Assembly: GCA_944389595.1 (NCBI GenBank) | Contig: CALXMY010000001.1 | Span: 179 to 64,178 of the forward strand | DNA length: 64,000 bases | Direction of reading: 5' to 3' | Origin: an uncultured Alphaproteobacteria bacterium | GTDB lineage: Bacteria; Pseudomonadota; Alphaproteobacteria; Rs-D84 | In this document: positions 1-64,000 of the stretch, piece after piece | How positions within the stretch are numbered: the first letter of the stretch is position 1 | How the letters are laid out: each line of letters opens with the position of its first letter | Program-made: the position numbers and the translations under genes | Notes under the pieces: generated by a model | What the model was told of the DNA's origin: nothing | Database searches by the model: none | Seen by the model: only the letters and a program-made list of their open reading frames with translations

Positions 1-441
1 ATTATAAATTCAAATGGTGTTTATTCAGATGATGCGCGTGGAAATCGTTATTATTATGGATATCAGCAAACTAAATTAAGTATGATTTCATATTATTTTG
101 AACATGCAAAGCAGTTTTGGAATCATCAGACTATTAATGGGGTGCCGTTGGAATTACAGGAAATTCGCGTTCAAACGGCTGCAAACAGTTCGGTGCCGTA
201 TAATTTTGAATGGCAAACGCGTCGTACACCGATTGCAACTCGTGATGTTCGGAAAAATCGTGTCGCATGGTATAATATAAAATTCAATGTTGGCGAAACA
301 GGCTGGATTTGTAACAAATTATATATGACATTGTTTGATGCCGCAACGAATATAGCCGCCGAAACCGCACATCAGTTATATAATGATCAAAGGGTTATTG
401 ACTGTGTTCGCAATTTGATTACGAAACAAGCAACCAGATAA
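1..441 (+). CDS. hypothetical protein, 5' end outside window
   Basis: Reading frame open from base 1, in frame with track ORF 82..441; no recognisable motif. Confidence 0.4.
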   Translation: MINSNGVYSDDARGNRYYYGYQQTKLSMISYYFEHAKQFWNHQTINGVPLELQEIRVQTAANSSVPYNFEWQTRRTPIATRDVRKNRVAWYNIKFNVGETGWICNKLYMTLFDAATNIAAETAHQLYNDQRVIDCVRNLITKQATR

Positions 442-497
442 CTTATGGATTTTATGGACATTTTTTGATAAAATACCCCTGAAAAGGGGTGTTTATA

Positions 498-1655
498 ATG
501 GACCAAAATAAAATCCAACGTTTTAACGAATTAAAAAATCGTGCCAGTAAAAATTTCGATAAATATCTGAATGCTTTATTAAATGGCACGGATGTTTATA
601 TGTTGCCAAAAGAAAGACTAAGCGACAGGGAATGGCGCGAACTGAACGGCCTGTTAAGTGAAAAAAACGTAAAGTTTATTGAAACAATAGAGCGTGGCGT
701 TCCATATATGCAATTTTCTAAAATTAATAACCATGATACATTTGAAAATGCGGCGGCAAAAATCAAGATGATGCGTTTTAACGAATTAAAAAATCGTGCC
801 AGTAAAAGTTTTGATAAATATCTGAACGCTTTATTAAATGGCACGGATGTTTATATGTTGCCAAAGGAAAGACTAAGCGACAGGGAATGGCGCGAACTGA
901 ATGACCTGTTAAGTGAAAAAAACGTAAAGTTTGTCGAAAAAATGGAGCGTGGTGTTCCATATATGCAATTTTCCAAAACCAATAACCATGGTGAATTCAA
1001 AAGGGCAACTGCAAAGGTCAAGGTGATGCAGTTTAACGCAATAAGAAATAAATATCCGTATTTGTCGGATTCTGTGATACAAGAGATTGTTGACAATCAG
1101 GATAATATCAGTCCAGGCCAAATCTACAATATGATACGACATACAAAGAAAAAATATAATTTAAGTCGGGATGAATTTAACAAGGCCGTTGCGTACGGGA
1201 AAACGCCGAATGATTATATTGATGTTTCGCAATATCAACAATGGACGTGGGTGCGTCAATCGCGGGTTCAACAACCGCATGCTAAGCGGGACATACATCA
1301 TATCAGTTTGAATGTTAATATCGTCGAAGGGCTGATAAAGGCACTGGATGATGTATTGGCCCAGGATGCCGGCAGATATATCGAATATTATAAATTTCCA
1401 AAAAGCGATTATTATGACGAGGCCATAACCAGACATGACCCTGTGACCATTTATTTATCTGCCAGAAACAGGGATATAGAACAAAAAATAGTTCGTGCGG
1501 TTGCACCGTATGCGCGTTCAAACGAGGGGCTGCTCGGCGAAATTTTAGGGTATGGTGTCGATATTAGCCCGGAAACAACCCAAAAATATGGCATGTCTGT
1601 GGGGCAAATGGTCGGCAGACAAATATACGCCATGTTAAAAAATTATAACAGATAA
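498..1655 (+). CDS. hypothetical protein with internal tandem 85-aa duplication
   Basis: ATG at 498 preceded by AAGGGG Shine-Dalgarno (track ORF begins at GTG 489); two ~90% identical 85-aa copies encoded by tandem 255-bp DNA repeat (519..773 / 774..1028). Confidence 0.55.
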   Translation: MDQNKIQRFNELKNRASKNFDKYLNALLNGTDVYMLPKERLSDREWRELNGLLSEKNVKFIETIERGVPYMQFSKINNHDTFENAAAKIKMMRFNELKNRASKSFDKYLNALLNGTDVYMLPKERLSDREWRELNDLLSEKNVKFVEKMERGVPYMQFSKTNNHGEFKRATAKVKVMQFNAIRNKYPYLSDSVIQEIVDNQDNISPGQIYNMIRHTKKKYNLSRDEFNKAVAYGKTPNDYIDVSQYQQWTWVRQSRVQQPHAKRDIHHISLNVNIVEGLIKALDDVLAQDAGRYIEYYKFPKSDYYDEAITRHDPVTIYLSARNRDIEQKIVRAVAPYARSNEGLLGEILGYGVDISPETTQKYGMSVGQMVGRQIYAMLKNYNR

Positions 1656-1690
1656 TTTTGTTGCCTTGATTAATTTATGGGGGTGGGTAT

Positions 1691-2245
1691 ATGCATCAGG
1701 ATGCGCAAATACAATCAATACTGAATAAAATGCATACGATGTTTGATGGTGCGGTTGGGCCAAATAATCGCGCCGAATATATGCGTATGAAAAATGTGTC
1801 TGGAATTGATTGGCATTTTTCACTGACAGCCGAAGATATTATAAATCAAAAAATTCCACGTATGGTTGCCGGGTGCACTGGTATCGCAAAAGTTTTCTGT
1901 AAATACGCCACAGATGCTGGATTGAATTTTTTTGTTTTAACTACGGCGCGTGTAGCGGATTTGGCGGGCGCGGCGGATGACCATGCGGCCGCGACCGCCG
2001 AACGCATAATCAACGGCCATCAAATTATTGCCGTACGTGACGAAAACGGTAAACTGCGTGCTTTTGATCCCGGATTACAGGAATTAAGGTATATAAAACC
2101 TGATATTTATGTTGGTAGTATTGTAAAGTTTCGTTTTGATGATGTAATTCCGCATGTTATCACCGCAATTTTAACCCCGGCCGAATATAATAAAATTGAT
2201 ACGTATAAAAAATTGCGCGACTTGTACGTAAATGGTAAAAAATAA
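1691..2245 (+). CDS. hypothetical protein
   Basis: GGGGGTGGG SD 6 nt before ATG; no family recognised. Confidence 0.5.
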   Translation: MHQDAQIQSILNKMHTMFDGAVGPNNRAEYMRMKNVSGIDWHFSLTAEDIINQKIPRMVAGCTGIAKVFCKYATDAGLNFFVLTTARVADLAGAADDHAAATAERIINGHQIIAVRDENGKLRAFDPGLQELRYIKPDIYVGSIVKFRFDDVIPHVITAILTPAEYNKIDTYKKLRDLYVNGKK

Positions 2246-2314
2246 CAAAAATAATTAGCGCATGTTGACAAAAAATATTTTTAATATAATAATTTGTAAT
2301 AACAAAGGGCGAAC

Positions 2315-2908
2315 ATGAAATATTCCCATCGGCAAATTAATTATATTTTAAAATCTGCGCATCGCAATGTTGGTGATGCGATTATTAAAAATGACAATGT
2401 GTTTATAAAAGATATTGTGTTAACGCGTACCACTGGACCGGATGATATAAAATTATTATTTCGTGGCAAACCGGTTGATTTGTCCGATGATATAAAAAAC
2501 AAACAACGCGCGTTGCGTGTGTTGGCCGATGCATATGGAAAATATAATCGTCGTAATCGGGTGCGTAATATTTTTCAAAAATTATCAGATAATTTGACAC
2601 GTAATTATAAATTAGAATCAATGACAGATTCTGAAATTCACGCATGGTTTGCGCTGGATAGGGTTGCGCAAAATATTGGGCGCGTTAAAATTTCGCGTGT
2701 TGGCGCAATGTATAATATTCATTCCAATGATGTTGTTTTTTCATATATTCCATCGGCATACCCAAAACAAATATATGTTGTATCATTTAATAATGGTCCG
2801 ATTATACAAATTGAACAGGGTAAAACAAATCCATATTTATTTGATAAAGCATCGGATGTTTTTACCAATATTTATCATAAAATAATTTTGCCGCAACGGG
2901 TGCGCTGA
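2315..2908 (+). CDS. hypothetical protein
   Basis: AAGGGCG SD before ATG; no family recognised. Confidence 0.5.
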   Translation: MKYSHRQINYILKSAHRNVGDAIIKNDNVFIKDIVLTRTTGPDDIKLLFRGKPVDLSDDIKNKQRALRVLADAYGKYNRRNRVRNIFQKLSDNLTRNYKLESMTDSEIHAWFALDRVAQNIGRVKISRVGAMYNIHSNDVVFSYIPSAYPKQIYVVSFNNGPIIQIEQGKTNPYLFDKASDVFTNIYHKIILPQRVR

Positions 2909-2913
2909 TTTTG

Positions 2914-3405
2914 TTATATTGTTACATTCATGCAATATTGGGCGCACAGACCGATTAAGAAAGCAACGATTGACACACATACGCATACGCCCAGCATTTC
3001 AAAAAAACTTCGCATATATGGCTGTTGGTTCACGCGTCCCAAATAATAATTGAATCCAAAAATTTCGGCGACCGCGATAACGAACATTACAATCATTTCC
3101 ACCACGCGATTTGAAAATATAAAAAATGGTAATATTAATAATGCGCATGTCGCCATATATGCGCCGCCTGTATACAATGCCGATATAAATGCACGTCGAC
3201 CGCCACCCGCCCGCACCGCCAAATAATTTGATGCACCCATGGACAGACTGGCCGTGATGGATGCAATTATCGCGGTTAATATAATTGCGTATCTGTCGGC
3301 CATTGCTATGGCCAGGCCTGAAATCAAGCCGGTTAGTGATACTAATGCATCATGCATTCCCAATACGATTGCGCCGGCGGATTTAAAATTATTCTTGCGT
3401 ACCAT
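2914..3405 (-). CDS. VIT1/CCC1-family (DUF125) membrane protein
   Basis: 163 aa, multi-TM, N-terminal motif MHDALVSLTGLISGL resembles VIT family signature. Confidence 0.45.
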   Translation of the reverse strand: MVRKNNFKSAGAIVLGMHDALVSLTGLISGLAIAMADRYAIILTAIIASITASLSMGASNYLAVRAGGGRRAFISALYTGGAYMATCALLILPFFIFSNRVVEMIVMFVIAVAEIFGFNYYLGRVNQQPYMRSFFEMLGVCVCVSIVAFLIGLCAQYCMNVTI

Positions 3406-3458
3406 ATGTATTATTTTATCATTTGTGTAACAATATTTACCCCAGGTAAGAAATCATA

Positions 3459-3995
3459 ATGATACTGCCACGCGAATTTTATTTGCAAAACCCGATGGAT
3501 GCCGCGCATGAATTGTTGGGCGCGTATTTGTGTCGTGAAATGCCTGATGGTTCATTTATTCGTGCGCCAATATGCGAACTGGAATTATATCTGGAAAACG
3601 ACAGAGCATGCCATGCGTTTGGTGGACGGTGCACGTCGCGTAATGATGCAATGTTTATGATGGGCGGTCATGCGTATGTATATTTATGTTATGGATTACA
3701 TAATATGTTAAATATTGTATTGGGGCCGGCGGGAATGCCTGCGGCGGTGTTGATACGTGCGCTGGAATATGATAATTGCAATGGCCCCGGTAAATTGTGT
3801 AAAACATTAAATATTACGCGCACAGATAATAAACTGGATTTAACCGTGGGGAAACGCGTATGGATTGAACCGCGTGATGTTAATCCAAAAATTATAACTG
3901 GCACGCGTATCGGGGTTGATTACGCCGGCGCGGATGCACAACTGCCGTATCGATTTGCAATTGCAAACAGCCCATATATCAGCAAACCGATTTAG
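3459..3995 (+). CDS. mpg: DNA-3-methyladenine glycosylase (Mpg/AAG family)
   Basis: LPREFY, ELLGAYL, ELELYLENDRACHAFGGR.TSRN, MFMMGGHAYVYLCYGLHNMLNIV, AVLIRALE motifs typical of PF02245. Confidence 0.7.
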   Translation: MILPREFYLQNPMDAAHELLGAYLCREMPDGSFIRAPICELELYLENDRACHAFGGRCTSRNDAMFMMGGHAYVYLCYGLHNMLNIVLGPAGMPAAVLIRALEYDNCNGPGKLCKTLNITRTDNKLDLTVGKRVWIEPRDVNPKIITGTRIGVDYAGADAQLPYRFAIANSPYISKPI

Positions 3996-4561
3996 TTTAT
4001 TTTTATTGCCCCATCACGGACGATGTTTATATTTTCGCCATCCAATACCGCAACAGTACTGGGCGCGCCACCCATTGGTTCAAATGCGTTATCAATTACA
4101 ATTATGTTCGGAAAAGTTTTACGAATTTCGTCGGCCGATTGTAATGTTGGTTGGCCCGATATATTTGCGGATGTTGTTGCCAAACAATGCCCATCAATCA
4201 CACCGCACAGTTCCATAAATGGTTTATAGTTTGGCACGCGTACCCCACCAAACACCATGGAATCAGTCCCCGCCACCGGCACACCAATGGTCAGTGCCCC
4301 CGGCCAATATTTTTGTGCCAATTCAAATGCACGTGCCGGATAATTTGCCATGTATGGTTTAATATGTTCCAAACTGTCCGACATTATAATCAGGTGTTTG
4401 TTTGCGGGCCGCCGTTTTATTTCAAACAATGCATCCGCCCCCGCGCGTGTCGGCAACGCCCCCAGTCCCCATACTGTATCGGTTGGGAACGCAATCACGC
4501 CACCAGATTTTAAATGATTGTTTAATTCAGCAATAAATATTGCATCATGTAAATTTGTCAT
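3992..4561 (-). CDS. tsaC: L-threonylcarbamoyladenylate synthase TsaC/YrdC
   Basis: GGVIAFPTDTVWGLG motif near N-terminus; ATG at 4561 (track start 4579 is GTG). Confidence 0.7.
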   Translation of the reverse strand: MTNLHDAIFIAELNNHLKSGGVIAFPTDTVWGLGALPTRAGADALFEIKRRPANKHLIIMSDSLEHIKPYMANYPARAFELAQKYWPGALTIGVPVAGTDSMVFGGVRVPNYKPFMELCGVIDGHCLATTSANISGQPTLQSADEIRKTFPNIIVIDNAFEPMGGAPSTVAVLDGENINIVRDGAIKIN

Positions 4562-4699
4562 ATTCACCAAAATAAACACAAAAACACACGTTGTAAAGTT
4601 AAAAGTTTAAAAATCGTGGTGCTTTTTTTCTTGCATTTATACGACATATACAACAAAATCCAATGGCGTTTTTTAATTAAAGCATAAGGAGAAACCATA

Positions 4700-7360
4700 A
4701 TGAGTAATAAATGGGTATATACCTTTGGCAATGGTGCAGCAGAGGGCAAGGCCGACATGCGCAACCTGCTGGGGGGCAAAGGGGCCAATTTGGCTGAAAT
4801 GAATTTGGTTGGATTGCCTGTACCGGCGGGGTTTACCGTCACGACCGAGGTTTGCAGTTACTATTACGACCATGACCAGACTTATCCCGATGATTTAATG
4901 GACCAGGTTCGCGATGGTATCGCGCATATTGAAAACATCATGGGCAAAAAATTTGCCGATAATGAAAACCCATTATTGGTTTCTGTGCGTTCAGGTGCGC
5001 GTGTTTCCATGCCGGGTATGATGGATACTGTTTTGAATTTGGGTTTAAACGATGAAACGGTCAAGGCGTTGGCACGGCATTCAGGCAACGAACGTTTTGC
5101 ATATGATTCATATCGTCGTTTTATCATGATGTTTTCCGATGTTGTGTTGGGGGCTGATATTGACCTGTTTGAACATACATTGGAACGTATGAAGGAAGAC
5201 AAAGGTTACAAGGTTGATACCGAACTGACCGCCGATGATTTAAAAGAATTGGTCGAAAAATTCAAAGAAATCGGTGTGAAAATTGGCAAGGTATTCCCCC
5301 AGGATCCATGGGAACAATTGAAATTGGGTATCGGTGCCGTGTTTGGCAGCTGGATGAGCAAAAAGGCCATCACATACCGTAAATTGAATAATATCCCGGG
5401 CGATTGGGGTACGGCCGTGAATGTCCAGGCAATGGTGTTTGGTAATTCTGGTGATGATTCTGCAACTGGCGTATGTTTCAGTCGTGACCCTGCCACCGGT
5501 GAAAACAAATATTATGGTGAATATCTGATTAATGCCCAGGGCGAGGACGTTGTTGCCGGTATCCGTACACCGCAACCAATGAGTCGCGATGATTCCGGAC
5601 GGCCATCATTAGAGGAAACAATGCCTGCGGTATACAAGGAATTGTGTGACGTTCGTGAAAAATTGGAAAAACATTATAAAGATATGCAGGACATGGAATT
5701 CACAATTGAACATGGAAAATTGTGGATGTTACAGTGCCGTAATGGTAAACGTACTGCGGCCGCCGCGGTTCGCATGGCGGTTGAAATGGTCGAAGAAGGC
5801 CTGTTAACCAAAGAAGAGGCCATCCTGCGTGTTGGTGCGGATCAATTGGATCACCTGTTGCACCCGACGCTGGACCCCAAGGCAGAAAAGAAAGTCATTG
5901 CAACTGGTTTGCCGGCATCCCCGGGTGCCGCCGTCGGCCAGGCTGTATTTAATGCCGATGATGCGGAAAGTTGGGCAGCGGCCGGTAAAAAGGTTATGTT
6001 AATCCGCGTTGAAACATCACCCGAAGATATCGCCGGTATGAACGCGGCCCAGGGTGTTATCACTGCGCGTGGTGGTATGACATCGCATGCGGCGGTGGTT
6101 GCGCGTGGTATGGGTACGCCATGTGTATCTGGGTCACCAGATATTAAAATTGATTATGAATCAAAAACAATGAAAACAACCGATGGTGTTGTTATCCACG
6201 AAGGCGATTGGGTTTCCATTGATGGTGCCAAGGGTCAAATTATCGCCGGCCAGGTTCCAACTGTATCGGTTGAATTGACTGGTAATTTCGGCACATTAAT
6301 GAAATGGGTTGATGAAATCAAAACATTAAAGGTCAAGGCCAACGCCGAAACACCAAAAGATGCCAAACAGGCGCGCGATTTCGGTGCCGAAGGTATCGGT
6401 TTGGCACGTACGGAACATATGTTTTTTGACCCGGCACGTATCCAGGATATGCGCGAAATGATTTTGGCCGATGACGAAGATGGCCGTCGCGCTGCGCTGG
6501 CAAAATTGTTGCCGTATCAAAAGGCCGATTTTGTTGAATTGTTTAAAATTATGGATGGATTGCCAGTTACAATTCGTCTGATTGACCCACCGTTGCACGA
6601 ATTCCTGCCGCATACTGATGCGGAAATTGCGGAATTGGCGGCGCATATTGGTAAATCGGTCGAATTTGTCAAGGCGCGTGCCGACGCGTTGCATGAACAA
6701 AATCCGATGTTGGGACATCGTGGGTGCAGATTGGCGATTACATATCCGGAAATCTGTGAAATGCAAACACGCGCGATTTTGTCCGCTGCGATTGAATGCA
6801 AAAACGCAGGTATCCGTGTGTTCCCTGAAATAGAGGTTCCATTGGTCGGATCGAAAAAAGAGGTCGACATTGTTAAATCCGTAATTGATGCAACGGCGGC
6901 ATCGTTGTTTGCAGAAACCGGCGATCGTGTGGAATACAGTGTTGGTTCCATGATTGAATTGCCGCGTGCGGCCGTGTTGGCGGATCAAATCGCGGAAAGT
7001 TGCGAATTCTTTGAATTTGGCACAAACGATTTGACACAAACAACATTGGGTATGTCGCGTGATGACACGGGCAAGATTTTGGATGAATATCGTGCACGTG
7101 GTATCTATGTTGCGGATCCGTTTGCCTCTGTGGACCAGGCCGGCGTTGGATTATTAATCGAAGATGCGGTTAATAAAGCCCGCCGAACCAAAGGTGACAA
7201 AATTCACCTGGGGGTGTGTGGTGAACATGGTGGCGATCCGGCATCTGTTGAATATTTCCATCGCATTGGATTTGATTCCGTTTCGTGCAGTCCGTTCCGC
7301 GTGCCAATTGCACGCCTTGCGGCGGCCCAGGCGGCGGTTAAATTCCCACGCAACAAGTAA
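4700..7360 (+). CDS. ppdK: pyruvate, phosphate dikinase
   Basis: 886 aa; N-terminal ATP-grasp region, central phospho-His motif GGMTSHAAVVARGMGTPCVSG, C-terminal PEP-utilising TIM barrel. Confidence 0.9.
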   Translation: MSNKWVYTFGNGAAEGKADMRNLLGGKGANLAEMNLVGLPVPAGFTVTTEVCSYYYDHDQTYPDDLMDQVRDGIAHIENIMGKKFADNENPLLVSVRSGARVSMPGMMDTVLNLGLNDETVKALARHSGNERFAYDSYRRFIMMFSDVVLGADIDLFEHTLERMKEDKGYKVDTELTADDLKELVEKFKEIGVKIGKVFPQDPWEQLKLGIGAVFGSWMSKKAITYRKLNNIPGDWGTAVNVQAMVFGNSGDDSATGVCFSRDPATGENKYYGEYLINAQGEDVVAGIRTPQPMSRDDSGRPSLEETMPAVYKELCDVREKLEKHYKDMQDMEFTIEHGKLWMLQCRNGKRTAAAAVRMAVEMVEEGLLTKEEAILRVGADQLDHLLHPTLDPKAEKKVIATGLPASPGAAVGQAVFNADDAESWAAAGKKVMLIRVETSPEDIAGMNAAQGVITARGGMTSHAAVVARGMGTPCVSGSPDIKIDYESKTMKTTDGVVIHEGDWVSIDGAKGQIIAGQVPTVSVELTGNFGTLMKWVDEIKTLKVKANAETPKDAKQARDFGAEGIGLARTEHMFFDPARIQDMREMILADDEDGRRAALAKLLPYQKADFVELFKIMDGLPVTIRLIDPPLHEFLPHTDAEIAELAAHIGKSVEFVKARADALHEQNPMLGHRGCRLAITYPEICEMQTRAILSAAIECKNAGIRVFPEIEVPLVGSKKEVDIVKSVIDATAASLFAETGDRVEYSVGSMIELPRAAVLADQIAESCEFFEFGTNDLTQTTLGMSRDDTGKILDEYRARGIYVADPFASVDQAGVGLLIEDAVNKARRTKGDKIHLGVCGEHGGDPASVEYFHRIGFDSVSCSPFRVPIARLAAAQAAVKFPRNK

Positions 7361-7363
7361 AAA

Positions 7364-7387
7364 AAACGCCCCGATGGGGCGTTTTTG
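7364..7387 (+). terminator. rho-independent terminator (AAAAACGCCCC-gatg-GGGGCGTTTTT)
   Basis: perfect 10-bp GC-rich stem followed by T-run immediately after ppdK stop. Confidence 0.8.
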
Positions 7388-7413
7388 TTACTCGTAACTC
7401 GTTACTGGTAACC
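7388..7413. repeat. dispersed intergenic repeat unit (GTTACTCGTAAC / GTTACTGGTAAC)
   Basis: TTACTCGTAACTCGTTACTGGTAACC; related copies at 11232-11270 and 12130-12171. Confidence 0.6.
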
Positions 7414-7973
7414 TAGAAACTGTAATGAATCGCCAATCCCGTGAAATTAAATCCGCGGTTTATGTTTGTAAAATCACCATTTGAAAAATGTTGGGTAAAT
7501 AATTCAATATGCCAATCGTTTCCGATATTTTTACCAATAAAAACGCGTTCGCCGAATACCAGGCGGCTTTCGACATACCGATCGCGTGAATCACGCATAT
7601 ATGGCCCAACACCAATTCCAAAATAAAAACCGCGCCAATTTAATAGTGCCACATCCCACGACACACCAATTGCCATAAAAGACAAATCGTGATCATGGTG
7701 ATAACCGAAATTTTGAACAAATGCCACATTCATTCGCGATGGTAATCTGAAAATATCAATTGGTTGACTGTATTGCACCATCAAATTAGTCATCGGTTCA
7801 AATTCCCATAAAAACGGGTTAACCAATTTGAACATAGACCCCGGTCCAATGCCCTGGGCGGCGTATAACGCAATTGAATTTTCGTTTCCCGTTCCAAACA
7901 TTGGGTTATACCCATCGTTTGCTATTGCGGGTGTGATAATCAGTGATAAAAATATCGCGATGTACTTTTTCAT
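7413..7973 (-). CDS. outer-membrane beta-barrel, lipid A deacylase PagL-like
   Basis: signal peptide MKKYIAIFLSLIITPAIA, HFSNG motif near C-terminus (His-x-Ser of PagL family), C-terminal aromatic residue F. Confidence 0.5.
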   Translation of the reverse strand: MKKYIAIFLSLIITPAIANDGYNPMFGTGNENSIALYAAQGIGPGSMFKLVNPFLWEFEPMTNLMVQYSQPIDIFRLPSRMNVAFVQNFGYHHDHDLSFMAIGVSWDVALLNWRGFYFGIGVGPYMRDSRDRYVESRLVFGERVFIGKNIGNDWHIELFTQHFSNGDFTNINRGFNFTGLAIHYSF

Positions 7974-8164
7974 TTGAAACGAATTATACAATAAAATTGC
8001 AAATAAAAAAATAATAAAAAATTCCGCATGTTAACATCCGGTTTTCTTATTTACAGACCGCACTAAAAATGTTATAATTAAAGAAAATAAGTGGGCATAT
8101 TGTACATTAATGCGCCATAAAATAACGGAATTTCCGGGCCTTTCCGGACTACAGGGGGAGTTTT

Positions 8165-11100
8165 ATGAAAAGCCGTAATTTCGCAGATCACATAAAAAAT
8201 GCGATGGGAACAGTATTTCTGTTGGCGGGTGCGTTTTTTGTTTGTTCGACATTATTGTCGATGCGCGCCGTGTTTGCTGATCCAATTGCGCCGACCATGA
8301 CGGTATCGGCACCGACGGTTGCATCGCCGCGTACATCGGGGACGGTACGCGCATCTGCGCGTCCGGCATCATCGCGCAGCACAGCGTCATCCGTTGTATC
8401 GCGTGGCACGGCACAAACACAAAATGTTGCACCATCACGTGGGGTGACATCACGCGCAATTGTCTCGCGCGGTACGACCACGCCGGTAACATCGCGGGTT
8501 AATACAACAACGGCATCGCGTGCAACGGCATCGGGTCGGCCCAGTACAACGGTTTCGCGCCCCGCGGCGGCAACGGCCGCAAATTCACGTGGGGTAACAT
8601 CACGTGCGGTTGTATCACGTGGTACCGCATCAAATACGGTTTCGCGTGTGGCGGCGAATAATACAGCACGCAGTGTTCGTTCACGCACGGCGACAACGCC
8701 ATCGCGCATTTCATTACAGGGCAGTGCAATCCGTGGCAGCAAGGCCGCCGTGAATTCCAATACATACACATATCTGCAAAGCAAATTATATACGGGTAAT
8801 TATTCAAATATTATTGACTCGTCAACCGGTCTGATTTCGGCCGAGGCTTATAATAACTGTATGGAATCATATTATGCATGTATGGATGAAATTTGTACCG
8901 CACGTAATGCGGCACAACGTCGCTGTGCATGTGCCGGCCGTGTCAAGGCATTTGCCGAGGCCGAAGCCGCACTGGAACAGGCGAACGAGGAATTAATCAA
9001 GGTTTCCGGTGAATTGGCGTTGTTGGTAGCAACCAAGGGCAAAGATATCAGCCAGGCTTTCCAATTAACAGACGCTGAAAAGGTTATGAACTGTGTTTCA
9101 TGGAAGGAAACAACCGATAAATATGGTACTGATTCTGAAGAGGCCCAGGATTGGTGCTTTAACCATGGTATATATGACGGCAATGGCAAAGGACAAAGCC
9201 CGTGCGGCCAGCCATCATATTGTTCGTCATCGGGTAATACATTCGGATTTGATATTGCAAATATAGACGGCTCCAGCAGTGATATTTTGGCATCACTGCA
9301 ATCATGGGCCGATGCAAAGGAAAATACATTAACAATTATTAGCGATGATACAGACAGTTTGACATCGGCATTTGAAAACCTGACCAGTGTTGTGGGCAGT
9401 TTGGCCGGCATTGATGGTGCTTTTGCAGATTCTGGTGATCTAAAGGATTCGTTGGCTGAAACATGGGGCTATGAATTATTTGAATACGCGCACAATAACG
9501 TTTGTAACCGCGTGTTGGATTCTTGCTTTAACGGCATATACGAAGCGTGCGGTACCCCACCGACCGGTGGCGCAAAATGTGGCAACGGCCGTTCACAATG
9601 TCCGTATAATTACAACAGTTATATATCTGTATCAAATACTGGAACATATGAATTGAACTTTATTGAACCAAATACGGGATATACGGCATCTAATTCGGCA
9701 ACGTGTTTTGGTTATACAACCGCATCCGGTGACCCGTATGCAGATTTGCGTGGTCCAGTGGCGGATGCACGTCGCAGCATTATGCAAAAATATGCGTTGG
9801 ATGCCAATGCCGATTGCGATGCATATGGTGAACAATTAAGTACGGCCGCCCAAAATATTGGCTATCAAAAGGTTGCCGCACAACAGGCATTGCAACAAAA
9901 ACGTTTGGAATTCGCCCAAGAGGAAGAAACAACCATCGCATCAGATTACAAGGCTGCGCGTGATAACTTTAATGAATGCTTGGCCGAATTGTATGATTGC
10001 TATACAACCCAGGAAACGGCGCAGCCGAACTGGAGTACCAGCCGCATCAAAACATATTGCGCCCAGGTATCAAATGTTCCGCATTGCTATGAAGAAATGA
10101 TTTGCAGTGCCCCGAACAATATATTACAGGCCGTTATTGACAAAGAAGACGACAGAACCAAGAAGTGTACGAATTCAACTGACTTTGACACTAATACATG
10201 TCGCAATATCATAACACTGTCTGAAATCTTAAGTGGCACATATGCTGAAGGTGCGGTAGAGGATTCGTCAGTTGCCCTGCGCGAGGCATGTCTGCAATCG
10301 ATTGATATCGAAGGTGTTCGTTCATGGCGCAGCAAGAATACCAGTGATGATGCTGGCTGGACCAGCCCACAGTGCCCGGATGGTACACACGAAGAGAACA
10401 GTGCGTGCGTGCCAAATACACAGGAATGTGATGCCACTGGATTTACAGATCCCAATGCAGCAAAGGGGGTTCAAACATGGGATTCTGTTAAGGAAACTTG
10501 GGGACCGTGTGTGTTAACAGAATGTAAGGGTGATTATTATGCATCAAATGGACGTTGCATACCATGCGGTGAAAATACCCATACCGAAAACGGTGCATGT
10601 GTACCGAATACTAAATCATGCACGCACACCGATCCAAATGTGTCAACAGCAACGCAAACATGGAATTCGAGCAGTTGGGGTGCATGTACACCGCAATCAT
10701 GCCGGTTAGATTACGTATTGAGTGATGGTAAATGTATAGCCAAGGTTCGGGTATGTAACAGTGGTGATCCGTATGCAGCCACCGGAACCCAACAATGGGA
10801 CGAGGAAACAAAAGAATATGGCCCGTGCCAGGTTCGTACATGTATTGCCGGATATGTATTGGATAATGGCAAATGTATCAGTAATTCACGCCAGTGCACC
10901 CATTCTGATCCGAATGTTGCAAATGCTGTGCAACAATATGATTCCGCGAGTGGACGCTGGGGTGATTGCGTGGCCACATCATGCGAAGCCGATTATGCAT
11001 TAACGGCGGATAAAAGATGCGTGGCCAGCGAAACCAGTTGTAAACATACCGATCCAAATGTTGCGACGGCATTTCGCACATGGAATGGCAGTACGTATGG

Positions 11101-11188
11101 CGCGTGTTTGGCGCGGACCTGCGTTGCCGGATATGAATTGAATGGTAACACATGTGTGGCGATTGCAACGCCCGGTACCGGTGAATAA
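8165..11188 (+). CDS. large secreted protein, S/T/R-rich repeat region plus Cys-module repeats (paralog A)
   Basis: 1007 aa; GGGGGA SD; signal peptide; VSRGT/TSR repeats; conserved block NCMESYYACMDEICT...QRRCACAGRV; seven ~40-aa modules C.H.DPNV...Q.W.....G.C....C...Y.L..GKCI. Confidence 0.7.
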   Translation: MKSRNFADHIKNAMGTVFLLAGAFFVCSTLLSMRAVFADPIAPTMTVSAPTVASPRTSGTVRASARPASSRSTASSVVSRGTAQTQNVAPSRGVTSRAIVSRGTTTPVTSRVNTTTASRATASGRPSTTVSRPAAATAANSRGVTSRAVVSRGTASNTVSRVAANNTARSVRSRTATTPSRISLQGSAIRGSKAAVNSNTYTYLQSKLYTGNYSNIIDSSTGLISAEAYNNCMESYYACMDEICTARNAAQRRCACAGRVKAFAEAEAALEQANEELIKVSGELALLVATKGKDISQAFQLTDAEKVMNCVSWKETTDKYGTDSEEAQDWCFNHGIYDGNGKGQSPCGQPSYCSSSGNTFGFDIANIDGSSSDILASLQSWADAKENTLTIISDDTDSLTSAFENLTSVVGSLAGIDGAFADSGDLKDSLAETWGYELFEYAHNNVCNRVLDSCFNGIYEACGTPPTGGAKCGNGRSQCPYNYNSYISVSNTGTYELNFIEPNTGYTASNSATCFGYTTASGDPYADLRGPVADARRSIMQKYALDANADCDAYGEQLSTAAQNIGYQKVAAQQALQQKRLEFAQEEETTIASDYKAARDNFNECLAELYDCYTTQETAQPNWSTSRIKTYCAQVSNVPHCYEEMICSAPNNILQAVIDKEDDRTKKCTNSTDFDTNTCRNIITLSEILSGTYAEGAVEDSSVALREACLQSIDIEGVRSWRSKNTSDDAGWTSPQCPDGTHEENSACVPNTQECDATGFTDPNAAKGVQTWDSVKETWGPCVLTECKGDYYASNGRCIPCGENTHTENGACVPNTKSCTHTDPNVSTATQTWNSSSWGACTPQSCRLDYVLSDGKCIAKVRVCNSGDPYAATGTQQWDEETKEYGPCQVRTCIAGYVLDNGKCISNSRQCTHSDPNVANAVQQYDSASGRWGDCVATSCEADYALTADKRCVASETSCKHTDPNVATAFRTWNGSTYGACLARTCVAGYELNGNTCVAIATPGTGE

Positions 11189-11202
11189 TTCCGATGTTAA
11201 AA

Positions 11203-11228
11203 AACGCCCCACCGGGGCGTTTTTTAGG
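11203..11228 (+). terminator. rho-independent terminator (AAAAACGCCCC-accg-GGGGCGTTTTT)
   Basis: same stem sequence as 7364 terminator. Confidence 0.8.
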
Positions 11229-11231
11229 GGA

Positions 11232-11357
11232 GTAAATAGTTACTGGTTACTCGTAACTTGTTACTCGTGATACCCCCGTCGTGCAAAGCACGCCCCCCCA
11301 CGTTCCACCTACGCAAACTTTGTTTGCGTGGGTGGTAAGCTGCGGGGTGGTAAGAGA
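11232..11357. repeat. mosaic intergenic repeat blocks
   Basis: GTAAATAGTTACTGGTTACTCGTAACTTGTTACTCGTGA, CGTGCAAAGCACGCC and GGGGTGGTAAGAGA blocks shared with 12130-12260. Confidence 0.6.
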
Positions 11358-11427
11358 ACTCAAGAATATACGCTTGTGTCTTTCCTTGTTATCGATGTGT
11401 TTTGTTGAAAAAATTATGCAAAACGCT

Positions 11428-11456
11428 TGACTTTTTATAAAAAAATGTTAATTTTG
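11428..11456 (+). promoter_or_regulatory. putative sigma70 promoter of rplU-rpmA
   Basis: TTGACT ... 16 nt ... TAATTT, about 50 nt upstream of rplU ATG. Confidence 0.35.
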
Positions 11457-11505
11457 TAGAAAACTTTAGACAAAATGAACAAGAACAATAACAAGAGAAA
11501 GACAC

Positions 11506-11805
11506 ATGAGCAATATTGCAATCTTTCAAACCGGCGGCAAACAATATCGCGTGAAAACGGGTGATGTTATAAAGGTTGAACGCCTGAATGCCGACGGCAC
11601 GGTCGAATTTGACCAGGTTTTAATGCTGGACGACAAAATCGGCACACCGTTTATCGACGGCGCGCGCGTCGTGGCCCAGGTTGTGGAACAAAAACGTGGG
11701 GACAAGGTTTTGGTGTTCAAGAAAAAACGCCGTCACAACTATCGTCGCACACGTGGCCATCGCCAGTATATCACTGTGTTGAAAATTACGGAAATCAAGG
11801 GTTAA
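11506..11805 (+). CDS. rplU: 50S ribosomal protein L21
   Basis: [27 protein letters not shown] typical L21 N-terminus. Confidence 0.9.
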
Positions 11806-11829
11806 TCCCCGGATATAAGGAGTTTAATT

Positions 11830-12096
11830 ATGGCACATAAGAAAGCAGGTTCGGCAACCACCAACGGACGCGATTCGGCGGGCCGTCGTTTGGGCGTTAA
11901 AAAATCCGGTGGCAGCCGTGTTATTGCCGGCAACATCATTATTCGCCAACGTGGCACATCTGTGCATCCTGGTCTGAACGTCGGTATGGGCAAGGATCAC
12001 ACACTGTTTGCGAAAATTGCGGGCATTGTGAAATTTAAACGTGGTTTGGGCGATCGGAAAACTGTTTCCGTCATACCCGAAGACCAGGTAAAATAA
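11830..12096 (+). CDS. rpmA: 50S ribosomal protein L27
   Basis: [28 protein letters not shown] typical L27. Confidence 0.9.
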
Positions 12097-12126
12097 AAAA
12101 CGCCCCCACGGGGCGTTTTTTTTCAG
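12097..12126 (+). terminator. rho-independent terminator (AAAAACGCCCC-cacg-GGGGCGTTTTTTT)
   Basis: same stem family as 7364 and 11203. Confidence 0.8.
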
Positions 12127-12129
12127 GGC

Positions 12130-12260
12130 GTAAATAGTTACTGGTAACTCGTTATTCGTTACTCGTACTCCCCATCATCCGTCGGGGGCGGCGGGGTGGT
12201 AAGAGAGTGCGTAATTTGGTAACTGGTTCCCATTGTCATCGCGTGCAAAGCGTGCCGCCC
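12130..12260. repeat. mosaic intergenic repeat blocks
   Basis: GTAAATAGTTACTGGTAACTCGTTATTCGTTACTCG, GGGGTGGTAAGAGA, CGTGCAAAGCGTGCC shared with 11232-11357. Confidence 0.6.
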
Positions 12261-12389
12261 AACTGGTGTTGTTTAATTGGGGAAACTGCGCTGAACATCG
12301 GATTATCACATATGCGGTTAAAATCGCAAATTGTTACGAATTTTCATCTTTTATGCGGCCCGCAGTTGTGATATAATTACTTAACAAGT

Positions 12390-14744
12390 ATGAAAAAATT
12401 ATCATTGTGTCTTTTTATAATCGCGTGTTTTGCGCCGTTGGTTGTTGCCAATGGGGCATCGCGCGTGATTCCGTCGTTGGGTGTATCGACCGGTGACAAT
12501 GCCAATTCCACTGGTTCGCGTGACGCATCCGTTATCGCGGCGCGTGTAAAAACAACACGTTCGTCTGTGACACCGCCTGCAACAAATACGGATACGGTAA
12601 CAGCGCGTGATACATCTGCGCGTGCGGTGGTAAATCGCAGTGGTGCGACACAATCTGATAATGTTTCAAAATCTGATGTTGTACGTGTTGGCTCGCGTGT
12701 TTTGAATATAAACGGCACATCCACACCAACAACGTCTGGGCGTGGTTCAACAAATGTGCGCAATACTGGTGCCGCGTCGCGTGTTGGTTCGGCCCAGGTA
12801 CACACAAATACCGCGCGCGAAAATCTGGAGGCAACGGTCAATACCGTTGGTCGTAATTCACGGGTAGAGGCGGCCAGTATAAATAATAATCCCGCGGTGC
12901 GTCGTGCCGGGTTAACACTGCGCCCATCCACGGCCGAGGTTGGCGGTCGCGCCACAATTGCGGGCACAGATATACAAACAGGTTCAAACATTGACGAACA
13001 AATTCGCGGTGTGCAAACACGTGCGGCCACAAATGTACCAACCACTGAATCCATTGCCGAGGCCAAAGAACGTTTGGATTTAACATCTGACTTAAATGCA
13101 TCATGTCAACAGCAATACAATGATTGCATGGATCAATTCTGTAATGTTATTGATGCAAACCAGGGACGTTGTTCATGTTCGGCAAATTTGGCAAATTACA
13201 CCGATGTAGAAGAGGCCGTAACCGATGCAAATAATAAATTGAACGAGGTTGCCCAACAAATTCGCTATGTCGGATTAACAGCGGATGAAATACGCGCAAT
13301 TATGAGCGAGACCGAGGCCGAAGCGGCCTTGTCCGGGGCCAAGGATACATCGGAAACACGCAATATGTTGGAAGAAATCGAAAAATTAATTCGTGATCCA
13401 TCGGGTTCCAGTTCGACATATTCGTCAAATTCGGTGTCATTGGGTTTGGATATGGATTTGGATTTTTCATCCGATATTGCCGATATATTTAATTTGGATT
13501 TTCTGAATTTAAACACGGGCAGTTTTTCAAACCTGCGCGGAACCAGTTTATATAATGCGGCAAAAAATCGTTGTCGGGTTGTTTTGAATCAATGCGAAGA
13601 GGCCGGCGCAAATATTGATCAAATCACCGCAAATTACGATTTGGCAATTGACAAGGATTGCATTGCGTATGAACAGGGCCTGACCAAAATGAACCAAACA
13701 TTGGTTTCAAATGTGCGCAGTGCGAATTTGATGCTGCAAAAGGCGCGATTGGCAGTGTTGCAAAATAAAAATCAATACGATGCCAAGGGATGTATTGCGG
13801 CATTGGATACATGTATGACCGATGAAATGGTTTGTGGTGCGGATTATACAAAATGTCTGGATCCGACCAAGCGATATATTGATGAAAACGGCAATGTTGT
13901 TTTGGGCCAGGATATTACCAATATTTTGGATTTTATGGCAGATTATAATAATGCAAATATTGTTTCGGATTTCTTGTCTGAGTCATACGGCAGTGAAACG
14001 TACTTTGACGAAAAATATTGTGCCGGCGAAGGTAATGATGGGCGTTGTGTTGTAAAGTATCTGTTGCAGAAAATCGGTACCAAAGAAGACAGCACCGCCG
14101 AAGGTTTATGCCGTCCTGTTTTGGATAAATGCCAGGCATATACATATGATGAAGATGGTAAGTATCAGAAATATAATGATATAGTTGTAAATTATATCCA
14201 GCGTGCAATGGTGAATATCCAGGCGGCTCAGCGTCAGATTATATCTGATTATGCGTCAAATTGTATGCTGGATGTTGCAAACTGTTATAATCAACAGGTA
14301 ACACAGGTAAACGCATGGTCCACCAGTGCCAGTGTAAGCAGTATATATAATGTTATGCGTGGTGCATGTCGTAATGTGGCATTGACGTGTGCATATGCAG
14401 TATTTGCCAATGATACTGCCAGCTGTCCAGACGATGCAGGTCAAGAGGACACATGCATAGAAAGTATATCGCAAATGTTCTATCAATCATTATTGTGCCC
14501 GGATAATTCAAAGTATAGTTCAAGTTGTAAAACCCAGATTAATACTGAGGGAACATCATGTGTTAATGATATGTGTGAATGTTTGTCTGGTTATGACCCG
14601 TGGGCCGGTACACAATGTTTGCGTGAATGCCCGGATAATGCGGAACCTAAAAGGAATGCATACGGGCAATGTGTGTGCAAAACCGGATACACAATGCGTA
14701 ATGGTTTATGCGTTGCGGATAATACATCTGGGTCTGGTGCCTAA
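12390..14744 (+). CDS. large secreted protein, S/T/R-rich region plus Cys-rich modules (paralog B)
   Basis: 784 aa; signal peptide MKKLSLCLFIIACFAPLVVA; T/S/R-rich N-terminal region; conserved block SCQQQYNDCMDQFCN...QGRCSCSANL matching paralog A; C-terminal EGF-like CECLSGYDPWAGTQC. Confidence 0.7.
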   Translation: MKKLSLCLFIIACFAPLVVANGASRVIPSLGVSTGDNANSTGSRDASVIAARVKTTRSSVTPPATNTDTVTARDTSARAVVNRSGATQSDNVSKSDVVRVGSRVLNINGTSTPTTSGRGSTNVRNTGAASRVGSAQVHTNTARENLEATVNTVGRNSRVEAASINNNPAVRRAGLTLRPSTAEVGGRATIAGTDIQTGSNIDEQIRGVQTRAATNVPTTESIAEAKERLDLTSDLNASCQQQYNDCMDQFCNVIDANQGRCSCSANLANYTDVEEAVTDANNKLNEVAQQIRYVGLTADEIRAIMSETEAEAALSGAKDTSETRNMLEEIEKLIRDPSGSSSTYSSNSVSLGLDMDLDFSSDIADIFNLDFLNLNTGSFSNLRGTSLYNAAKNRCRVVLNQCEEAGANIDQITANYDLAIDKDCIAYEQGLTKMNQTLVSNVRSANLMLQKARLAVLQNKNQYDAKGCIAALDTCMTDEMVCGADYTKCLDPTKRYIDENGNVVLGQDITNILDFMADYNNANIVSDFLSESYGSETYFDEKYCAGEGNDGRCVVKYLLQKIGTKEDSTAEGLCRPVLDKCQAYTYDEDGKYQKYNDIVVNYIQRAMVNIQAAQRQIISDYASNCMLDVANCYNQQVTQVNAWSTSASVSSIYNVMRGACRNVALTCAYAVFANDTASCPDDAGQEDTCIESISQMFYQSLLCPDNSKYSSSCKTQINTEGTSCVNDMCECLSGYDPWAGTQCLRECPDNAEPKRNAYGQCVCKTGYTMRNGLCVADNTSGSGA

Positions 14745-14772
14745 AAAAAGCCCAATTAATTGGGCTTTTTTA
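14745..14772. terminator. bidirectional terminator hairpin
   Basis: AAAAAAAGCCCAATTAATTGGGCTTTTTT between convergent genes. Confidence 0.7.
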
Positions 14773-15459
14773 TGCGGTTATTTTTTCCATAAATTTATTA
14801 TGTGCGTCCAATTCATCCGCGTGTGCGGGAAATTCACGGTGTGGAAAATTTGCGCCTATTTTGGGGTGTGCCAAAAATGCGGCGTGTTGCTGTTCAATTA
14901 TTTCCTTTGCATCCGGGGCGGGCGCAGTGTTTTCCAATTCTTTATATACCTTGGCCAGAATTTCGGCATCAATCAATGCCCCGTGCGCATCCGCACGCGC
15001 CGTTAATGATATTCCGTACCATTTGGCCAATGCATCCAATGTATAACTTTTGGGACCAAAAACACGGTTGCGCGCAATTACAATTGAATCCAATTGTTGT
15101 GCACGTGGTATTTCCGGCAGCCCAATCATACGTAATTCATGATTAATAAACGGAAAGTCAAAATCCAATCCGTTATGCGCAACAATCGGACTGTCGCCAA
15201 CAAATTCCAAAAATCGTGGCGCAACAACCGCCATTTTTGGTTTGTCTTCTAAAAAAGCATTGGAAATTTTATGAACCATATACGATTCGGGCGGAATTAT
15301 TTTGCCATCGGGATTAATATATTCATGAAATGTATTATCAGTAATTGTGCCATCAATCATTTCAACCGCACCAATTTCAATACAACGATCGCCACGCATA
15401 TATTCAAAACCGGTTGTTTCAATATCAAAACAAATAATACGCCCCATGCCTGTCCCCAT
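14770..15459 (-). CDS. dnaQ: DNA polymerase III epsilon subunit (3'-5' exonuclease)
   Basis: ICFDIETTG exo I motif, HNGLDFDFPFI exo II, HGALIDAEIL exo III. Confidence 0.8.
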   Translation of the reverse strand: MGTGMGRIICFDIETTGFEYMRGDRCIEIGAVEMIDGTITDNTFHEYINPDGKIIPPESYMVHKISNAFLEDKPKMAVVAPRFLEFVGDSPIVAHNGLDFDFPFINHELRMIGLPEIPRAQQLDSIVIARNRVFGPKSYTLDALAKWYGISLTARADAHGALIDAEILAKVYKELENTAPAPDAKEIIEQQHAAFLAHPKIGANFPHREFPAHADELDAHNKFMEKITA

Positions 15460-15502
15460 AAAATATAGTTTTGTAAAGTTTCGTTTTGTGTATTATAATG
15501 CG

Positions 15503-17635
15503 ATGGTGAATTTAATGCTAGAAAATCTTAATCCTGAACAAAAATTAGCGGTTGAAACAACCGATGGGCCATTACTGGTGCTGTCGGGGGCGGGTACCGG
15601 CAAAACGCGTGTGTTGACCACGCGTGTGGCGTATATATTAAATAATGCGCTGGCCGCCCCGTGGCAGGTTTTGGCACTGACATTTACGAACAAGGCCGCA
15701 AATGAAATGAAAGCGCGTTTGGCAAATTTTTCCGATGGCGCAAATTGGTATGCTGGTGATGTGTGGTGTGGAACATTTCATTCAATTTGTTTGCGTATAT
15801 TGCGCGCAAATGCGGATGCTGTTGGATTGCGGCGCGACTTTTTAATATACGGCGAAGATGAACAAAAAAGCGTTTTAAAAAACGTCTTGAATGAAATGGG
15901 AATGGATGTCAAAGATTTTAATCCGTCGGATTGGATTGAACGAATTTCCGCAATCAAGGACAAAGGTTTAAACAACGCCGGGCATGCATCAGATATCGAA
16001 ACAAAAATTTTAAATGCATATAATGCGGAACTGGCGCGATTATCTGCGGTGGATTTTGGTGATATTATATTAAAAGTTTTACAACTGTTTGATACGTTCC
16101 CAGATGTTTTGGCGCGATATCAACGGCAATTTAAATATATTCTGGTTGACGAATTTCAGGATACTAATGCCGCGCAAATGCAATTTTTACAAATGCTAAC
16201 CCGTGGAATTGATAACCCAAACATTTGCTGTGTTGGTGATGACGATCAATCAATTTATTCATGGCGCGGTGCAGAAATTAAAAATATTTTAAATTTTGAA
16301 AAAACATTCCCAACCGCAAAAATAATCAGATTGGAAACAAATTACCGCAGTACACCAAATATATTGGGTGCGGCAAATTCACTGATACGCCATAACACGG
16401 GTCGATTGGGCAAAGATTTGCGAACAGGGCCAAATATGCCGATGGGTGAACCGGTATATGTTTTAACAGTTCCGTCGGATTTTGACGAGGCACGTTTAGT
16501 GTCTGATATTATTATGCGTCGGGACAAAGGCGAAATGTATTCAAATTTTGCGGTTTTGATTCGCGCGGGCAGTTTATCACGTTTATTCGAAGAAGAATTT
16601 ACATCACGCGGCATTCCGTATAAATTAATTGGTGCAACTAAATTTTATGATCGTGCGGAAATACGTGATGCCATTGCATATTTGCGTTTATTGGTATATC
16701 CATTTGATGATATATCATTTATGCGCATAATTGGAAAACCACGTCGCGGATTTGGCCCGTCTGCAATTGCAAAGTTGCGCGCATGCGGGGAAAATTTAAT
16801 GGATGGTCTGCGTAAATCGACACTGACCGGGAAACAGCGTATTGCCGCAGATGCATTTTTAACGGCATTTGATTTTGATTGGATGGCAATTTCCCCGATG
16901 GATGCGGCACAAAAATTATTGGATAATGCGGGATATATACAAATGTGGCGCGAATCGCGTGATGTTGATGCCGCCGACAGATTGGACAACATTCGTGAAT
17001 TAATAATGAACGTCATTTCAAAATATGATACATTGCCAGAATTTTTGGAACATGCGGCATTGATGATGACGGATGATAACGATTCTGATGATGCGTCGCC
17101 TGCAACTGATGCCGTCAGTGTCATGACAATTCATGCGGCCAAAGGATTGGAATTTGATACGGTATTTTTACCCGCCTGGGAAGAGGGCATATTCCCAAAT
17201 GATATGGCGGTGCAATCCGGCGGACTAGAGGAGGAACGCCGTCTGGCGTATGTTGCGATTACGCGTGCACGTCGGCGCGCAATAATAATTAACACCATGT
17301 CGCGAATGGTGTTTGGAAATCGTCAATATAATTCCCCCAGTCGGTTTATTACCGAAATGGATAACCGTTTTTTGGATTTCCAGGGCGGGGCCCCACGCCG
17401 TTCATATGGCACGGATGCAACAAATGCGCATAATCGTTTGCGTGGCGCATCATATACACATTCCGCCACACGGCGTGAAAATGTTGAACACAAATCCGCG
17501 GTCGGGCGATTGGTATCACATGCAGAAATGGGGGGCGGCGTTGTAATAGAAGACGCGGGCAATATTTTAACCGTTGCATTCAAAAATCGCGGTATCAAGA
17601 AAGTTGCCCGGCAATATATCGATTTTGTTGATTAA
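15503..17635 (+). CDS. uvrD: UvrD/Rep-family DNA helicase
   Basis: LNPEQKLAVE, Walker A GAGTGKT, TFTNKAANEM, VDEFQDTN, helicase C-terminal motifs; start moved to ATG 15503 to avoid overlap with dnaQ. Confidence 0.8.
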   Translation: MVNLMLENLNPEQKLAVETTDGPLLVLSGAGTGKTRVLTTRVAYILNNALAAPWQVLALTFTNKAANEMKARLANFSDGANWYAGDVWCGTFHSICLRILRANADAVGLRRDFLIYGEDEQKSVLKNVLNEMGMDVKDFNPSDWIERISAIKDKGLNNAGHASDIETKILNAYNAELARLSAVDFGDIILKVLQLFDTFPDVLARYQRQFKYILVDEFQDTNAAQMQFLQMLTRGIDNPNICCVGDDDQSIYSWRGAEIKNILNFEKTFPTAKIIRLETNYRSTPNILGAANSLIRHNTGRLGKDLRTGPNMPMGEPVYVLTVPSDFDEARLVSDIIMRRDKGEMYSNFAVLIRAGSLSRLFEEEFTSRGIPYKLIGATKFYDRAEIRDAIAYLRLLVYPFDDISFMRIIGKPRRGFGPSAIAKLRACGENLMDGLRKSTLTGKQRIAADAFLTAFDFDWMAISPMDAAQKLLDNAGYIQMWRESRDVDAADRLDNIRELIMNVISKYDTLPEFLEHAALMMTDDNDSDDASPATDAVSVMTIHAAKGLEFDTVFLPAWEEGIFPNDMAVQSGGLEEERRLAYVAITRARRRAIIINTMSRMVFGNRQYNSPSRFITEMDNRFLDFQGGAPRRSYGTDATNAHNRLRGASYTHSATRRENVEHKSAVGRLVSHAEMGGGVVIEDAGNILTVAFKNRGIKKVARQYIDFVD

Positions 17636-17639
17636 AATT

Positions 17640-18938
17640 TTAGTTTTTTTTACGAATGGTTTTAATAATATCTTTGCCTTGTTTGGTAACGTTACCCCAA
17701 ACTTTTTTGATATCATTACTAAATTGTTGACTGAATGTTTTATCGATTTTCCCGCCCAGATTTTCCGCAATTTCATTTGCGCGACTGGCCAAATACGCAA
17801 CCAATATGCCGGTTAATAATGTTATCATAAATCCGGAATTTTCCAATGTTGGAACCGATGCGGATGCATCCACGCTGATTGTGCCTGATAACAGTGCGGC
17901 ACACAGCGCAATTACAATTGATAACGATACAAAATAAATTGCTGCATCTATGAATCTGGATATTTGTTTTGATAATGATTCTGGTTTGAACAGGCCCAAA
18001 AATCCATTGTATATATCACCAACAATACCCTTGTACGATGTTTGGTTTATTGTTTCGGCAATGGCGGTAAACGGTAACATCGCAACCCCCAGAAATAAAT
18101 CAATAATTACCCCCAATCCCATTAATGCAAATTTAAAGGCATTGTATACGAACACAACAATAAATATTAATCCAACCAGCATTGTAAACGCACTGTGCCC
18201 AATACCAGAAATCATCCATTTCCACCCAATTGAAATCGCGGTTGTGAAAAATCCAGATAATCGTGTTGGAACGCATAATATATTTGCGGTGGCTTCGGCA
18301 TCCAATATCATGTTTTCAGATACGTGTTGTGCAGTATATGCATGTATTGCCCCGCACGTATCCGGAATTTGTAATCCGATTGTATTTGATACCGCGTTTA
18401 ATATTAAATCAGACAAATATGTACCAATACTGATAATCGGCCCCATAATCCACATAAATAATTGTGCGGGTCCGAATGCCAATATAATCGACCAAATTGC
18501 AATTACCGCGCCCTTTTTTACCAGATTTTCACCCAAATCCATTGCACTGGTGCCTTTGGTCATCATGTTATATGTTTCAAATATTAACCAGAATACATAC
18601 GCGATAATCATGAATATTATTGCAAATCGTACCAACGATGCATCCAATATATCCGCAATAACAGACATCGCATTAATCAGTGCCAAACCTATTTTCGCCT
18701 CGATTGGAACATAATCAGGTACGGATTGTGCATTTTGGAACCCGGATTGAAATTCAACCATATCGGTTCCAATTGCCATGTTAAATTGCGCCATATTATC
18801 ATCGGTCATCCAATTGCCATAATCACCGATTTCTGTTAATGGTAAATTTGATTCGGCCCCGATTGCATACGGCATAATAAACATGCATGCGATTGCAACC
18901 ATAATAATTTTTACAAAGATGCGTTTCAGTATTTTCAT
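17640..18938 (-). CDS. polytopic membrane protein, TrbL/VirB6-like, paralog 1
   Basis: 432 aa; signal peptide, periplasmic segment, >=6 TM helices, Lys-rich C-tail with NLGGK motif; start ATG overlaps stop of upstream paralog by 1 nt. Confidence 0.55.
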   Translation of the reverse strand: MKILKRIFVKIIMVAIACMFIMPYAIGAESNLPLTEIGDYGNWMTDDNMAQFNMAIGTDMVEFQSGFQNAQSVPDYVPIEAKIGLALINAMSVIADILDASLVRFAIIFMIIAYVFWLIFETYNMMTKGTSAMDLGENLVKKGAVIAIWSIILAFGPAQLFMWIMGPIISIGTYLSDLILNAVSNTIGLQIPDTCGAIHAYTAQHVSENMILDAEATANILCVPTRLSGFFTTAISIGWKWMISGIGHSAFTMLVGLIFIVVFVYNAFKFALMGLGVIIDLFLGVAMLPFTAIAETINQTSYKGIVGDIYNGFLGLFKPESLSKQISRFIDAAIYFVSLSIVIALCAALLSGTISVDASASVPTLENSGFMITLLTGILVAYLASRANEIAENLGGKIDKTFSQQFSNDIKKVWGNVTKQGKDIIKTIRKKN

Positions 18939-20383
18939 TACTTTTTACCAACCGCATTTGATATGATACCGAATATTTGCTTTGGTGTGTTCCATATTTT
19001 TTTACCTAAATCTTTTGCCCATGTTCCAAAATCAAATTGTTCACCTTTACCGGCCTTGTCCAATCCGAATATGGCGGAAACTTTTGGTTTAATGGCCCAA
19101 AAATACAATGCGAATAATAATATCATCATCAACAGAAAATCCCATCCGTCGCGCATAAAATCAAATGCACCGGGATATTCGCGTTCAATTGTTGCGCGTT
19201 GCGCGGTAAAACAGTCACGGAATTTATCGGCATCCATTTCACCGTCAGCGGTTGCGACCTGTTCGCATGTGGAAAATACATTTATTATCGACATTGTTTG
19301 GGCATCAGGATTTTCAACAGTGCGCCCCATCATTGGCGGTAAAATCGCGCTGTATCCGTCCACAGGCCCCGGGAAATACGCATCAGCGGCATATGCAACG
19401 ATGGCATACGTTAATATAACTTTCAAAGTAATACTGATAATTTGAACAGCGGATTCCACCAATTTATTAATTGCATTTTTTACAACCCCACTGGCCAAAG
19501 ACCATGTTTGTTCAAATGCCGCCGCCCCCAATATCAGTGGCAAAAATATGATATAAAACACCAATTTAAATATTACTGATAAAACCTGGAATACTAAATC
19601 GAATCCGATTATCAAAAACATCAAAACCAATGTCAATCCGGCCAGCCATGTAAATACGCCACCGCCCAAATCCAACCATGCATAATTCATTAACGAAAAA
19701 CCGCCCGCCGCGCCGGCCAACATGACGCTGTTAATGTTTCCCATAACGCACATAAAAGGTTGTAATATTGGTGCCAATACATTATCAGATGCATTCGCGG
19801 CATCAATTGCACCACATTGCGCGGCATCCGATACCCCAGATGCCGCCATTGATAATTCGGCACCAACAAATAACACCGGTGTAATTGTAATGTTCGCAAC
19901 CGTGCGCAATGCCGCCGTGCCGCCCATCCCCAGTGCACCCATCAGTGCGCCAACAATTAATACGCGTGCACCCTGTCGCCATACTTTGTCAAACCAGCCG
20001 GCCAATTCCAGTTTTTTTTCTTTTTCATCCAGTTTTGCTGTTTCTTTGGCCGCATTAAAAATATATTGCCCCGTGTGCACGAATAAAAATAATCCGAATC
20101 CAATGGCCAATAAAATCCAAATGTTATCAACCATGGCGGTCCAAAACATTTCGGCCGCATTACCGATAACAACAAATAAATCCTCGATATATTTGCACAG
20201 AAAACATCCATTCGCAGATGCAATATCGCCGTCACCCGCACCAATTGCGTTTAAAAAGCCATCCATACTGGTATATGTTATTGCATCGCCACTGATTGCT
20301 GATGTCAAATACCATATACCAACGCCGATTGCTATCAGCGCCATGGCAATTTGTATGGCAATCATAATCAGTTTTGCTTTCAC
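18938..20383 (-). CDS. polytopic membrane protein, TrbL/VirB6-like, paralog 2
   Basis: 481 aa; GCFLCKYIEDLF CxxC motif, multiple TM helices, C-tail DLGKKIWNT..KK; GTG start at 20383 overlaps upstream stop (alt ATG 20365). Confidence 0.55.
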   Translation of the reverse strand: MKAKLIMIAIQIAMALIAIGVGIWYLTSAISGDAITYTSMDGFLNAIGAGDGDIASANGCFLCKYIEDLFVVIGNAAEMFWTAMVDNIWILLAIGFGLFLFVHTGQYIFNAAKETAKLDEKEKKLELAGWFDKVWRQGARVLIVGALMGALGMGGTAALRTVANITITPVLFVGAELSMAASGVSDAAQCGAIDAANASDNVLAPILQPFMCVMGNINSVMLAGAAGGFSLMNYAWLDLGGGVFTWLAGLTLVLMFLIIGFDLVFQVLSVIFKLVFYIIFLPLILGAAAFEQTWSLASGVVKNAINKLVESAVQIISITLKVILTYAIVAYAADAYFPGPVDGYSAILPPMMGRTVENPDAQTMSIINVFSTCEQVATADGEMDADKFRDCFTAQRATIEREYPGAFDFMRDGWDFLLMMILLFALYFWAIKPKVSAIFGLDKAGKGEQFDFGTWAKDLGKKIWNTPKQIFGIISNAVGKK

Positions 20384-21591
20384 TTCTTTTCTGCGCTTTG
20401 GTTTTTATTATCGTCTTTCTTTTCGCCGCCATTCAATATATTTTTACCGATATTTTTGGCGACATTTACAACATTTGTTGTCAATTTCATTGCGTCGTCA
20501 GCCAATTGTTCGCTTAATTTATTATCAGGCGACACGCCGAACGATTCCCATACCATTGATGTAACCTGGGGAATTTGTCCATATATAAAGTTTAACACAT
20601 ATATCAATATTATGCATCCACCAACAGTCATTGCGGCCAAATTATCATCTGATAAATCTTCTGCGAAAATATTGCCACTGGTAATTAAATCCATAACTTC
20701 GTTCACACTTTGCCCCGGTTCAGAAAAGAATTTTGCAATTATCACCATAATAATTGTATATGTCAGCACCGCAGATACCAATGCGATAATTGCATTTATC
20801 AGTTTTTTAAATTGATTGGTGCCAACCTCTTTGCCCAACCCAGACATCCATTTTGGGGCATCATCGCCCTTGAACGCGACCAATATTAATGACAATGGGA
20901 AAAAGAATGCGAAAAACGTCATTGCCACAATGATATCGGCAAAATAAAAGCAAAATCGTACAAATAATTTGAAAAATCCATAAAACAGATACAGCCCGAT
21001 AAAAAATAAAATAATATGTTTAATCAGTGAACCAATGCCAAACAATGCTTTTAATGAAAAAGCTTTGTCCATAACAGCAATACCCAATTTCATATATGAT
21101 TGAAATTGTGTAATTGTTGTTTTCATCAACATAATGATAGTATCGCGCAATTGTGGACGATAAAATCCATCATCGGACATTTGCATTGGTTGATATGTAA
21201 CTTTTTCATTAACGATGTCGTTATCAGTGTTTAACATGCTGTGCGTATAAATCAGTGCGATATTTGCCGCCGGTTCAAAAGTTATTGTCGTAATAAAGCG
21301 CGGCAGCATTACCCCCATGCTTAAAAATGTTAACGAAACCAATGAATTTATTAACAGTGGCTTTAAAGATTTCTGATACCATGGATCTGTTATTCCACCT
21401 TTGATATTTTTCCATACAGCGTTTATTACATAAAATGCAAACAATATGCAAAACAGAATGGCACAGAAAATTGCAAATTGGTTATATACTGATGCGGCCG
21501 CATCAGATACAATTTGAAACAAACGGTCAAATACCGGGCAACCCCAACATTGCACCGCAGAATCAACCAAAGAATTCATAAAATCGTTCAT
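20380..21591 (-). CDS. polytopic membrane protein, TrbL/VirB6-like, paralog 3
   Basis: 403 aa; QCWGCPVFDRLF CxxC motif; multiple TM; C-tail NIGKNILNGGEKK; ATGA overlap with paralog 4 stop. Confidence 0.55.
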   Translation of the reverse strand: MNDFMNSLVDSAVQCWGCPVFDRLFQIVSDAAASVYNQFAIFCAILFCILFAFYVINAVWKNIKGGITDPWYQKSLKPLLINSLVSLTFLSMGVMLPRFITTITFEPAANIALIYTHSMLNTDNDIVNEKVTYQPMQMSDDGFYRPQLRDTIIMLMKTTITQFQSYMKLGIAVMDKAFSLKALFGIGSLIKHIILFFIGLYLFYGFFKLFVRFCFYFADIIVAMTFFAFFFPLSLILVAFKGDDAPKWMSGLGKEVGTNQFKKLINAIIALVSAVLTYTIIMVIIAKFFSEPGQSVNEVMDLITSGNIFAEDLSDDNLAAMTVGGCIILIYVLNFIYGQIPQVTSMVWESFGVSPDNKLSEQLADDAMKLTTNVVNVAKNIGKNILNGGEKKDDNKNQSAEKK

Positions 21592-22883
21592 TTCTTTTTA
21601 ATCCATCCAAATGCGGTTCCCAGTGTTTTGCCCAAATTTTTAACGTTTTTCTGTAATACTTTTGTGTCGCCTTTGACCTGGTTGTATAAATTATCCATTC
21701 CCTTGCCCACGTATGAATCCAATTGTTCGCGTGTCAGATTAAATATACGAAACATTAAATAAAATGTTAATATCGCAGACAGCCATAATATTGAATGTTC
21801 ACCAAATCCCAATGCATTGGTCGCCACAGATGGTACATTTGATGTCGATGTTCCGCCGGCCGCAACAACAAATACAGATGAATTCCATCGGAATAACGAT
21901 TTTACGATCGCAATATTTACGCATAATATAAATGCGCATGCGATTGTTGTTATAACGATTTTTTGTAATGCCTTGGTTATGCCGCCGAATGCCGGCCATA
22001 TGTCCAGCCATTTTTCATTTGATTTTACCACATATGTTAAAACCTGAAACGGATACATTATTAATGCCATGCCAAAATTAAATATTGCCTGGATTATCAG
22101 CAATGCCATAAATAAATTACTGGCCACAAATGTGAATATTAAAATTATTCCTGTGACAATGTTTAAAAAGTCTTCGCCACCATGTGGAATCAGCGTTATC
22201 AGCCCGCGCAATCCGGATGTTACAAAATCAAATCCGCGTTTTATTATTTGATTGTTGGCATTTGATATATCGGATACCGGTTGGACCAGAAATTCGCAAC
22301 TTTCGCGTGTAATCCAGCCTTCTTGGATTATTGATTGCGGACATTCTATTTTTTTACCCGATACGCCGGCCTCGTTAATTGTATTGGTAATACTTTCGGT
22401 ATAATATGCGCCAAATTGCAGAAATGGGTTAATCAGCCATTCTGTCATATACACAGGTTTTAATTGCAATAAAATAGTTACCGCGATAATGGCGCGAATT
22501 GCCGGTTTTAACATATTTGTTGCAATTGTCATACCGCTGATACCATCGGCCATTTCGCCACCACCAGAAAATCCAAAAAAACCGACCCATGTTTTCGGAA
22601 AATATAATTTCAGCAAATACATTGCCATTGATACGATTAAAAATCCCCACACTAAAATATAAATAATACCGTCGCCATTGCCGACAAAAAATTCATATCC
22701 GCCGGTTGCGACCGCCATCAACGCATCCAATATTGTTGGAATTAATGGTGCCAAATTCAATGCATCAACAATTGCATATTGGGCGGCATTTGCATCAATC
22801 GGGGTACACAAAAACACGGCCAAAACCACCAATGGTATTGCGCGAATAAATATATTATAAACTATCGATTTTATAAAAAACAT
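21588..22883 (-). CDS. polytopic membrane protein, TrbL/VirB6-like, paralog 4
   Basis: approx 431 aa from ATG 22883 (track start 22910 is TTG); signal peptide MFFIKSIVYNIFIRAIPLVVLAVFLCTPIDANA; multiple TM; C-tail NLGKTLGTAFGWIKKK. Confidence 0.55.
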   Translation of the reverse strand: MFFIKSIVYNIFIRAIPLVVLAVFLCTPIDANAAQYAIVDALNLAPLIPTILDALMAVATGGYEFFVGNGDGIIYILVWGFLIVSMAMYLLKLYFPKTWVGFFGFSGGGEMADGISGMTIATNMLKPAIRAIIAVTILLQLKPVYMTEWLINPFLQFGAYYTESITNTINEAGVSGKKIECPQSIIQEGWITRESCEFLVQPVSDISNANNQIIKRGFDFVTSGLRGLITLIPHGGEDFLNIVTGIILIFTFVASNLFMALLIIQAIFNFGMALIMYPFQVLTYVVKSNEKWLDIWPAFGGITKALQKIVITTIACAFILCVNIAIVKSLFRWNSSVFVVAAGGTSTSNVPSVATNALGFGEHSILWLSAILTFYLMFRIFNLTREQLDSYVGKGMDNLYNQVKGDTKVLQKNVKNLGKTLGTAFGWIKKK

Positions 22884-22933
22884 TCTCTCGGTATTATTTT
22901 GTCTTTTCAATTATATCACATTTAGGGCAAAAT

Positions 22934-24241
22934 ATGATATACTTAAAAACAATGAGCAAGTTAAAAAAATTCTGGATTATTTTTTTATCGTTCCTGCCGT
23001 TTTCGGCGGGTGCCGCGGCACCGTTGGTTATTGGGGCAATTGCGGGATTGGGGGTTATTGCCGGATTTTCGATTTACAGAACGGCCGCCCCGGTAAATAT
23101 GGCAGATTCATTGAATTTTTTTTCCAGTTGCTGGTCGTGCCAGATGTTTTCGGACATAATTGCAATAATGTCCGGATTGGTTCCGCGGGTGTATGATGCG
23201 TTGGCTGGCGTTATTATACCGTTTGCGGCGGTATTAATGGCAATATGGTTTGCATGGAAATTGCTGTCTGGTTTTATAAATACAAAAATGGATGAAACAT
23301 GGTCGTTGGTTGGCGATTTTGGGACGAAATTTATAAAATTGGCTTTTGTTTCGGCATTGTTATTAATTCCATTACCACGGTTATTGACTGATATTGTAAT
23401 TGAACCGGTATTTAATGTCGGTTTGTCGTTAAACAGAATTGTTTCCGGAAACGACGAATTTGCAAAATGTGTTGTTGCGACTGCGGTGGCAGATCCGACC
23501 GCCGCCAGTGTGGATGCCGCATCATCGGGCGCGTTTTCGCCACAATTGCGCCATAATTTGACATGTGAAATTGCAAACATGCATCAAATGACCGGATTGG
23601 GAATGACGGTCGGGTGGACAATGCTGAACATGGCATTTAATGACGAATATATGCATCATATTTTATGGGTAATCCCAATATTTCCAAATGTGCCGATTTT
23701 CTTTGCCGGGTTATTAATATTGGTTGTATTCTTTTTCGCGTTATTACCAGTTCCCCTGTATTTTTTGGAGGTTTTTATAAAACTGGCCATGGATTTGGTA
23801 ATGTTGCCATTTATGCTGTTGTCATGGTTATTTGATGGATGGGCCATATTTCCAAAGGGCGGCCGTAATATAAAAAATATGATAAATGATGTGATAAAGG
23901 GCACCCTTGGCATCGCCATGGTCGGGGTTTTTGTTACGTTTTCGGTAATGTTTTTAAACGCCGTGTTTGGCCAGTGGCGCGGCGCGGACAGATTGGCCCT
24001 GGCATTGGCCGAAAACGATTCGACAATTTTGATGGATGGTTTGTTAATGCGAAATGACAGTATTATCACTATCTTATTAATGGGGCTGTTTTTTGCAATG
24101 TTTATGACAATGATACCTGCGCTGGTAAAATCTATATTTACCAATGTGGAAATTCCGAATACATTCTACGAATCGACCAAGAAAAATTTAAATATTGTGT
24201 GGGGAAACATGAAAAAATGGTACACATCACTAAAAAAATAA
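22934..24241 (+). CDS. polytopic membrane protein, TrbL/VirB6-like, paralog 5 (divergent)
   Basis: 435 aa (alt start 22952); signal peptide, SCWSCQMFSDII CxxC motif, multiple TM, C-tail KKNLNIVWGNMKKWYTSLKK. Confidence 0.55.
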   Translation: MIYLKTMSKLKKFWIIFLSFLPFSAGAAAPLVIGAIAGLGVIAGFSIYRTAAPVNMADSLNFFSSCWSCQMFSDIIAIMSGLVPRVYDALAGVIIPFAAVLMAIWFAWKLLSGFINTKMDETWSLVGDFGTKFIKLAFVSALLLIPLPRLLTDIVIEPVFNVGLSLNRIVSGNDEFAKCVVATAVADPTAASVDAASSGAFSPQLRHNLTCEIANMHQMTGLGMTVGWTMLNMAFNDEYMHHILWVIPIFPNVPIFFAGLLILVVFFFALLPVPLYFLEVFIKLAMDLVMLPFMLLSWLFDGWAIFPKGGRNIKNMINDVIKGTLGIAMVGVFVTFSVMFLNAVFGQWRGADRLALALAENDSTILMDGLLMRNDSIITILLMGLFFAMFMTMIPALVKSIFTNVEIPNTFYESTKKNLNIVWGNMKKWYTSLKK

Positions 24242-24309
24242 AAAATCAAGTGCTTTATTTAACGTGCCCCCCTTTTTTGTGTCGTCCGAATCTGATATAA
24301 TTCATAGCA

Positions 24310-24831
24310 ATGAAACAGTTTCCGATTCTTTATTGGCCACGCAAAACCACCGCCGACCCGGATTACCAGTTGGCGCGCAAGATTATAAATAACACAACCG
24401 GTGTCATGCCGGATGTTTTGACCGGCCCAACCGATATAGTTGAAATATTGGCACAAAATCCAAATGCCACGGTTTATTATCCTGTGTTTTGCGAATCGAC
24501 CGGATGGTGGGGGGAACTGTTGGGCGGCGATGCCATTGTAACGGATAAATTAATAATATCCCCGGAATGTCAATTGATGGTAATCGAATCATCAAAAATG
24601 ACAAACGCAACATCCACGCGTGGCGGCAAACATCAACTGTTGGCGGCGGAAATATACCCGGCCAGCGGTTTTTTTAAGAAAATGAATTCCGGAATTGCAA
24701 CGGTTGCGGATATGTTGGCAACTGATGCGGGGACTATTTTGGCATTGTTTGCGGGGAAAAATCAGTCCCAATTTATAAATGTATTGGAATCAACGGGAAA
24801 TTCATATTTGGGGTGTATTGGGCGGTATTAA
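24310..24831 (+). CDS. hypothetical protein
   Basis: 173 aa ORF, no family recognised. Confidence 0.45.
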   Translation: MKQFPILYWPRKTTADPDYQLARKIINNTTGVMPDVLTGPTDIVEILAQNPNATVYYPVFCESTGWWGELLGGDAIVTDKLIISPECQLMVIESSKMTNATSTRGGKHQLLAAEIYPASGFFKKMNSGIATVADMLATDAGTILALFAGKNQSQFINVLESTGNSYLGCIGRY

Positions 24832-24910
24832 TGTGTTATTATTGCTTGATTTCTGTAAAAATACTTGTATAATTTCGTGGCTTTATGAATTTTAATAAAA
24901 GGGTAAAATG

Positions 24911-25123
24911 ATGAAAAAAGGCATTCATCCAGAATATTACGCAATTAATGTGACCAGAACAGACGGTAAAACAATTGTTATGTATTCTTCGGAAAAGAAA
25001 GATTTGGTGTTATCCACAGATAATTTGAATCATTCCGCATTTACGGGCCAACGCAACAACGCCGGCGAAAAGGGCCAGCGTGCCGCCGAATTTAAAAGTA
25101 AATTTGCCGGATTCAAATTTTAA
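24911..25123 (+). CDS. rpmE: 50S ribosomal protein L31
   Basis: MKKGIHPEYY ... FTGQRN ... G; Cys-less L31 type. Confidence 0.8.
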   Translation: MKKGIHPEYYAINVTRTDGKTIVMYSSEKKDLVLSTDNLNHSAFTGQRNNAGEKGQRAAEFKSKFAGFKF

Positions 25124-25135
25124 TATTCATGGGGC

Positions 25136-25846
25136 ATGGCAATGGAATTGCTGATCAAAGGTTCAACCGAATTAAACAAAATGTTTATGGCACTGCAACG
25201 GACTGCATCCGGGTTGCGCCACGATTTTGGCGAGGTTGAAAATCTGCAGCAATCATTGCATGGTGCACGTGATTTTGTTAAAAAGGCCGCCGCCAGAATA
25301 GAGGAAAGCATTCTGGGGGATTTATTGTTGGTGCGCCCATCGGCCGGGCTGTTAACACCGAATGTGTCGCATACCGGTGACGGGCGTGATGAATTTGTGT
25401 TGGCTTTATCGGGTGCGGCAAATTTTGTTCGTGCCAATCCACATTTTGCAATATCATTGGCATTACGTTCAAATGATGAAACAAAAATTGCATTGGTATA
25501 TTCGCCAATTGATGAACGTTTATATTATGCCGAATCTGAACGTGGCGCGTATGCATATTCAACATATCATTCCGCGCGTGTGCGTGTGTCGAATTTGTCC
25601 GAACCGGCGGATTTGACTGTGGCGTGTAATACATCTGCACTTTGTGGTGATTTTGGCGATATACGTCGTACCGGGTGCCCGGCACTGGATTTGGCGTGGG
25701 TTGCGGCCGGCAAATTTGATGCATTTGTATCAGACCCATTGGATTTTGCCGAAATTGCGGCCGGCGATTTATTGGTACGCGAGGCCGGCGGAAAAATTGA
25801 GATGGGGGCCGAATTGGTTGCCACAAATGGTCGGGTTGTTTTATAA
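25136..25846 (+). CDS. inositol monophosphatase-family protein with degenerate metal-binding motifs
   Basis: C-terminal half matches IMPase fold (ALDLAWVAAGKFDAFVS, DFAEIAAGDLLVREAGG) but canonical DPIDGT is replaced by ALSGAANF. Confidence 0.55.
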   Translation: MAMELLIKGSTELNKMFMALQRTASGLRHDFGEVENLQQSLHGARDFVKKAAARIEESILGDLLLVRPSAGLLTPNVSHTGDGRDEFVLALSGAANFVRANPHFAISLALRSNDETKIALVYSPIDERLYYAESERGAYAYSTYHSARVRVSNLSEPADLTVACNTSALCGDFGDIRRTGCPALDLAWVAAGKFDAFVSDPLDFAEIAAGDLLVREAGGKIEMGAELVATNGRVVL

Positions 25847-25863
25847 ATAACTGTTTATTATAA

Positions 25864-25888
25864 TTTCCCGCACATGCGGGATTTTTTG
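25864..25888 (+). terminator. rho-independent terminator
   Basis: TTCCCGCACATGCGGGATTTTTT after stop of 25136..25846. Confidence 0.7.
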
Positions 25889-26357
25889 ATGGCCCTGGGG
25901 GTCATCTTTATTTCTTGTTATTAAAACAGAAAAAAATATGACGACACACACCATTTTCTGCCGGGTCAAAAAATAATTCCCGGGCCACAGGAAAAATGGG
26001 TGGGAATGCCATTTTTTTTATGTGGAGATAAGACGGGCATTCCCATTTTTACAAACACTTTTTACCGCAATAATTAAAAAATTATGGCGGTTGGAGGTTC
26101 AAAACTATATTAAGCAATAGCGGAACTTATTCAATGTATTCATTCCCCTCCAACCCAATATGGTTGGCGGGATTTTAACGCAACCCGGTGCGTGCTTAAT
26201 AAGAGGTTTTGATGCCCCGCATCAGTTTTAATTCTGAATGCCCAACAATTATATCATGTTTTATTTTAAAAATCTATAAAATAAAGTACAGGCGCACATA
26301 AAAACAATTAACACAAAACTTGCAAACATGTAATAAATATCCTAAGATTCAAAGGCT

Positions 26358-28406
26358 ATGAAATTTAAAAAAATACTGCGTATTTTTCTGAATATACTGT
26401 TTTGGGGCTTTACATTTGGCATTGCCGCATTGGCGGTGTTGATTTTTATTTACGGTAATGATTTGCCGGATTATAAAAAATTGGCAACATATGCCCCACC
26501 GGTGGCAACGCGTTTGTACGCATCAGATGGCAGTTTATTAATCGAATACGCCGAAGAACGTCGTGTTTTTATTGATTTTGACGATTTGCCACCGCAATTG
26601 GTAAACGCCTTTATCGCGGCCGAGGATCAAAATTTCTGGACGCATCCGGGTATTGATGTCCAGGGTATTATGCGCGCATTGGTAAATAATGGTTTGCATA
26701 TGATGGGATTCGATGCGCGTTTTTCCGGTGCATCAACAATTACACAACAGGTTGCAAAAAATTTCTTTTTAACATCCGAACGTACAATTTCCCGTAAAAT
26801 CAAAGAGGCTATTTTAGCCCTGCGTTTGGAACGCACTTTTTCCAAGGAACATATTTTAACACTGTATATGAATCAGATTTATTTGGGCGCGCGCGCATAT
26901 GGTGTTGGTTCGGCGGCATTAATGTATTTTAACAAGCCCGTATCAGAATTAACATTATCGGAATGCGCGTTTTTGGCCGCTTTGCCAAAGGCACCCAATA
27001 ACCGTGACAATGCAATCCAACGTCGCAATTACGTTTTAAATCGCATGGTTGACGAAGGGTATATAACACGGGCCGATGCTGATGCGGCGGCGGCCGAACA
27101 ATTAAATATAAACAGCGGCTTTACCGCACAAATGGATGCCGATTTTCAATATTTTGCCGAAGATGTGCGTCGTCAATTATTAAATGAACTGGGGCGTGAA
27201 ACGCTGTATAACGATGGGTTGTATATAAAAACAACAATTGTCCCGGAATTGCAGCATGCGGCCAGTGCGGCGTTGAACAAGGAACTGGACAACTATAATT
27301 CCATACGCGGCGAAAACGAACAAAAATTACAGGGTGCCATTATCGCAATGAATCCGCATACGGGGCGTGTTGTTGCGATGGCGGGTGGGCGCGCATTCAG
27401 TGAAAGTTCTTTTAATCGCGCAACCCAGGCAATGCGCCAAATTGGCAGTACGATAAAACCTTTTGTATATTTGGCCGCATTGGAACGCGGCACTTCGCCC
27501 CAGGCATTAATTTTGGATGCACCAATCGTCGGATGGCGCGAAGATAATACGTTATGGAAGCCTGAAAATTATGATAAAAAATTTCTGGGTGATATTCCAC
27601 TGCGTTATGCATTGGAAACATCGCGTAATGTCCCGGCGGTACGTATGGTGCAAAGTTTGGGGGTTGAAAACGCCATCGAAGTTGCCCAGCGTTTCGGTGT
27701 GTATCCAATGGATTTGGACAATATAAATCTGTCATTGGCATTGGGGTCGGGCGAAACAACATTGGCGCGTTTGGTGTCGGGGTATTCCGCGTTTGTAAAT
27801 GGCGGGTACGTTATTCAACCAAAATTGGTTGATTATATCCAGGACCGTTATGGACGCACATTGGATGGAAACACAATCGAACTGATTAATTGGCAACCTG
27901 ATTTGTTGCCCCCAGAAAGGGTATCCGATGCCCAACCATTATCCGACCCGCAAAGTTTGTATCAAATGGTGTCAATATTGCAGGGAACGGTTGAACGCGG
28001 AACCGGAAAACAGGCACGTGTGCCTGGGCATACAATTGCCGGAAAAACGGGTACAACAAATGATGTCAAAGATATTTGGTTTGTTGGCTTTTCAAAAAAT
28101 TTAATCGCAGGTGTTTATTTGGGCTTTGATATGCCGGCCCCATTGGGGCGTGGCGCGGGCAGTCACATGGCCGCGCGCGTGTTTGCTGATTTTATGAAAA
28201 CGGCATTGGCGGGTGAAAAAAATCAGCCATTTTCTGTGCCAGACGGGTTAACATTTGTTCGGGTTAATCGTATGTCTGGGGCGGCGGCATCGGATGATCC
28301 AAATGGCACAATTATTACCGAGGCATTTAAACCAGGGCAAAAGCCGAATCCGGCCCCGCAAAAAGATAAATCACAAAGTGGGCCCGTGGTTGGCGGCGTA
28401 TTTTAA
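26358..28406 (+). CDS. mrcA: penicillin-binding protein 1A (bifunctional transglycosylase/transpeptidase)
   Basis: N-terminal TM; GT51 motifs EDQNFWTHPGID, RKIKEA; transpeptidase STIKPF (SxxK), SRN, KTGTT. Confidence 0.85.
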   Translation: MKFKKILRIFLNILFWGFTFGIAALAVLIFIYGNDLPDYKKLATYAPPVATRLYASDGSLLIEYAEERRVFIDFDDLPPQLVNAFIAAEDQNFWTHPGIDVQGIMRALVNNGLHMMGFDARFSGASTITQQVAKNFFLTSERTISRKIKEAILALRLERTFSKEHILTLYMNQIYLGARAYGVGSAALMYFNKPVSELTLSECAFLAALPKAPNNRDNAIQRRNYVLNRMVDEGYITRADADAAAAEQLNINSGFTAQMDADFQYFAEDVRRQLLNELGRETLYNDGLYIKTTIVPELQHAASAALNKELDNYNSIRGENEQKLQGAIIAMNPHTGRVVAMAGGRAFSESSFNRATQAMRQIGSTIKPFVYLAALERGTSPQALILDAPIVGWREDNTLWKPENYDKKFLGDIPLRYALETSRNVPAVRMVQSLGVENAIEVAQRFGVYPMDLDNINLSLALGSGETTLARLVSGYSAFVNGGYVIQPKLVDYIQDRYGRTLDGNTIELINWQPDLLPPERVSDAQPLSDPQSLYQMVSILQGTVERGTGKQARVPGHTIAGKTGTTNDVKDIWFVGFSKNLIAGVYLGFDMPAPLGRGAGSHMAARVFADFMKTALAGEKNQPFSVPDGLTFVRVNRMSGAAASDDPNGTIITEAFKPGQKPNPAPQKDKSQSGPVVGGVF

Positions 28407-28417
28407 TGGGGGGACAT

Positions 28418-28705
28418 ATGAAACTTTTACTGTTAATATCGGCGATTTTATTGGGGGCATGCGACCAAAATGCAACCAAAATGGTATGTGGCGAATATGA
28501 TGTAAAATATGACATTATAAATAATGGCGATGCCATCAGTGCCGTAATAAATGGCGATAAAGTGACATTGAATATCGCAATTTCTGGGTCGGGGGCGCGT
28601 TATGTTGGTGAATTAAATGGCGCAATTGTTACATTGTGGAACAGTGGTCCGGACTGGACAATGTTTTTAAATGATGGTGCCCCGATATCGTGCACAATTA
28701 AATAA
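28418..28705 (+). CDS. MliC-family lysozyme-inhibitor lipoprotein
   Basis: lipoprotein signal MKLLLLISAILLGAC; SGSGARY motif characteristic of MliC/PliC. Confidence 0.5.
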   Translation: MKLLLLISAILLGACDQNATKMVCGEYDVKYDIINNGDAISAVINGDKVTLNIAISGSGARYVGELNGAIVTLWNSGPDWTMFLNDGAPISCTIK

Positions 28706-28760
28706 TTTTTGTTTTGGAAAATTTATGTGATAAAATGTCAGCATAAGAAGGAGAATTTTT

Positions 28761-29849
28761 ATGCTGACATCTTTGTTTTTGGAACGCGGTGCCACATTTT
28801 TTGCCAGTGGATGGACACAATTTGCGGCGGCATTTGGTTTGGCTTTTTTGATTTTATGGTTGTTTGGTCGGCCATTTATACAATTAATGCATAAAATACA
28901 AAAACGTGGTCAGCCAATCAGTGAAAATGTGCCGGATGCGCACCGTAAAAAGGCCGGCACCCCCACAATGGGTGGTTTGCTGATAATTGCGGCAATTATA
29001 ATCGCCAGTATTTTATTTATGCCATTGGATAATCCAACCGGATGGATTGCGCTGTTATCATTGATTATGTTTGGAATAATTGGTTTTATTGATGATTATA
29101 AAAAGGTTGTCAGTCAATCAAAAAAGTCATCAAATGGTTTGTCGCCATTAACACGTTTATTAGCAGAGGGTTTCTGTGTAATAATATTGGCATATTTAAT
29201 AAATAAAACCATACCGTTATATATTCCGGAATTGTCATTGGCATTGCCGTTTGGAATAATTTTTTCATTGGGGTTGTGGTATTATGTTTTTGCATATTTT
29301 GTAATCGCGGGCAGTGCCAACGCCACAAATATAACCGATGGTTTGGACGGCATGTTGGCAAAACTGTATATGCCTGTATTGGTGGTGTTGGTGGTCGCAT
29401 TATATGGCGCAACACGTATCGGGTTCATGGATACTGTTATGTTTTTACCGACCGCCAGTGGATTGTATGCGGTGCTGGGCGCGGCGTTTGGCGCAGTGTT
29501 GGGATTTTTGTGGTATAATGCAAAGCCGGCATCAATATTTATGGGCGATGTTGGATCACTGGCGTTGGGCGGATTTATGGGTACGGTTGCGATGCTGTTA
29601 AAATCCGAAGTTATAATGGCAATTGCCGCGGGTATGATGGTGCTGATTTTGTTATCGTCATTTATTCAAACGATGTATTTCAAATTGTCACGTAAAATAA
29701 CCGGAACCGGCAGACGCGTTTTCCTGCGCGCGCCATTGCATCATCATTTCGAAGAATTAGGGTGGCCGGAAACAAAAATTGTGGAACGATTTTTCATTGC
29801 CTCGATATTGTTTTCGGGATTGGCATTAATATTGCTGAAATTTGCATAA
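28761..29849 (+). CDS. mraY: phospho-N-acetylmuramoyl-pentapeptide transferase
   Basis: 362 aa, 10 TM, GTPTMGGLLII, NATNITDGLDG, MGDVGSLALGG motifs. Confidence 0.85.
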   Translation: MLTSLFLERGATFFASGWTQFAAAFGLAFLILWLFGRPFIQLMHKIQKRGQPISENVPDAHRKKAGTPTMGGLLIIAAIIIASILFMPLDNPTGWIALLSLIMFGIIGFIDDYKKVVSQSKKSSNGLSPLTRLLAEGFCVIILAYLINKTIPLYIPELSLALPFGIIFSLGLWYYVFAYFVIAGSANATNITDGLDGMLAKLYMPVLVVLVVALYGATRIGFMDTVMFLPTASGLYAVLGAAFGAVLGFLWYNAKPASIFMGDVGSLALGGFMGTVAMLLKSEVIMAIAAGMMVLILLSSFIQTMYFKLSRKITGTGRRVFLRAPLHHHFEELGWPETKIVERFFIASILFSGLALILLKFA

Positions 29850-29855
29850 AATAAA

Positions 29856-30995
29856 ATGTTACGAACCGAAGAAAGCAAACTTACCAGTTGGTATTTCGAA
29901 ATAGACCGCAAATTGTTGGTCTATGTGCTGGCGATGATAGTCATCAGCATTATATGCATGATTTCCGCCGGTTCGGTTGCCGCCGAACGTTTGGGACATC
30001 CGTGGAATTATTATATTATAAAGGCTATACCGTTTTATATTGTCGGAACGTTGCTGTTGCTGGGCACCAGTATGTTAAACAAAAAATGGGTAATGTTGCT
30101 TTCGTGGGCCGATGTTATTGGCGGACTGTTATTGTTATTGGTGACATTGGTTATGCCGCATACTATTAATGGGTCTGATCGGTTTGTGTCGCTGTTTGGG
30201 TTGGCAAATGTTATGCCGGCTGATATTATGAAGCCCGGTTTTATAATTATTACAGCGTGGTTTTTATCAAAAATGCGCGATACATATGGTGATGATATAT
30301 TCTTTAACCGCAACGCATGGCGATTACGGTGGATGTCATGGTGGCCATATTTGGCAACGTTTGCGGTGGCGATTTTGATTATATTTCAACATCCTGATTT
30401 GGGCACTTCGATTTTATATTTGGCGGTATTGTGCGCGATGTTGTTTATTGCGGGGTTGCCATTGGTTATTATTCCGGTAATTGGATTGGCGGGATTGGGG
30501 TTATTAACGGTCGCATTTTTTACAATGTCGCACGTGCACGATCGAATAATATCATTTTTTACCGGAACAGGTGACACGTACCAGGTTGATCAATCAATTC
30601 AATCGATTCAAAATGGCGGATTGTTCGGCCAGGGCGACAGTTCGTTTGTAAAGCAATCTTTGCCCGATGCACATACGGACTTTATATTTGCCGCCATTGC
30701 CGAAGATGCGGGTGCAATTATGGCATGCGCATTAATAGTGTTTTTAATGTTGGTTTTGCGTCGTTTAATTGTTAATGCAACCAGTGCGCGTGACAGATTT
30801 GTGTTTTATGCAACTGGTGGTGCGGCGGCATTGTTTGGAACCCAGGTATGTATAAATTTAATGTCAACGCTGCATCTGTTTGCGCCAAAGGGCATGACGT
30901 TGCCTTTTATATCATATGGGGGCAGTTCGCTGATATCATTTTGCGTATTATTCGGATTTATTATGGCAATCGTACGCGAAGATAAATGGAAATAA
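29856..30995 (+). CDS. ftsW: SEDS-family cell division protein FtsW
   Basis: 379 aa polytopic; HTDFIFAAIAEDAG and YGGSSL motifs; position between mraY and murG. Confidence 0.8.
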   Translation: MLRTEESKLTSWYFEIDRKLLVYVLAMIVISIICMISAGSVAAERLGHPWNYYIIKAIPFYIVGTLLLLGTSMLNKKWVMLLSWADVIGGLLLLLVTLVMPHTINGSDRFVSLFGLANVMPADIMKPGFIIITAWFLSKMRDTYGDDIFFNRNAWRLRWMSWWPYLATFAVAILIIFQHPDLGTSILYLAVLCAMLFIAGLPLVIIPVIGLAGLGLLTVAFFTMSHVHDRIISFFTGTGDTYQVDQSIQSIQNGGLFGQGDSSFVKQSLPDAHTDFIFAAIAEDAGAIMACALIVFLMLVLRRLIVNATSARDRFVFYATGGAAALFGTQVCINLMSTLHLFAPKGMTLPFISYGGSSLISFCVLFGFIMAIVREDKWK

Positions 30996-31016
30996 TATGA
31001 ACCAAGGAAATAAAAA

Positions 31017-32063
31017 ATGAAAATTTGGATTGCAACGGGGGGGACTGGCGGACATGTTTTTCCGGCATTAAGCGTGGCGGATGAATTGGCGGCGCGTGGA
31101 CATCGCGTTACAATTTCAACCGATGGTCGCACAAAAAAAATGGTGCGTGATGGTGCACCGCGTCGTGCGCATATCGCATTTGTTTGGGCATCTGGGGTTG
31201 GCGCAAAAAGTCGTATGCGGCAATTTGCCGCATTGGCAAAAATTGCTGTGTCGGGTGCATGGCTGATATTGCGTTTTATGTTTTCACGTCCAAATGCCAT
31301 GGTTGCGTTTGGTGGTTACGCATCCGTTGCGCCGGTATTTGCCGCGCATGTATGGCATATACCAACGTTTTTGCATGAACAGAACGCTGCAATTGGGCGG
31401 GCAAATAAATTCACAATGCGATGGGTAAAAACGCTGATGACCAGTTTCCCAAATGTTGATGGCATTCCACAAAATACCACTGTGCGTGTTGTGTATACCG
31501 GGTTGCCCGTGCGACATGAAATTTTGGCGGCGCATGCATCGCCATTACCACGTGGCGCAAATTTATTGGTAACGGGCGGTTCGTTGGGTGCGCAAATTTT
31601 GGACGATGTTGTTCCGGCTGCAATTTTACAAATGAAAAATAAAAAAATATTTGTAACACATCAAACACGGCCTGAAAATGTTGCGCGGTTGCAAAAATTA
31701 TATGCAGACAATAAAATTCGTGCGAACGTTTTGTCATTTATTCATGATATGGCGGGTGCGATTGTTGATGCGAATTTAGTTATTGGTCGCAGTGGTGCCA
31801 GCACAGTTGTTGAATTGGAAACGATTGGTCGCGGTGCGATATTGGTGCCATTAAATATAAATCCGGACCAGGCGGCCAATGCGGCCAGTTTTGCAAAAAC
31901 GGGCGGCGGTTTTGCCGTGCCACAGGAAAAATTCACGCCAAAATGGTTGGCGGCGACACTGGATGAATTATTTGATAACCCATCGCGATTGGAAAAAATG
32001 GCGAAAAAGGCACTGGTTGAAAATAATGCGGTGCAAATAATTTGCGATGAAATAACAAAATAA
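31017..32063 (+). CDS. murG: UDP-N-acetylglucosamine--N-acetylmuramyl-(pentapeptide) pyrophosphoryl-undecaprenol GlcNAc transferase
   Basis: GGTGGHVFPAL N-terminal motif; GT28 C-terminal domain. Confidence 0.85.
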   Translation: MKIWIATGGTGGHVFPALSVADELAARGHRVTISTDGRTKKMVRDGAPRRAHIAFVWASGVGAKSRMRQFAALAKIAVSGAWLILRFMFSRPNAMVAFGGYASVAPVFAAHVWHIPTFLHEQNAAIGRANKFTMRWVKTLMTSFPNVDGIPQNTTVRVVYTGLPVRHEILAAHASPLPRGANLLVTGGSLGAQILDDVVPAAILQMKNKKIFVTHQTRPENVARLQKLYADNKIRANVLSFIHDMAGAIVDANLVIGRSGASTVVELETIGRGAILVPLNINPDQAANAASFAKTGGGFAVPQEKFTPKWLAATLDELFDNPSRLEKMAKKALVENNAVQIICDEITK

Positions 32064-32135
32064 TTAATTTATGCATTTTTCTGCTTGCTTGCGATTCGTC
32101 ATTTGTTCTATGATTGAATCAGGAAGGAAAGGAAA

Positions 32136-33572
32136 ATGCGACAGATTGCAGTTTCTGTGTTATCACTGTTTATTGCGTTGCCGGCATTTGCCGGGGCACG
32201 TATGCCGGTTGTAAATTTGGCGGCCGGTGGTGTTTCTGCGCGTGCCGCGTTTGGTGAACCCGTTGTGTCGGCGCAAAATAAAGGTGCCGAAAAAAATATA
32301 ATTGCGACAAATTCTGATACACAAAAATCTGATAATTCGGGTGTGCGTAATGTTGTTGCGCGCAGCGGGACTGCTCAAACGGTCAATATTGCACATTCAA
32401 AACATGCGGATACCGGTGGCACGATAATGGCAAGTGCCGATGTTTTATCGCCCCGTCGGCCCAGTGCAGATTTATGGGCGCATTCATCAACCGGCACCGC
32501 CACACCATTGCGGTTGCCCAGTCCGGATGAATTTTCCGTTATTCGTTCCGATGACGTATTACCCGAAGAAAGTTTAAATTCCGCCGCGCCAACGCGTATC
32601 GCGGCACGTACAACATCAAATAACGATGTTGCATGGACGGCATCTGTTTCGCCCCAGGCATCGTACGACGTGTCCGCGACAATGTCTGAATTGGACGCAC
32701 AAATTGCGCGTTTGAATGAATTACAACGTCGCGCAAATGACAGTGTGCGCGATGATTTCGCGAATATGCAATCCGATCCACGTGAAATTACAAATGTGGC
32801 GGCACCACGTGTTGCGTCGCGTAATGTCGTTGCGCGTCCGGCGGCCACTAAAACCGTTCAAAAAACGATTGCATCACCCACAATTGCGCGTGCCGACGAT
32901 TCGGATGACGATATTAAATTATCGCGCATGGTTGTGCCAATGAATGATATGACCGATGATGTTGTTGTGCGTGCGGTTAAACGTGCCGAATCTCCACGTA
33001 TTACTTCTGTACGCGAAGATATGACTAAAATGAGTCCCAGCGAATTGCGCAAGGCATTTCGAAAAACATTTTTATCGGAAAATAAACATTTATCAACATT
33101 TCAAATTGATGACAGATTTGATGTGGCCAGTGATATGACCGCCAATGCCGCGGGATTTACATCGGCGCGTGATTTGTCCGAATCTGGTGGTATTCGTCCA
33201 TTGGAAATAAAAATCAAATTCCGTAATTATGATGCGGCGTTATCGCGTGATAATTATACGCTGTTAACCGAATATGCGGGAATTGTGTTAAGTAATCCGA
33301 CCCGCGCAATTCAGGTTTCAATTCCGCAAAAGGTGACTGTGGATGACGATGACCGTAAATTGGCGGCGCGTCGTTTGGCAATCGTGGAACAGGTTTTGCG
33401 TGACAACGGCATTTCGGAACAACGGATATTGCCCGTTTTATCCCAGCGTGACGAAGATGGTTTGGTTCTGCGTATGATATCATTGGATCAATATGAAACG
33501 TTGACCAAACAACAACAAAATATATTTGGTGATACAATCAGTAAAAAAACGTACAGAAGTATGTCGTGGTAA
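32136..33572 (+). CDS. secreted hypothetical protein
   Basis: 478 aa; signal peptide MRQIAVSVLSLFIALPAFA; S/T/R/A-rich; occupies the position where murC/ddl/ftsQAZ would normally follow murG. Confidence 0.5.
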   Translation: MRQIAVSVLSLFIALPAFAGARMPVVNLAAGGVSARAAFGEPVVSAQNKGAEKNIIATNSDTQKSDNSGVRNVVARSGTAQTVNIAHSKHADTGGTIMASADVLSPRRPSADLWAHSSTGTATPLRLPSPDEFSVIRSDDVLPEESLNSAAPTRIAARTTSNNDVAWTASVSPQASYDVSATMSELDAQIARLNELQRRANDSVRDDFANMQSDPREITNVAAPRVASRNVVARPAATKTVQKTIASPTIARADDSDDDIKLSRMVVPMNDMTDDVVVRAVKRAESPRITSVREDMTKMSPSELRKAFRKTFLSENKHLSTFQIDDRFDVASDMTANAAGFTSARDLSESGGIRPLEIKIKFRNYDAALSRDNYTLLTEYAGIVLSNPTRAIQVSIPQKVTVDDDDRKLAARRLAIVEQVLRDNGISEQRILPVLSQRDEDGLVLRMISLDQYETLTKQQQNIFGDTISKKTYRSMSW

Positions 33573-34324
33573 ACGAATTTATTACGCGCGCGGGAAATAT
33601 GATAAAAAATACCGCGCGTTTTTCTGTTGAATTTTTATTTCCGGCAACATGCCCGCTGTGTGGAACGCCTGTTTCAACAAATGGTGAATTATGCGCGGAT
33701 TGTTGGTGTGCATTTAATTGGATTGGGCGACCGTGTTGTGAACAGTGTGGCTATCCGTTTCCGGCAAATTTAGATTTAGGATTGCATCCAATGTGTCCAA
33801 ATTGCGCGGCGGGTGGTTGCGTTTTGGATTTAATTCGCAGTGCATGCACATATGACGATGCGTCACGTGGCGCGGTATTGCCGTTTAAACATGCGGGGCG
33901 TGTAAATTATGCAACATTTATGGCGCGTGCCATGATATGGGCAATGCGTGATGTTGATATTTCGCCCGATATCGTTATGCCGGTACCATTGGCATATGGC
34001 CGATTGTTTCATCGTGGTTATAACCAATCAACATTACTGGCGCGGCCAATTGCGAATGCGTTTGGTGTTGATATGGATTTAACCAGTGTGCATCGTGCAT
34101 ATCGCCCAGATATGGGACATAAAAATGCCGCCCAGCGTGCGGAAAATATACACGGGGTATTCAATGTTGTACGGCCCGATAAAATTCGTGGTCGTCGCAT
34201 TTTGTTGGTTGACGATGTTATGACAACCGGTGCAACGTTTGGGGAATTACGGCGTGTGTTGGTAAATGCCGGCGCAACGGCGGTTTATGGTGTAACATTT
34301 TGTCGTGTTGTGCGCGCAATATAA
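33566..34324 (+). CDS. comF: ComF-family phosphoribosyltransferase
   Basis: N-terminal double zinc ribbon CPLCG...CADCW / CEQCG...CPNC; PRTase motif LLVDDVMTTGATF. Confidence 0.65.
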   Translation: MVNEFITRAGNMIKNTARFSVEFLFPATCPLCGTPVSTNGELCADCWCAFNWIGRPCCEQCGYPFPANLDLGLHPMCPNCAAGGCVLDLIRSACTYDDASRGAVLPFKHAGRVNYATFMARAMIWAMRDVDISPDIVMPVPLAYGRLFHRGYNQSTLLARPIANAFGVDMDLTSVHRAYRPDMGHKNAAQRAENIHGVFNVVRPDKIRGRRILLVDDVMTTGATFGELRRVLVNAGATAVYGVTFCRVVRAI

Positions 34325-34341
34325 CAGATATAATACCCGGT

Positions 34342-34767
34342 TTAACTTTGGTGTATATTTCTGTCGTCCATGAATGATTTCAGCATATGATGTTTTTGAC
34401 TGTCTATTTCCTGGCGAATAATTTTTGCCGAACACATTTTTAATAACAGTTCCAATTTATCCGCAGTTTTCATATTTTTTGATAAAGTTATTTTTTTGTT
34501 TGTGATATCAGGTACCGTATTTTTTTTATCAAAAACATGTTTGACATCGGTTGATATCAAATCACCGTCAATGTACAGTTCATATCTGACATAACTGTTT
34601 GTTACGCCATTATGCGAAAAGAAACTGCGTATATCAAAATGCATCGGAATACCATCATCGGTATCATAAAAATCAAACGAATACTGTGATATAGTATGCC
34701 CGTTTAAAACAGACACGAAACTTTTTGGAATTATGCTGCATAAAAAAAGAAATAAATCGTAATCCAT
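34342..34767 (-). CDS. hypothetical protein
   Basis: 141 aa ORF in AT-rich segment; no motif recognised. Confidence 0.4.
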   Translation of the reverse strand: MDYDLFLFLCSIIPKSFVSVLNGHTISQYSFDFYDTDDGIPMHFDIRSFFSHNGVTNSYVRYELYIDGDLISTDVKHVFDKKNTVPDITNKKITLSKNMKTADKLELLLKMCSAKIIRQEIDSQKHHMLKSFMDDRNIHQS

Positions 34768-34883
34768 GATACACGTTATAATATTACAAATGGTTGTTTT
34801 GTCAAGCTGATTATTAACGATAACTTGAATTTTTATTTTAATATGCTAGGATTGAAAGGTATTTACATTCATAGGAAAAAATC

Positions 34884-37292
34884 ATGAAGGCAGAATTGGG
34901 TAAAAATATAAACACGCGTGAAATGGAATCACGTATTCAGCAATTTTGGGATTCAAATAATTTTTGGGACAACGATGTTAAATCTGGGAAAACGCCGTTC
35001 TGTGTAATGATGCCGCCACCAAATGTTACGGGCTGTTTGCATATGGGGCACGCGTTGGATAATGTACTGACAGACATTGTTTGTCGATATAAACGCATGT
35101 GCGGGTATGATGTATTATGGCAGCCTGGGACCGATCATGCGTCAATTGCAACACAATTGTTGGTTGAACGCGATTTATCAAAACGCGGAATAAATCCGCG
35201 CAGTTTAACCACGGATGAATTATTAAAAGTTGCATGGGAATGGAAAAACGACAAAGGTGGCCAGATTATAAACCAATTGCATATATTGGGGGTTACGCCG
35301 GTGTGGCATCGTGAACGTTTTACTATGGATGATGGGCTGTCGCATGCGGTGGTAAAACTGTTTGTGAAAATGTATAACGATGGTTTGATTTATCGCGCAA
35401 AACGTTTGGTTAACTGGTGCCCAAAACAACAAACATCCGTATCTGATCTGGAGGTTGAAACCCGCGAGGAACACGGTAAATTTTATTATTTTAATTACCC
35501 ACTGGTTGGTGGTGGGGTGGTGGAAATTGCAACCACGCGTCCCGAAACACTGTTTGGTGACCAGGCAATTGCAATTCATCCGGAAAACGAAAAACTGAAA
35601 CATTTAATTGGTAAAACGGCAATTATACCGTTGACCGATATTGAAATACCAATTATTGCCGATGAACATGCCGACCCGGACAAGGGAACAGGTGCGGTTA
35701 AAATTACCCCTGCGCATGATTTTGATGACTGGGATGTTGGTGTTCGTCATAATTTGATGCCTGTGAATATTTTAACACCGGATGCAAAATTAAACGATAA
35801 TCCGGTGGTGCCCGAAAAATATCGTGGTATGGACAGATTCAAGGCACGTGATGAAATTGTTGCTGATATTGATGCGGCCGGTTTGCTGGTTAAAATCGAA
35901 GATAAAATAATTCCAACCCCGTATTCTGAACGTGGCGGTGTTGTTGTTGAACCATATTTAACCGATCAATGGTTTGTGGATGCGGAAAAATTGGCGACTG
36001 CGGCGATTAGCGTTGTTGAAAATGGCAATATTAAATTTATGCCGGAACATCGGTATAATCTGTATATGTCATGGATGAAAAATATTCGCCCATGGCCAAT
36101 TTCGCGCCAATTATGGTGGGGGCATCATATACCCGCGTGGTATGATGCCGATGGTAATATTTATGTTGCCGAAACCGAGGCAGATGCCATCGCACAATCT
36201 GGGGGTAAACAGTTAACCCGTGACAAAGATGTTTTGGACACATGGTTTTCATCTGCGTTGTGGCCGTTTTCCACATTGGGTTGGCCGGATGAAACACCAG
36301 AACTTAAAAAATATTACCCAACGGATTTGCTGTATACGGGTGTCGATATCATCTTTTTCTGGGTCGCGCGTATGATAATGATGGGCATGTATGTTATGGG
36401 TGATATACCATTCAGAACGGTGAATTTTCATGGCCTGGTGCGTGATGCAAAGGGACAAAAAATGTCAAAAACCAAGGGTAATGGTACCGATCCATTAACC
36501 GCGGTTGAAAAATTTGGTGCGGATGCGTTGCGTTACTGGATTGCAACCGCCCCAATTGGCACAGATATTCGTTACAGCGAAGACGAGATTAAACGTGGTT
36601 CAAAATTATTGACCAAACTGTGGAATGCGGCGAAATATGTTTTAATGAATTTGACGGATTTTGAACCAAATACCGCCAACCCGGTCGCAATTGAAAATCG
36701 CTTTATCGAAGACAGATGGGTGTTGTCCGAATTAAATAAAACAATTGCGGATGTGCGCCGTCATTTGGATAAATATGATAACTATAATTCGCGTGCGGCA
36801 ATTGATACATTCTTTTACGATGTATTTTGCGACCAGTATTTGGAATTTATCAAGGACAGATTTTGGTCGCCTGAAAAATACAGTGATGAATCAAAATTGT
36901 CTGCACAATGGACATTGTTCGAAGTGTTGCGTGCGGTTATCGGTATGTATGCACCTTTTATCCCGTTCCAAACCGAAGAATTATGGCAGCAAATTTATAA
37001 ACCGTACGAACGCGGTGATACATTGCATTTGACTGCGTATCCAGATGTTGACGCATCGCGTGAAACAGATGTTGAAAAAATGCAAATTGCGCTGGATATA
37101 TTGAAATCTGTACGTGGTTTACGCACCGAACGCAAGATTGGCAATGGTGCCAAATTGGAAACGTTAACAATTCCGCAATCGACACCAAATGAATTGCATG
37201 GTGTTATAAAATCTGCGGCACGTGCAAATAATATTGTTTTGGGCGACGCAATTGATTTTGTTGTGGTTGCCACAAATGGGGAAAATAAATGA
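34884..37292 (+). CDS. valS: valine--tRNA ligase (short, ~800-aa form)
   Basis: PPPNVTGCLHMGHA (HIGH), KMSKTKGN (KMSKS), class I editing domain; only 802 aa. Confidence 0.85.
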   Translation: MKAELGKNINTREMESRIQQFWDSNNFWDNDVKSGKTPFCVMMPPPNVTGCLHMGHALDNVLTDIVCRYKRMCGYDVLWQPGTDHASIATQLLVERDLSKRGINPRSLTTDELLKVAWEWKNDKGGQIINQLHILGVTPVWHRERFTMDDGLSHAVVKLFVKMYNDGLIYRAKRLVNWCPKQQTSVSDLEVETREEHGKFYYFNYPLVGGGVVEIATTRPETLFGDQAIAIHPENEKLKHLIGKTAIIPLTDIEIPIIADEHADPDKGTGAVKITPAHDFDDWDVGVRHNLMPVNILTPDAKLNDNPVVPEKYRGMDRFKARDEIVADIDAAGLLVKIEDKIIPTPYSERGGVVVEPYLTDQWFVDAEKLATAAISVVENGNIKFMPEHRYNLYMSWMKNIRPWPISRQLWWGHHIPAWYDADGNIYVAETEADAIAQSGGKQLTRDKDVLDTWFSSALWPFSTLGWPDETPELKKYYPTDLLYTGVDIIFFWVARMIMMGMYVMGDIPFRTVNFHGLVRDAKGQKMSKTKGNGTDPLTAVEKFGADALRYWIATAPIGTDIRYSEDEIKRGSKLLTKLWNAAKYVLMNLTDFEPNTANPVAIENRFIEDRWVLSELNKTIADVRRHLDKYDNYNSRAAIDTFFYDVFCDQYLEFIKDRFWSPEKYSDESKLSAQWTLFEVLRAVIGMYAPFIPFQTEELWQQIYKPYERGDTLHLTAYPDVDASRETDVEKMQIALDILKSVRGLRTERKIGNGAKLETLTIPQSTPNELHGVIKSAARANNIVLGDAIDFVVVATNGENK

Positions 37293-38017
37293 CGGAAAAA
37301 TTGGTTGAAAAGCGTGTGTTACAGGCATATCAATGTGACAGATATGGATATGTTCGTCCGCTGATTTTAATGAATGAATTACAGGGCGTTGCCGATACGC
37401 ATGCCGAACGTTTGGGGTGTGGTCGTACATATTTGTTGGCGCATAATTTGGCGTGGGTGGTAACGCATTATTTGGTTGATATAATCGAAAGCCCACGCGA
37501 GGGCGAAGAATTATCGTTTATTACATGGCCGTCTGCGCATGATATTTTGCGTGCAACACGTGATTTCGAAATCCGTGGGGCAGATGGGCGGTTAATGGTA
37601 CGTGCCACGTCGCAATGGATTTTAATTGATATGACACGTCGTCGGCCATTGAAGTTGGATGAAAATTTGCCATATTGGGAAATAATACCGGAACGTGCAT
37701 GGGATGTTTCGTTTGAAAAGTTTCCTGATTTTACGCCAACAAAAACGCATACTATGAAATGCCGATTTGATGATATTGATGTAAATCAACATATTAATAA
37801 TGCGGTATATGCCGTATGGGCGACGGAAAGCGTTGGGTATATTTATCGCAGTCAACATAAATTGTGTCGCATCGAATTAAATTTCAAAAAAGAAATCAGT
37901 CCCGATACGCCGGAAATTGCAGTTGATGTTACAATAGATGGATTAATCACACGGCATAAAATAAAAAACGGTGATACCGTTCACGCGGATGTAATTTGTA
38001 CATGGGCAGAATTGTAA
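37289..38017 (+). CDS. acyl-ACP thioesterase-family (hotdog fold) protein
   Basis: 242 aa; DIDVNQHINNAVY motif typical of PF01643; start overlaps valS stop (ATGA). Confidence 0.55.
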   Translation: MTEKLVEKRVLQAYQCDRYGYVRPLILMNELQGVADTHAERLGCGRTYLLAHNLAWVVTHYLVDIIESPREGEELSFITWPSAHDILRATRDFEIRGADGRLMVRATSQWILIDMTRRRPLKLDENLPYWEIIPERAWDVSFEKFPDFTPTKTHTMKCRFDDIDVNQHINNAVYAVWATESVGYIYRSQHKLCRIELNFKKEISPDTPEIAVDVTIDGLITRHKIKNGDTVHADVICTWAEL

Positions 38018-38047
38018 TCATAATCAATAATAATGGAATACAAATTA

Positions 38048-38075
38048 AAAAAATCGCCAATTGGCGATTTTTTTA
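38048..38075. terminator. bidirectional terminator hairpin
   Basis: AAAAAAATCGCCAATTGGCGATTTTTTT between convergent thioesterase gene and rpmH. Confidence 0.7.
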
Positions 38076-38225
38076 ATTTGCTGCATTCACAGCCAATCTT
38101 TTACGACCCGCTGCACGGCGACGGTTTAAAACCTCGCGTCCACCCTTGGTCGCCATCCGTTCACGAAAGCCATGCGTACGCACGCGACGTGTTTTTGATG
38201 GTTGATATGTACGTTTTGTTGCCAT
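38073..38225 (-). CDS. rpmH: 50S ribosomal protein L34
   Basis: own translation of minus strand: [50 protein letters not shown]; not in ORF track because <60 aa. Confidence 0.85.
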
Positions 38226-38281
38226 AATAAAATCCTTTTGTGCCCCTATTTAATCACAGGTTTTTGAAAAACGCAACATTT

Positions 38282-38377
38282 TTATTTAGATTTTACCAAA
38301 CCCAGTTTTTTCAAGCCTTCTATCATCAAATAATACGCAAATAATGCTGTAAACATACGCCATAACGGTAAAAACAT
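38282..38377 (-). CDS. candidate small hydrophobic peptide (31 aa)
   Basis: own translation MFLPLWRMFTALFAYYLMIEGLKKLGLVKSK; GGGGG SD 6 nt upstream of ATG; single predicted TM helix. Confidence 0.35.
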   Translation of the reverse strand: MFLPLWRMFTALFAYYLMIEGLKKLGLVKSK

Positions 38378-38696
38378 GTTTAGCCCCCTGTGTTTATTTG
38401 CATCTATTTCGATGGTGCAGCCGCGAAATCATACTGGCAAAATTACGCAGCCGATTAATATTCCAACGCATTACCAGTAATTGCGCGCGTATCCATACGT
38501 CGTTTTTGCCACATGAATTCAGCATGGAATTCGTTTCGTTTTTTGCATCATCTAATAATTTTTTTAACCGTGTCATGATATTTTTATGCTATCACAAATT
38601 GATATTTTGTCAATGTGATTTTTGGGGTTTATTTCTTGACCGAAACTGTAAAAATTTGCTATTCTTTATTTGTTAAAAACAGGGGATTTATTACGT

Positions 38697-41441
38697 ATGT
38701 CAGACACAAATAATATCAATGAAATAAATGAAATCAAAATTCCACAGTCATCGTTGGAACATGAAATGCGCACCAGTTTTTTGGACTATGCCATGTCGGT
38801 TATTGTTGACCGTGCATTGCCCGATGTTCGCGACGGGTGTAAACCGGTGCATCGGCGTATTTTGTACGTTATGAACGATGTTGCGCCGGCAAACAAACCA
38901 ACGGTTAAATCTGCACGTATTGTTGGTGATGTTATGGGTAAATATCACCCGCATGGCGACAGTTCTATATACGAGGCCATGGTCCGCATGGGCCAGGATT
39001 TTTCCATGGGTGAAATGTTGGTCCAGGGCCAGGGTAACTTTGGTTCGCGCGACGGGGACAAGGCCGCAGCCATGCGTTATACCGAAGCGCGTCTGTCAAA
39101 ATTGGGTGCGTCCATGATGGACGATATGGACAAAGATACAGTTGATTGGCAACCGAATTTTGATGGTACATTACAGGAACCTGTTGTTTTGCCAACCAAG
39201 TTCCCAAACTTTTTGGTAAACGGTGGTTCGGGTATTGCGGTGGGTATGGCCACAAATGTGCCGACATATAATTTGGGTGAAATATGCAACGGGATTTTGG
39301 CGATTTTGAACAATCCGCAAATGTCCGATGACGAATTGTTTTCAATCATTCCGGGACCTGATTTCCCAACGGGTGCGATTATTATGGGGCGCGCCGGCGC
39401 GTACAAGGCGCATACCACAGGTCGCGGTTCGATAATTGTTCGTGCGAAAACGCATATGGAAACTTTTCATGATCACCCGGCAATTGTTGTTGATGAAATT
39501 CCGTACCAGGTAAATAAATCGCAATTGATTATGAAAATTGCCGAACTTAGCAAGGACAAACGTATCGAAGGTATCGCCGAAATTCGTGATGAATCATCCA
39601 AGGAAGGGTTGCGTATTGTTATTGAATTAAAGCGCGACGCAATCCCGGACGTTGTGTTAAATCATTTGTTCCAATATACGGAAATGCAAACGAATTTCCC
39701 GGTGAATATGATGGCATTAAACCGTGGACGGCCGATGCTGTTTAACGTTCGCGGTGTATTGGATGCGTTCATTGATTTTCGGTGCGAGGTTATTCGTCGT
39801 CGTACGATTTTTGATTTAAATCGTGCGCGCAATCGTGCGCATACGTTGTTGGGATTGTCGGTTGCGGTTGGCAATCTGGACGAAGTTATTGAATTAATTA
39901 AATCCAGTGCAAATCCGGATGCTGCACGCGAAGCGTTGGTTTCACGCGGGTGGCGTGCATCTGATATTGAAAACTATATTCAATTAATTGATGACCCAAA
40001 TACGGAATACAAAGATGGCATGTTTTATATGTCTGATGACCAGGCGCGCGCCATTTTGGAATTACAATTGCATCGTTTAACCGGATTGGAACGTGATAAA
40101 TTGCATGCGGATTTGGTTGATTTAGGTGCCCAGATAAAAGATTTACTGGACATTTTGGGCAGTCATGCGCGTATTATTCAAATTATTCGCGAAGAAACAA
40201 CAATGGTCCGCGATAATTGGGCCAGCCCGCGCCGCACGGAAATATCAGATGCCGAAATAGATATTGATATAGAGGATTTAATCGCGCGCGAGGATATGGT
40301 TATAACTGTTTCAAATACCGGGTATATTAAACGTGTGTCATTGGATACATACCGTGCACAAAAGCGCGGTGGCAAGGGTCGCAATGCCATGACCACCAAG
40401 GATGACGATTATGTAATTCAGGTGTTTGTTGCAAATACTCATACGCCGCTGTTATTCTTCAGTTCGCGCGGGTTATGCTATAAATTAAAAACATATAAAT
40501 TACCCGAAGCTGCCGCCGCGGCCAAGGGACGACCACTGGTAAATTTGTTGCCGTTACAAACCGGCGAAACAATTACCGCGATTTTACCAGTACCCGAAGA
40601 AGATGTTGCCGCCGCACGTGCATCGGGCAAAGAACATTTCTTGATGTTTGCAACTGCGTCTGGAACGGTGCGTCGTAATCGTATGTCCGATTTTGATTCG
40701 ATTCGTGCGAACGGTAAAATCGCAATGAAATTGGATGATGGCGACAGTTTGATTTCTGTGCTGCCGTGTACAGATGACCAGGATGTATTCCTGGCAACAT
40801 ATCGTGGGCGGTGTATACGTTTCCCTGTGTCGGAAATACGCGTCTTTGCGGGGCGTAATTCAACCGGCGTGCGCGGTATGACATTGGCCACAGACGATAA
40901 AATTATTGGTATGGCGATGTTAACGCATGGTGAATCTGATGCCGCTGTGCGTGCCGCATATGTAAAACAATCGCGTGCCGCACGTCGTGCCGCAACAGGC
41001 ATAGAAGAGGAATCAGACGACGAAGAAGACGTAACAAACGTAACATTAACCGATGAACAAATGGCAAAAATGGCCGCGGACGAGCAGTTTATATTAACTG
41101 TATCTGAAAACGGGTTTGGTAAACGTACATCGTCGTACGAATATCGCACAACACACCGTGGTGGTGGCGGTTTTGCGAATATTAAATTGGGCGGAAAAAA
41201 TACTGCTGTGGCGGGGTCTTTCCCGGTGGCCGATGATAACGATATTATCATGGTAACAGACGGCGGAAAAATTATACGTACGCCTGTGCGCGATGTGCGC
41301 ATTGCTGGGCGCAGCACCGCGGGCGTTACACTGTTCCGTACGGCCGAAAATGAAAAGGTTGTATCCGCAATATCAATCCTGAGTGACGAAGGCGAAGCGG
41401 CCGAGGTTGAACATGATGCCGCCGAATATGGGGCACAATAA
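38697..41441 (+). CDS. gyrA: DNA gyrase subunit A
   Basis: AGGGGA SD; MSDTNN...[34 protein letters not shown]; catalytic Tyr region [10 protein letters not shown]; C-terminal beta-pinwheel repeats. Confidence 0.9.
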
Positions 41442-41454
41442 AAACGGGGTCGGC

Positions 41455-41859
41455 ATGGATAATGAATATTTTGCATCAATAAACGAGGTATCAAAACGTT
41501 TGTCCGTGCCGGCATATACGTTGCGTTATTGGGAAAAGCAATTCCCCGTGGCAATTCGTCCAACAACGGGGGCCGGTGGGCGACGTTATTATCGGGCGGA
41601 AACGATTGACCGATTGGTTATAATTCGCGATTTGTTGTATAAACATGGTATGACCATAGCGGGGGTCAAAAAATTATTGCGCGACGGAAATTTCCCCGCA
41701 TCATCAGATGAATTTATATCCGCATCAAATGATGGTGGAACGCAATCTGTTATGCAGGCCCAGCCGGATGTTTCGCCAAAAACTAATACAAACGCCGCGC
41801 AAATTGATACGGCAATATCTATGCTGGAACAGGCATGCGATTTATTAAAAAATGTTTAA
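41455..41859 (+). CDS. MerR-family transcriptional regulator
   Basis: HTH INEVSKRLSVPAYTLRYWEKQF; start set to ATG after gyrA stop. Confidence 0.6.
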   Translation: MDNEYFASINEVSKRLSVPAYTLRYWEKQFPVAIRPTTGAGGRRYYRAETIDRLVIIRDLLYKHGMTIAGVKKLLRDGNFPASSDEFISASNDGGTQSVMQAQPDVSPKTNTNAAQIDTAISMLEQACDLLKNV

Positions 41860-41862
41860 TAA

Positions 41863-41890
41863 AAAATGCGCCAACGGCGCATTTTTTTAT
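41863..41890. terminator. bidirectional terminator hairpin
   Basis: AAAAAATGCGCCAACGGCGCATTTTTTTA. Confidence 0.7.
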
Positions 41891-42504
41891 TTTTGATTTT
41901 CCTGTTTGGATTTTAATGTTTTTAATCTTTTTTCATAAAATTTCATCAAAGTCGTGTTTACATCATTTTTGAATTTTTGTGTGTTGTTTTGTATACGTTT
42001 ATGCCATGTGGTCGTATCCAAATATTTTCTATACGCGGCACTGTCCGCAGCCAAATTATCAATTTCGGCGTTTACGTTTCGTAAATAATCCGTTGCGTGG
42101 CTTAATGGCCGGCTGTTGCGCAGTGCGGTGGTATATGTGGCATCCTTTATGGAATCGCGCGTTGCGTAAAATTTTTCTGCTGCTTCCTCTAGCGCAATTG
42201 TTTTATCAGATGATGCCATTGGTGTTGCGTTTATTTTTTTGCGCGCATCAGATAATTGCTGCATCGCATTTTTGTATTCCGTGGTATGCGGCAAAATGCT
42301 GTCCGCGTATCTCAGCGCGTTATTAAATGCTGTTTGATATTCCAATGTGGCATATGGCAAAACAGTATTACGCATATGGTCCAATTTACCCTGGTCAAAA
42401 CTTTTTGCGTCATATGATGCGATATATGCCGCAATGAACATGGCAATAATCGCAAAAATGCAACATGTTATTTCTAATTTTTCCATTGGTGTTTTTTTCG
42501 CCAT
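41887..42504 (-). CDS. hypothetical N-anchored helical protein
   Basis: 205 aa; single N-terminal TM then helical/coiled-coil domain. Confidence 0.45.
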   Translation of the reverse strand: MAKKTPMEKLEITCCIFAIIAMFIAAYIASYDAKSFDQGKLDHMRNTVLPYATLEYQTAFNNALRYADSILPHTTEYKNAMQQLSDARKKINATPMASSDKTIALEEAAEKFYATRDSIKDATYTTALRNSRPLSHATDYLRNVNAEIDNLAADSAAYRKYLDTTTWHKRIQNNTQKFKNDVNTTLMKFYEKRLKTLKSKQENQK

Positions 42505-42519
42505 GTTAAGTCCTTTTTT

Positions 42520-43092
42520 TTATCTGTCTTTTTCGTTTATTTTTTGTTGCACAATGGCAGCACGCTTGTCAAAATATTTGGACAAATTCAGGTTTGCGTT
42601 TAACCGTGCCTCGCGCCAACGTTGACCTAATGTGACAGAATCATTATATTTTAAGTATTGTTCAATTTGTTTTACCCTGTTTCTTGATGCATCTAATCGC
42701 AGTTTTGCTTTTTGCAAATCACGATTATTATGAATGTATTGATTCTGCAATTCGCTGTTTAATGAATCAATTTTGCGTTCCAGAGAATCGCTTTTATTAA
42801 TGTTGCCACGTTTAATTTCGTCATAAAATTGATTTAATAATCTCATGTATGTCGTATCTTGTTTTAATGTGTCATAGCTACGATTAATAACCGTATCATA
42901 CACCAGTTGATAATTCTCTTCCGAATGATACAGATTTTCGCGCGCTAAATCCAGGTCGTGTTGATTCGCTGGCATATCAGTTGCGTACGCGAATATTGCA
43001 ATCGCACCTATCACGGTTGTGCCGGCAAACATTGCCGCCCCTGCAACGTGTTTCCCGAACTTTTTAATATTTAATTTTTTTTGTTCAGACAT
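42520..43092 (-). CDS. hypothetical N-anchored helical protein (same architecture as neighbour)
   Basis: approx 190 aa from ATG 43092; single TM then coiled-coil domain. Confidence 0.45.
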   Translation of the reverse strand: MSEQKKLNIKKFGKHVAGAAMFAGTTVIGAIAIFAYATDMPANQHDLDLARENLYHSEENYQLVYDTVINRSYDTLKQDTTYMRLLNQFYDEIKRGNINKSDSLERKIDSLNSELQNQYIHNNRDLQKAKLRLDASRNRVKQIEQYLKYNDSVTLGQRWREARLNANLNLSKYFDKRAAIVQQKINEKDR

Positions 43093-43196
43093 AATAATTC
43101 CTTTTGCTTTTTCCCATAACAATATAGTACAAAATATAATATTGTCAATATATAAAATGAAAAAAATATTTTTCTCGTGTTATGGGAAAAATATTT

Positions 43197-43271
43197 TGGC
43201 AGTCCCAACGGGAATCGAACCCGTGTTACCGGAATGAGAATCCGATGTCCTAACCGCTAGACGATGGGACC
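43197..43271 (-). tRNA. tRNA-Glu (anticodon CTC as read)
   Basis: own fold: acceptor GGTCCCA/TGGGACT, D-arm TCGTCTAGCGGTTAGGACA, anticodon stem TCGGA/TCCGG with loop TTCTCAT, T-arm GGGTTCGATTCCC, discriminator G, CCA encoded. Confidence 0.75.
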
Positions 43272-43617
43272 AACGCCGTATATATTACAAATTATTTCCC
43301 ATTTTGCAAATGGTAAATGTATTGGGGCTGTGTGTGGGGCGATAATTTCGCGTATCAACATATTTAATGAAAAATATTGGGGTGGAAATTCTGGTGGCGG
43401 AATATTTGATAATAAGGGTGATATAATGGGAATTCATGTATGGGGCAAGCCTATAATTGGTGGTGAAAATCACGCAGGCAGCGCGGGTGGAATAAATCTG
43501 CAGATATCTGCATGGGATGGAATGAAAAGAAATGTAAAAGGTAATCTGCAAAATATAGTTGATGCTATAAAAGTTAATGATATAACAGTTAACGGTAAAG
43601 AAGTTGAAAGTATGTAA
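43264..43617 (+). pseudogene. C-terminal remnant of trypsin-like (S1) serine peptidase
   Basis: GNSGGGIFDNKGDIMGIHVWG matches the catalytic-Ser segment (GDSGGP-like) of the S1 fold; no room for His/Asp-bearing N-terminal half because ORF begins inside tRNA-Glu. Confidence 0.4.
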
Positions 43618-43656
43618 AAAGTGTTTTTTTATTTTTTTACCAAGGGGGGTTAAATT

Positions 43657-44028
43657 ATGAAAAAAGAAACAAAGGTCACGAAGTTAAAAATTGCTGGTAT
43701 AACTGCTTTGGTTGCGGGTGTGCTGGCGGCCGGTGGAATCGCATACAATAATTTTGCAAATTCCGAGAAAGATTCCGATAAAAAATTGGAAATCAACACG
43801 TCTAAATTAACTGTAAAGCAAATGCAGGATTTTATCCATGAATCAGATATTGCACTGGCACGTTTGCAAGGCGTTATTGATTCTGATACCGCCAATCCCG
43901 AAGAAAAATTCGAAGCACGTCGTGCATATAACAATATAAGTGTTGAGCGTGATAAAATGCGGAACGAATTACAAAAACGCCAACAAAAAACAATTGATTT
44001 TGATACAGTTCGTACGAACCATAGGTAA
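43657..44028 (+). CDS. hypothetical membrane-anchored protein
   Basis: 123 aa, N-terminal TM, GGGG SD. Confidence 0.4.
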   Translation: MKKETKVTKLKIAGITALVAGVLAAGGIAYNNFANSEKDSDKKLEINTSKLTVKQMQDFIHESDIALARLQGVIDSDTANPEEKFEARRAYNNISVERDKMRNELQKRQQKTIDFDTVRTNHR

Positions 44029-44134
44029 TGGTTGCGTTATCATAGTGCTAAATAGGCATCCCGCGGGTGTTGCGGGGCAAAAAAATCGCCCCATGTGGGC
44101 GATTTATAAACATTGCATTTATGTTAAGCGTATA

Positions 44135-44899
44135 TCAGCGTTTAATATTCTTTTCTTCTAATAAACGTAACATTTGTTTTACGGTCTCTTTGACATAAAA
44201 CGGTTCTATGATATTTGCCTCTATGCCATAATAATCTGGTTTGAATGTCAAACCGGCGGCGGCGACAAATTTTTCCAATGCCTTTGGATCCAATGCCAAT
44301 GTTATGCCCTCTTTGCGGTCATAGATAGTGTATATCATATCACGCATATTTTTTTGCAGACTGTTTAATTTTTTTGCAATAACGCTTTCGTCTTCTTGGA
44401 TATATTTTTGTAAAGCGTTCGGGGTCAGCCCACTATGTTTTGTCAGGGGGCCCCCAATATTATCTTTTAGATTCAAATTGGAATTCCCAAGCAACCAATC
44501 GATAGAATCCGCAAAAACATAATATGATGGCGACCGAAATGTAATGGCTTTTTTTGCCCCCGGTAAACGGCTTTTGTACAGTTTTGCCAATGTATAGGCG
44601 ATGTATTCGGGGGTACTGTTTATATAGTATTTTGCCAGTACATTAACATCAAATATATAGCGTTCAGGATTCAACGGTTTTTCGTGTTTTCGTAATTTTG
44701 CTATTTTACAAAATTCATCCAGAAAACTTTTATGTAAACACAAATGTAATTCGCCGTCAACAAGCCATGTGCGAATAACGTTGGGCATATATGTTTGATA
44801 ACGTTTCAGCAAATCATCGAAACTTTGCTTTGTATAAACAATATACAATCCTAACTCGTCAGGTGACAGCCAATTTTCTGGTTTGCGTTTTATATACAT
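44135..44899 (-). CDS. hypothetical protein
   Basis: approx 254 aa from ATG 44899 (track ORF extends to 45067); no family recognised. Confidence 0.45.
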   Translation of the reverse strand: MYIKRKPENWLSPDELGLYIVYTKQSFDDLLKRYQTYMPNVIRTWLVDGELHLCLHKSFLDEFCKIAKLRKHEKPLNPERYIFDVNVLAKYYINSTPEYIAYTLAKLYKSRLPGAKKAITFRSPSYYVFADSIDWLLGNSNLNLKDNIGGPLTKHSGLTPNALQKYIQEDESVIAKKLNSLQKNMRDMIYTIYDRKEGITLALDPKALEKFVAAAGLTFKPDYYGIEANIIEPFYVKETVKQMLRLLEEKNIKR

Positions 44900-45184
44900 A
44901 ACAAATCCTTTTTTATTATATTTTGGGGCCATAATATCACAAAAACAAGATTTGTCAATATGTTTTTTGGGATGTTTACAAATCTTTAACAAATATTTCC
45001 CATTTTGTAAATGGTAGAGTGTTTTATTGCGCGTTCCGGTCAATACCAGGAAACATGCAAACAACATAATATAAAATTTATTGATACATCAGATGGTATT
45101 CTGACCGCTTTGGGTGATTATATGAATATAACATCGTGCATTTTTTTGTATGAATCTTTCAGAAAAGTTGGTATAATAAACCAC

Positions 45185-46927
45185 ATGAATTTCCCAACCA
45201 GCCTGAACGGTTTTTTTAAGTTAATTTTCAAGACTTTCCCCGTTTGGTTAATTTCTTTATTTGTTATTTCGATATTATATCGTTCGGCAACGAATATATC
45301 TTGGCCTTTTGTTAACAAGTGGATTGTAGAGATGTTTGAATCTGCGACCACTGGTGTTTTTTCCTGGGTGTTTTGGGCAATTGTGGGGATGTTTGCTGCA
45401 ACGCTTATATTTGGGATATTGGAAAAACTTTTAACAGGATGGTTTTTGCCGTATTTGTCGAAATATATAAACCAAACGTTATACGAGTATATTTATCAAA
45501 ACGACACAGATTTTTTTATTAACCAACCCGCAGGTCAAACGTCCAGTTACGTTGCAAAAATATGCGGTAATTTTATATCATTGACCATCAGTACCGCCAT
45601 TCAGATAACTGGCTTTGTTTTATCGTTGGTGTTTGTTTTGGGTACGATTTTAACGATGGATGTGTATCTGGCGTTAATAATATTTGTCATTGTTGCCGTT
45701 CGCGGTGCATGGCAATTATGGATGCAACGCAAAATAAACAAACAGAAAAAAATCCAGGTGGAAAAGCAGTCCCGGGTTTCTGGTTACAGAATAGACAGTC
45801 TTACCAATGCATTGAATATAAAAATGTTCGGCAATACAGCGGATGAAAATAAATTTATTTGGAAAAAACAAATGGATTTATTAAAAACAGACCGACATAT
45901 TTTTAAGTTGGATTTATTGCGTTCTATACCATCTAATATTATCTGGTTGGTGATGCAGATATTTATAATATTATTTGCTGTATTTATGATTTTTGATGGA
46001 CAAATTACAATTTCTGATGGCGTATTTGTCGTTACGGGGGCGCGATCTTTTGGGTCGCAATTGTCAAGTGTTTTTCTGTTAATACAATCGTATTCAGAAA
46101 CCAAGACCGAGGCCACCAAGGCATATAACAGCGTTATCGTTCCACAAACAATTGCTGATAAACCAAATGCGAAACGTTTGGTAAAACAAAAATCTGAAAT
46201 AGTTTTTGATAATGTATCATTTACATACAAAAATGGTAAAAAGGTTTTGAAAAATTTTAATTTAACTGTCGCGCCAAATGAAAAATTGGGAATAGTTGGA
46301 TTATCGGGTTCGGGTAAAACAACGCTGATAAATTTGTTATTACGGATGTATGATGTTGATACCGGTGCAATAAAAATAAATGGCAGGGATATTCGGGATT
46401 TGATTCAAAATTCACTGCATAAAAATATCAGCATTGTTCCCCAAGATGTGACATTGTTCAATCGAACGATATTGGAAAATATACGCTATGGCGCGCCAAA
46501 TGCGTCCAAGTCCGATGTGATTCGGGCCGCTAAACACGCATATATTCATGATTTTATTATGGGGCTGCCAAATGGTTATGATACATTGGTTGGGAATCGT
46601 GGTGTAAAATTATCTGGTGGCCAGCGTCAAAGGGTCGCGATTGCGCGTGCAATATTAAAAGATGCGCCAATCTTGGTGTTTGACGAGGCCACATCTGCAT
46701 TGGATTCAGAAAGTGAAAAATATATTCAAAACGCATTAAATCGTATTATGCACGGCAAAACCGCCATAGTTATCGCACATAGGTTGTCGACATTGCGTAA
46801 TATGACCAGGATTGTTGTAATTCAGAACGGAAAAATTGTCGAGACCGGAACCCACAAACAATTATTGCGTGCAAATGGTGCATACAGAAAATTGTGGAAT
46901 ATGCAAACAGATGGATTCGTGGGATAA
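45185..46927 (+). CDS. ABC exporter, fused permease/ATPase (MsbA-like)
   Basis: 6-TM N-terminal domain; Walker A GLSGSGKTT, signature LSGGQRQR, Walker B ILVFDEATSALD, H-loop; start chosen downstream of overlapping minus-strand gene. Confidence 0.8.
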   Translation: MNFPTSLNGFFKLIFKTFPVWLISLFVISILYRSATNISWPFVNKWIVEMFESATTGVFSWVFWAIVGMFAATLIFGILEKLLTGWFLPYLSKYINQTLYEYIYQNDTDFFINQPAGQTSSYVAKICGNFISLTISTAIQITGFVLSLVFVLGTILTMDVYLALIIFVIVAVRGAWQLWMQRKINKQKKIQVEKQSRVSGYRIDSLTNALNIKMFGNTADENKFIWKKQMDLLKTDRHIFKLDLLRSIPSNIIWLVMQIFIILFAVFMIFDGQITISDGVFVVTGARSFGSQLSSVFLLIQSYSETKTEATKAYNSVIVPQTIADKPNAKRLVKQKSEIVFDNVSFTYKNGKKVLKNFNLTVAPNEKLGIVGLSGSGKTTLINLLLRMYDVDTGAIKINGRDIRDLIQNSLHKNISIVPQDVTLFNRTILENIRYGAPNASKSDVIRAAKHAYIHDFIMGLPNGYDTLVGNRGVKLSGGQRQRVAIARAILKDAPILVFDEATSALDSESEKYIQNALNRIMHGKTAIVIAHRLSTLRNMTRIVVIQNGKIVETGTHKQLLRANGAYRKLWNMQTDGFVG

Positions 46928-47018
46928 TATAATGATTTCAAATCAGGTCTTAATGCGAACAGACACCACGCATCACCAGATTTAATGAAAAATATTGGTG
47001 TGGAAATTCAGGGGTGAC

Positions 47019-47639
47019 TTAATCATTTTGTTTATTGAATGATCGTTGTAATATATTCCTTGATGGCTGTTGTTTTATTAAATCTGCAATATCAACACGA
47101 TGGTATTTTCCATCTGATATCGCTTGCCGCATTTCTGACTGTAAATTATCGTTTGTGGATGTGCCGGGTTTGTTTTTCAACGGTTCGTTTAACTCATATA
47201 TTTTATACCCCATTTTTCTTAATTCCGCGAATGTATTATATGTTTCGCGCCCGGATATTTTAATGGGCTTGGTTGAATAATATTCTGTGCCCCGGTCATG
47301 AATAAATGGCGCGTTTGTTGGTTCATACACAGTATAAAGATAAAATTCTGGTTTGATATTTTTTGCCAGACGCTCGAAAAATATTTTTCTGTCCCCCGTT
47401 TTTTGTGTATAATCGTACTTCACTTGGCCCCGGCCGGATAAACATTTTACCAACGCAAAAAATTTGGCATATTCCGCATGATCTGTAACAAATGCGCCAG
47501 TTACACGTTTGTTTTGTACGCTGTTAAATTGTTCCCTTGGTTGCAAAAAATCACCATGAATTTGCGTGGCGGAACCGTGATAATATTTGCGCTTTGTGGT
47601 TAATTTTTTTATCCCACTCGAAAAAACGTTTTTGTTCAT
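47019..47639 (-). CDS. hypothetical protein, possible PARP-like (H-Y-E class) ADP-ribosyltransferase fold
   Basis: 206 aa; YYHGS ... VTGAFVTDHAEYAKFFA ... EFYLYTVYE resemble the HGS / aromatic / Y-x-V-Y-acid segments of the PARP-type ADP-ribosyltransferase core (weak, by eye). Confidence 0.35.
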   Translation of the reverse strand: MNKNVFSSGIKKLTTKRKYYHGSATQIHGDFLQPREQFNSVQNKRVTGAFVTDHAEYAKFFALVKCLSGRGQVKYDYTQKTGDRKIFFERLAKNIKPEFYLYTVYEPTNAPFIHDRGTEYYSTKPIKISGRETYNTFAELRKMGYKIYELNEPLKNKPGTSTNDNLQSEMRQAISDGKYHRVDIADLIKQQPSRNILQRSFNKQND

Positions 47640-47742
47640 AAAAATACTCCGGCATTTATGCTTAAATTATACAATAAAAATCGCAAAAATACACCAAAAT
47701 AGAAAATTTTCATAAAACCGGCTTTTGAATATACGATGCCAG

Positions 47743-47757
47743 GGGCGCACGGATTCC
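47743..47757. repeat. 15-bp direct repeat of tRNA-Gln 3' end
   Basis: GGGGCGCACGGATTC identical to 47920-47934 inside tRNA-Gln, 177 bp away, same orientation. Confidence 0.7.
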
Positions 47758-47889
47758 CTCGCACGGCGCGGGGCGACCGCGGGGAAACCGTAACGATTTG
47801 ACTGCGCGTGTGCTTGTCAAATCTACTTGTTTTCGAACCGGCAACCGTCGGTTGCGGGCCACGAACCGTGGCCACGAACCAAAAATAAA

Positions 47890-47915
47890 AACGCCACAGG
47901 GGCGTTTTAATTTTT
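47890..47915 (-). terminator. terminator hairpin after tRNA-Gln (AAAACGCCCC-tgtg-GCGTTTTT on minus strand)
   Basis: same AACGCCCC/GGGGCGTT stem family as ppdK, rplU and rpmA terminators. Confidence 0.6.
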
Positions 47916-47988
47916 GGTTGGGGCGCACGGATTCGAACCATGATAAAGAGAACCAAAATCTCTTGTCCTACCATTAGACGACACCCCA
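47915..47988 (-). tRNA. tRNA-Gln (anticodon TTG)
   Basis: own fold: TGGGGTGTCGTCTAATGGTAGGACAAGAGATTTTGGTTCTCTTTATCATGGTTCGAATCCGTGCGCCCCAACCA; acceptor TGGGGTG/CGCCCCA, anticodon loop TTTTGGT, CCA encoded. Confidence 0.8.
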
Positions 47989-48156
47989 AAAGCAAGTTGC
48001 ATTATATATGTATTTGATAATTTTGCAATAATATTTTTTATCAAATGTTGTTCAGGTAAAAATTTTTTTAAAATTTATTATTTTTCCACTTGCAATTTAT
48101 TTATTAAAACATATAATTATTCACGTTTTTAATAATTAACAGCCCGGGGGAATAAA

Positions 48157-48606
48157 ATGGCTCGTAAAGAATTTGTTAAATTATTTGAACAAAACGTCTT
48201 ATTATTCGACAGATTGTCTGATAAATTAAAGCGCGCGCCCGCGTTTTTGGCCGGTTTTCCGCGCCAGCAATTAAGTGTTTTGGTGCGTTTGCATTTGGGT
48301 GGGCCCGATTTGTTAAAGGAAATTGCGCGGCGCGAAATGTTGACTGCACCAAACCTGTGTGCGGTGTTTCGCAAATTGGAACGTGACGGTTTGGTTTTGC
48401 GTAAAATTGATGAAAAAGATCGTCGTAACACCTGGTATTCTGTGACCGAGGCCGGCGAAAAAGTTGCGACCCAGGCGATGGACGTAATGCGTAACGCAAT
48501 TGAAGATTTATTTGCGGGTATTTCACGCGAAGATGAAATGGCGTTAACGGGTGCAATGAAGACGATTAACAGTATCTTAACCAAAATGGAGTTAACAAAT
48601 GCATAA
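48157..48606 (+). CDS. MarR-family transcriptional regulator
   Basis: 149 aa winged-helix; precedes efflux operon; stop overlaps next gene. Confidence 0.7.
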   Translation: MARKEFVKLFEQNVLLFDRLSDKLKRAPAFLAGFPRQQLSVLVRLHLGGPDLLKEIARREMLTAPNLCAVFRKLERDGLVLRKIDEKDRRNTWYSVTEAGEKVATQAMDVMRNAIEDLFAGISREDEMALTGAMKTINSILTKMELTNA

Positions 48607-49933
48607 ATTCAAATTGGCCGCGGTTGTATTGTGCGCGGTTGGCGCAATGGGTAATGCGTATGGAATGGATTTGTCGCTGGATACGGCGGTTGACATGATT
48701 TTGGCCGAATCCCAGGATTTAAAAAAGGCCGCCGCAAATGTTGAAAAGGCCGAAGCGTCACTGGATGTGGCGAATGCAAATCGCTGGTTTAAAATTGACG
48801 GAACGGCAACATATATGAATTTGGTAAATGTGAAAAATCCGACAAAATCGTATACTGTTGATTTGCCGCCGGAATTGGGTGGATTATTGTCGCAATATTT
48901 GGAAAAAAACATCCAATTGCCGGAACAAATTGATATTTATGACAATATGTTTATGGCGGGGGTCACGGTTACCCAACCGATTTATACATTTGGTAAAATC
49001 GGCAATGCGGTAAAGTCGGTCAAGGCCGCAATAAAAATGGCCGAATCCAGCCAGGAAATGACGCGCCGCGAAGTAAAATACAGCGCGGTTGATATGTATT
49101 GGACCGCAAAAATGACGGACGAAATTGTTAAAATATCGCGCGCTGATTTACAGGCGGCACGTGACGCACGGCGCAGTTTAACATCCGCCGGTCGTGCCAA
49201 TCGCAGCAATTTGGTTAAAATTGAATCTGATATCGCGACCAAGGAAATAAACCTGTCGAATGCGGAATTTAATCGTGACACTGCGCACAGAATGTTAAAA
49301 ATTCTGGCGGGCATAGATGTTAACGAGGAATTAAATCTGACGGATGAATTTCCTGATACGTTTCCTGAATTAGAAGTTGGCGAATTAAAATCTACGCCGC
49401 AATGGGATATATTGAACCAACAGATTCAAATGTATGAACGTAATGCTAAATCAAAACGTGCGGGAATGTTGCCAACATTGGCGGCGACGGCATCATATAA
49501 CTATATTGCAATGGGGCCAAATATGGGAAACATGTTTGACGGTATTGATACACAATCTGCGTATTGGGGTTTGGCGTTACAGGTGCCGATATTCAGCGGT
49601 GGTGCAAATATGGCAAATGCCACAATCGAGGCCATGAATGCCGAAGCGGCACGTCAAGATTTAGACAAGGCAACCAAATTAGTAACCGAAGAATACACAC
49701 GCGCCATTGATCAATATAATCATTTGCGCGGGAATTTAAAAACATTGGAAAATGCGCGTGATTTGGCGGCCAAGGCATATGATTTTTCCAGTGGGCGTTT
49801 TGCATCCGGGCAAACATCGGCCGTTGAATTGGCCGAGGTTTCAGCCGGTCTGTATCAATTGGATATGGCACTGTTGAATGCGAAATATAATATTTTAATG
49901 TCTGCGGAATCTGTGAAAAAATTGGGTGAATAA
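48599..49933 (+). CDS. TolC-family outer-membrane efflux protein
   Basis: 444 aa; signal peptide; two-repeat helical/beta architecture typical of OEP family. Confidence 0.65.
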   Translation: MHKFKLAAVVLCAVGAMGNAYGMDLSLDTAVDMILAESQDLKKAAANVEKAEASLDVANANRWFKIDGTATYMNLVNVKNPTKSYTVDLPPELGGLLSQYLEKNIQLPEQIDIYDNMFMAGVTVTQPIYTFGKIGNAVKSVKAAIKMAESSQEMTRREVKYSAVDMYWTAKMTDEIVKISRADLQAARDARRSLTSAGRANRSNLVKIESDIATKEINLSNAEFNRDTAHRMLKILAGIDVNEELNLTDEFPDTFPELEVGELKSTPQWDILNQQIQMYERNAKSKRAGMLPTLAATASYNYIAMGPNMGNMFDGIDTQSAYWGLALQVPIFSGGANMANATIEAMNAEAARQDLDKATKLVTEEYTRAIDQYNHLRGNLKTLENARDLAAKAYDFSSGRFASGQTSAVELAEVSAGLYQLDMALLNAKYNILMSAESVKKLGE

Positions 49934-49935
49934 AA

Positions 49936-50532
49936 ATGGAAAAAATAGCAAGCAAATTAAAATCACAACAGATAAAAAATGCATTATATGGCGCATGTGC
50001 AATTGCGCTGGTTGGATGGGTTGTGTTCAGGTTTGCCGCAATTGGTGCGGAAAATGCACGTGCAGTATTTAACCCGGCGCGCGTGGCGGCCGATGTTGGC
50101 GCACCGGTTTATGCAATGAAAATGTCGCGTGGCACGGGTGTTTTGCGTGAACCCATAGAAATAAAAAATAATCGTGCATTGGTATCGTCGGTGCGTGTTG
50201 GTAAATTACAATCGGGCCAGCGTGTTGGTGCCGGTGAAATTGTATCTGTATCGCATGATGTCGATTTAAATACCGGTATGCACATTGTGCGTACGCGCGG
50301 TGCAACAGATGGGTTGCAATATGCGGAATTTGAAACAGACGGTTATTTTGTGCCGTTATATGCGGTAAATAATGGTACTGTGATGTTGGATGTTAATGGT
50401 GTTGCCACACCGCGTAATGTGACTATATTGCGGTCAGACGCACAAAATGCACTGGTTGATGGATTAAATGATGGCGATGTTGTGATATTGTCACATGTTG
50501 ATGCCGGTGGCAAAGTTCAAATCGTAAAATAA
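49936..50532 (+). CDS. minimal periplasmic adaptor (membrane fusion protein) of RND system
   Basis: 198 aa; N-terminal TM; C-terminal beta-barrel/MP-like segment YAVNNGTVMLDVNGVATPRNVTILRSDAQNALVDGLNDGDVVIL; no helical-hairpin domain. Confidence 0.5.
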   Translation: MEKIASKLKSQQIKNALYGACAIALVGWVVFRFAAIGAENARAVFNPARVAADVGAPVYAMKMSRGTGVLREPIEIKNNRALVSSVRVGKLQSGQRVGAGEIVSVSHDVDLNTGMHIVRTRGATDGLQYAEFETDGYFVPLYAVNNGTVMLDVNGVATPRNVTILRSDAQNALVDGLNDGDVVILSHVDAGGKVQIVK

Positions 50533-50568
50533 TCTGTTTTTATCAATGATATTTAGGGGAGTTCCAAA

Positions 50569-53500
50569 ATGTTAAAATTCTTTGTTCGCAGACCTGTTAC
50601 AACTGTTATGTTTGTTTTATTTTTTGTCGTATTGGGTTTTGTGTCGTTTCCGAAAATGAACATTGAACGCACGCCATCGGTTGAATTACCAATGGTGACG
50701 GCCACATTTATATATCCCGGGGCCGCCCCATCCGAAATTGAATCCCAGGTTATAAAACGTGCCGAAGATGCAATATCCGAAGTTTCCGAAATTAAAAAAA
50801 TTACATCCCAGGCATTTGAAAACGGTGGATTTGTTATGGCGGAATTTAACATCGGTGTCGATGTTAATGACAAGGCAACCGAAGTCAAAACAAAACTGGA
50901 TTCATTGATTTCTGAATTTCCAACTGATATGGAACAACCCGTGGTGGAAAAATTAAATCCATTGGAACAACCCGTGGTCGATATTATGGTGACGGGTGAA
51001 AACCTGCGTGATTTACAGGAATATGTTGATGATACATTATCAAATAAAATTACTGCGATTGCGGGTGTTGCCAGTGTAGATGTGTTTGGCGGCGAAACAC
51101 GTGCAGTACGAATTGCAATGAATCCGGAAAGTCTGGCGGCACGTGGCGCAACGGTTATGGATGTTGTATCGGCATTGGGGGCGCGTAATTTAAATGTTCC
51201 GGGCGGGAAAATTGAATTCGGAACAAATTCATCAAATGTGCGATTTGTTGGTGAATTTTCCAGTGTTGATGAAATTGCAAATTTACAATTAACAACCGTC
51301 GAAGGGCAACGATTCAAATTATCAGATATTGCAACAGTTACCGATGCCGCCCGTGATATGGAAAATGGTGCGCGCTATAATGGAAATGAAGTTATTATTG
51401 CATCTGTTGTAAAATCATCCGATGGAAATGCAATAAACGTTTCACGTGCATTGCATGAACAAATGCCGAATTTAATTGCTGATTTGCAATCCGAATTCCC
51501 AGATGCCCGTATGGAAATAATTTCTGATACATCAACCGCGATTGCCGATGAAACATATGGCACAATCGAAGGAATTATTTTAGGCGTTATATTTACAGTT
51601 TTGGTATTGCTGGCGTTCACGCGTAATTGGCGTTCTACGGTTATTGCGGGGGTTGTGATACCCGCATCATTGATTGCTGGATTCTTTTTAATGGATGCCA
51701 GTGGATTTACAATTAATGCGTTAACGTTGTTGGCATATTCGTCCGCGTTGGGAACATTGGTGTCAAACGCAATTATTCTGATAGAATCTGCGTTACAGGA
51801 AATGCGCAACGGCAAAAATCCCGAAGATGCCGCAATCGACGGTACTAAAAAAGTTGGTGTGTCCGTTTTGGCGGGTGTTGGTACAAACGTTGTGGTGTTT
51901 TTACCATTGGCGTTTATGGGTGGAATTGCCGGCCAATTCATGAATCAATTTGGGTTGACGGTTGTGTATTTAACGCTGTTGTCGTTGGTTTTCTCGTTCA
52001 CATTAACACCAATGATGATTGCAAAGTTTTTGCGTTTAACAGAAAATAAAAAAACAAAAAAGACAAAGACTGTTCGTGCAACAATTGTGAATGAATCAAC
52101 AAATAACACGCAAAAAAAGTCACGTTTGCGTCGTTGGTTTGATTATCAAATTTTGCATCCGTGGCGCGTGGTTGCCATGGCGGTGGCGGTTTTGGTTGGT
52201 TCAGCCATGTTGATGGGTTTTGTTGGAAATGAATTTGCGCCGTCCACCGATACAAATGAAATTAATATAACTGCGCGTGCACCAATGGGTGCAACATATG
52301 AAAAATCATCAGAAATCGCCAAACAAATCGAAGAAAAATTGGCTGATTTTGACGATGTATCGGCTGTGTCGGTAAAAATTGGTGATCGCGGATTGCAAAA
52401 TATCGCGATTAAATTGACGTTGACTGATATTGCCGACCGCAGTAAATCTGACCAGGAAATTGCCCGTGAAATAATGCCGGTGTTATCTGAAATACCGGAT
52501 GTGGAAATCCAGATCAGTGCCGGTGCGGCAATATCGGCGGGAATGTCAAATGCAGATATTGTATTAAACGTTTATGGGCCTGATGACGCGAAACGTAATG
52601 CATATGCAAATCAAATCTTGGATATGATAAATCAATTACCCGAGGTTCAAACCGCTGTATTGGCCCAACAAAAGCCCGCGACAGAAACTCAATTTATTCC
52701 AAACGAAGATAAAATGAATTCGTGGGGTATTAATAATTCATATGCGGGGTTAACATTACGTACCGCATTGTACGGTAACGATGATTATAAGTACAAAGAA
52801 AACGGCGAAGAATATCCAATCATTTTGGAATTTGCCGAAGAATTCAAAAGTATGGGCATGTTTGACAATGTGTTTGTAAATTCCCAGCGCGGCATGGTGC
52901 CATTGTCGGAATTGGGTACAATTCAAATTGTCGATGCAACACCTGATATTATGCGCATTGATAAAAACCGTATTACTGAAATTGATGTGACATTGGGTAA
53001 ATCAACAATGGGGCCCGTACAGAAAAAGATAGAGGCCGCCATTGCCAAAATCGATTGGGATACAGGTTATGGGGTTGACTTTGGTGGTATGTCCGAAATC
53101 CAGGGTGAAACCACAACTGAAATCGGAAACGCATTTATGTTGGCAATTATTCTGACATATATGTTATTGGCGGCTATATTGAATTCGTTGGCACATCCGT
53201 TTACAATTGCGACATCTATTGTTACCAGTTTTGCAGGCGTGTTTGCATTAATGTTTTTGTCGGGCGCATCAATGAACGTTGGCGCGATGTTGGCATGCGT
53301 TATGTTGGTTGGATTGGTGGTGAATAACAACATTTTGGTGTTGGAACCAACGGTTACGCGCATTGCAAATGGCGAAAATATGAAATCTGCATTGTGGACC
53401 GAATTAAAAGATAAACAGGGCATGATTTTAATGACATCTATTGCGGTTATTACCGGTATGATTCCGCAATTATGGTCTGCGGATGGGATGAAGGTTGCGA

Positions 53501-53619
53501 TGGCCGCGGTTATGATTGGCGGAATGTTTGCCAGTATGATATTTACGTTTGTATTAACGCCGGCATTGTTCTGTTTGGTGGAACGCGGTCGACAAAAATT
53601 AAAACATCGTAAAAAATAA
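50569..53619 (+). CDS. RND-family efflux transporter (AcrB-like)
   Basis: 1016 aa; 12 TM with two large periplasmic loops; AcrB-like N-terminus MLKFFVRRPVTTVMFVLFFVVLG. Confidence 0.85.
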   Translation: MLKFFVRRPVTTVMFVLFFVVLGFVSFPKMNIERTPSVELPMVTATFIYPGAAPSEIESQVIKRAEDAISEVSEIKKITSQAFENGGFVMAEFNIGVDVNDKATEVKTKLDSLISEFPTDMEQPVVEKLNPLEQPVVDIMVTGENLRDLQEYVDDTLSNKITAIAGVASVDVFGGETRAVRIAMNPESLAARGATVMDVVSALGARNLNVPGGKIEFGTNSSNVRFVGEFSSVDEIANLQLTTVEGQRFKLSDIATVTDAARDMENGARYNGNEVIIASVVKSSDGNAINVSRALHEQMPNLIADLQSEFPDARMEIISDTSTAIADETYGTIEGIILGVIFTVLVLLAFTRNWRSTVIAGVVIPASLIAGFFLMDASGFTINALTLLAYSSALGTLVSNAIILIESALQEMRNGKNPEDAAIDGTKKVGVSVLAGVGTNVVVFLPLAFMGGIAGQFMNQFGLTVVYLTLLSLVFSFTLTPMMIAKFLRLTENKKTKKTKTVRATIVNESTNNTQKKSRLRRWFDYQILHPWRVVAMAVAVLVGSAMLMGFVGNEFAPSTDTNEINITARAPMGATYEKSSEIAKQIEEKLADFDDVSAVSVKIGDRGLQNIAIKLTLTDIADRSKSDQEIAREIMPVLSEIPDVEIQISAGAAISAGMSNADIVLNVYGPDDAKRNAYANQILDMINQLPEVQTAVLAQQKPATETQFIPNEDKMNSWGINNSYAGLTLRTALYGNDDYKYKENGEEYPIILEFAEEFKSMGMFDNVFVNSQRGMVPLSELGTIQIVDATPDIMRIDKNRITEIDVTLGKSTMGPVQKKIEAAIAKIDWDTGYGVDFGGMSEIQGETTTEIGNAFMLAIILTYMLLAAILNSLAHPFTIATSIVTSFAGVFALMFLSGASMNVGAMLACVMLVGLVVNNNILVLEPTVTRIANGENMKSALWTELKDKQGMILMTSIAVITGMIPQLWSADGMKVAMAAVMIGGMFASMIFTFVLTPALFCLVERGRQKLKHRKK

Positions 53620-53624
53620 TTACA

Positions 53625-53652
53625 AATGGGGCACATACGCCCCATTTTTATT
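53625..53652 (+). terminator. rho-independent terminator
   Basis: AAATGGGGCACATACGCCCCATTTTTA. Confidence 0.7.
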
Positions 53653-53705
53653 GCAAATAACAAAAAAACATGATTATAATTTTGCTGATAACCAAAGGAT
53701 TTTAA

Positions 53706-54308
53706 ATGATGACTAAAAAAGACATTGTCGTTTTTGATTTTGATGGAACATTGTCTGCGCATGATACAAATATGGAATTTGCAAAATATTGTTTTCGTCG
53801 TGCACTGCGGCCATGGTTGTTTTTGCCGTTGGTTGCAATTGCGGCAATTGTGCGCATGTTTAATCCGGCCGGCGTTTGGTGGCGGCAAACCATGCGCAGA
53901 TTTTTAACCGCGGATATGGTGAAAAAATTTGGCCCTGGTTTTATTAAACAACATAAACGCGAACGTTTTGGTTGGTCCGCCGACCAGGTGGCCAAGGAAC
54001 GCGCCGCTGGGCATACAGTGATTTTAATTTCCGCCAGTCCGGATTATTTATTACCGCAATTGGTACGCGATATGAAATTTGATGCCGTTTTATGTTCGCG
54101 CATGGTGAATGGGAAACCATGGAAATACGAATTTTTATGTTGGGGTAAAAATAAAGTTTTGGTCATGGACGAATGGGCGAAAAAAAATAAAATAATTCCA
54201 CATGTTATTCGTTCGTATTCGGACAGTAAATCAGATATGCCATTAATGGAAATTGCCGACGAACAGGTTTGGATTGACCGTGAAACCGGGTTAAGAAAAT
54301 CCGCCTAG
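53706..54308 (+). CDS. HAD-superfamily hydrolase (subfamily IB-like)
   Basis: VVFDFDGTL motif I near N-terminus; C-terminal SDSKSD motif. Confidence 0.6.
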   Translation: MMTKKDIVVFDFDGTLSAHDTNMEFAKYCFRRALRPWLFLPLVAIAAIVRMFNPAGVWWRQTMRRFLTADMVKKFGPGFIKQHKRERFGWSADQVAKERAAGHTVILISASPDYLLPQLVRDMKFDAVLCSRMVNGKPWKYEFLCWGKNKVLVMDEWAKKNKIIPHVIRSYSDSKSDMPLMEIADEQVWIDRETGLRKSA

Positions 54309-54342
54309 TGCAAAAATAAATCACATCCGTTAAAATCAGAAT

Positions 54343-54579
54343 ATGGTTATAACGGATGTTTTATATGATTTAACTGTTGGTGTGGCGGGTGCGGTTATTG
54401 GCGCACTGATAATGTTGGTGTTTAACCGCAAAAAAACACGGCGATTATCGAACGAGATTTTGGTTAATCGCCATGATTTGGAAAAATTGCGTTTGGAAAA
54501 TAATAAATTAATTGAAACGATAAAAGACCGCGAAACACAAATTTTAAAACTGCAACGTAAAATCCTGCGGAAGAAATAA
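54343..54579 (+). CDS. small membrane protein with C-terminal coiled coil
   Basis: 78 aa; one TM then K/R/L/E-rich helix. Confidence 0.3.
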   Translation: MVITDVLYDLTVGVAGAVIGALIMLVFNRKKTRRLSNEILVNRHDLEKLRLENNKLIETIKDRETQILKLQRKILRKK

Positions 54580-54667
54580 AAAGCCGGAACACACAAAGTT
54601 CCTTATTCTTGATGGGGCTGACTTGGCCGGCGGGGACACACGGATAACTTCAACCCCGATACGGCGA

Positions 54668-55540
54668 TTACGATTCGAAATCCATGTCACGCAGTTTTTC
54701 TGCGCGTGGTGTGATTTTCCCAATGGATGTTTGCAATTGTTCGATATCTGTGGTGGCCATTGAAAAATGTTGTTGTACTTTGGCCGCACGGTCAGATAAT
54801 CGCCCCAGGTCTGTTAATAATAATTCCAATTCACGTTTGATTTTGTCGGCCACGCGTTTGATTTTTATGTCTGACAGTACCGCGCGTACTGTATTCAATG
54901 TTGCCCACAATGTGGATGGCGATACAATAAATACTTTACGCCGTGCGGCATAATCAATGGTGTTTGGAAATTCACGATGCAATGTTTCAAATATTGATTC
55001 CGATGCAATAAACATCATGGCCGATTCCGCAGTTTTTCCCGGAATAATATATTTATCTGCAATTGCATCAATGTGTTTCCGCACATCTAATTCAAATTGC
55101 TTGCGTGCGCCATCGTCATTTAGTTCGGTCATGCGGGTGTAACTTTCCAGTGGAAATTTACTGTCAATAATCATATCACCCGGCGGATACGGCAATCGTA
55201 TTATGCAATCCGGACGAACGCCGGTATCCAGTACAGTTTGGAACGAATATGTGTCTGGTGGCATAATATCCGCCACCAAATCGGCCAATTGGCGTTCGCC
55301 AAATGTTCCACGTGCCTGTTTGTTGCCCATTAATATATTTTTAAAATTGGCAATATCTGCACTGATGTTTTTTAATTCAATGGCATTTTGACTAAGTGCG
55401 CCCAACCGTTCGGCCAATCGTTCACGCAAACGTGCATTATCTTCGCGCAGACCGGAAACATCCACCGTCGGTCGCCGCACCAGCAACGCAATCAACATCA
55501 CAATTATAACCGCCAATAATACGAAAATAAAAGTTGTCAT
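54668..55540 (-). CDS. rmuC: DNA recombination protein RmuC
   Basis: N-terminal TM and coiled coil; RPDCIIRLP...IIDSKFPLESY...FIVSPSTLWATL match RmuC core; only 290 aa. Confidence 0.7.
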   Translation of the reverse strand: MTTFIFVLLAVIIVMLIALLVRRPTVDVSGLREDNARLRERLAERLGALSQNAIELKNISADIANFKNILMGNKQARGTFGERQLADLVADIMPPDTYSFQTVLDTGVRPDCIIRLPYPPGDMIIDSKFPLESYTRMTELNDDGARKQFELDVRKHIDAIADKYIIPGKTAESAMMFIASESIFETLHREFPNTIDYAARRKVFIVSPSTLWATLNTVRAVLSDIKIKRVADKIKRELELLLTDLGRLSDRAAKVQQHFSMATTDIEQLQTSIGKITPRAEKLRDMDFES

Positions 55541-55582
55541 TTTCCAATCCTTTGATAAAATCCATTATAAAAGGATTTATAT

Positions 55583-56083
55583 ATGTTGCAAATGAAACTT
55601 TGCGGCGATTTGATTTTGCGCGAAAAATGCGCGCCAATAACTGAAATCACGCCGGAATTGTTGGATGTTATGACGGAAATGGTCGGCATGATGCGCGACC
55701 AGAACGGTGTTGGTTTGGCCGCGCCCCAGGTGGGTCAATTAAAACGATTTTTGGTTATGATGGATCCAGACACTGAAACTGTATTCAAAATGATTAACCC
55801 AAAAATAATCACGCGCAGTTCGGACCTTTGCACAATAGAGGAAGGATGTCTGTCCGTGTTGGGGCCCGATGAATTGCCTGTTTATGCGAATGTGACGCGT
55901 CCCGCCGCGGTCGAAGTTGAATGGACGGATGAAAATGGCAAACAAATGGCTGCAAAAATGTCTGGGTTGCCCGCACGTATTGTCCAACATGAAACAGATC
56001 ACCTGGATGGGATTTTGTTTATAGACTATCTGTCGCCGGTGCGGCGTGAAATGGTTATGCGAAAGGTGCGGAAACACAAATGA
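55583..56083 (+). CDS. def: peptide deformylase
   Basis: GVGLAAPQVG, EGCLS, HETDHLDG motifs. Confidence 0.85.
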   Translation: MLQMKLCGDLILREKCAPITEITPELLDVMTEMVGMMRDQNGVGLAAPQVGQLKRFLVMMDPDTETVFKMINPKIITRSSDLCTIEEGCLSVLGPDELPVYANVTRPAAVEVEWTDENGKQMAAKMSGLPARIVQHETDHLDGILFIDYLSPVRREMVMRKVRKHK

Positions 56084-56886
56084 AAATTGTACTGATGGGC
56101 ACAAATGCTTTTGTAGTGCCAGTCTTTGATGCGATATTAAATGCAGGTCACGAAATTATGGCCGTATTTACGCGTGCGCCAAAACCTGTTGGTCGCAAAC
56201 ATATTTTAACCCCGTCGCCGGTGCATAACTGGGCGCAATCGCATAATTTGCCCGTGTATACAAATATACGTGATTATAATTTTTCGCCCGATATGGTGGT
56301 GGTTGTGTCGTATGGCGTGATATTGCGTGAAAATGTTTTAAATTTTGCGCCATGTATAAATATTCACCCCAGTGATTTACCAAAATATCGCGGGCCGTCG
56401 CCGATACGCACTGCGATTTACAATGGTGATGCATCATCGGCCGTATGTTTGATGAAAATTATTCCTGAAATGGACGCGGGCGATATTTATATGCGCCGCG
56501 AATTTGACATCGGTGAAAATGATACAAATGAAGATGTTGAAAGCGTTGTATCAAAAATTGGTGCGGAAATGCTGACAGAATATTTATCGAATCCGTCTGC
56601 CTATAAAGCGGTGCCTCAAATCGGTGAACCGACATTTACACATAAATTTACCAGTGATGATGAAGTAATAGATTGGTCGCGCGATGTAGTTGCGATACAT
56701 AATCAGGTACGTGCGCTGGGTGCAGGCCGTACAAAGATAAACGGAATTGATGTAAAAATTTTGGAAACGCGCGTTGAAAACAATGAATTAAAAATATTAA
56801 GAATTCAGCCCGCCGGTAAAAAGCCTATGGATTGGCGCAGTTTTGTAAATGGTCTGCATGGCGCAGAAATAAAATTCGGGGAATAA
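56080..56886 (+). CDS. fmt: methionyl-tRNA formyltransferase (short form)
   Basis: INIHPSDLPKYRGPSPIRTAIYNGD formyltransferase motif; overlaps def stop; 268 aa. Confidence 0.75.
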   Translation: MKIVLMGTNAFVVPVFDAILNAGHEIMAVFTRAPKPVGRKHILTPSPVHNWAQSHNLPVYTNIRDYNFSPDMVVVVSYGVILRENVLNFAPCINIHPSDLPKYRGPSPIRTAIYNGDASSAVCLMKIIPEMDAGDIYMRREFDIGENDTNEDVESVVSKIGAEMLTEYLSNPSAYKAVPQIGEPTFTHKFTSDDEVIDWSRDVVAIHNQVRALGAGRTKINGIDVKILETRVENNELKILRIQPAGKKPMDWRSFVNGLHGAEIKFGE

Positions 56887-56888
56887 AA

Positions 56889-57071
56889 ATGAAGTTTTGT
56901 GGATTGTGGCACGCGCATGTAAAATTATCTGTTCATAATGATTTTGGTAAATGCGAATGCTTGGGGTGTTTTGGGTCACATTGTCACAGTTGTAAAACAT
57001 ATGCACGTATGCAATCATTGATTATGTACACGTTTGAAAAAACTAAATGTGATAAATGCTTGGGCCGATAA
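56889..57071 (+). CDS. small Cys/His-rich protein (60 aa)
   Basis: MKFCGLWHAHVKLSVHNDFGKCECLGCFGSHCHSCKTYARMQ...KCDKC; 8 Cys + 5 His; TAA overlaps truA ATG (TAATG). Confidence 0.35.
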   Translation: MKFCGLWHAHVKLSVHNDFGKCECLGCFGSHCHSCKTYARMQSLIMYTFEKTKCDKCLGR

Positions 57072-57829
57072 TGACAAGATATAAAATAACTGTTGAATAT
57101 GATGGTACAGATTTAATAGGGTGGCAGGAAAATCGCCAAGGGCCGTCTGTGCAATCTATATTGCGTGATGCAATAGAAAAGTTTTGTGGTGCGCGTCCTG
57201 ATATTGTTGCCGCCGGGCGTACAGATGCCGGTGTGCATGCAATTGCCATGGTGGCTCATTTTGATTTACCAAATGCCACGCCGGCCGATACAGTTATGCG
57301 CGCAATAAATTTTTATTTGGCGGATTCGCCCGTGTCGGTATTGGATTGTGAAATTGTGTCGGACAATTTTAATGCGCGTTTTTCATGTGTTGCGCGTCAT
57401 TATAAATACATTGTCTTAAATCGTGGTGCGCCACCAACGTTGGATAAAAATCGTGTGTGGTGGGTGCCGCGTCGATTAAATGTTTCCGCAATGCGTCGTG
57501 CGGCGGCAAAATTAATCGGCCATCATGATTTTACCAGTTTTCGCGCCACCCAATGCCAGGCCAAAAGCCCCATTAAAACATTGGACGAATGTAAAGTTAC
57601 CAAACGTGGTGATTTAATCGTGTTTGAATTTTCGGCGCGTTCTTTTCTGCATCATATGGTTCGCAATATGGTTGGCACGTTGGTTGAAATTGGTCATGGT
57701 AAACCATATGATATCGACGAAATTTTTGCGGCAAAAAATCGCAGTGCCGCGGGGCCAACTGCGCCGGCATGTGGTCTGTATTTCATTCGCGCGGATTATG
57801 CCATGGACGGCGATGATAAACGTATTTGA
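57071..57829 (+). CDS. truA: tRNA pseudouridine(38-40) synthase
   Basis: YKITVEYDGTDLIGWQ, GRTDAGVHA catalytic Asp motif. Confidence 0.8.
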   Translation: MTRYKITVEYDGTDLIGWQENRQGPSVQSILRDAIEKFCGARPDIVAAGRTDAGVHAIAMVAHFDLPNATPADTVMRAINFYLADSPVSVLDCEIVSDNFNARFSCVARHYKYIVLNRGAPPTLDKNRVWWVPRRLNVSAMRRAAAKLIGHHDFTSFRATQCQAKSPIKTLDECKVTKRGDLIVFEFSARSFLHHMVRNMVGTLVEIGHGKPYDIDEIFAAKNRSAAGPTAPACGLYFIRADYAMDGDDKRI

Positions 57830-59723
57830 TTTTGCCTGATTGATAAATTACAAATCCGCCACGCAATATTTTATGATTACATTGCGGGGCATCGATATTA
57901 AAATATGACACAATATAATCAATATTTTCATCATTACATAACTGTATAATATTGTTCTGTAACGGTACATATTTTTGAATATATGCCAATGTAAAGTTTT
58001 CTGTTTCATACATCCAGACACCATTGATTGGTTTGCGCCGAATATTTTTGGTGCCAACCGGTTCATGATTTAATTGCTTCCACGTATCAAATGTAAAATA
58101 GTGATTTGATGCGCGCGATTTTGTAAATTCCAGATTTCCATCTTTGCCAATAAATGCGGCCAATTCATGATCGTGTGTTATATAAAATATTGGCCGCGGA
58201 TGCACAACGATTAACGTAATTCCAATCGCGAAAAATATTACCGCACAAATATAATTTACTTTTACGCGTATATTGCGAATAAACATCAGCGATATAAAGC
58301 CCAAAATTATAAACACCATTGCCACATTTGGAATATGCGGCAAATCAATTGTTGCGCCCGGCAGATTTATTATATATTCACCAATGCGCAAACATATATC
58401 ATAAATATACGCCGCCATATCCAACGGCCACGACCACCCGAACAGTGTTGTTATTGCCCCGATACATACCAGCGGCATAATTGCAATTGAAAATATCGGC
58501 AGTAATATTAAATTACCAATTAATCCATAAATAGGTAAATTGTAAAAATGCATAACTACAAATGGTGCGGTAAATACTGTTGCCACAACAGATGTTAATA
58601 CCGCCGTGTAAATAACTTTTAATAATTTATTGCGTGGCATTTTGGGACGTACGGTATGCCATAACCATACCAATCCAAATATTGCCGCAAACGATAATTG
58701 AAACCCTGGTTGCATTATAAAATGTGGGTTAATCAGAAAAATTGCACTGAATGCAATGCACACGTTACGCATTGAAATAGCATTTCTGCCAAATATAAAT
58801 GCCATGAAAACCAATGTTGCCATAATAAACGCGCGAATTGTTGCGACATCTGTGCCCGATAAAAACAAATAAAACAGTAATCCAACCCATGCGCAAATCA
58901 GTGCCGGAATTCGCGCAGGAAAACGTTTTGTAATTGGACTGATGGAACGGAATATCAAATAAAATACGGCAAACAACCATGCCGAAACCAATGTTATATG
59001 AAATCCACTGATTGACCATACGTGTCCAACACCGGTTGCGGTCCAAATGGGCGAATCTTTTTCAGGCACAGCGTTTTTATATCCTAATACCAACGTGTCA
59101 ACCAAAAATGAATTTGTATGCCGGTGGATGTAATCACGCAATGCGGCAATATTGTTTTTATCCGCGGCCGTAACAGTTTTATATTCGTTCATATACCCGT
59201 TTGCCGATAATCCATTAAAATATGCCCATCGTGCATAATCGAATGTTTCGGGCGCATCCGGCCCATCGGGGCGAAATAAACCAATATTTGCGCTGATTTT
59301 ATCGCCAACGTTTGGCGGGGTAATATTTGATTTGGCCGATACGCGAATAACCGCATCACCATTGCCAGAATTAATTTGTGATGCATCTGTTTTGATATAA
59401 ATTCGCGCCTTGTCAGATGTGTAATCAATATGTTCGACCGTGCCTGTTATATTAATTCCATGCATTTCGCGTGGAATCATTGGTGTGTCAATTATATGTG
59501 TAAATATGGCCGCATAGCAAAATCCAAATATAAATAACGCCACTGCGCGAATCGGTATATATGTTTTAGATATAATAATGGCAATACAACAAATGATACC
59601 CAAAATGCATATGCTGATGTTTGGCTCGGCCGATAAATTAAAATATAATCCTGCGCCAAAAGCCATCAAAAACGGCACCCATAAAAACAAATTACCCAAT
59701 TGGTTTTGCCATAATTCCCGCAT
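57783..59723 (-). CDS. comEC: ComEC/Rec2-family DNA internalisation channel protein
   Basis: approx 647 aa from ATG 59723; polytopic; ComEC competence domain (GVGHVWSISGFHITLV); C-terminal metallo-beta-lactamase-like region. Confidence 0.75.
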   Translation of the reverse strand: MRELWQNQLGNLFLWVPFLMAFGAGLYFNLSAEPNISICILGIICCIAIIISKTYIPIRAVALFIFGFCYAAIFTHIIDTPMIPREMHGINITGTVEHIDYTSDKARIYIKTDASQINSGNGDAVIRVSAKSNITPPNVGDKISANIGLFRPDGPDAPETFDYARWAYFNGLSANGYMNEYKTVTAADKNNIAALRDYIHRHTNSFLVDTLVLGYKNAVPEKDSPIWTATGVGHVWSISGFHITLVSAWLFAVFYLIFRSISPITKRFPARIPALICAWVGLLFYLFLSGTDVATIRAFIMATLVFMAFIFGRNAISMRNVCIAFSAIFLINPHFIMQPGFQLSFAAIFGLVWLWHTVRPKMPRNKLLKVIYTAVLTSVVATVFTAPFVVMHFYNLPIYGLIGNLILLPIFSIAIMPLVCIGAITTLFGWSWPLDMAAYIYDICLRIGEYIINLPGATIDLPHIPNVAMVFIILGFISLMFIRNIRVKVNYICAVIFFAIGITLIVVHPRPIFYITHDHELAAFIGKDGNLEFTKSRASNHYFTFDTWKQLNHEPVGTKNIRRKPINGVWMYETENFTLAYIQKYVPLQNNIIQLCNDENIDYIVSYFNIDAPQCNHKILRGGFVIYQSGKIKYVYHRRPWHNPRE

Positions 59724-59801
59724 ATAAAAAGTATAGGAATTTATTTGATTGCGTCGCAACGAAAAATTTCGTATGATGAAAGCCCATAAGGAGAATAACT
59801 T

Positions 59802-61379
59802 ATGGCGAAGTATATTTTTATTACCGGTGGTGTTGTTTCCAGTTTGGGCAAGGGCGTTGCAGCGGCAAGTTGTGGCGCCCTTCTTCAATCGCGTGGATAC
59901 AGTGTTCATGCGCGCAAATTTGACCCATATTTAAATATTGACCCGGGTACCATGTCGCCGTTTCAACATGGCGAAGTTTATGTTACAAATGATGGTTTTG
60001 AAACGGATTTAGATTTGGGGTATTACGAACGTTTTCTGGGGGTGCAACTGTCGCGTAATGATTCTGTTTCAGGTGGGCGAATTTATTGGGATGTTTTAAA
60101 CGCTGAACGGCATGGGGACTATTTGGGGGCCACTGTTCAAATGATTCCGCATGTCAGTAATAAAATAAAGGAATACATTTCCGCGCCGACAAATACGGAT
60201 TTTGTTGTATGTGAAATTGGTGGCACGGTCGGTGATATAGAGGGAAAAATTTTCCTGGAATCGATACGTCAATTTGCAAATGATATTGGGCGCAAAAATG
60301 TTATGTTTGTGCATTTGACATTGGCACCATATTTGGAAAAAAGTGGCGAATTAAAAACAAAACCAACACAAATGTCTGTGCGTGAATTATTGGAAAATGG
60401 AATCCAGGCCGATATGCTGATTGTGCGCAGTCAACGAATTTTAACCGCAGATGAACGTGCAAAAATCGGAATGTTTTGTAATTTGCCGGCCAAAAATGTT
60501 ATCAGCGGATTGGATGTTGATAATATATATAAAATTCCATTGGCCTATGATGCCCAGCATGTGTTTGATATAATCGCGGACTATTTTGATTTACCAAATG
60601 CCGCCGGAAATATGGATAAATTTCAAAAAATTGACAGATATTTATCCGCTGATTTACCACATGTTAAAATTGGTGTGGTCGGAAAATATTTTGATGTGCC
60701 CGATGCATATAAATCATTGAACGAGGCTTTGTTCCACGCGGGTATACAAAATAACGTGCATGTTGATATTGAAAAAATAAATGCGGAACATTTTTCTGCG
60801 GATGCGGCCGCCACGGTGGATGGTATTTTGGTGCCTGGGGGCTTTGGAATGCGCGGTGTTGCCGGTAAAATTGCGGCGGCCGAATTTGCCCGCGAAACAG
60901 GTGTGCCATATATGGGAATATGTTTGGGGATGCAGGTTGCAGTAATTGAATTTGCGCGCAATGTGTTGGGCATTTCCGATGCTGATTCAACCGAATTTGC
61001 AAAAAATTGTACGCCAATTATAAATATAATGCCCGATCATGATGCGGACGATATGGGCGGTACATTACGATTGGGGGCGTATCCGTGCGTGATTACGCCA
61101 AATACATTGGCGCATAAAATATATGGTGCCACCCAAATATCGGAACGACATCGTCACAGATATGAAATGGATATCTCGTTCGAGCAAAAATTGGCTGATG
61201 CCGGCATGATAATATCAGGGCGCAGTCCAGATGGTCGTTTGCCCGAGATAATTGAATTGAAAAATCATCCGTTTTTTATTGCGGGACAATTTCATCCCGA
61301 ATTTCAATCGGGGCCATACAGTGGGCACCCAATGTTCAATGCGTTCATTGCGGCGGCGGCCCAACATAGACATTGTTAA
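59802..61379 (+). CDS. pyrG: CTP synthase
   Basis: MAKYIFITGGVVSSLGKG; GATase domain GICLGMQ; 525 aa. Confidence 0.9.
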   Translation: MAKYIFITGGVVSSLGKGVAAASCGALLQSRGYSVHARKFDPYLNIDPGTMSPFQHGEVYVTNDGFETDLDLGYYERFLGVQLSRNDSVSGGRIYWDVLNAERHGDYLGATVQMIPHVSNKIKEYISAPTNTDFVVCEIGGTVGDIEGKIFLESIRQFANDIGRKNVMFVHLTLAPYLEKSGELKTKPTQMSVRELLENGIQADMLIVRSQRILTADERAKIGMFCNLPAKNVISGLDVDNIYKIPLAYDAQHVFDIIADYFDLPNAAGNMDKFQKIDRYLSADLPHVKIGVVGKYFDVPDAYKSLNEALFHAGIQNNVHVDIEKINAEHFSADAAATVDGILVPGGFGMRGVAGKIAAAEFARETGVPYMGICLGMQVAVIEFARNVLGISDADSTEFAKNCTPIINIMPDHDADDMGGTLRLGAYPCVITPNTLAHKIYGATQISERHRHRYEMDISFEQKLADAGMIISGRSPDGRLPEIIELKNHPFFIAGQFHPEFQSGPYSGHPMFNAFIAAAAQHRHC

Positions 61380-61380
61380 A

Positions 61381-61412
61381 TAAAACCCCGTTTTAACGGG
61401 GATTTTATTTTC
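61381..61412. terminator. bidirectional terminator hairpin
   Basis: AAATAAAACCCCGTTTTAACGGGGATTTTATTTT between pyrG and convergent RNHCP gene. Confidence 0.7.
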
Positions 61413-61719
61413 CAAAAATGAATGAATTATTAATTGATAACTTTATAATTTCATCCATATTATCGTTGTCGGCGGCGCGTTGGCGCATGATTTTGCCACA
61501 TGTGGTGCATTTGTGGGTTATTATAAAATCATGTCCCAATTGTTCGACTGCAATTGGCGACATCATACCGCCACAATTGGCCGCCCGATCACCGGGATTA
61601 TTATCAACATGTCGCGACCACAAACAATTTGGACAATGGTTTGTATATCCATTGCCCTGAACATGTGTGCCACAATGTGCGCATGTAAAATCTTCGACCC
61701 GGCGTGTGAATTTTTTCAT
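61405..61719 (-). CDS. RNHCP-domain zinc-ribbon protein
   Basis: CAHCG ... YTNHCPNC ... CTTCG motifs matching RNHCP family (PF12647). Confidence 0.55.
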   Translation of the reverse strand: MKKFTRRVEDFTCAHCGTHVQGNGYTNHCPNCLWSRHVDNNPGDRAANCGGMMSPIAVEQLGHDFIITHKCTTCGKIMRQRAADNDNMDEIIKLSINNSFIFGK

Positions 61720-61967
61720 TATAATCCCAATGCATTGCGATACATTTGGGTCAGTTCGTCGGCCTCGTCCAGTTCGTCCGGATCCAATTTACGTAAACGT
61801 ATCATTTGACGTATATATTTTGGATCAAATCCGGCGGATTTTGCCTCGCTGTAAATTTCTTTGATATCAGCGGCGATGGCGGCCGCATCCTCGTTTAATT
61901 TTTCAATTCTTTCAATAATGCTTAACAATTGTTGGTTATCAATTGCGCCATGATTTGCATTTTTCAT
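61719..61967 (-). CDS. gapR: GapR-like nucleoid-associated protein (DUF2312)
   Basis: LLSIIERIEKLNEDAAAIAADIKEIYSEAKSAGFDPKYIRQMIRLRK closely resembles Caulobacter GapR core; ATG at 61967 chosen. Confidence 0.65.
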   Translation of the reverse strand: MKNANHGAIDNQQLLSIIERIEKLNEDAAAIAADIKEIYSEAKSAGFDPKYIRQMIRLRKLDPDELDEADELTQMYRNALGL

Positions 61968-62060
61968 TGGTGTTTTCCCCTTGTTTTTTAACGCATTATA
62001 TGATATATCATAAATCGAAAAAATCAAGGAAAACAAAAGTACAAAAAAGCAAGGTATATT

Positions 62061-63428
62061 ATGAGATTTACTAAAATTACTGCGTCCATTGGACCAAAAT
62101 GCGAAGATAAAAAAACATTAAAACAAATGATTGCCGCCGGCGTAAATATATGCCGTTTGAATTTCAGTCATGATACTGGCGCGGTCCAGGGTAAAAAAAT
62201 TGATATGATTCGTAAAATATCTGATGAATTACATACCCCGGTTGCGATAATGATTGATTTACAGGGCCCAAAACACCGCATTGGAAATTTTGAAACCGAG
62301 GATAAATATCCATTAAAAATCGGGCAAAAATTTACTTTTGATTCTGATCCCACGCCCGGCGATTCCACGCGGGTACAGTTGCCTGATGCGGATGTTATGA
62401 AATCGTTAAATGTTGGCGACAGAATTTTGTTAAACGATGGCAAAATTGAAATGACGGTGGATTCCACGTCGCCGGATAAAATTGTTGCAACGGTGGTGCG
62501 GGGTGATGAAATATGGTCGCGCCGCGGATTTAATTTACCGGATACGGAAATTGACACGTCTGTTTTAACGGACAAAGACAGGGCGGATTTGGAATATGCA
62601 ATTACAAAAAATCCTGATTGGGTTGCAATATCATTTGTTCAACGTCCCGAAGATATTGCCGAGGTTCGCGATTTTATCACCGCGCGTACATCGCATCCGA
62701 TAAAGATTGTTGCCAAAATTGAACGCCCAAATGCGGTTGAACGTATATCTGAAATTGCCGCTGCGGCCGATGGAATTATGATTGCACGTGGCGATTTGGC
62801 GGTTGAAATTCCGTTTGAACGTGTACCGGCAATTTCGCGACATATAATTCGCGAATGCCGTAAAATGAACAAACCTGTGATAATGGCAACGCAAATGTTG
62901 GGCACAATGGTAAACAGCGAATTCCCAACGCGTGCCGAAATCAGCGATGTTGCAAACACGGCATATTTACGCGCGGATTCCGCCATGACATCCGAAGAAA
63001 CAACCATTGGCATTAATCCGGTGAATGTTATAAATACAATGAACAAGATATTGTCGTATGCAGATACGGATGCAATTGCAAACCCATATGATTGGTCGCG
63101 TGTGGAAAATGTGCCTGAAAACGATTGGTCACGCAGTGTGGCATCAATGGCATATTTAAATCGTGCGGCGGCAATTGTCGTTTTTGCGCGTGATACGAAT
63201 ATTGCAACACAAATTGCGTGTCGCAAACCCGACATTCCAATTGTTGCTGTTTGCGCCGAACAGGGCATTGCCAATCAATTATGCATGTTGCGTGGTGTGT
63301 TCCCGGTATTTGATACTGATTTATATGCGCACCGTGATGGATTTAATGCGGCACATAAATTTGGTGTGGTGTCGGGTAAATTGGTTATTGTTGATGACGA
63401 CAAAATCAGTTTGCGCACATTAAGTTAA
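62061..63428 (+). CDS. pyk: pyruvate kinase
   Basis: RLNFSHD, MIDLQGPKHR, MIARGDLAVEIP, MVNS motifs. Confidence 0.85.
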   Translation: MRFTKITASIGPKCEDKKTLKQMIAAGVNICRLNFSHDTGAVQGKKIDMIRKISDELHTPVAIMIDLQGPKHRIGNFETEDKYPLKIGQKFTFDSDPTPGDSTRVQLPDADVMKSLNVGDRILLNDGKIEMTVDSTSPDKIVATVVRGDEIWSRRGFNLPDTEIDTSVLTDKDRADLEYAITKNPDWVAISFVQRPEDIAEVRDFITARTSHPIKIVAKIERPNAVERISEIAAAADGIMIARGDLAVEIPFERVPAISRHIIRECRKMNKPVIMATQMLGTMVNSEFPTRAEISDVANTAYLRADSAMTSEETTIGINPVNVINTMNKILSYADTDAIANPYDWSRVENVPENDWSRSVASMAYLNRAAAIVVFARDTNIATQIACRKPDIPIVAVCAEQGIANQLCMLRGVFPVFDTDLYAHRDGFNAAHKFGVVSGKLVIVDDDKISLRTLS

Positions 63429-63429
63429 A

Positions 63430-63492
63430 AAATAAAAAATCTTTGTCTGCGGTGGCGGGTTTTGTATTGACCGCCACCGTGTTTTTTTATTA
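63430..63492 (+). terminator. rho-independent terminator
   Basis: GCGGTGGCGG ... CCGCCACCG hairpin followed by TTTTTTTATT. Confidence 0.7.
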
Positions 63493-63506
63493 AAATCAGT
63501 TTTGAT

Positions 63507-64000
63507 ATGAAGAGACTGTTGGGAATCTTGCTGTTGTTTTTTGCGTGTTTTTCGCATGCGTACGCCGCGCCGTATCGCGCGGTGTTGGTGGCCGATATGG
63601 ATACCGGCCGCGTTTTATACCAGGAAAATGCCGCGGTACCAAATTACCCGGCCAGTTTAACCAAAATAATGACTTTATATTTAACGTTTGACGCATTGGA
63701 ACACGGGCGTTTGCATTTGGATGATTATTTAATTGTGTCCAAATCGGCCGCGGCGGCAGAGCCTGTGAAACTGGGCGTTTCCGCGGGCAGTAAAATCCGG
63801 GTCGAAGACGCGATAAAGGCGTTAACAGTGCTTAGTGCGAATGATGTTGCACGTGTTTTGGCCGAAAATCTTAAGGGCGGGATGGAGGGCAATTTTGCCG
63901 ATTTAATGACGCGGGTTGCGCGTGAAATTGGATTGTCCGGAACAAATTTTGAAAATTCATCCGGGTTGCCAAATGATGACCATATGTCCACCGCGCGTGA
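63507..64000 (+). CDS. D-alanyl-D-alanine carboxypeptidase (PBP5/6-like), 3' end outside window
   Basis: signal peptide MKRLLGILLLFFACFSHAYA; SLTKIMT (SxxK) and SGL.N motifs of S11 peptidases. Confidence 0.65.
   Translation, partial: MKRLLGILLLFFACFSHAYAAPYRAVLVADMDTGRVLYQENAAVPNYPASLTKIMTLYLTFDALEHGRLHLDDYLIVSKSAAAAEPVKLGVSAGSKIRVEDAIKALTVLSANDVARVLAENLKGGMEGNFADLMTRVAREIGLSGTNFENSSGLPNDDHMSTAR

Follow-up and report, generated by a model that had tools for sequence, protein, structure and literature searches.

Two cysteine-rich genes flank rplU-rpmA

The window, the whole stretch of 64,000 nucleotides that was analysed, comes from an uncultured alphaproteobacterium of the gut, Candidatus Enterousia (order Rs-D84), whose GenBank label is often 'Rickettsiales bacterium'. 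Two of its genes, here called A and B, bracket rplU-rpmA, with the coordinates and lengths that a preliminary description of this DNA had given; that description called them giant, which is overstated for 1007 and 784 residues. The locus comprises:

7413..7991, minus strand: gene for a PagL-like lipid A deacylase, divergent from A (Pfam PagL, E 2e-11)
8050..8078, plus strand: promoter-like site 5' of A, TTTACA-17-TATAAT, TG-extended
8165..11188, plus strand: gene A, 1007 aa with 49 Cys, the A-type member of its family (ORF list)
11200..11226, plus strand: intrinsic terminator 3' of A, AAAAAACGCCCC-ACC-GGGGCGTTTTTT, read from the sequence
11506-11805 and 11830-12096, plus strand: rplU (L21) and rpmA (L27), between A and B and outside the family
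12095..12121, no strand assigned: terminator 3' of rpmA, a palindrome between A- and T-runs, bidirectional
12390..14744, plus strand: gene B, 784 aa with 34 Cys, the B-type member of the family (ORF list)

The cysteine content of both proteins is high (49/1007 and 34/784) compared with about 1% in their neighbours, e.g. 11/886 in PpdK. The promoter-like site of A, a consensus match only (11 of 12 positions), lies 87 nt before the ATG, and a Shine-Dalgarno sequence, GGGGAG, is found at 8155-8160. The terminator after A was absent from the terminator-scan list and was identified by direct reading; it lies inside a repeat of about 110 nt, a second copy of which is located downstream of rpmA. The rpmA terminator has a stem of 12 pairs, 6 of them GC. 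Since a promoter-like site precedes A and terminators follow A and rpmA, A and B look like separate transcription units, each with a promoter-like site of its own and a terminator between it and rplU-rpmA. Pfam Ribosomal_L21p and L27 were assigned on contigs identical to the rplU-rpmA stretch. In other species A- and B-type genes are either adjacent or apart, and the placement of A and B to the two sides of rplU-rpmA reflects inherited synteny rather than an operon. The PagL gene adjoins A in most related loci and is thus part of a conserved neighbourhood, in which no dedicated secretion genes were found.

Putative N-terminal signal sequences and arginine-rich linkers

Signal peptides had been proposed for both proteins, and the N-termini have the layout expected of them.

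8165..8278, plus strand: signal peptide or signal-anchor of A, aa 1-38, MKSRNFADHIKNAMGTVFLLAGAFFVCSTLLSMRAVFA followed by DPIAP, read from the sequence
8279..8761, plus strand: linker of A, aa 39-199, Cys-free, Arg/Ser/Thr-rich, of low complexity, with a recurring x-S-R-x motif
12390..12455, plus strand: putative signal peptide of B, aa 1-22, MKKLSLCLFIIACFAPLVVANG followed by A, read from the sequence
12456..13007, plus strand: linker of B, aa 23-206, Cys-free, S/T/R/N/A/V-rich, opening with the conserved motif SRVIPS

By eye, the N-terminus of A has a charged n-region and a hydrophobic h-region and then a cleavage motif of small residues, ending in MRAVFA before DPIAP. That of B, ending in LVVANG before A, has the same layout, and its orthologs carry MRRLPLCFFLIAFSAPLAFA followed by DG at this point; n-, h- and c-regions can likewise be read in 123 relatives. 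The N-terminal 43 residues of A are nearly invariant among orthologs, and the linker that follows is far less conserved. Because of this strong conservation, the N-terminus of A could be an uncleaved membrane anchor instead of a cleaved signal peptide. A lipoprotein is unlikely in the case of B, since the 'lipobox' IIAC of this strain (aa 10-13) is not kept in orthologs, which have LIAF or LIVA; the FFVC of A is no lipobox.

The S/T/R/A/V-rich, Cys-free region reported for both proteins is present (about aa 39-199 in A and 23-206 in B), these five residues making up 72-84% of the A linker. The near-exact tandem DNA units described in A are overstated. There are only two 41-nt copies (8435-8475 and 8585-8625), with 83% identity and 150 nt between them, so that they are not tandem; beneath them runs a 15-nt sub-period (5-aa S-R-x-x-x), and Tandem Repeats Finder, the check that had been suggested, returned only 2.5 copies, at 8585-8622. 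Strain-level substitutions in B cluster in its linker. A third secreted protein encoded in the window (32136-33572), in a cell-wall gene cluster, has a similar Arg/Ser/Thr linker and a C-terminus that is OmpA/MotB-like by eye.

A and B share a conserved core, predicted to be helical

8762..10369, plus strand: conserved core of A, aa 200-735, 24 Cys, predicted mostly alpha-helical
8858-8932, plus strand: Cys block within the A core, C232-x6-C239-MD-x2-C244-x9-C254-x-C256
13008..14495, plus strand: conserved core of B, aa 207-702, with the block C239-x6-C246-MD-x2-C251-x9-C261-x-C263

The cores comprise about 500 residues with 20-24 conserved Cys and are predicted to be mostly helical. The shared Cys block noticed earlier, C-x6-C-M-D-x2-C-x9-C-x-C (C232-C256 in A, C239-C263 in B), is indeed the strongest similarity between A and B (BLASTP E 3e-12; hhalign on the block 96.8%). 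The paralogy extends to the whole core: the two are collinear over about 500 aa, at 21-24% identity and with 14 invariant Cys columns, and hhalign of A against B gives 92.4% (E 5e-7, 387 columns). By these alignments, A and B are ancient, distant paralogs. The idea of a local, recent duplication around the ribosomal operon is not supported, given 21% identity and genes that are adjacent or apart in other species.

The AlphaFold check proposed earlier gave, for the core of A, a helical AlphaFold2 model with a pLDDT of 48, which is unusable and consequently offers no binding site or fold in support of any function; the segment after the Cys block, which had been called coiled-coil-like, is predicted helical with low confidence. 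Searches of PDB and Pfam with the A core returned no match.

The C-terminal tails are variable arrays of Cys modules

10373..11164, plus strand: module array of A, aa 737-1000
10373-10426 and 10565-10618, plus strand: short 2-Cys hairpins of A, aa 737-754 and 801-818
10427-10564 and 10619-10753, plus strand: long 4-Cys modules 1 and 2 of A, aa 755-800 and 819-863
10754-10894, 10895-11038 and 11039-11164, plus strand: long 4-Cys modules 3 to 5 of A, aa 864-910, 911-958 and 959-1000
14496..14741, plus strand: tail of B, aa 703-784, one short hairpin and two C-x-C modules

What had been taken for seven equal modules of about 40 aa in A are in fact five long modules with four Cys and two short ones with two. 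The long modules carry the signature C-T-H-S/T-D-P-N-A...Q-T-W...W-G-x-C, which matched nothing in any scanned library; a model of the tail module folds into hairpins (pLDDT 93.5). In B, the reported CxC modules are present as two copies of C..N(A)......G.C.C..GY.....G.CV, accompanied by one short hairpin; their Pfam EGF matches are sub-threshold only. The Cys modules match no Pfam, NCBIfam or PDB family, in line with the initial failure to recognise a named domain. After the last Cys module, both proteins end in a short acidic Gly/Pro-rich stretch.

EGF-like/cEGF, TNFR- and furin-type repeats are comparable in being small tandem modules of about 20-45 aa, closed by disulfides into beta-hairpins, and such modules form rod-like extracellular stalks. 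The terminal hairpin, C-x2-G-Y-x4-6-G-x-C-V, resembles the C-terminal half of cEGF. By sequence, no module reaches a Pfam threshold: cEGF scores 13.3 bits on A against a cutoff of 26.6 (it is the best match of 12 of the 25 units, with E 0.019 at best), and EGF_TEN (Teneurin EGF) 22 bits against 65.

The module copy number differs among A orthologs, and B orthologs extend the tail with many C-x-C modules, up to about 1356 aa of total protein length. Other relatives have PF09479 (Listeria-Bacteroides) and PF07699 (ephrin-receptor-like) repeats above threshold in their tails. Between strains, A has 4 synonymous and no nonsynonymous changes in codons 1-735, and 3 synonymous and 6 nonsynonymous ones in codons 736-1007, several of these six charge-changing (13 codon changes in all; Fisher estimate, p about 0.07). 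Judged by its codons, the A core is under purifying selection.

A large family restricted to gut Alphaproteobacteria

A profile search defined a family of 648 clusters at 50% identity (462 at E<=1e-10), with matches spanning positions ~5-498 of 499 and 12 Cys columns invariant across 59 diverse members; A and B share its invariant Cys columns and, over about 500 aa, a collinear core. Relatives are encoded in 285 stretches of GTDB species genomes, the best 80 of which all hold intact A-type orthologs, 68-86% identical, in uncultured alphaproteobacterial, Enterousia or 'Rickettsiales' gut MAGs. A has more than 1000 homologs, and its exact sequence occurs on 7 metagenome contigs; B also has more than 1000 (744-1356 aa), and the identical protein is found on 16 contigs. 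A hydrophobic N-terminus, linker, core and tail are common to 123 full-length representatives, in which the linker (median 157 aa) has 11% Arg, 1% Lys and no Cys, the core a median of 20 Cys, and the tail 1-1684 aa with about 7% Cys.

The cores are kept in every species examined. Relative to the window they have a median identity of about 73-76%, compared with 65-68% for PagL and 83-85% for RplU/DnaQ, so that by this measure they evolve at an ordinary rate. The family has no significant match in Pfam, NCBIfam, PDB, PHROGs or PADLOC; Pfam on A and B at E<=1 gave nothing but three sub-threshold, unrelated matches, and no enzymatic or toxin domain was found in about 20 members scanned. From the distribution of homologs, the family is confined to Enterousia / Rs-D84 and their uncultured relatives among the gut Alphaproteobacteria.

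The host-associated bacterium suspected at the outset agrees with published work on this lineage. Rs-D84 genomes are reduced (<1 Mb), without a TCA cycle, respiration or standard transporters; the organisms, which are often found in the guts of humans, livestock, birds and termites, were proposed to be obligate symbionts or parasites reliant on other cells, with nothing reported on how they attach or interact (PMC12306168). Rs-D84 has the peptidoglycan synthesis genes MreB, RodA and MrdA (PMC12306168), and mraY, ftsW and murG are present in the window. Genes in the window for PagL, a TolC-like protein and an RND pump mark the organism as diderm.

A and B as candidate surface attachment proteins

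We put at about one half (probability ≈0.5) the chance that A and B are exported surface proteins in which a conserved core bears a variable tail for display, and that they serve in adhesin-like attachment. Judging from the N-terminal signal sequences, both would leave the cytoplasm by Sec export. Their core (~20-24 conserved) and tail Cys, being invariant, would form disulfides in the oxidising extracytoplasmic space. Between the N-terminus and the core would lie a linker of about 160-185 aa, rich in Arg and not in Lys, which probably either provides flexible spacing or, by its charge, tethers the protein to anionic polymers of the envelope. The family's conserved function would reside in the core, about 500 aa long and mainly helical, and the tail would form a stiff stalk from small beta-hairpin modules closed by disulfides. 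Tail copy number and surface residues appear to shift fast between species and strains, and in other members the tail seems to have been swapped for Listeria-Bacteroides or ephrin-receptor-like repeats. Since fast change and repeat replacement are typical of parts that face outside and bind something, the tail may well do both. The surface location suggested originally is thus supported indirectly, by variable copy number, the repeats of relatives and tail-confined changes; no means of crossing the outer membrane or of anchoring in it (autotransporter barrel, conserved lipobox or recognisable C-terminal sorting signal) was found in A or B. In a diderm organism, a purely periplasmic location is therefore still conceivable.

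A less probable alternative, which we nonetheless take seriously, is that A and B are periplasmic or envelope structural proteins, with the N-terminus in or tethered at the inner membrane or peptidoglycan, a linker spanning the periplasm, and a disulfide-rich core and stalk that stiffen or organise the envelope, like the disulfide-cross-linked Cys-rich envelope proteins of Chlamydia or spanning proteins of the TolA/FtsN kind. The missing outer-membrane export signal is in keeping with this, as are the near-invariant 43 residues of A, unusual for a cleaved signal peptide, the linker type and OmpA/MotB-like C-terminus (by eye) of the 32136-33572 protein, and cores conserved in all species examined at rates like those of ordinary proteins. 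However, tail length varies strongly between species, strain-level amino-acid change in A is confined to the tail, and the Listeria-Bacteroides and ephrin-receptor-like repeats of relatives are typical of exposed proteins. Moreover, a chlamydia-style substitute wall is not needed, because peptidoglycan synthesis genes are present (window; PMC12306168).

Soluble effectors or toxins acting on host epithelium or neighbouring microbes would also be expected to have predicted Sec export and many disulfides, stabilising outside the cell, and modules built like eukaryotic extracellular ones, and would suit the dependent lifestyle of the organism (PMC12306168). We consider this unlikely: enzymatic and toxin domains are absent from the ~20 members scanned, the part that varies is made of repeats and not, as in polymorphic toxins, of alternative catalytic domains, dedicated secretion genes are missing from the conserved neighbourhood, and a basic linker suits tethering more than release. 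That the ORFs stem from faulty annotation or assembly, or are pseudogenes in decay, is suggested by nothing beyond the low-complexity N-terminal regions and can be dismissed, as the ORFs are undisrupted, with identical intact copies on independent metagenome assemblies, intact orthologs in 80 species genomes, invariant Cys columns and purifying selection on the core.

Known surface proteins offer partial parallels to the attachment proteins that we favour. Distant family members (P0245, P0247, P0248 and P0345) resemble Listeria-Bacteroides repeat proteins in carrying PF09479 C-terminally (33-74 bits against a cutoff of 27), downstream of the core, where A and B have Cys modules; A and B themselves lack this repeat, and their conserved core has no relation to internalins or Bacteroides surface proteins. 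Like A and B, for which Sec export is predicted, chlamydial OmcB and OmcA are envelope proteins that are exported by Sec, very rich in Cys and made by a host-dependent bacterium whose genome is reduced, and OmcB doubles as an adhesin. In contrast to them, A and B have a core predicted to be helical and an organism that retains peptidoglycan synthesis genes, and no sequence similarity was detected (neither has a Pfam family match). The Sca autotransporter adhesins of Rickettsiales, and other type V adhesins, resemble A and B in being large and repeat-bearing, in Sec dependence (predicted for A and B) and in belonging to host-associated Alphaproteobacteria; unlike them, A and B have no C-terminal beta-barrel translocator or passenger beta-helix. 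A type V autotransporter was rejected on the lack of a Pfam barrel match and on C-termini that are short acidic Gly-rich tails.

A bolder form of the attachment reading, which we regard as quite improbable, makes A and B part of a new kind of envelope-spanning attachment organelle in an obligate cell-dependent gut alphaproteobacterium, fixed by its N-terminus at the inner membrane or peptidoglycan and recognising its partner through a rapidly evolving stalk. The conserved A-type signal-anchor, or the Ala-Asp-type mature N-termini that several relatives have, would hold the protein at that end. From there the Arg-rich linker would run through the envelope to a helical fold of a new type, stapled by disulfides and bearing the hairpin-module stalk, which would bind a particular partner cell or host glycan. 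On this view, host or partner specificity in Rs-D84 would depend chiefly on A and B.

The family is well supported, its function is still inferred, and no new biological principle is involved. For a genome of <1 Mb, two conserved genes of this length (0.8-1 kaa) represent a considerable investment, and the family, of more than 600 clusters, is unnamed in databases, which makes A and B natural first candidates for interaction machinery. The helical core (~20-24 conserved Cys) and the CTH(S/T)DPNA...QTW hairpin module could both be defined as new domain families.

Two paralogous Cys-rich proteins flank rplU-rpmA

The preliminary description of this DNA had placed two large open reading frames, A and B, on either side of rplU and rpmA, and we found both exactly there:

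8165-11188, plus strand: A, 1007 aa, 49 Cys
11506-11805: rplU, between A and B
11830-12096: rpmA, between A and B
12390-14744, plus strand: B, 784 aa, 34 Cys
upstream flank: ppdK and a divergent PagL-like gene
downstream flank: a dnaQ-like exonuclease gene and uvrD

Neighbouring proteins contain about 1% Cys, against the 49 residues of A and the 34 of B, and within the 64-kb window the motif C-[MLIV]-D-x2-C occurs only in these two ORFs. The proteins are paralogous: BLASTP matched A to B across the linker and Cys block (E 3e-12), and in a joint alignment their cores were collinear, with 21% identity and 14 invariant Cys columns. When the two ortholog families were compared profile to profile, the match had a probability of 92.4% (E 5e-7, 387 columns). 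On this evidence the duplication is ancient.

Among related loci the commonest arrangement is ppdK, PagL, A, rplU, rpmA, B, dnaQ, uvrD; in some species the two genes lie side by side, are inverted or are separated. Upstream of A lies a strong predicted promoter-like site (TG-extended, 11/12 matches), with GGGGAG as ribosome-binding site. A (at 11200-11226) and rpmA (at 12095-12121) are each followed by a terminator of the A6-stem-T6 type, the two being nearly identical. From these signals, A and B look like separate transcription units. Their bracketing of the ribosomal genes reflects inherited gene order and not a shared operon. Over 7900-14900, Rfam gave sub-threshold chance matches only.

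Several smaller features of the region were also seen. An intergenic repeat of about 110 nt follows A (11200-11357) and recurs after rpmA (12095-12206). The A6-stem-T6 terminator, GTAAATAGTTACTGGTWACTCGT (with sub-repeats of GTTACTC) and GGGGTGGTAAGAGA make it up. No Rfam family matches it, the rest of the window lacks it, and among 85 loci it is confined to those of the same species plus one other locus, L004. In comparison with a 99.5%-identical strain (L085), 11 of the 32 nucleotide differences fall within a 130-nt stretch upstream of B (12189-12318), in what is putatively its regulatory region; the clustering marks a local hotspot. At 3970-5304 of a further locus, L046, the PagL-like gene is present twice in tandem, on the strand opposite to that in the window, and seven further loci carry PagL on the plus strand; the region just upstream of A has therefore been rearranged in some species. 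In one metagenome scaffold (L003, 2434-6201) the VIT1, purine DNA glycosylase and Sua5-YciO block upstream of ppdK, whose window counterpart is 2914-4579, occurs twice in tandem with the first Sua5 copy truncated; this is a duplication at strain level or else an artefact of assembly.

A common four-part architecture

A and B share four parts: a signal sequence, a linker, a core and a tail of Cys modules. As read from the sequence, the N-terminal signal of A runs from a long charged n-region through the h-region TVFLLAGAFFVCSTLLS to AVFA|DP; in B, MKK is followed by a hydrophobic stretch and then by VVANG|A. B was also considered as a lipoprotein; this was rejected because the lipobox is not kept across orthologs. 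The linkers (A, aa 39-199; B, aa 23-206) are Cys-free, of low complexity and rich in S/T/R/A/V, with a recurrent x-S-R-x motif. Near-exact tandem units had been reported in the linker DNA of A; these are in fact two 41-nt copies, 83% identical and 150 nt apart, both underlain by a 15-nt sub-period. The core is about 500 aa long; it opens with the block C-x6-C-M-D-x2-C-x9-C-x-C, and its Cys count is 24 in A and about 22 in B. Segment-wise hhalign did not find internal repeats built on C-x6-C helices: only the segment pair A1-B1 scored (96.8%), and an A3-A4 match was the product of overlapping segments and no evidence of a repeat. The tail of A (aa 737-1000), first counted as seven equal modules, comprises five long modules with 4 Cys each and two short hairpins with 2 Cys each; that of B has two C-x-C modules and one short hairpin.

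The same architecture was summarized over 123 full-length family representatives. All 123 have a hydrophobic N-terminus, followed by a linker (median 157 aa) that is 85% S/T/R/A/V/G/P/N/Q and essentially Cys-free, a core with a median of 20 Cys, and a tail that can be anything from 1 to 1684 aa long and is about 7% Cys. The linkers contain 11% Arg and 1% Lys, and this preference, in a genome of 42% GC, suggests selection for arginine specifically.

The modules are not a plain known domain

Neither A nor B matched Pfam or NCBIfam, and the core and module profiles drew no hit among PDB sequences. PHROGs and PADLOC likewise gave nothing meaningful, and a phage or defence origin was ruled out on that ground. 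Among 19 further window ORFs that were scanned, most of which lack any Pfam match, none matched a Dsb-like thiol-oxidoreductase family. An AlphaFold2 model of the A core from 74 sequences was mostly helical and unreliable (pLDDT 48, pTM 0.29). A 60-aa unit of one short and one long module (A, aa 801-860), modelled with 25 unit sequences, gave a confident series of beta-hairpins (pLDDT 93.5). Given this hairpin fold and the lack of a family match, the modules appear EGF/TNFR-like in construction, membership in those families being not demonstrable. The possibility raised in the preliminary description, that they are a well-known domain, is thus answered in part and in the negative. When the module region served as the sole query of a homology search, nothing but a fragment of the query protein came back, this low-diversity region apparently having been missed; module distribution was consequently taken by regular expression and alignment over homologs already retrieved.

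Variable tails on a conserved core

A orthologs have between 0 and 5 modules, and the lengths of B orthologs lie between 744 and 1356 aa. In more distant family members the part C-terminal to the core, the tail, carries above-threshold Listeria-Bacteroides repeats, and in one it carries an ephrin-receptor-like repeat. Both kinds of repeat are found in extracellular or surface proteins. Variation between close strains is also concentrated. Codons 1-735 of A differ from those of L085 by 4 synonymous and 0 nonsynonymous changes, as against 3 synonymous and 6 nonsynonymous, several of them charge-changing, in codons 736-1007; a second strain fragment shows further substitutions in the tail of A. 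In B, strain differences gather at two places, the linker and a loop at aa 674-692. The cores evolve at an ordinary rate, their median identity to the window being 73-76%, compared with 65-68% for PagL and 83-85% for RplU and DnaQ. The variable tails, the tail repeats of distant members, the strain changes and the core rate together fit a conserved functional core carrying a fast-evolving, outward-facing stalk.

The family is restricted to Enterousia and related gut Alphaproteobacteria

The exact A protein is encoded on several human-gut-type metagenome contigs, in the gene order of the window. More than 1000 homologs were found for each of A and B; the only ones with a source name are "hypothetical protein" entries of Candidatus Enterousia intestinigallinarum and of a "Rickettsiales bacterium" MAG. 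Searched exhaustively with a profile, 1.84 billion cluster representatives yielded 648 clusters at E<=1e-3, of which 462 reach E<=1e-10 and 206 reach E<=1e-30. In GTDB, with one genome scanned for each species, 285 stretches code for a relative; the best 80 of these are all A-type orthologs (68-86% identity) from human, chicken, sheep, deer, yak and termite gut MAGs labelled uncultured alphaproteobacterial, Enterousia or "Rickettsiales". The family is undescribed and lineage-specific, with two candidate new domains, in a lineage that is poorly understood yet widespread in guts. Enterousia (order Rs-D84) has genomes of <1 Mb, lacks the TCA cycle, respiration and standard transporters, and is proposed to depend on other cells as an obligate symbiont or parasite (PMC12306168).

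Two GTDB representative records are mislabelled bins with wrong taxonomy. L046 (CAVGNU010000001.1), titled "Bacteroides fragilis", has a close A ortholog adjoining rplU-rpmA within the complete Enterousia order ppdK, PagL, A, rplU, rpmA, B, dnaQ, uvrD (71-95% protein identity), and L010 (CAZJGX010000015.1), titled "uncultured Muribaculaceae", carries a close A ortholog beside rplU and rpmA.

Possible roles of A and B

A and B belong to a familiar class of modular, repeat-bearing, Cys-rich exported proteins. The best-supported reading is that they are disulfide-stabilised envelope or surface proteins, most likely adhesin-like. Export by Sec, disulfide formation, surface exposure and a binding function are all inferred. 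The chief weakness of this reading is that we identified neither a path through the outer membrane nor an anchor for either protein; a periplasmic or structural role in the envelope therefore stays a serious, if rather unlikely, rival. In support of such a role, the A-type N-terminus is nearly invariant among orthologs, and a third secreted protein of the window has a linker much like those of A and B. This Cys-free protein of 478 aa (32136-33572, plus strand, just after murG) has a predicted Sec-type signal peptide (…LPAFA|G), an Arg/Ser/Thr-rich linker and a C-terminal region of about 120 aa that by eye looks like an OmpA/MotB peptidoglycan-binding domain and has no Pfam match; the Arg-rich linker may be a general envelope-protein feature of this lineage. 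That A and B are soluble effectors is less likely, because no member scanned has a catalytic or toxin domain.

Orphan genes elsewhere in the window

For a genome of <1 Mb, the window has an unusual abundance of orphan genes. ORFs of 388, 184 and 197 aa at 489-2908, and of 205, 200, 123 and 310 aa at 41887-45067, have no Pfam match. At 17640-24241, five consecutive ORFs with hydrophobic N-termini (432, 481, 403 and 440 aa on the minus strand, 435 aa on the plus strand) have no Pfam match at E<=0.1. Genes of 432, 481 and 403 aa also follow uvrD on the identical metagenome contigs, and the five may make up a cluster of genes for membrane or secreted proteins specific to this lineage.

What the first reader, a model, noticed from the sequence alone, without database searches (positions are those of the whole stretch)
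17640..24241. Stand-alone array of five paralogous TrbL/VirB6-like membrane proteins
Five consecutive genes of 400-480 aa share one architecture: N-terminal signal/TM segment, periplasmic segment, five or more TM helices, and a Lys-rich cytoplasmic tail with a conserved NLGK...W.N..KK-type ending. Three of the five carry a CxxC motif in the first periplasmic segment (SCWSC, QCWGC, GCFLCK), each followed by F-[DSE]-x-[LI]. Four genes lie on the minus strand with overlapping stop and start codons (TAATG, GTGA, ATGA), so they are translationally coupled. The fifth is divergent, separated by only ~50 bp. This architecture and tandem paralogy resemble the virB6 expansions (4-5 copies) of Rickettsiales type IV secretion systems. 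In those genomes the array follows virB3-virB4; here it sits between uvrD and an orphan gene with no other T4SS component nearby. So this is either a relocated or free-standing virB6 cluster, or an undescribed membrane-protein family.
Basis: partly seen in the sequence, partly recalled or inferred. Interest (0 to 1): 0.8.

Follow-up and report, generated by a model that had tools for sequence, protein, structure and literature searches.

The report
Five-paralog VirB6-like membrane protein array
A tiny-genome gut bacterium (Candidatus Enterousia) keeps five ancient, very divergent copies of the VirB6 inner-membrane protein of type IV secretion systems side by side, with no other secretion gene nearby; because VirB6 works as a ring of five, the five copies probably build one mixed ring.

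Summary
Five adjacent ORFs of 403-481 aa lie at 17640-24241. Four are on the minus strand with TAATG, GTGA and ATGA stop/start overlaps, and one is divergent. They are distant but real paralogs. The CxxC motifs in B, C and E are invariant in 81-85 orthologues.

The window comes from Candidatus Enterousia (order Rs-D84, genomes under 1 Mb). The order E|D-C-B-A is kept in every complete locus among 173. No VirB1-11 homologue lies within 10 kb of any array. A second clade has its own five-gene array with position-by-position orthology.

Best reading: a new VirB6/DotA-fold subfamily whose five paralogs form a heteropentameric inner-membrane platform or channel. I could not test whether T4SS partners exist elsewhere in the genome.

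The parts
17640..18938 (-). Paralog A (432 aa). Last gene of the D-C-B-A operon and the fastest-evolving member. N-terminal signal/anchor; conserved loop Cys pair C195/C222.
18938..20383 (-). Paralog B (481 aa, GTG start). CxxC at C60/C63, loop Cys pair C190/C212, and an extra Cys pair C373/C391. Its stop overlaps the start of A (TAATG).
20380..21591 (-). Paralog C (403 aa). No N-terminal signal/TM segment; CxxC at C15/C18. Its stop overlaps the start of B (GTGA).
21588..22883 (-). Paralog D (431 aa from the ATG at 22883; the longest ORF reaches the TTG at 22910). No CxxC; loop Cys pair C190/C205 (numbering of the 440-aa ORF). Its stop overlaps the start of C (ATGA).
22884..22933 (.). Short divergent intergenic region that must hold the promoters for D-C-B-A and for E. 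It contains a TGTGATATAAT extended -10-like motif on the minus strand.
   Evidence: The consensus scan of the region was only modestly above shuffled expectation for promoters and not above it for terminators, and was not informative.
22934..24241 (+). Paralog E (435 aa; possibly starting at the conserved Met7 at 22952). The member closest to distant relatives. Signal peptide-like N-terminus, CxxC at C66/C69, loop Cys pair C179/C211, invariant Pro292. Modelled, and matches TrwI/VirB6 and DotA.
24310..24831 (+). p173: a lineage-specific cytoplasmic protein that is always adjacent to E. Its membership in the system is doubtful. The ribosomal L31 and inositol monophosphatase genes next to it also stay linked to E.

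Best explanation
The five genes encode a very divergent, ancient subfamily of the VirB6/TrbL/DotA superfamily. These are polytopic inner-membrane proteins built from two transmembrane helices, a disulfide-bonded periplasmic domain and about five further hydrophobic helices.

Shown: the proteins are paralogs; the modelled paralog E has the VirB6 fold; the set of five, its order and its tight junctions are conserved across Candidatus Enterousia and relatives; and the proteins evolve at about the rate of FtsW.

Inferred: solved VirB6 and DotA are homopentamers that form a funnel at the base of the T4SS stalk. I therefore propose that one copy each of A, B, C, D and E assembles into a heteropentameric funnel or platform in the inner membrane. 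Translational coupling of D, C, B and A and the divergent promoter for E would keep the stoichiometry near 1:1:1:1:1. The CxxC and loop cysteines would stabilise the periplasmic crown. The Lys-rich C-terminal helices would lie on the cytoplasmic face.

The ring would serve as the inner-membrane conduit or assembly platform of a T4SS-derived envelope machine. A partner-dependent bacterium with a genome under 1 Mb would use this machine to exchange macromolecules with another cell. Its other parts are encoded elsewhere or are too divergent to recognise.

For: Sequence. HHalign of the family profile against six annotated VirB6 proteins gives 83.3% locally (E 8.6e-6), extending colinearly over 305 columns, and 90.2% globally. 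The reversed control gives 0.4%. PF04610 was the only Pfam family hit by more than one of 97 family representatives: 7 hits, all on the same profile region. The best scores were 25.6 and 25.7 bits against a cut-off of 25.9. P0253 and P0396 carry a precomputed PF04610 label.

Conservation. The order E|D-C-B-A is present in every locus with enough flank. The block stays intact while the outer flanks rearrange. Overlapping junctions are conserved. Median identity to the window is 55-66%, against 65% for FtsW.

The number five. The 50%-identity representatives fall into four linked groups, with B and E merged, and by best hit to A-E they split 45/16/33/14/44. A second clade (L091, L180) has its own five-gene array with 1-1 to 5-5 positional orthology. 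Rickettsiaceae carry five virB6 copies (PMC7648143). VirB6 and DotA are pentamers (PMC12624023; bioRxiv 10.1101/2025.06.23.660953).

Lifestyle. Rs-D84 genomes lack standard transporters and are thought to be partner-dependent (PMC12306168).
Against: None of the five proteins reaches any Pfam or NCBIfam threshold. Genus-level profiles alone give no HHalign signal against VirB6. So homology rests on one predicted structure, a family-wide profile and near-threshold hits.

No VirB1-11 homologue was found within 10 kb of any array in 173 loci totalling 2.86 Mb, nor in L180. No T4SS Pfam domain occurs in the 64-kb window. A VirB6 ring without VirB4, VirB3, VirB8 and VirB10 has no known function.

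Heteropentamer formation is inference from copy number. L092 shows only three tandem copies, and Anaplasmataceae have four. The membrane topology of the C-terminal half is ambiguous from sequence.
Confidence: 0.5

Rival explanations
1. These are ordinary VirB6 components of a canonical but scattered rvh-like T4SS. In this reading virB2, virB3, virB4, virB8-11 and virD4 lie at other chromosomal sites, as in Rickettsiales, and only the virB3-virB4 linkage has been lost. The paralogs may be used alternatively rather than together.
For: The fold is VirB6. In Rickettsiales the T4SS genes are split over three or more loci and virB6 is expanded to 4-5 tandem copies (PMC7648143). Enterousia is an alphaproteobacterium with a reduced genome and a presumed partner-dependent lifestyle (PMC12306168). 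Some NCBI records label these MAGs as 'uncultured Rickettsiales'.
Against: The virB3-virB4-virB6 synteny, described as common to all Rickettsiales (PMC7648143), is absent here and in every other lineage sampled. The published metabolic reconstruction of Rs-D84 mentions no secretion system; 'secretion' has zero occurrences in its main text. The proteins are 400-480 aa and PF04610-negative. That rvhB6 proteins are larger and readily recognised by PF04610 is from my own knowledge and was not tested here.
Confidence: 0.3
2. This is an exapted, T4SS-independent membrane complex. In this reading the VirB6 fold was recruited as a stand-alone channel or membrane-organising ring, for example for uptake of metabolites or lipids in an organism that lacks standard transporters.
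For: No T4SS gene lies near any array. The arrays sit among housekeeping genes in at least four lineages whose loci span 30-60% GC. Rs-D84 genomes lack standard sugar, amino-acid and peptide importers but have many unexplained membrane proteins (PMC12306168).
Against: There is no precedent for a VirB6 homologue working without a VirB4 ATPase. No energising component is linked to the arrays: the large neighbouring proteins have no Walker A motif. VirB6 and DotA funnels are wide conduits for macromolecules, not solute carriers.
Confidence: 0.15
3. The proteins are not homologous to VirB6. In this reading they form an unrelated helical membrane family whose predicted structure converges on a similar bundle.
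Against: Both T4SS VirB6-type proteins in the PDB rank first and second out of 48,164 chains, well separated from the background. The HHalign alignment is colinear and full-length, with a clean reversed control. Repeated near-threshold PF04610 hits fall on the same profile region.
Confidence: 0.05

Closest known systems
TrwI/VirB6 of plasmid R388 (PDB 7O3V, 8RT9, 8RTD) and the Pfam family TrbL/VirB6 (PF04610)
   Different: About 13% sequence identity and no Pfam hit for the five proteins. They are 100-180 aa longer, with an extra N-terminal signal/anchor and a CxxC helix. There are five heterologous copies instead of one gene for a homopentamer. They are not encoded with VirB5, VirB3, VirB4 or VirB8.
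Rickettsiales rvh virB6 expansions (four copies in Anaplasmataceae, five in Rickettsiaceae; PMC7648143)
   Same: Tandem, co-transcribed paralogs of a VirB6-type protein, 4-5 copies, in reduced-genome Alphaproteobacteria.
   Different: The Rickettsiales arrays always follow virB3-virB4 in one operon. Their proteins are much larger; in Anaplasma, VirB6-3 and VirB6-4 carry long C-terminal extensions. That they are readily recognised by PF04610 is from my own knowledge and was not tested here. Here the array is split into a divergent pair of transcription units, lies between uvrD and a housekeeping block, and has no virB3 or virB4 within 10 kb.
Legionella DotA (T4BSS; DotA-IcmX protochannel, PDB 9NGY)
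   Different: DotA is far larger: 857 residues in the matched 9NGY chain against 435 in E. It is a single gene and is encoded among about 27 dot/icm genes. No IcmX-like partner was identified here.

Membership tests
TrbL/VirB6 (Pfam PF04610) | Score at or above the curated gathering threshold (25.9 bits) | tested here: not met
   None of the five hits PF04610 at E<=1. Distant family members reach 25.6 and 25.7 bits. The consensus of the 97-representative alignment A2 scores 14.3 bits. Positive control: Agrobacterium VirB6 scores 59.5 bits.
TrbL/VirB6 (Pfam PF04610) | VirB6 fold: TMI and TMII, a periplasmic domain, then five hydrophobic helices | tested here: met
   [not shown]
TrbL/VirB6 (Pfam PF04610) | Profile-profile similarity to bona fide VirB6 proteins | tested here: met
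   HHalign of A3 against six annotated VirB6 proteins: 83.3% locally (E 8.6e-6), 305 colinear columns with greedy extension, 90.2% globally; reversed control 0.4%. The strength is moderate. Genus-level profiles alone give 0.3-2.9%.
Type IV secretion system (functional membership) | Encoded together with VirB4 and other mating-pair-formation genes | tested here: not met
   No phmmer hit of Agrobacterium VirB1-11 (E<0.01) in 173 loci totalling 2.86 Mb around the arrays, nor in L180/L181. No T4SS Pfam domain in the 64-kb window.
Type IV secretion system (functional membership) | VirB4, VirB8-11 and VirD4 present anywhere in the same genome | not testable with these tools
VirB6/DotA | Pentameric assembly in the inner membrane, capped by a VirB5- or IcmX-type pentamer | not testable with these tools
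   Only monomer prediction is available. No VirB5-like gene was recognised near the array.
VirB6 | Topology: periplasmic N-terminus, large periplasmic loop after TM2, cytoplasmic C-terminus | tested here: inconclusive
   Hydropathy and charge counts fit N-out, TMI, a short basic loop, TMII and a large Cys-pair loop. The number of spanning helices in the C-terminal half is ambiguous.
Rickettsiales rvh virB6 array | Four or five tandem virB6 paralogs | tested here: met
   Five paralogs, conserved in all complete loci.
Rickettsiales rvh virB6 array | Operon with virB3 and virB4 upstream (PMC7648143) | tested here: not met
   The flanks are uvrD on one side and p173, rpmE and an inositol monophosphatase gene on the other.

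The most novel reading that the evidence does not exclude
Candidatus Enterousia and several other uncultured lineages have no canonical T4SS at all. In that case the five-paralog array is a self-standing heteropentameric VirB6-type ring: a previously unknown envelope machine descended from the T4SS stalk base. It would be used by ultra-small, transporter-poor bacteria to take material from a partner cell. The recurrent number five would be a direct genetic read-out of the five-fold symmetry of VirB6.
Probability: 0.25. Interest if true: 0.85.

Novelty: new variant of a known kind. Interest (0 to 1): 0.62.

Why it matters
VirB6 is among the least understood core T4SS components. Its pentameric structure was solved only in 2022, and its symmetry mismatch with the hexameric VirB3/VirB4 complex is unexplained.

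A lineage that has hard-wired five different VirB6-type subunits, in fixed order and with translational coupling, offers a natural system in which each position of the ring is genetically addressable. It also suggests a structural reason for the long-puzzling 4-5-fold virB6 expansions of Rickettsiales.

The family is large: about 1,000 clusters at 50% identity. The members I examined are unnamed or called 'hypothetical protein'. The array takes about 0.7% of a genome of less than 1 Mb, in common gut bacteria thought to depend on a partner cell. So it is a strong candidate for the machinery behind that dependence.

If these genomes really lack VirB4, this would be the first VirB6-type complex known to work outside a T4SS.

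Tried and rejected
- Single-sequence searches with Pfam, NCBIfam and PHROGs on the five proteins found nothing.
- HMM searches of the PDB sequences with profiles A1 and A3 returned only designed helical proteins and chance hits.
- tblastn of a distant member (P0255) against 72,556 plasmids gave no match.
- The afdb50 fold library was not available.
- The 86-91-aa two-TM ORFs upstream of the arrays in L091, L094 and L180 were tested as VirB3 or VirB2 candidates. They have no similarity to Agrobacterium VirB proteins, and the L091 and L094 copies do not match each other by phmmer, so the resemblance is positional only.
- The large, charged, divergently transcribed neighbours (300-723 aa) have no Walker A motif and no VirB similarity.
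- The promoter and terminator consensus scans gave no usable signal: promoter-like sites were only about two standard deviations above shuffled expectation and terminators were at expectation.
A5 worked.
- The literature gave no report of a T4SS, or of these proteins, in Enterousia or Rs-D84. The 2023 Enterousia paper is not held.
Full report
**1. What is in the sequence**

Between 17640 and 24241 there are five long ORFs:
- A: 17640-18938 (-), 432 aa.
- B: 18938-20383 (-), 481 aa, GTG start.
- C: 20380-21591 (-), 403 aa.
- D: 21588-22910 (-), 440 aa from the longest TTG ORF.
- E: 22934-24241 (+), 435 aa.

The three minus-strand junctions read GTAATGAAA, AAGTGAAAG and AAATGAACG.

D most probably starts at the ATG at 22883, giving 431 aa. 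A related MAG calls D at that length (locus L001), and a TGTGATATAAT motif sits over the TTG.

All five proteins are strongly hydrophobic with at least five predicted membrane segments, and all have Lys-rich C-termini. C lacks the N-terminal signal/anchor that the other four have.

**2. Are they paralogs?**

Pairwise identity is only 16-23%. BLASTP still links A-D (7.5e-7), C-E (4e-6) and B-E (1e-3). I built profiles from 81-85 orthologues of each gene. HHalign between them gives C-E 96.8%, A-D 92%, A-E 90% and A-B 84%, over 270-340 colinear columns. The paralogy is real and ancient.

The CxxC motifs of B, C and E are invariant in every orthologue. So is a second Cys pair in the large central loop of A, B, D and E. 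A Pro in an LPF motif (E Pro292) is invariant across 97 family representatives.

**3. Organism and conservation**

A scan of one genome per species found the C gene in 80 loci. The records are titled Candidatus Enterousia, uncultured Alphaproteobacteria or uncultured Rickettsiales, and include a circular 958,618-bp genome. Enterousia belongs to GTDB order Rs-D84. These are gut bacteria with genomes under 1 Mb that lack most biosynthesis and standard transporters and are thought to be partner-dependent (PMC12306168).

The arrangement E|D-C-B-A is present in 81 of 86 loci; the rest are truncated contigs. It is also present in 80 further metagenome loci with E identity down to 50%. The outer flanks rearrange: uvrD, PBP1a-mraY-ftsW-murG, p784 or p478 can each abut the array. 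The block IMPase-L31-p173-E|D-C-B-A stays intact throughout.

Overlapping or near-zero junctions are conserved. Median identity to the window is 55% for A and 64-66% for B to E. That compares with 65% for FtsW and 72% for UvrD. These are selected, functional genes.

**4. Family size**

A profile of the five proteins finds 1,023 clusters at 50% identity with E<=1e-3, and 373 with E<=1e-10, in a library of 1.8 billion representatives. The best 150 fall into four linked groups (B and E merged). By best hit to A-E they split 45 A, 16 B, 33 C, 14 D and 44 E. Every family protein I checked for a name or Pfam label was unnamed or 'hypothetical protein' and had no Pfam domain, apart from the TrbL labels on a few distant members.

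**5. Is it VirB6?**

Direct sequence tests fail. There is no Pfam or NCBIfam hit at E<=1, and no PDB sequence hit with profiles A1 or A3.

Three deeper tests agree with each other.

(b) Profile-profile comparison. The family-wide profile was compared with six annotated VirB6 proteins taken from Agrobacterium, Novacetimonas, E. coli, Aeromonas, Rhizobium and Shinella plasmids. HHalign gives 83.3% (E 8.6e-6). The alignment extends colinearly over 305 columns, and global mode gives 90.2%. A reversed-sequence control gives 0.4%.

(c) Pfam on relatives. Of 97 family representatives, seven hit PF04610 TrbL at E<=0.01. It was the only Pfam family hit more than once, and always on profile positions of about 77-210. 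Two tandem members in locus L094 score 25.6 and 25.7 bits against a cut-off of 25.9. Some carry a precomputed PF04610 label.

Calibration matters here. Agrobacterium VirB6 itself scores only 59.5 bits on PF04610. It does not detect TrwI by phmmer at E<=10. Sequence silence is therefore normal inside this superfamily.

I conclude that the five proteins form a new, deeply divergent branch of the VirB6/TrbL/DotA superfamily.

The layout matches the published description of VirB6 and DotA: TMI and TMII, a periplasmic domain (disulfide-bonded in DotA), and five hydrophobic helices (bioRxiv 10.1101/2025.06.23.660953). In E, the HHalign core aligns residues 92-144 with TM1-loop-TM2 of Agrobacterium VirB6. 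This places the CxxC helix and the Cys-pair loop on the periplasmic side. The topology of the C-terminal half remains ambiguous.

**6. Is there a T4SS around it?**

No. Precomputed Pfam annotation covering most of the 64-kb window shows housekeeping genes and several domain-less proteins, and no T4SS domain. phmmer with Agrobacterium VirB1-11 finds nothing at E<0.01 in 173 loci totalling 2.86 Mb.

Distant family members from other lineages also sit among housekeeping genes, with no VirB gene nearby. These loci are L090 (60% GC), L092 (47%), L091 (30%), L094 (35%) and L180 (41%). Their neighbours include uvrB, sufB, gidA and rpsB-tsf.

I could not search a whole Enterousia genome. This is the main gap in the analysis. 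The published Rs-D84 reconstruction mentions no secretion system, which is weak negative evidence.

**7. The number five**

The L091/L180 clade has its own array of five co-directional family genes. It is preceded by an 86-91-aa two-TM ORF and a divergently transcribed large charged protein. The five genes of L091 and L180 are reciprocal best matches position by position, 1-1 to 5-5. L094, a truncated contig, shows the first two.

Rickettsiaceae also carry five tandem virB6 genes, and Anaplasmataceae four (PMC7648143). VirB6 and DotA are homopentamers in solved machines (PMC12624023).

The simplest reading is that fixed five-member arrays encode the five positions of one ring. L092, with three copies, and Anaplasmataceae, with four, show that the rule is not absolute.

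**8. Mechanism proposed**

Shown: the VirB6 fold, five conserved paralogs, tight translational coupling, conserved cysteines and purifying selection.

Inferred: a heteropentameric funnel or platform in the inner membrane. Its periplasmic crown would be stabilised by disulfides or by the CxxC. It would act as the conduit or assembly base of a T4SS-derived machine that serves the partner-dependent lifestyle.

Rivals:
- A scattered canonical rvh-like T4SS (confidence about 0.3).
- An exapted, T4SS-independent channel (about 0.15).
- Structural convergence without homology (about 0.05).

**9. Novelty and verdict**

I found no report of this family or this array. The fold is a known kind. The variant is new in several ways:
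- A divergent subfamily that falls below Pfam's TrbL threshold, so its members are annotated at best as hypothetical proteins.
- Five fixed heterologous subunits.
- Separation from virB3 and virB4.
- Chromosomal housekeeping context.
- Presence in abundant gut bacteria with minimal genomes.

Its interpretation is partly supported.

Noticed in passing
[not shown]
   Followed up: yes
window 32136-33572 (+); L091 16054-17535: p478 has a signal peptide, a long disordered region and a divergent OmpA_C-like C-terminal domain. Its homologue lies directly after the five-gene array in L091 (E 4e-22). In L060 and L061 it lies next to IMPase-p173-E. It is a possible envelope partner of the array.
   Followed up: partly
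window 8165-11188 (+) and 12390-14744 (+): Two large proteins (1007 and 784 aa) have no Pfam domain; the 784-aa one has a signal peptide, a low-complexity Ser/Thr/Asn/Arg-rich N-terminal half and a Cys-rich C-terminal half. They are conserved near the array in most Enterousia loci. They may be surface proteins.
   Followed up: partly
L091 4967-5227, L094 1015-1275, L180 9699-9974: An 86-91-aa protein with a two-TM hairpin and a charged tail lies immediately upstream of the five-gene arrays of the second clade. This is near where virB3 sits (before virB4 and the virB6 genes) in Rickettsiales operons. No similarity to VirB3 or VirB2 is detectable, and there is no counterpart in the Enterousia locus.
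   Followed up: partly
window 41887-44028: A cluster of small proteins (205, 200 and 123 aa) with N-terminal hydrophobic anchors and helix-rich, charged tails, possibly related to one another, lies in a low-GC patch (35-37% against about 42%). None has a Pfam hit on record. It may be an island or a set of lineage-specific envelope proteins.
   Followed up: no
window about 22914-22924 (minus strand) and about 24293-24301 (plus strand): The same extended -10-like motif, TGATATAAT, lies just upstream of the likely start of D and about 10 nt upstream of the p173 ATG. This suggests short-leader or leaderless transcripts.
   Followed up: no
L046, L070, L074: Public MAG records titled 'Bacteroides fragilis' (CAVGNU010000001.1) and 'uncultured Muribaculaceae' (OZ246409.1, CAZJGX010000015.1) carry Enterousia-type array loci with 62-72% identity to C. 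They are evidently mislabelled or misbinned.
   Followed up: no
L093 7001-7888 (Agrobacterium VirB6) against PDB sequences: A bona fide VirB6 does not detect the solved VirB6 homologue TrwI by phmmer at E<=10, and scores only 59.5 bits on PF04610. Absence of a Pfam hit is therefore weak evidence against VirB6 homology in general.
   Followed up: yes
window 57783-59909 (-): A ComEC/Competence-domain protein (PF03772) is encoded in this reduced genome. No other competence gene was noticed in the window.
   Followed up: no

Follow-up and report, generated by a model that had tools for sequence, protein, structure and literature searches.

The window analysed here is a single stretch of 64,000 nucleotides from an uncultured Alphaproteobacteria bacterium, and the region of interest within it runs from a tRNA-Glu to a tRNA-Gln gene, both of which had been proposed in a first-pass annotation and both of which were borne out by ARAGORN and Rfam (Table 1). 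A promoter-like TTGCAA-16-TATAAT for tRNA-Gln lies at 48028-48001 on the minus strand. The frame tRNA-Glu...tRNA-Gln-MarR is kept in about 50 related metagenome loci, and tRNA-Glu is conserved across all related loci; the comparison sequences were metagenome assemblies only, in which individual loci may carry repeat-induced misassembly. The closest named relatives of the host are uncultured Alphaproteobacteria MAGs and Candidatus Enterousia, and reduced genomes of ~1 Mb or less have been reported for the named relatives (PMC12306168). The clade bearing the A element described below consists of gut and rumen bacteria.

Table 1. Features from tRNA-Glu to tRNA-Gln, in positions of the 64,000-nt window.
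Feature	Position	Strand	Evidence or remark
tRNA-Glu(CUC)	43197-43271	minus	ARAGORN; Rfam tRNA 61.7 bits; left anchor of variable region
ORF, 117 aa	43264-43617	plus	8-nt overlap with tRNA-Glu; starts in unrelated filler
23-nt near-palindromic motif tatttcccattttgcaaatggta	43293-43315	none	blastn-short of window modules
Relic TTGGGGC of oldest displaced tRNA-Gln 3' end	43322-43328	plus	positional homology; weak alone in window
Remnant, C-terminal 79 aa of 335-aa trypsin-like peptidase	43378-43617	plus	BLASTP, Pfam, blastn breakpoints
Orphan gene, 123 aa	43657-44028	plus	absent from strains L001, L005, L009 and L010
Orphan gene, 254 aa	44135-44899	minus	listed ORF reaches 45067 via alternative start
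MsbA-like ABC exporter, membrane domain fused to ATPase	45011-46927	plus	Pfam ABC_membrane and ABC_tran
30-nt second copy (97%) of protease-gene fragment 43362-43391	46980-47009	plus	blastn-short
Orphan gene, 206 aa	47019-47639	minus	replaced or joined elsewhere
AT-rich 5' region of 206-aa gene	47640-47741	none	blastn
Partial tRNA-Gln 3' copy, antisense text GGGGCGCACGGATTC (tRNA nt 57-71)	47742-47756	plus	distal A-element boundary
A-element core, ~125 nt	47756-47880	none assigned	alignments A2 and A4; covariation; fold z-scores
Bidirectional intrinsic terminator, stem 47888-47908 and T-run	47888-47914	none	scan of both strands
tRNA-Gln(UUG), CCA encoded, insertion target	47915-47988	minus	ARAGORN, Rfam

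The ORF overlapping tRNA-Glu had been taken for a protease remnant, and it is a true one, because its last 79 aa are 100% identical (BLASTP, 79/79) to aa 257-335 of an intact 335-aa protein in other strains (L002 and L006) and its first 38 aa come from unrelated filler. The intact protein matches Pfam Trypsin at 8.8e-9 and also Trypsin_2, with weak LmuA and RT-protease similarity in checks against Pfam, NCBIfam, PADLOC and PDB; the 123-, 254- and 206-aa orphans had no match in these four collections. The exporter had been called MsbA-like, which its Pfam domains support, but its NCBIfam TIGR02203 score of 361 bits falls below the MsbA equivalog cut-off of 602. A second copy of the tatttcccattttgcaaatggta motif is found at 44994-45016, upstream of the exporter, and in L002 the motif lies upstream of the intact 330/335-aa operon; it is probably a shared operator. 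The 30-nt repeat coincides with breakpoints of strain-specific deletion and replacement, and blastn comparison of strains places repeated modules at the breakpoints of the gene block. In other strains the 206-aa orphan is replaced or joined by a 257-aa orphan and a GNAT acetyltransferase, and its AT-rich 5' region fronts other genes, or is duplicated with the left part of A, in L005, L007 and L009.

That the inter-tRNA segment is accessory, as had been suggested, is supported both by composition and by content. The GC of 43272-47741 is 0.361, the lowest among the window's 4.47-kb stretches (median 0.419), and strains with identical MarR differ in gene content between the tRNAs, while sister species carry there only 433 bp of non-coding cassettes or entirely different genes. 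Relatives do not, then, all share one inter-tRNA gene content without the repeat. The gene block at 43.3-47.7 kb is older low-GC cargo, made up of the protease remnant, the orphans and the ABC exporter. The earlier statement that the window has no integrase holds for the 20 of its 58 ORFs covered by Pfam scans (all inter-tRNA ORFs and 10 more), among which no integrase or recombinase was found.

The sequence GGGGCGCACGGATTC occurs exactly at 47742-47756 and at 47920-47934, a spacing of 178 nt, so that the direct repeat reported earlier is exact and real, with its first coordinate off by one (47742, not 47743). It had been described as the last 15 nt of tRNA-Gln plus its flank; rather, the second copy lies wholly inside the tRNA, from T-loop G57 to acceptor nt 71, and the terminal AACCA of the tRNA is absent from the repeat. 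The 15-mer is nevertheless what it was proposed to be, a partial tRNA-Gln 3' end displaced as happens on insertion into a tRNA gene, and it is no common motif: these two are the only matches in the window even at 2 mismatches, with 0.13 expected and 1 of 100 shuffles reaching two. Chance origin was ruled out by these counts together with the excess of cognate matches across tRNAs given below. The distal copy varies within the window species, L001 and L010 having one G less and L005 two substitutions, and in the P0008 species it reads GCGC-C. The 4.4-kb gene block could not be upheld as an element bounded by the 15-mer pair, because it falls outside the pair, between the 15-mer and the older relic near tRNA-Glu. 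In sister species (L022-L029) a TTTGGTTGGGGC sequence 55 nt from tRNA-Glu is positionally homologous to this relic, and from this homology the position of the relic, ~50 nt from tRNA-Glu, suggests that tRNA-Glu and tRNA-Gln used to be neighbours. Between the non-coding cassettes downstream of tRNA-Gln stands TGGTTGGGGCGCAC, the 14 nt with which the tRNA ends, and the join falls directly after CAC in every case; the unrelated cassette types A, B and G have this same CAC junction at tRNA-Gln.

The A unit of the window is 173 nt long (47742-47914) and contains no ORF; the GC of the 139-nt element is 0.64. Its core runs from CCCTCG (47756-47761) through hairpin H1, an invariant block GGGGAAACCGTAACG (47781-47795), hairpin H2 (47796-47822) and a further invariant block CTACTTGTTTTCGAACC (47823-47839) to hairpins at 47840-47855 and 47857-47873. 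The internal repeat noted earlier in this interval was found again, GGCCACGAACC standing at 47857-47867 and 47870-47880, with the qualification that one copy is part of a hairpin. The terminator directly adjoins the CCA end of tRNA-Gln, and in every A copy it is the A element that supplies the terminator. Fold z-scores of the core were -4.0 and -2.7. In H2 and adjacent pairs 98.4% of cells were paired, and double changes were seen at 7 pairs, in 55 cells (reached by 0 of 500 shuffles), compared with at most 52% pairing in slid controls, and the core thus shows the compensatory base-pair change that serves as the generic criterion for structured non-coding RNA. H1 is retained despite unrelated sequences between copies, and the invariant 15- and 17-nt blocks persist in species with only 66% MarR identity. 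The A element is under purifying selection. The earlier reading of this 160-bp interval as a decayed remnant does not survive, since the interval has a covarying structure, keeps its 15- and 17-nt blocks invariant and recurs behind 12 tRNA species.

Several known classes were considered for the A element and rejected. Rfam 15, applied at both gathering and permissive cut-offs to the window, to the element and to related arrays, returned tRNAs only; on 47742-47880 the best scores were 8.8-14.7 bits (E 1-7.8), with gathering scores at 47-80 bits, so that HEARO or omega-type guide RNAs, tmRNA and tRNA-like families had no covariance match near the gathering score. A pseudo-tRNA or tmRNA was rejected as there was no ARAGORN or Rfam call and no acceptor or T-arm partner strand visible. 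A MITE or IS derivative was rejected because no inverted repeat joins the ends of 47742-47914, which has only internal hairpins and the terminator; the flanking repeat of A is 12-20 nt and its proximal copy differs from the distal at the CCA end, as opposed to the fixed duplication of a MITE. An integron was rejected because no recombinase was present among the ORFs scanned and what separates the cassettes is a repeated tRNA 3' end.

The A core was found in 39 metagenome loci, and in 35 cases, representing 12 tRNA species, it is convergent to a tRNA gene, which in nearly all lies ~70-100 nt away. In the 35 pairs the distal end of A is a partial copy of the cognate tRNA ending in the T-loop, with an exact match of median 15 nt (maximum 20) for cognate and median 6 nt (maximum 11) for non-cognate pairings; at some loci the partial copy is trimmed to 12 nt. 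The pair formed in the window by the 15-mer and tRNA-Gln fits a tRNA-integrated element, with the partial repeat distal and the intact tRNA proximal. Behind at least 12 tRNA species the unit is ~180 nt, gene-free and in the same orientation, with unrelated left flanks from locus to locus. At loci whose left flank is host DNA, CCA is missing from the left copy and its discriminator base is another one, so that the tRNA-proximal copy must be borne by the element. No recombinase gene is present inside A or beside any A copy, Pfam found no recombinase in 10 island-side ORFs of other A loci, and all-against-all BLASTP of flanking ORFs found no protein family common across contexts, the clusters in common being limited to frames without stops that span A itself or to neighbours specific to a locus. 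Searches of IMG/VR viral contigs with the A core and with the tRNA 3'-end core gave 0 matches each, and neither an excised circle nor an attP junction came to light. The core at a Gln-CUG gene (L088) is 88% identical to one at a Gln-UUG gene (L064), with matching tRNA ends in both, and most A copies group with others from the same type of tRNA, as expected of long vertical residence and not of frequent movement. In one species, contigs break exactly at the core sequence.

Patterns detected are most consistent, with a probability that we put at roughly 55%, with a 3' end of tRNA-Gln that is a hot spot of repeated insertion carrying stacked units, of which A would be a non-autonomous miniature integrative unit moved in trans. 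Everything between tRNA-Glu and tRNA-Gln is best read as inserted material. DNA units would have inserted repeatedly at the tRNA-Gln 3' end. The loci show that each unit brings its own tRNA 3' end, to which A and B units add a terminator, so that the tRNA stays intact while the earlier 3' end is pushed outward and left as a partial direct repeat. From the tRNA outward the stack consists of the A element, whose distal boundary ends in the T-loop between C56 and G57, the older block of cargo genes and, by homology with sister species, a probable relic of the oldest tRNA-Gln end. Strains diverged later by homologous recombination between repeated modules, with deletion, duplication and swapping of cassettes and genes, as the breakpoints show. 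A putative recombinase encoded elsewhere would move or maintain A by a crossover in the T-loop/T-stem region, and the folded core may act as single-stranded DNA or as RNA. The first-pass annotation had suggested a decayed integrative element or small insertion at tRNA-Gln; the insertion locus and the accessory content stand, but A is not a scar. More tentatively, A could represent an undescribed class of gene-free, tRNA-linked mobile element in which the folded core is active and the variable end specifies or reflects the target. That end, antisense to 15-20 nt at the tRNA 3' terminus, would then set the target or result from T-loop targeting, and many tRNA genes could be colonised in an RNA- or structure-directed manner by a unit that carries no recombinase; U and B would count as sister types of cassette, sharing arrays with A. 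A classical attP recognises a single tRNA, a model into which one core at 12 tRNA species, flanked on either side by cognate copies, does not fit easily. Also against the insertion reading stand the negative results for a recombinase or shared protein family at A copies, for viral contigs and for an excised circle, and the grouping of A copies by tRNA type.

An alternative explanation, which we regard as rather doubtful, is that A is a resident non-coding RNA gene on the plus strand, comprising a tRNA-antisense 5' stretch, a scaffold and a terminator and pairing with the tRNA, its precursor or its gene, in which case the 15-mer would be a functional guide or antisense segment of ~15-20 nt and not an integration scar. 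The recurrence at 12 tRNA species of a variable cognate 5' segment with an invariant scaffold and terminator would be accounted for, as would the strong covariation of the core. The plus strand has one invariant G-U pair and one A/G-U pair, both of which would turn into A-C mismatches if read on the minus strand, in 38 of 42 copies the plus strand gives the better H1 fold, direct sequence inspection found the conserved UUCGAACC to be complementary to the universal T-arm GGUUCGAA, and the element has been kept in lineages with reported reduced genomes (PMC12306168). This would not account, however, for a partial tRNA copy that varies, as in L001, L010, L005 and P0008 and in the copies of 12 nt elsewhere, while the core blocks never vary. 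Neither do the unrelated left flanks and the absence of a sigma-70-like promoter upstream of A on the plus strand favour it, and whole-core folding energy favours the minus strand (27 copies vs 14), RNAalifold energies being alike on both strands (-34.4 vs -36.1 kcal/mol); energies of folding disagree, then, on the strand. The flanking-ORF comparison gave no linked partner protein gene, and the Rfam search no family.

It could also be that there was no site-specific insertion. The tRNA 3' end and sequence downstream of it would have been duplicated locally in tandem; unequal crossing-over, and homologous recombination with DNA of relatives for which the conserved tRNAs served as anchors, would then have yielded both arrays and strain differences. 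Between L036 and L039 the difference is one unit with 77-nt repeats at its sides (the full A unit is in L036, L038 and L040, not in L039), and these repeats would permit simple homologous deletion; in L042-L044 the two A copies form a tandem duplication that takes in ~20 nt of left flank, the promoter module and left part of A are duplicated in L009, and gene-block breakpoints lie in repeated segments. The copy-number differences in L036/L039 and L042 are thus explicable by unequal homologous recombination alone, which counts against the insertion reading. Duplication is nonetheless unlikely, because it leaves unexplained one core behind 12 tRNA species with cognate copies and the same T-loop end, the CAC junction shared by unrelated cassettes A, B and G, and the presence of CCA in tRNA-proximal copies and in none of the left copies. 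L004 carries an 8.9-kb serine-recombinase island at the same tRNA-Gln end, with a 517-aa recombinase adjoining the tRNA and the 15-mer on both sides (222-236 and 9764-9778). The island speaks for this tRNA end as an insertion hot spot, and the 15-mer pair might be taken for its attL and attR, the window carrying a deletion derivative of it. We consider this last reading highly improbable: it is refuted by the true island junctions, which are TGGTTGG, at 836-842 and 9759-9765, flanked by the inverted repeat ATTGTTCA/TGAACAAT, and this crossover likewise led us to reject the L004 recombinase as maker of the 15-mer repeat. The distal L004 15-mer belongs rather to an older GIY-YIG/U cassette, which L008 has without the island and with which the window A element has just the first ~30 nt in common.

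Stacked islands at tRNA genes are well known, and their units are gene-carrying elements with recombinases or the decaying remains of these. What differs here is a gene-free module of ~180 nt with invariant blocks and covarying helices, at no fewer than 12 tRNA species and with one T-loop end position. A classical attP of single specificity does not explain this combination, which points to a trans-mobilised miniature unit, a tRNA-directed RNA or a folded-strand recombination site, any of which, if true, would be a new player in genome plasticity linked to tRNA genes. The A family is a defined, testable sequence set for experiments, and a 15-nt tRNA repeat with no nearby integrase should not be dismissed as a dead scar.

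Among known systems, the ssrA islands of Dehalococcoides are tandem and highly strain-variable, with direct repeats of the ssrA 3' end and a mid-T-loop insertion point; 16 have a DsiB serine recombinase module and 15 units without an integration module are proposed to be cis-mobilizable (PMC3146451). The tandem units behind a tRNA-like gene, the 3'-end repeats as limits and the strain-variable region are all similar to the present locus, but the Dehalococcoides islands are kilobases long, carry genes and occupy one gene, whereas A is ~180 nt, gene-free, with a covarying fold and 12 tRNA species. In the tycheposon islands of the streamlined host Prochlorococcus, successive integrations push older elements outward and partial tRNAs are scattered (10.1101/2020.12.28.424599), comparable to the stacking at one tRNA marked by partial tRNAs here; tycheposons, however, bring along tyrosine recombinases, genes for replication and cargo, and their description includes no conserved non-coding core as repeating unit (10.1101/2020.12.28.424599). 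CIMEs of streptococcal ICE/IME sites, as cited in PMC3146451, have att-type repeats without recombination or transfer genes, a trait found also in A. CIMEs are decayed relatives of known ICEs with common att sites, whereas no parent sharing the core or the CAC/T-loop junction was found for A, and none of the 39 A loci carries the core plus genes as a cognate autonomous ICE or IME sharing its att sites would. The one recombinase-bearing element seen at this tRNA, that of L004, crosses over elsewhere, at TGGTTGG. In the attP of mycobacteriophage Ms6 the identity block starts in the T-loop and reaches as far as the tRNA 3' end, and a change of the attP core retargets it to other T-loops (PMC1762012). 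A has a block of the same extent, and retargeting would be a route for one family to several tRNAs, although Ms6 is a phage with its own integrase and the whole A unit, no larger than an attP site, stands alone. Integrons differ in having an IntI gene, attI and attC, of which there are none here, where a tRNA 3' end serves as the repeat and most cassettes are non-coding; they resemble the present locus as an array of short cassettes at a fixed site, combinatorially ordered by strain, and their folded-strand sites are a possible parallel to the folded A core.

Comparison with related loci leads us to conclude, with high confidence, that the segment between tRNA-Glu and tRNA-Gln is a hot spot of insertion and recombination at the tRNA-Gln 3′ end. 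Searching for exact matches to the protein of the adjacent MarR gene gave ten metagenome loci, among them L003, which matches the window at 100% identity from 41000 to 48700, and MarR orthologues at 91, 82, 79, 71 and 66% identity led to loci of five sister species. The frame of tRNA-Glu on one side and tRNA-Gln, MarR and efflux operon on the other was kept in all related loci, the content between the tRNAs differed, and the 15-mer of tRNA-Gln that recurs as a direct repeat was present only twice in the window, all of which upholds the accessory segment proposed by the first-pass annotation. Within the window species some strains have an intact operon of 330- and 335-aa genes, others are without the 117- and 123-aa genes, and some have a wholly different gene set; depending on the strain, the 206-aa gene is swapped for a 257-aa orphan, a GNAT acetyltransferase is added, or both genes are present. 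One sister species has nothing but non-coding cassettes in the interval, 433 bp in all, and other sister species have unrelated orphan genes there. Strain breakpoints, located by blastn comparison and from the sequences, fall on repeated modules (table). All comparison sequences are metagenome assemblies, in which repeats can produce collapse or chimeras; locus L008 holds an N gap, and at L002:9806-9830 tRNA-Gln is internally deleted, joining GGATTCGAA to GACACCCC, and is not called by ARAGORN, which may reflect either genuine loss or an error of assembly. Contigs L045, L046, L049 (position 1), L047, L048 and L051 of the sister species P0008 begin or terminate precisely at GGCGCACGGATTCGAACC or just beside tRNA-Gln, as would be expected if a heterogeneous population makes the assembly graph branch there.

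Positions of features in the window and, where a locus is named, in related metagenome loci
Feature	Position	Strand	Remarks
tRNA-Glu(CUC)	43197-43271	minus	ARAGORN and Rfam
23-nt near-palindrome	43293-43315; 44994-45016		breakpoint; upstream of protease operon or remnant; upstream of ABC exporter, between it and divergent 254-aa gene
TTGGGGC relic	43322-43328		
30-nt protease fragment, two copies	43362-43391; 46980-47009		breakpoint
AT-rich 5′ module with left part of GC-rich element	47640-47741 (AT-rich module)		breakpoint; doubled in L009
15-mer, exact copies	47742-47756; 47920-47934		sequence search of window
Bidirectional intrinsic terminator	47888-47908 (stem)		terminator scan; abuts CCA end of tRNA-Gln
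tRNA-Gln(UUG)	47915-47988	minus	ARAGORN and Rfam
119-aa ORF, rejected as gene	47636-47995	minus	
Run of four large genes, and further ORFs lacking any family	17640-22910; 22934-24241; 489-2908	minus (17640-22910)	the four genes: 432, 481, 403, 440 aa
Module A	47742-47914		GC-rich element and its terminator
Module B	L013 (reverse complement) ~1367-1560; L022:2535-2735		~190 nt; four hairpins and bidirectional terminator
Module U	L008:9565-9758; L004:554-833; L014:2370-2515; L069		~105 nt; in L069, left of A element
Module G	L004:~270-515; L024:2147-2392; L012:~4810-5055	minus (L004)	81-aa GIY-YIG (YhbQ-like) gene
L004 island	L004:843-9758		8.9 kb; adjoins tRNA-Gln at CCA-proximal TGGTTGG

The segment 43272-47741 has a GC content of 0.361, the lowest of any 4.47-kb stretch of the window (median 0.419). 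A protease remnant had been suspected here and is confirmed: the 117-aa ORF overlaps tRNA-Glu by 8 nt, its last 79 residues are identical to residues 257-335 of the 335-aa protein that is intact in other strains and matches Pfam Trypsin and Trypsin_2, and its first 38 residues are unrelated filler read-through. In PADLOC the intact protein (L002:4495-5502) resembles LmuA (4.5e-10) and the RT-protease class XI models weakly, and it may make up a defence-type module with the 330-aa gene that precedes it. The ABC exporter, of 638 aa, is MsbA-like but scores under the MsbA equivalog cut-off, and the 123-, 254- and 206-aa products had no match in Pfam, NCBIfam, PADLOC or PDB. Because protease and exporter share the upstream 23-nt motif, common regulation of the two is suggested. 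The earlier statement that the window has no integrase holds for the 20 of 58 ORFs scanned against Pfam, which include all inter-tRNA ORFs. Elsewhere in the window four large genes in a row match nothing in Pfam and differ by a lower GC (0.36-0.38) and a reversed GC skew; several further ORFs are likewise without any family, and some orphans have homologues (35-50% identity) on other contigs bearing the A element, the gene-free unit adjoining tRNA-Gln.

The A element is bounded by the 15-mer GGGGCGCACGGATTC. No third copy occurs in the window with up to two mismatches allowed (expected 0.13; 1 of 100 shuffles reaches two). An exact, twofold repeat of the tRNA-Gln end had been noted correctly, with a first coordinate off by one; the repeat is not the last 15 nt plus flank, as had been thought, since the second copy lies wholly within the tRNA and the terminal AACCA and flank are outside it. 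We regard the 15-mer with high confidence as a displaced partial tRNA copy. A 139-nt stretch between the copies is 64% GC (window 42%). The 119-aa ORF was rejected as a stop-free frame running over A element and tRNA-Gln in GC-rich non-coding DNA, and similar spurious frames span A in other loci.

Rather than part of a decayed element, one of the readings proposed earlier, the GC-rich stretch is a member of a conserved structured family with helices kept by covariation. Alignments show two blocks invariant across species, GGGGAAACCGTAACG and CTACTTGTTTTCGAACC, and between them hairpins whose sequence changes and whose pairing is kept. In hairpin H2 and adjacent pairs, 98.4% of positions are paired over 34 distinct copies, and seven pairs changed on both sides (55 cells); none of 500 shuffles reached the observed covariation score, and slid controls were at most 52% paired. 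All copies have hairpin H1, but its sequences and lengths are unrelated from copy to copy. Covariation of this sort is unexpected for double-stranded protein-binding arms or neutral debris, and for that reason the A element would have to act as a folded single strand, RNA or DNA. An invariant G-U pair, an A/G-U pair and H1 folding favour the plus strand, whole-core folding energy favours the minus strand, and RNAalifold energies are alike on both and favour neither. The element matched no Rfam family.

When metagenomes were scanned for the two invariant blocks, 39 loci were obtained, and among species-representative genomes a pattern scan located the motif in Candidatus Enterousia excrementavium and two MAGs of uncultured gut Alphaproteobacteria; taxonomic placement is based on three named records. 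Enterousia belongs to the order Rs-D84, and members of that order are described with reduced genomes of ~1 Mb or less (PMC12306168). Wherever enough sequence was left in the 39 loci, A was convergent to a tRNA gene with its terminator abutting the CCA end, the tRNAs being Gln-UUG, Gln-CUG, Ser-GGA, Ser-CGA, Gly-CCC, Pro-GGG, Pro-CGG, Pro-UGG, Arg-UCU, Arg-CCU, Lys-CUU and Tyr-GUA. The far end of each A carries a direct copy of the adjoining tRNA's 3′ part, with a median exact match of 15 nt and a maximum of 20 nt (nt 57-76, CCA included), compared with a median of 6, a 95th percentile of 8 and a maximum of 11 nt for non-cognate tRNAs. The copy ends at a constant point, GGATTC being followed by CCTCG in the element and by GAACC in the tRNA gene (C56/G57 in tRNA sense). 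Since each far end copies its cognate tRNA, the window repeat is one case of a general rule. At loci with host DNA as left flank the distal copy is without CCA and has another discriminator base, and only the tRNA-proximal copy has CCA, so that the proximal copy is supplied by the element and not by simple target duplication. The window has a single copy. In the family as a whole, copies at one type of tRNA mostly group together, as would be expected of long residence at each locus; some cores at different tRNAs are nevertheless close (Gln-CUG and Gln-UUG 88%, Arg-UCU and Pro-UGG 79%), a sign of movement or of gene conversion from locus to locus.

Downstream of tRNA-Gln, related loci have differing combinations of the small modules A, B, U and G. 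Copies of the final 14 nt of the tRNA, TGGTTGGGGCGCAC, stand between the modules, with the junction after CAC every time. Module B, not present in the window, follows GGGGCGCAC of tRNA-Gln as an insertion. Species differ in it by compensatory changes (GTGCAAAT/ATTTGCAC versus GCACAAATA/TATTTGTGC), and it includes part of the tRNA T-stem/acceptor in inverted orientation (AATCCGTGCG). Module U, likewise not in the window and unmatched in Rfam, has a conserved 10-bp hairpin (CCACACTTCG...CGAAGTGTGG) and occurs as tandem 147-nt units in L004 and L008. Its start always abuts the CCAACCA tRNA end (tRNA-sense strand) and a terminator comes after it, which would put U and the tRNA on one transcript; a U-like copy in L069 abuts a tRNA-Gly(CCC) end copy. 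The left part of module G is the A-element left module (partial tRNA copy, ATTCCCTCG and GC hairpin), and a U module comes after G. The sister species whose interval measures 433 bp has a tRNA-end copy, TTTGGTTGGGGC, at a distance of 55 nt from tRNA-Glu, and the TTGGGGC relic of the window is its positional homologue. The two tRNAs were probably once neighbours, and all DNA between them may have been inserted at the tRNA-Gln 3′ end with the newest units closest to the tRNA. Unrelated insertions are also found at other A-bearing tRNAs (L055:~1375; L074:~470; L066:~870; L068, 845 nt from A element to tRNA-Tyr), in CCA-proximal position (after TGGTTG or TGGTGGGAG) or at the T-loop, so stacking is not peculiar to tRNA-Gln.

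That the tRNA-Gln site is used by integrating elements is shown by the island of strain L004. Besides a large serine recombinase of 517 aa it encodes a rolling-circle-type Rep (Rep_ORF2/G2P-like), an AAA_15/PD-T4-4-like ATPase and its 177-aa partner, and a restriction-modification pair (NgoFVII-type restriction enzyme and C5 methylase). Since the reading frame of the recombinase runs into the tRNA gene and stops there, attP lies within the recombinase gene 3′ end; the junctions are TGGTTGG, and the core is flanked by an inverted repeat, ATTGTTCA/TGAACAAT, as attP arms. This recombinase was rejected as maker of the window repeat, because its crossover is at TGGTTGG and the distal 15-mer of L004 is part of an older G/U cassette, which L008 has without the island.

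With moderate confidence we interpret the unit bounded by the 15-mer as a non-autonomous miniature integrative element, probably handled by a recombinase whose gene lies elsewhere; homologous recombination would then have reshuffled it. The excised unit is predicted to have the circle junction TTTTTGGTTGGGGCGCACGGATTCCCTCGCAC, and its removal would leave the empty site ATGCCAGGGGCGCACGGATTCGAACCATG. No linked recombinase gene or shared protein family lay beside A in any context examined, no copy had genes between core and terminator, and none was in viral contigs. The main alternative explanation could be a resident tRNA-directed RNA, but in the window species the partial tRNA copy varies between strains while the core blocks never do, arguing that the copy is not a strictly required guide, and there is no sigma-70-like promoter upstream of A on the plus strand, which counts against a plus-strand transcript. 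The second alternative, plain duplication with homologous recombination, would account for the local copy-number changes but not for the spread to 12 tRNA species.

A literature search found no described precedent for a stand-alone attP-sized unit. In mycobacteriophage Ms6, editing of the attP core can redirect a T-loop integrase to other tRNAs (PMC1762012), and such retargeting is a possible route by which A could have reached many tRNAs. The order of insertion proposed here matches the outward stacking, with newer units nearest the tRNA, of tycheposon islands (10.1101/2020.12.28.424599) and of the Dehalococcoides ssrA islands (PMC3146451).
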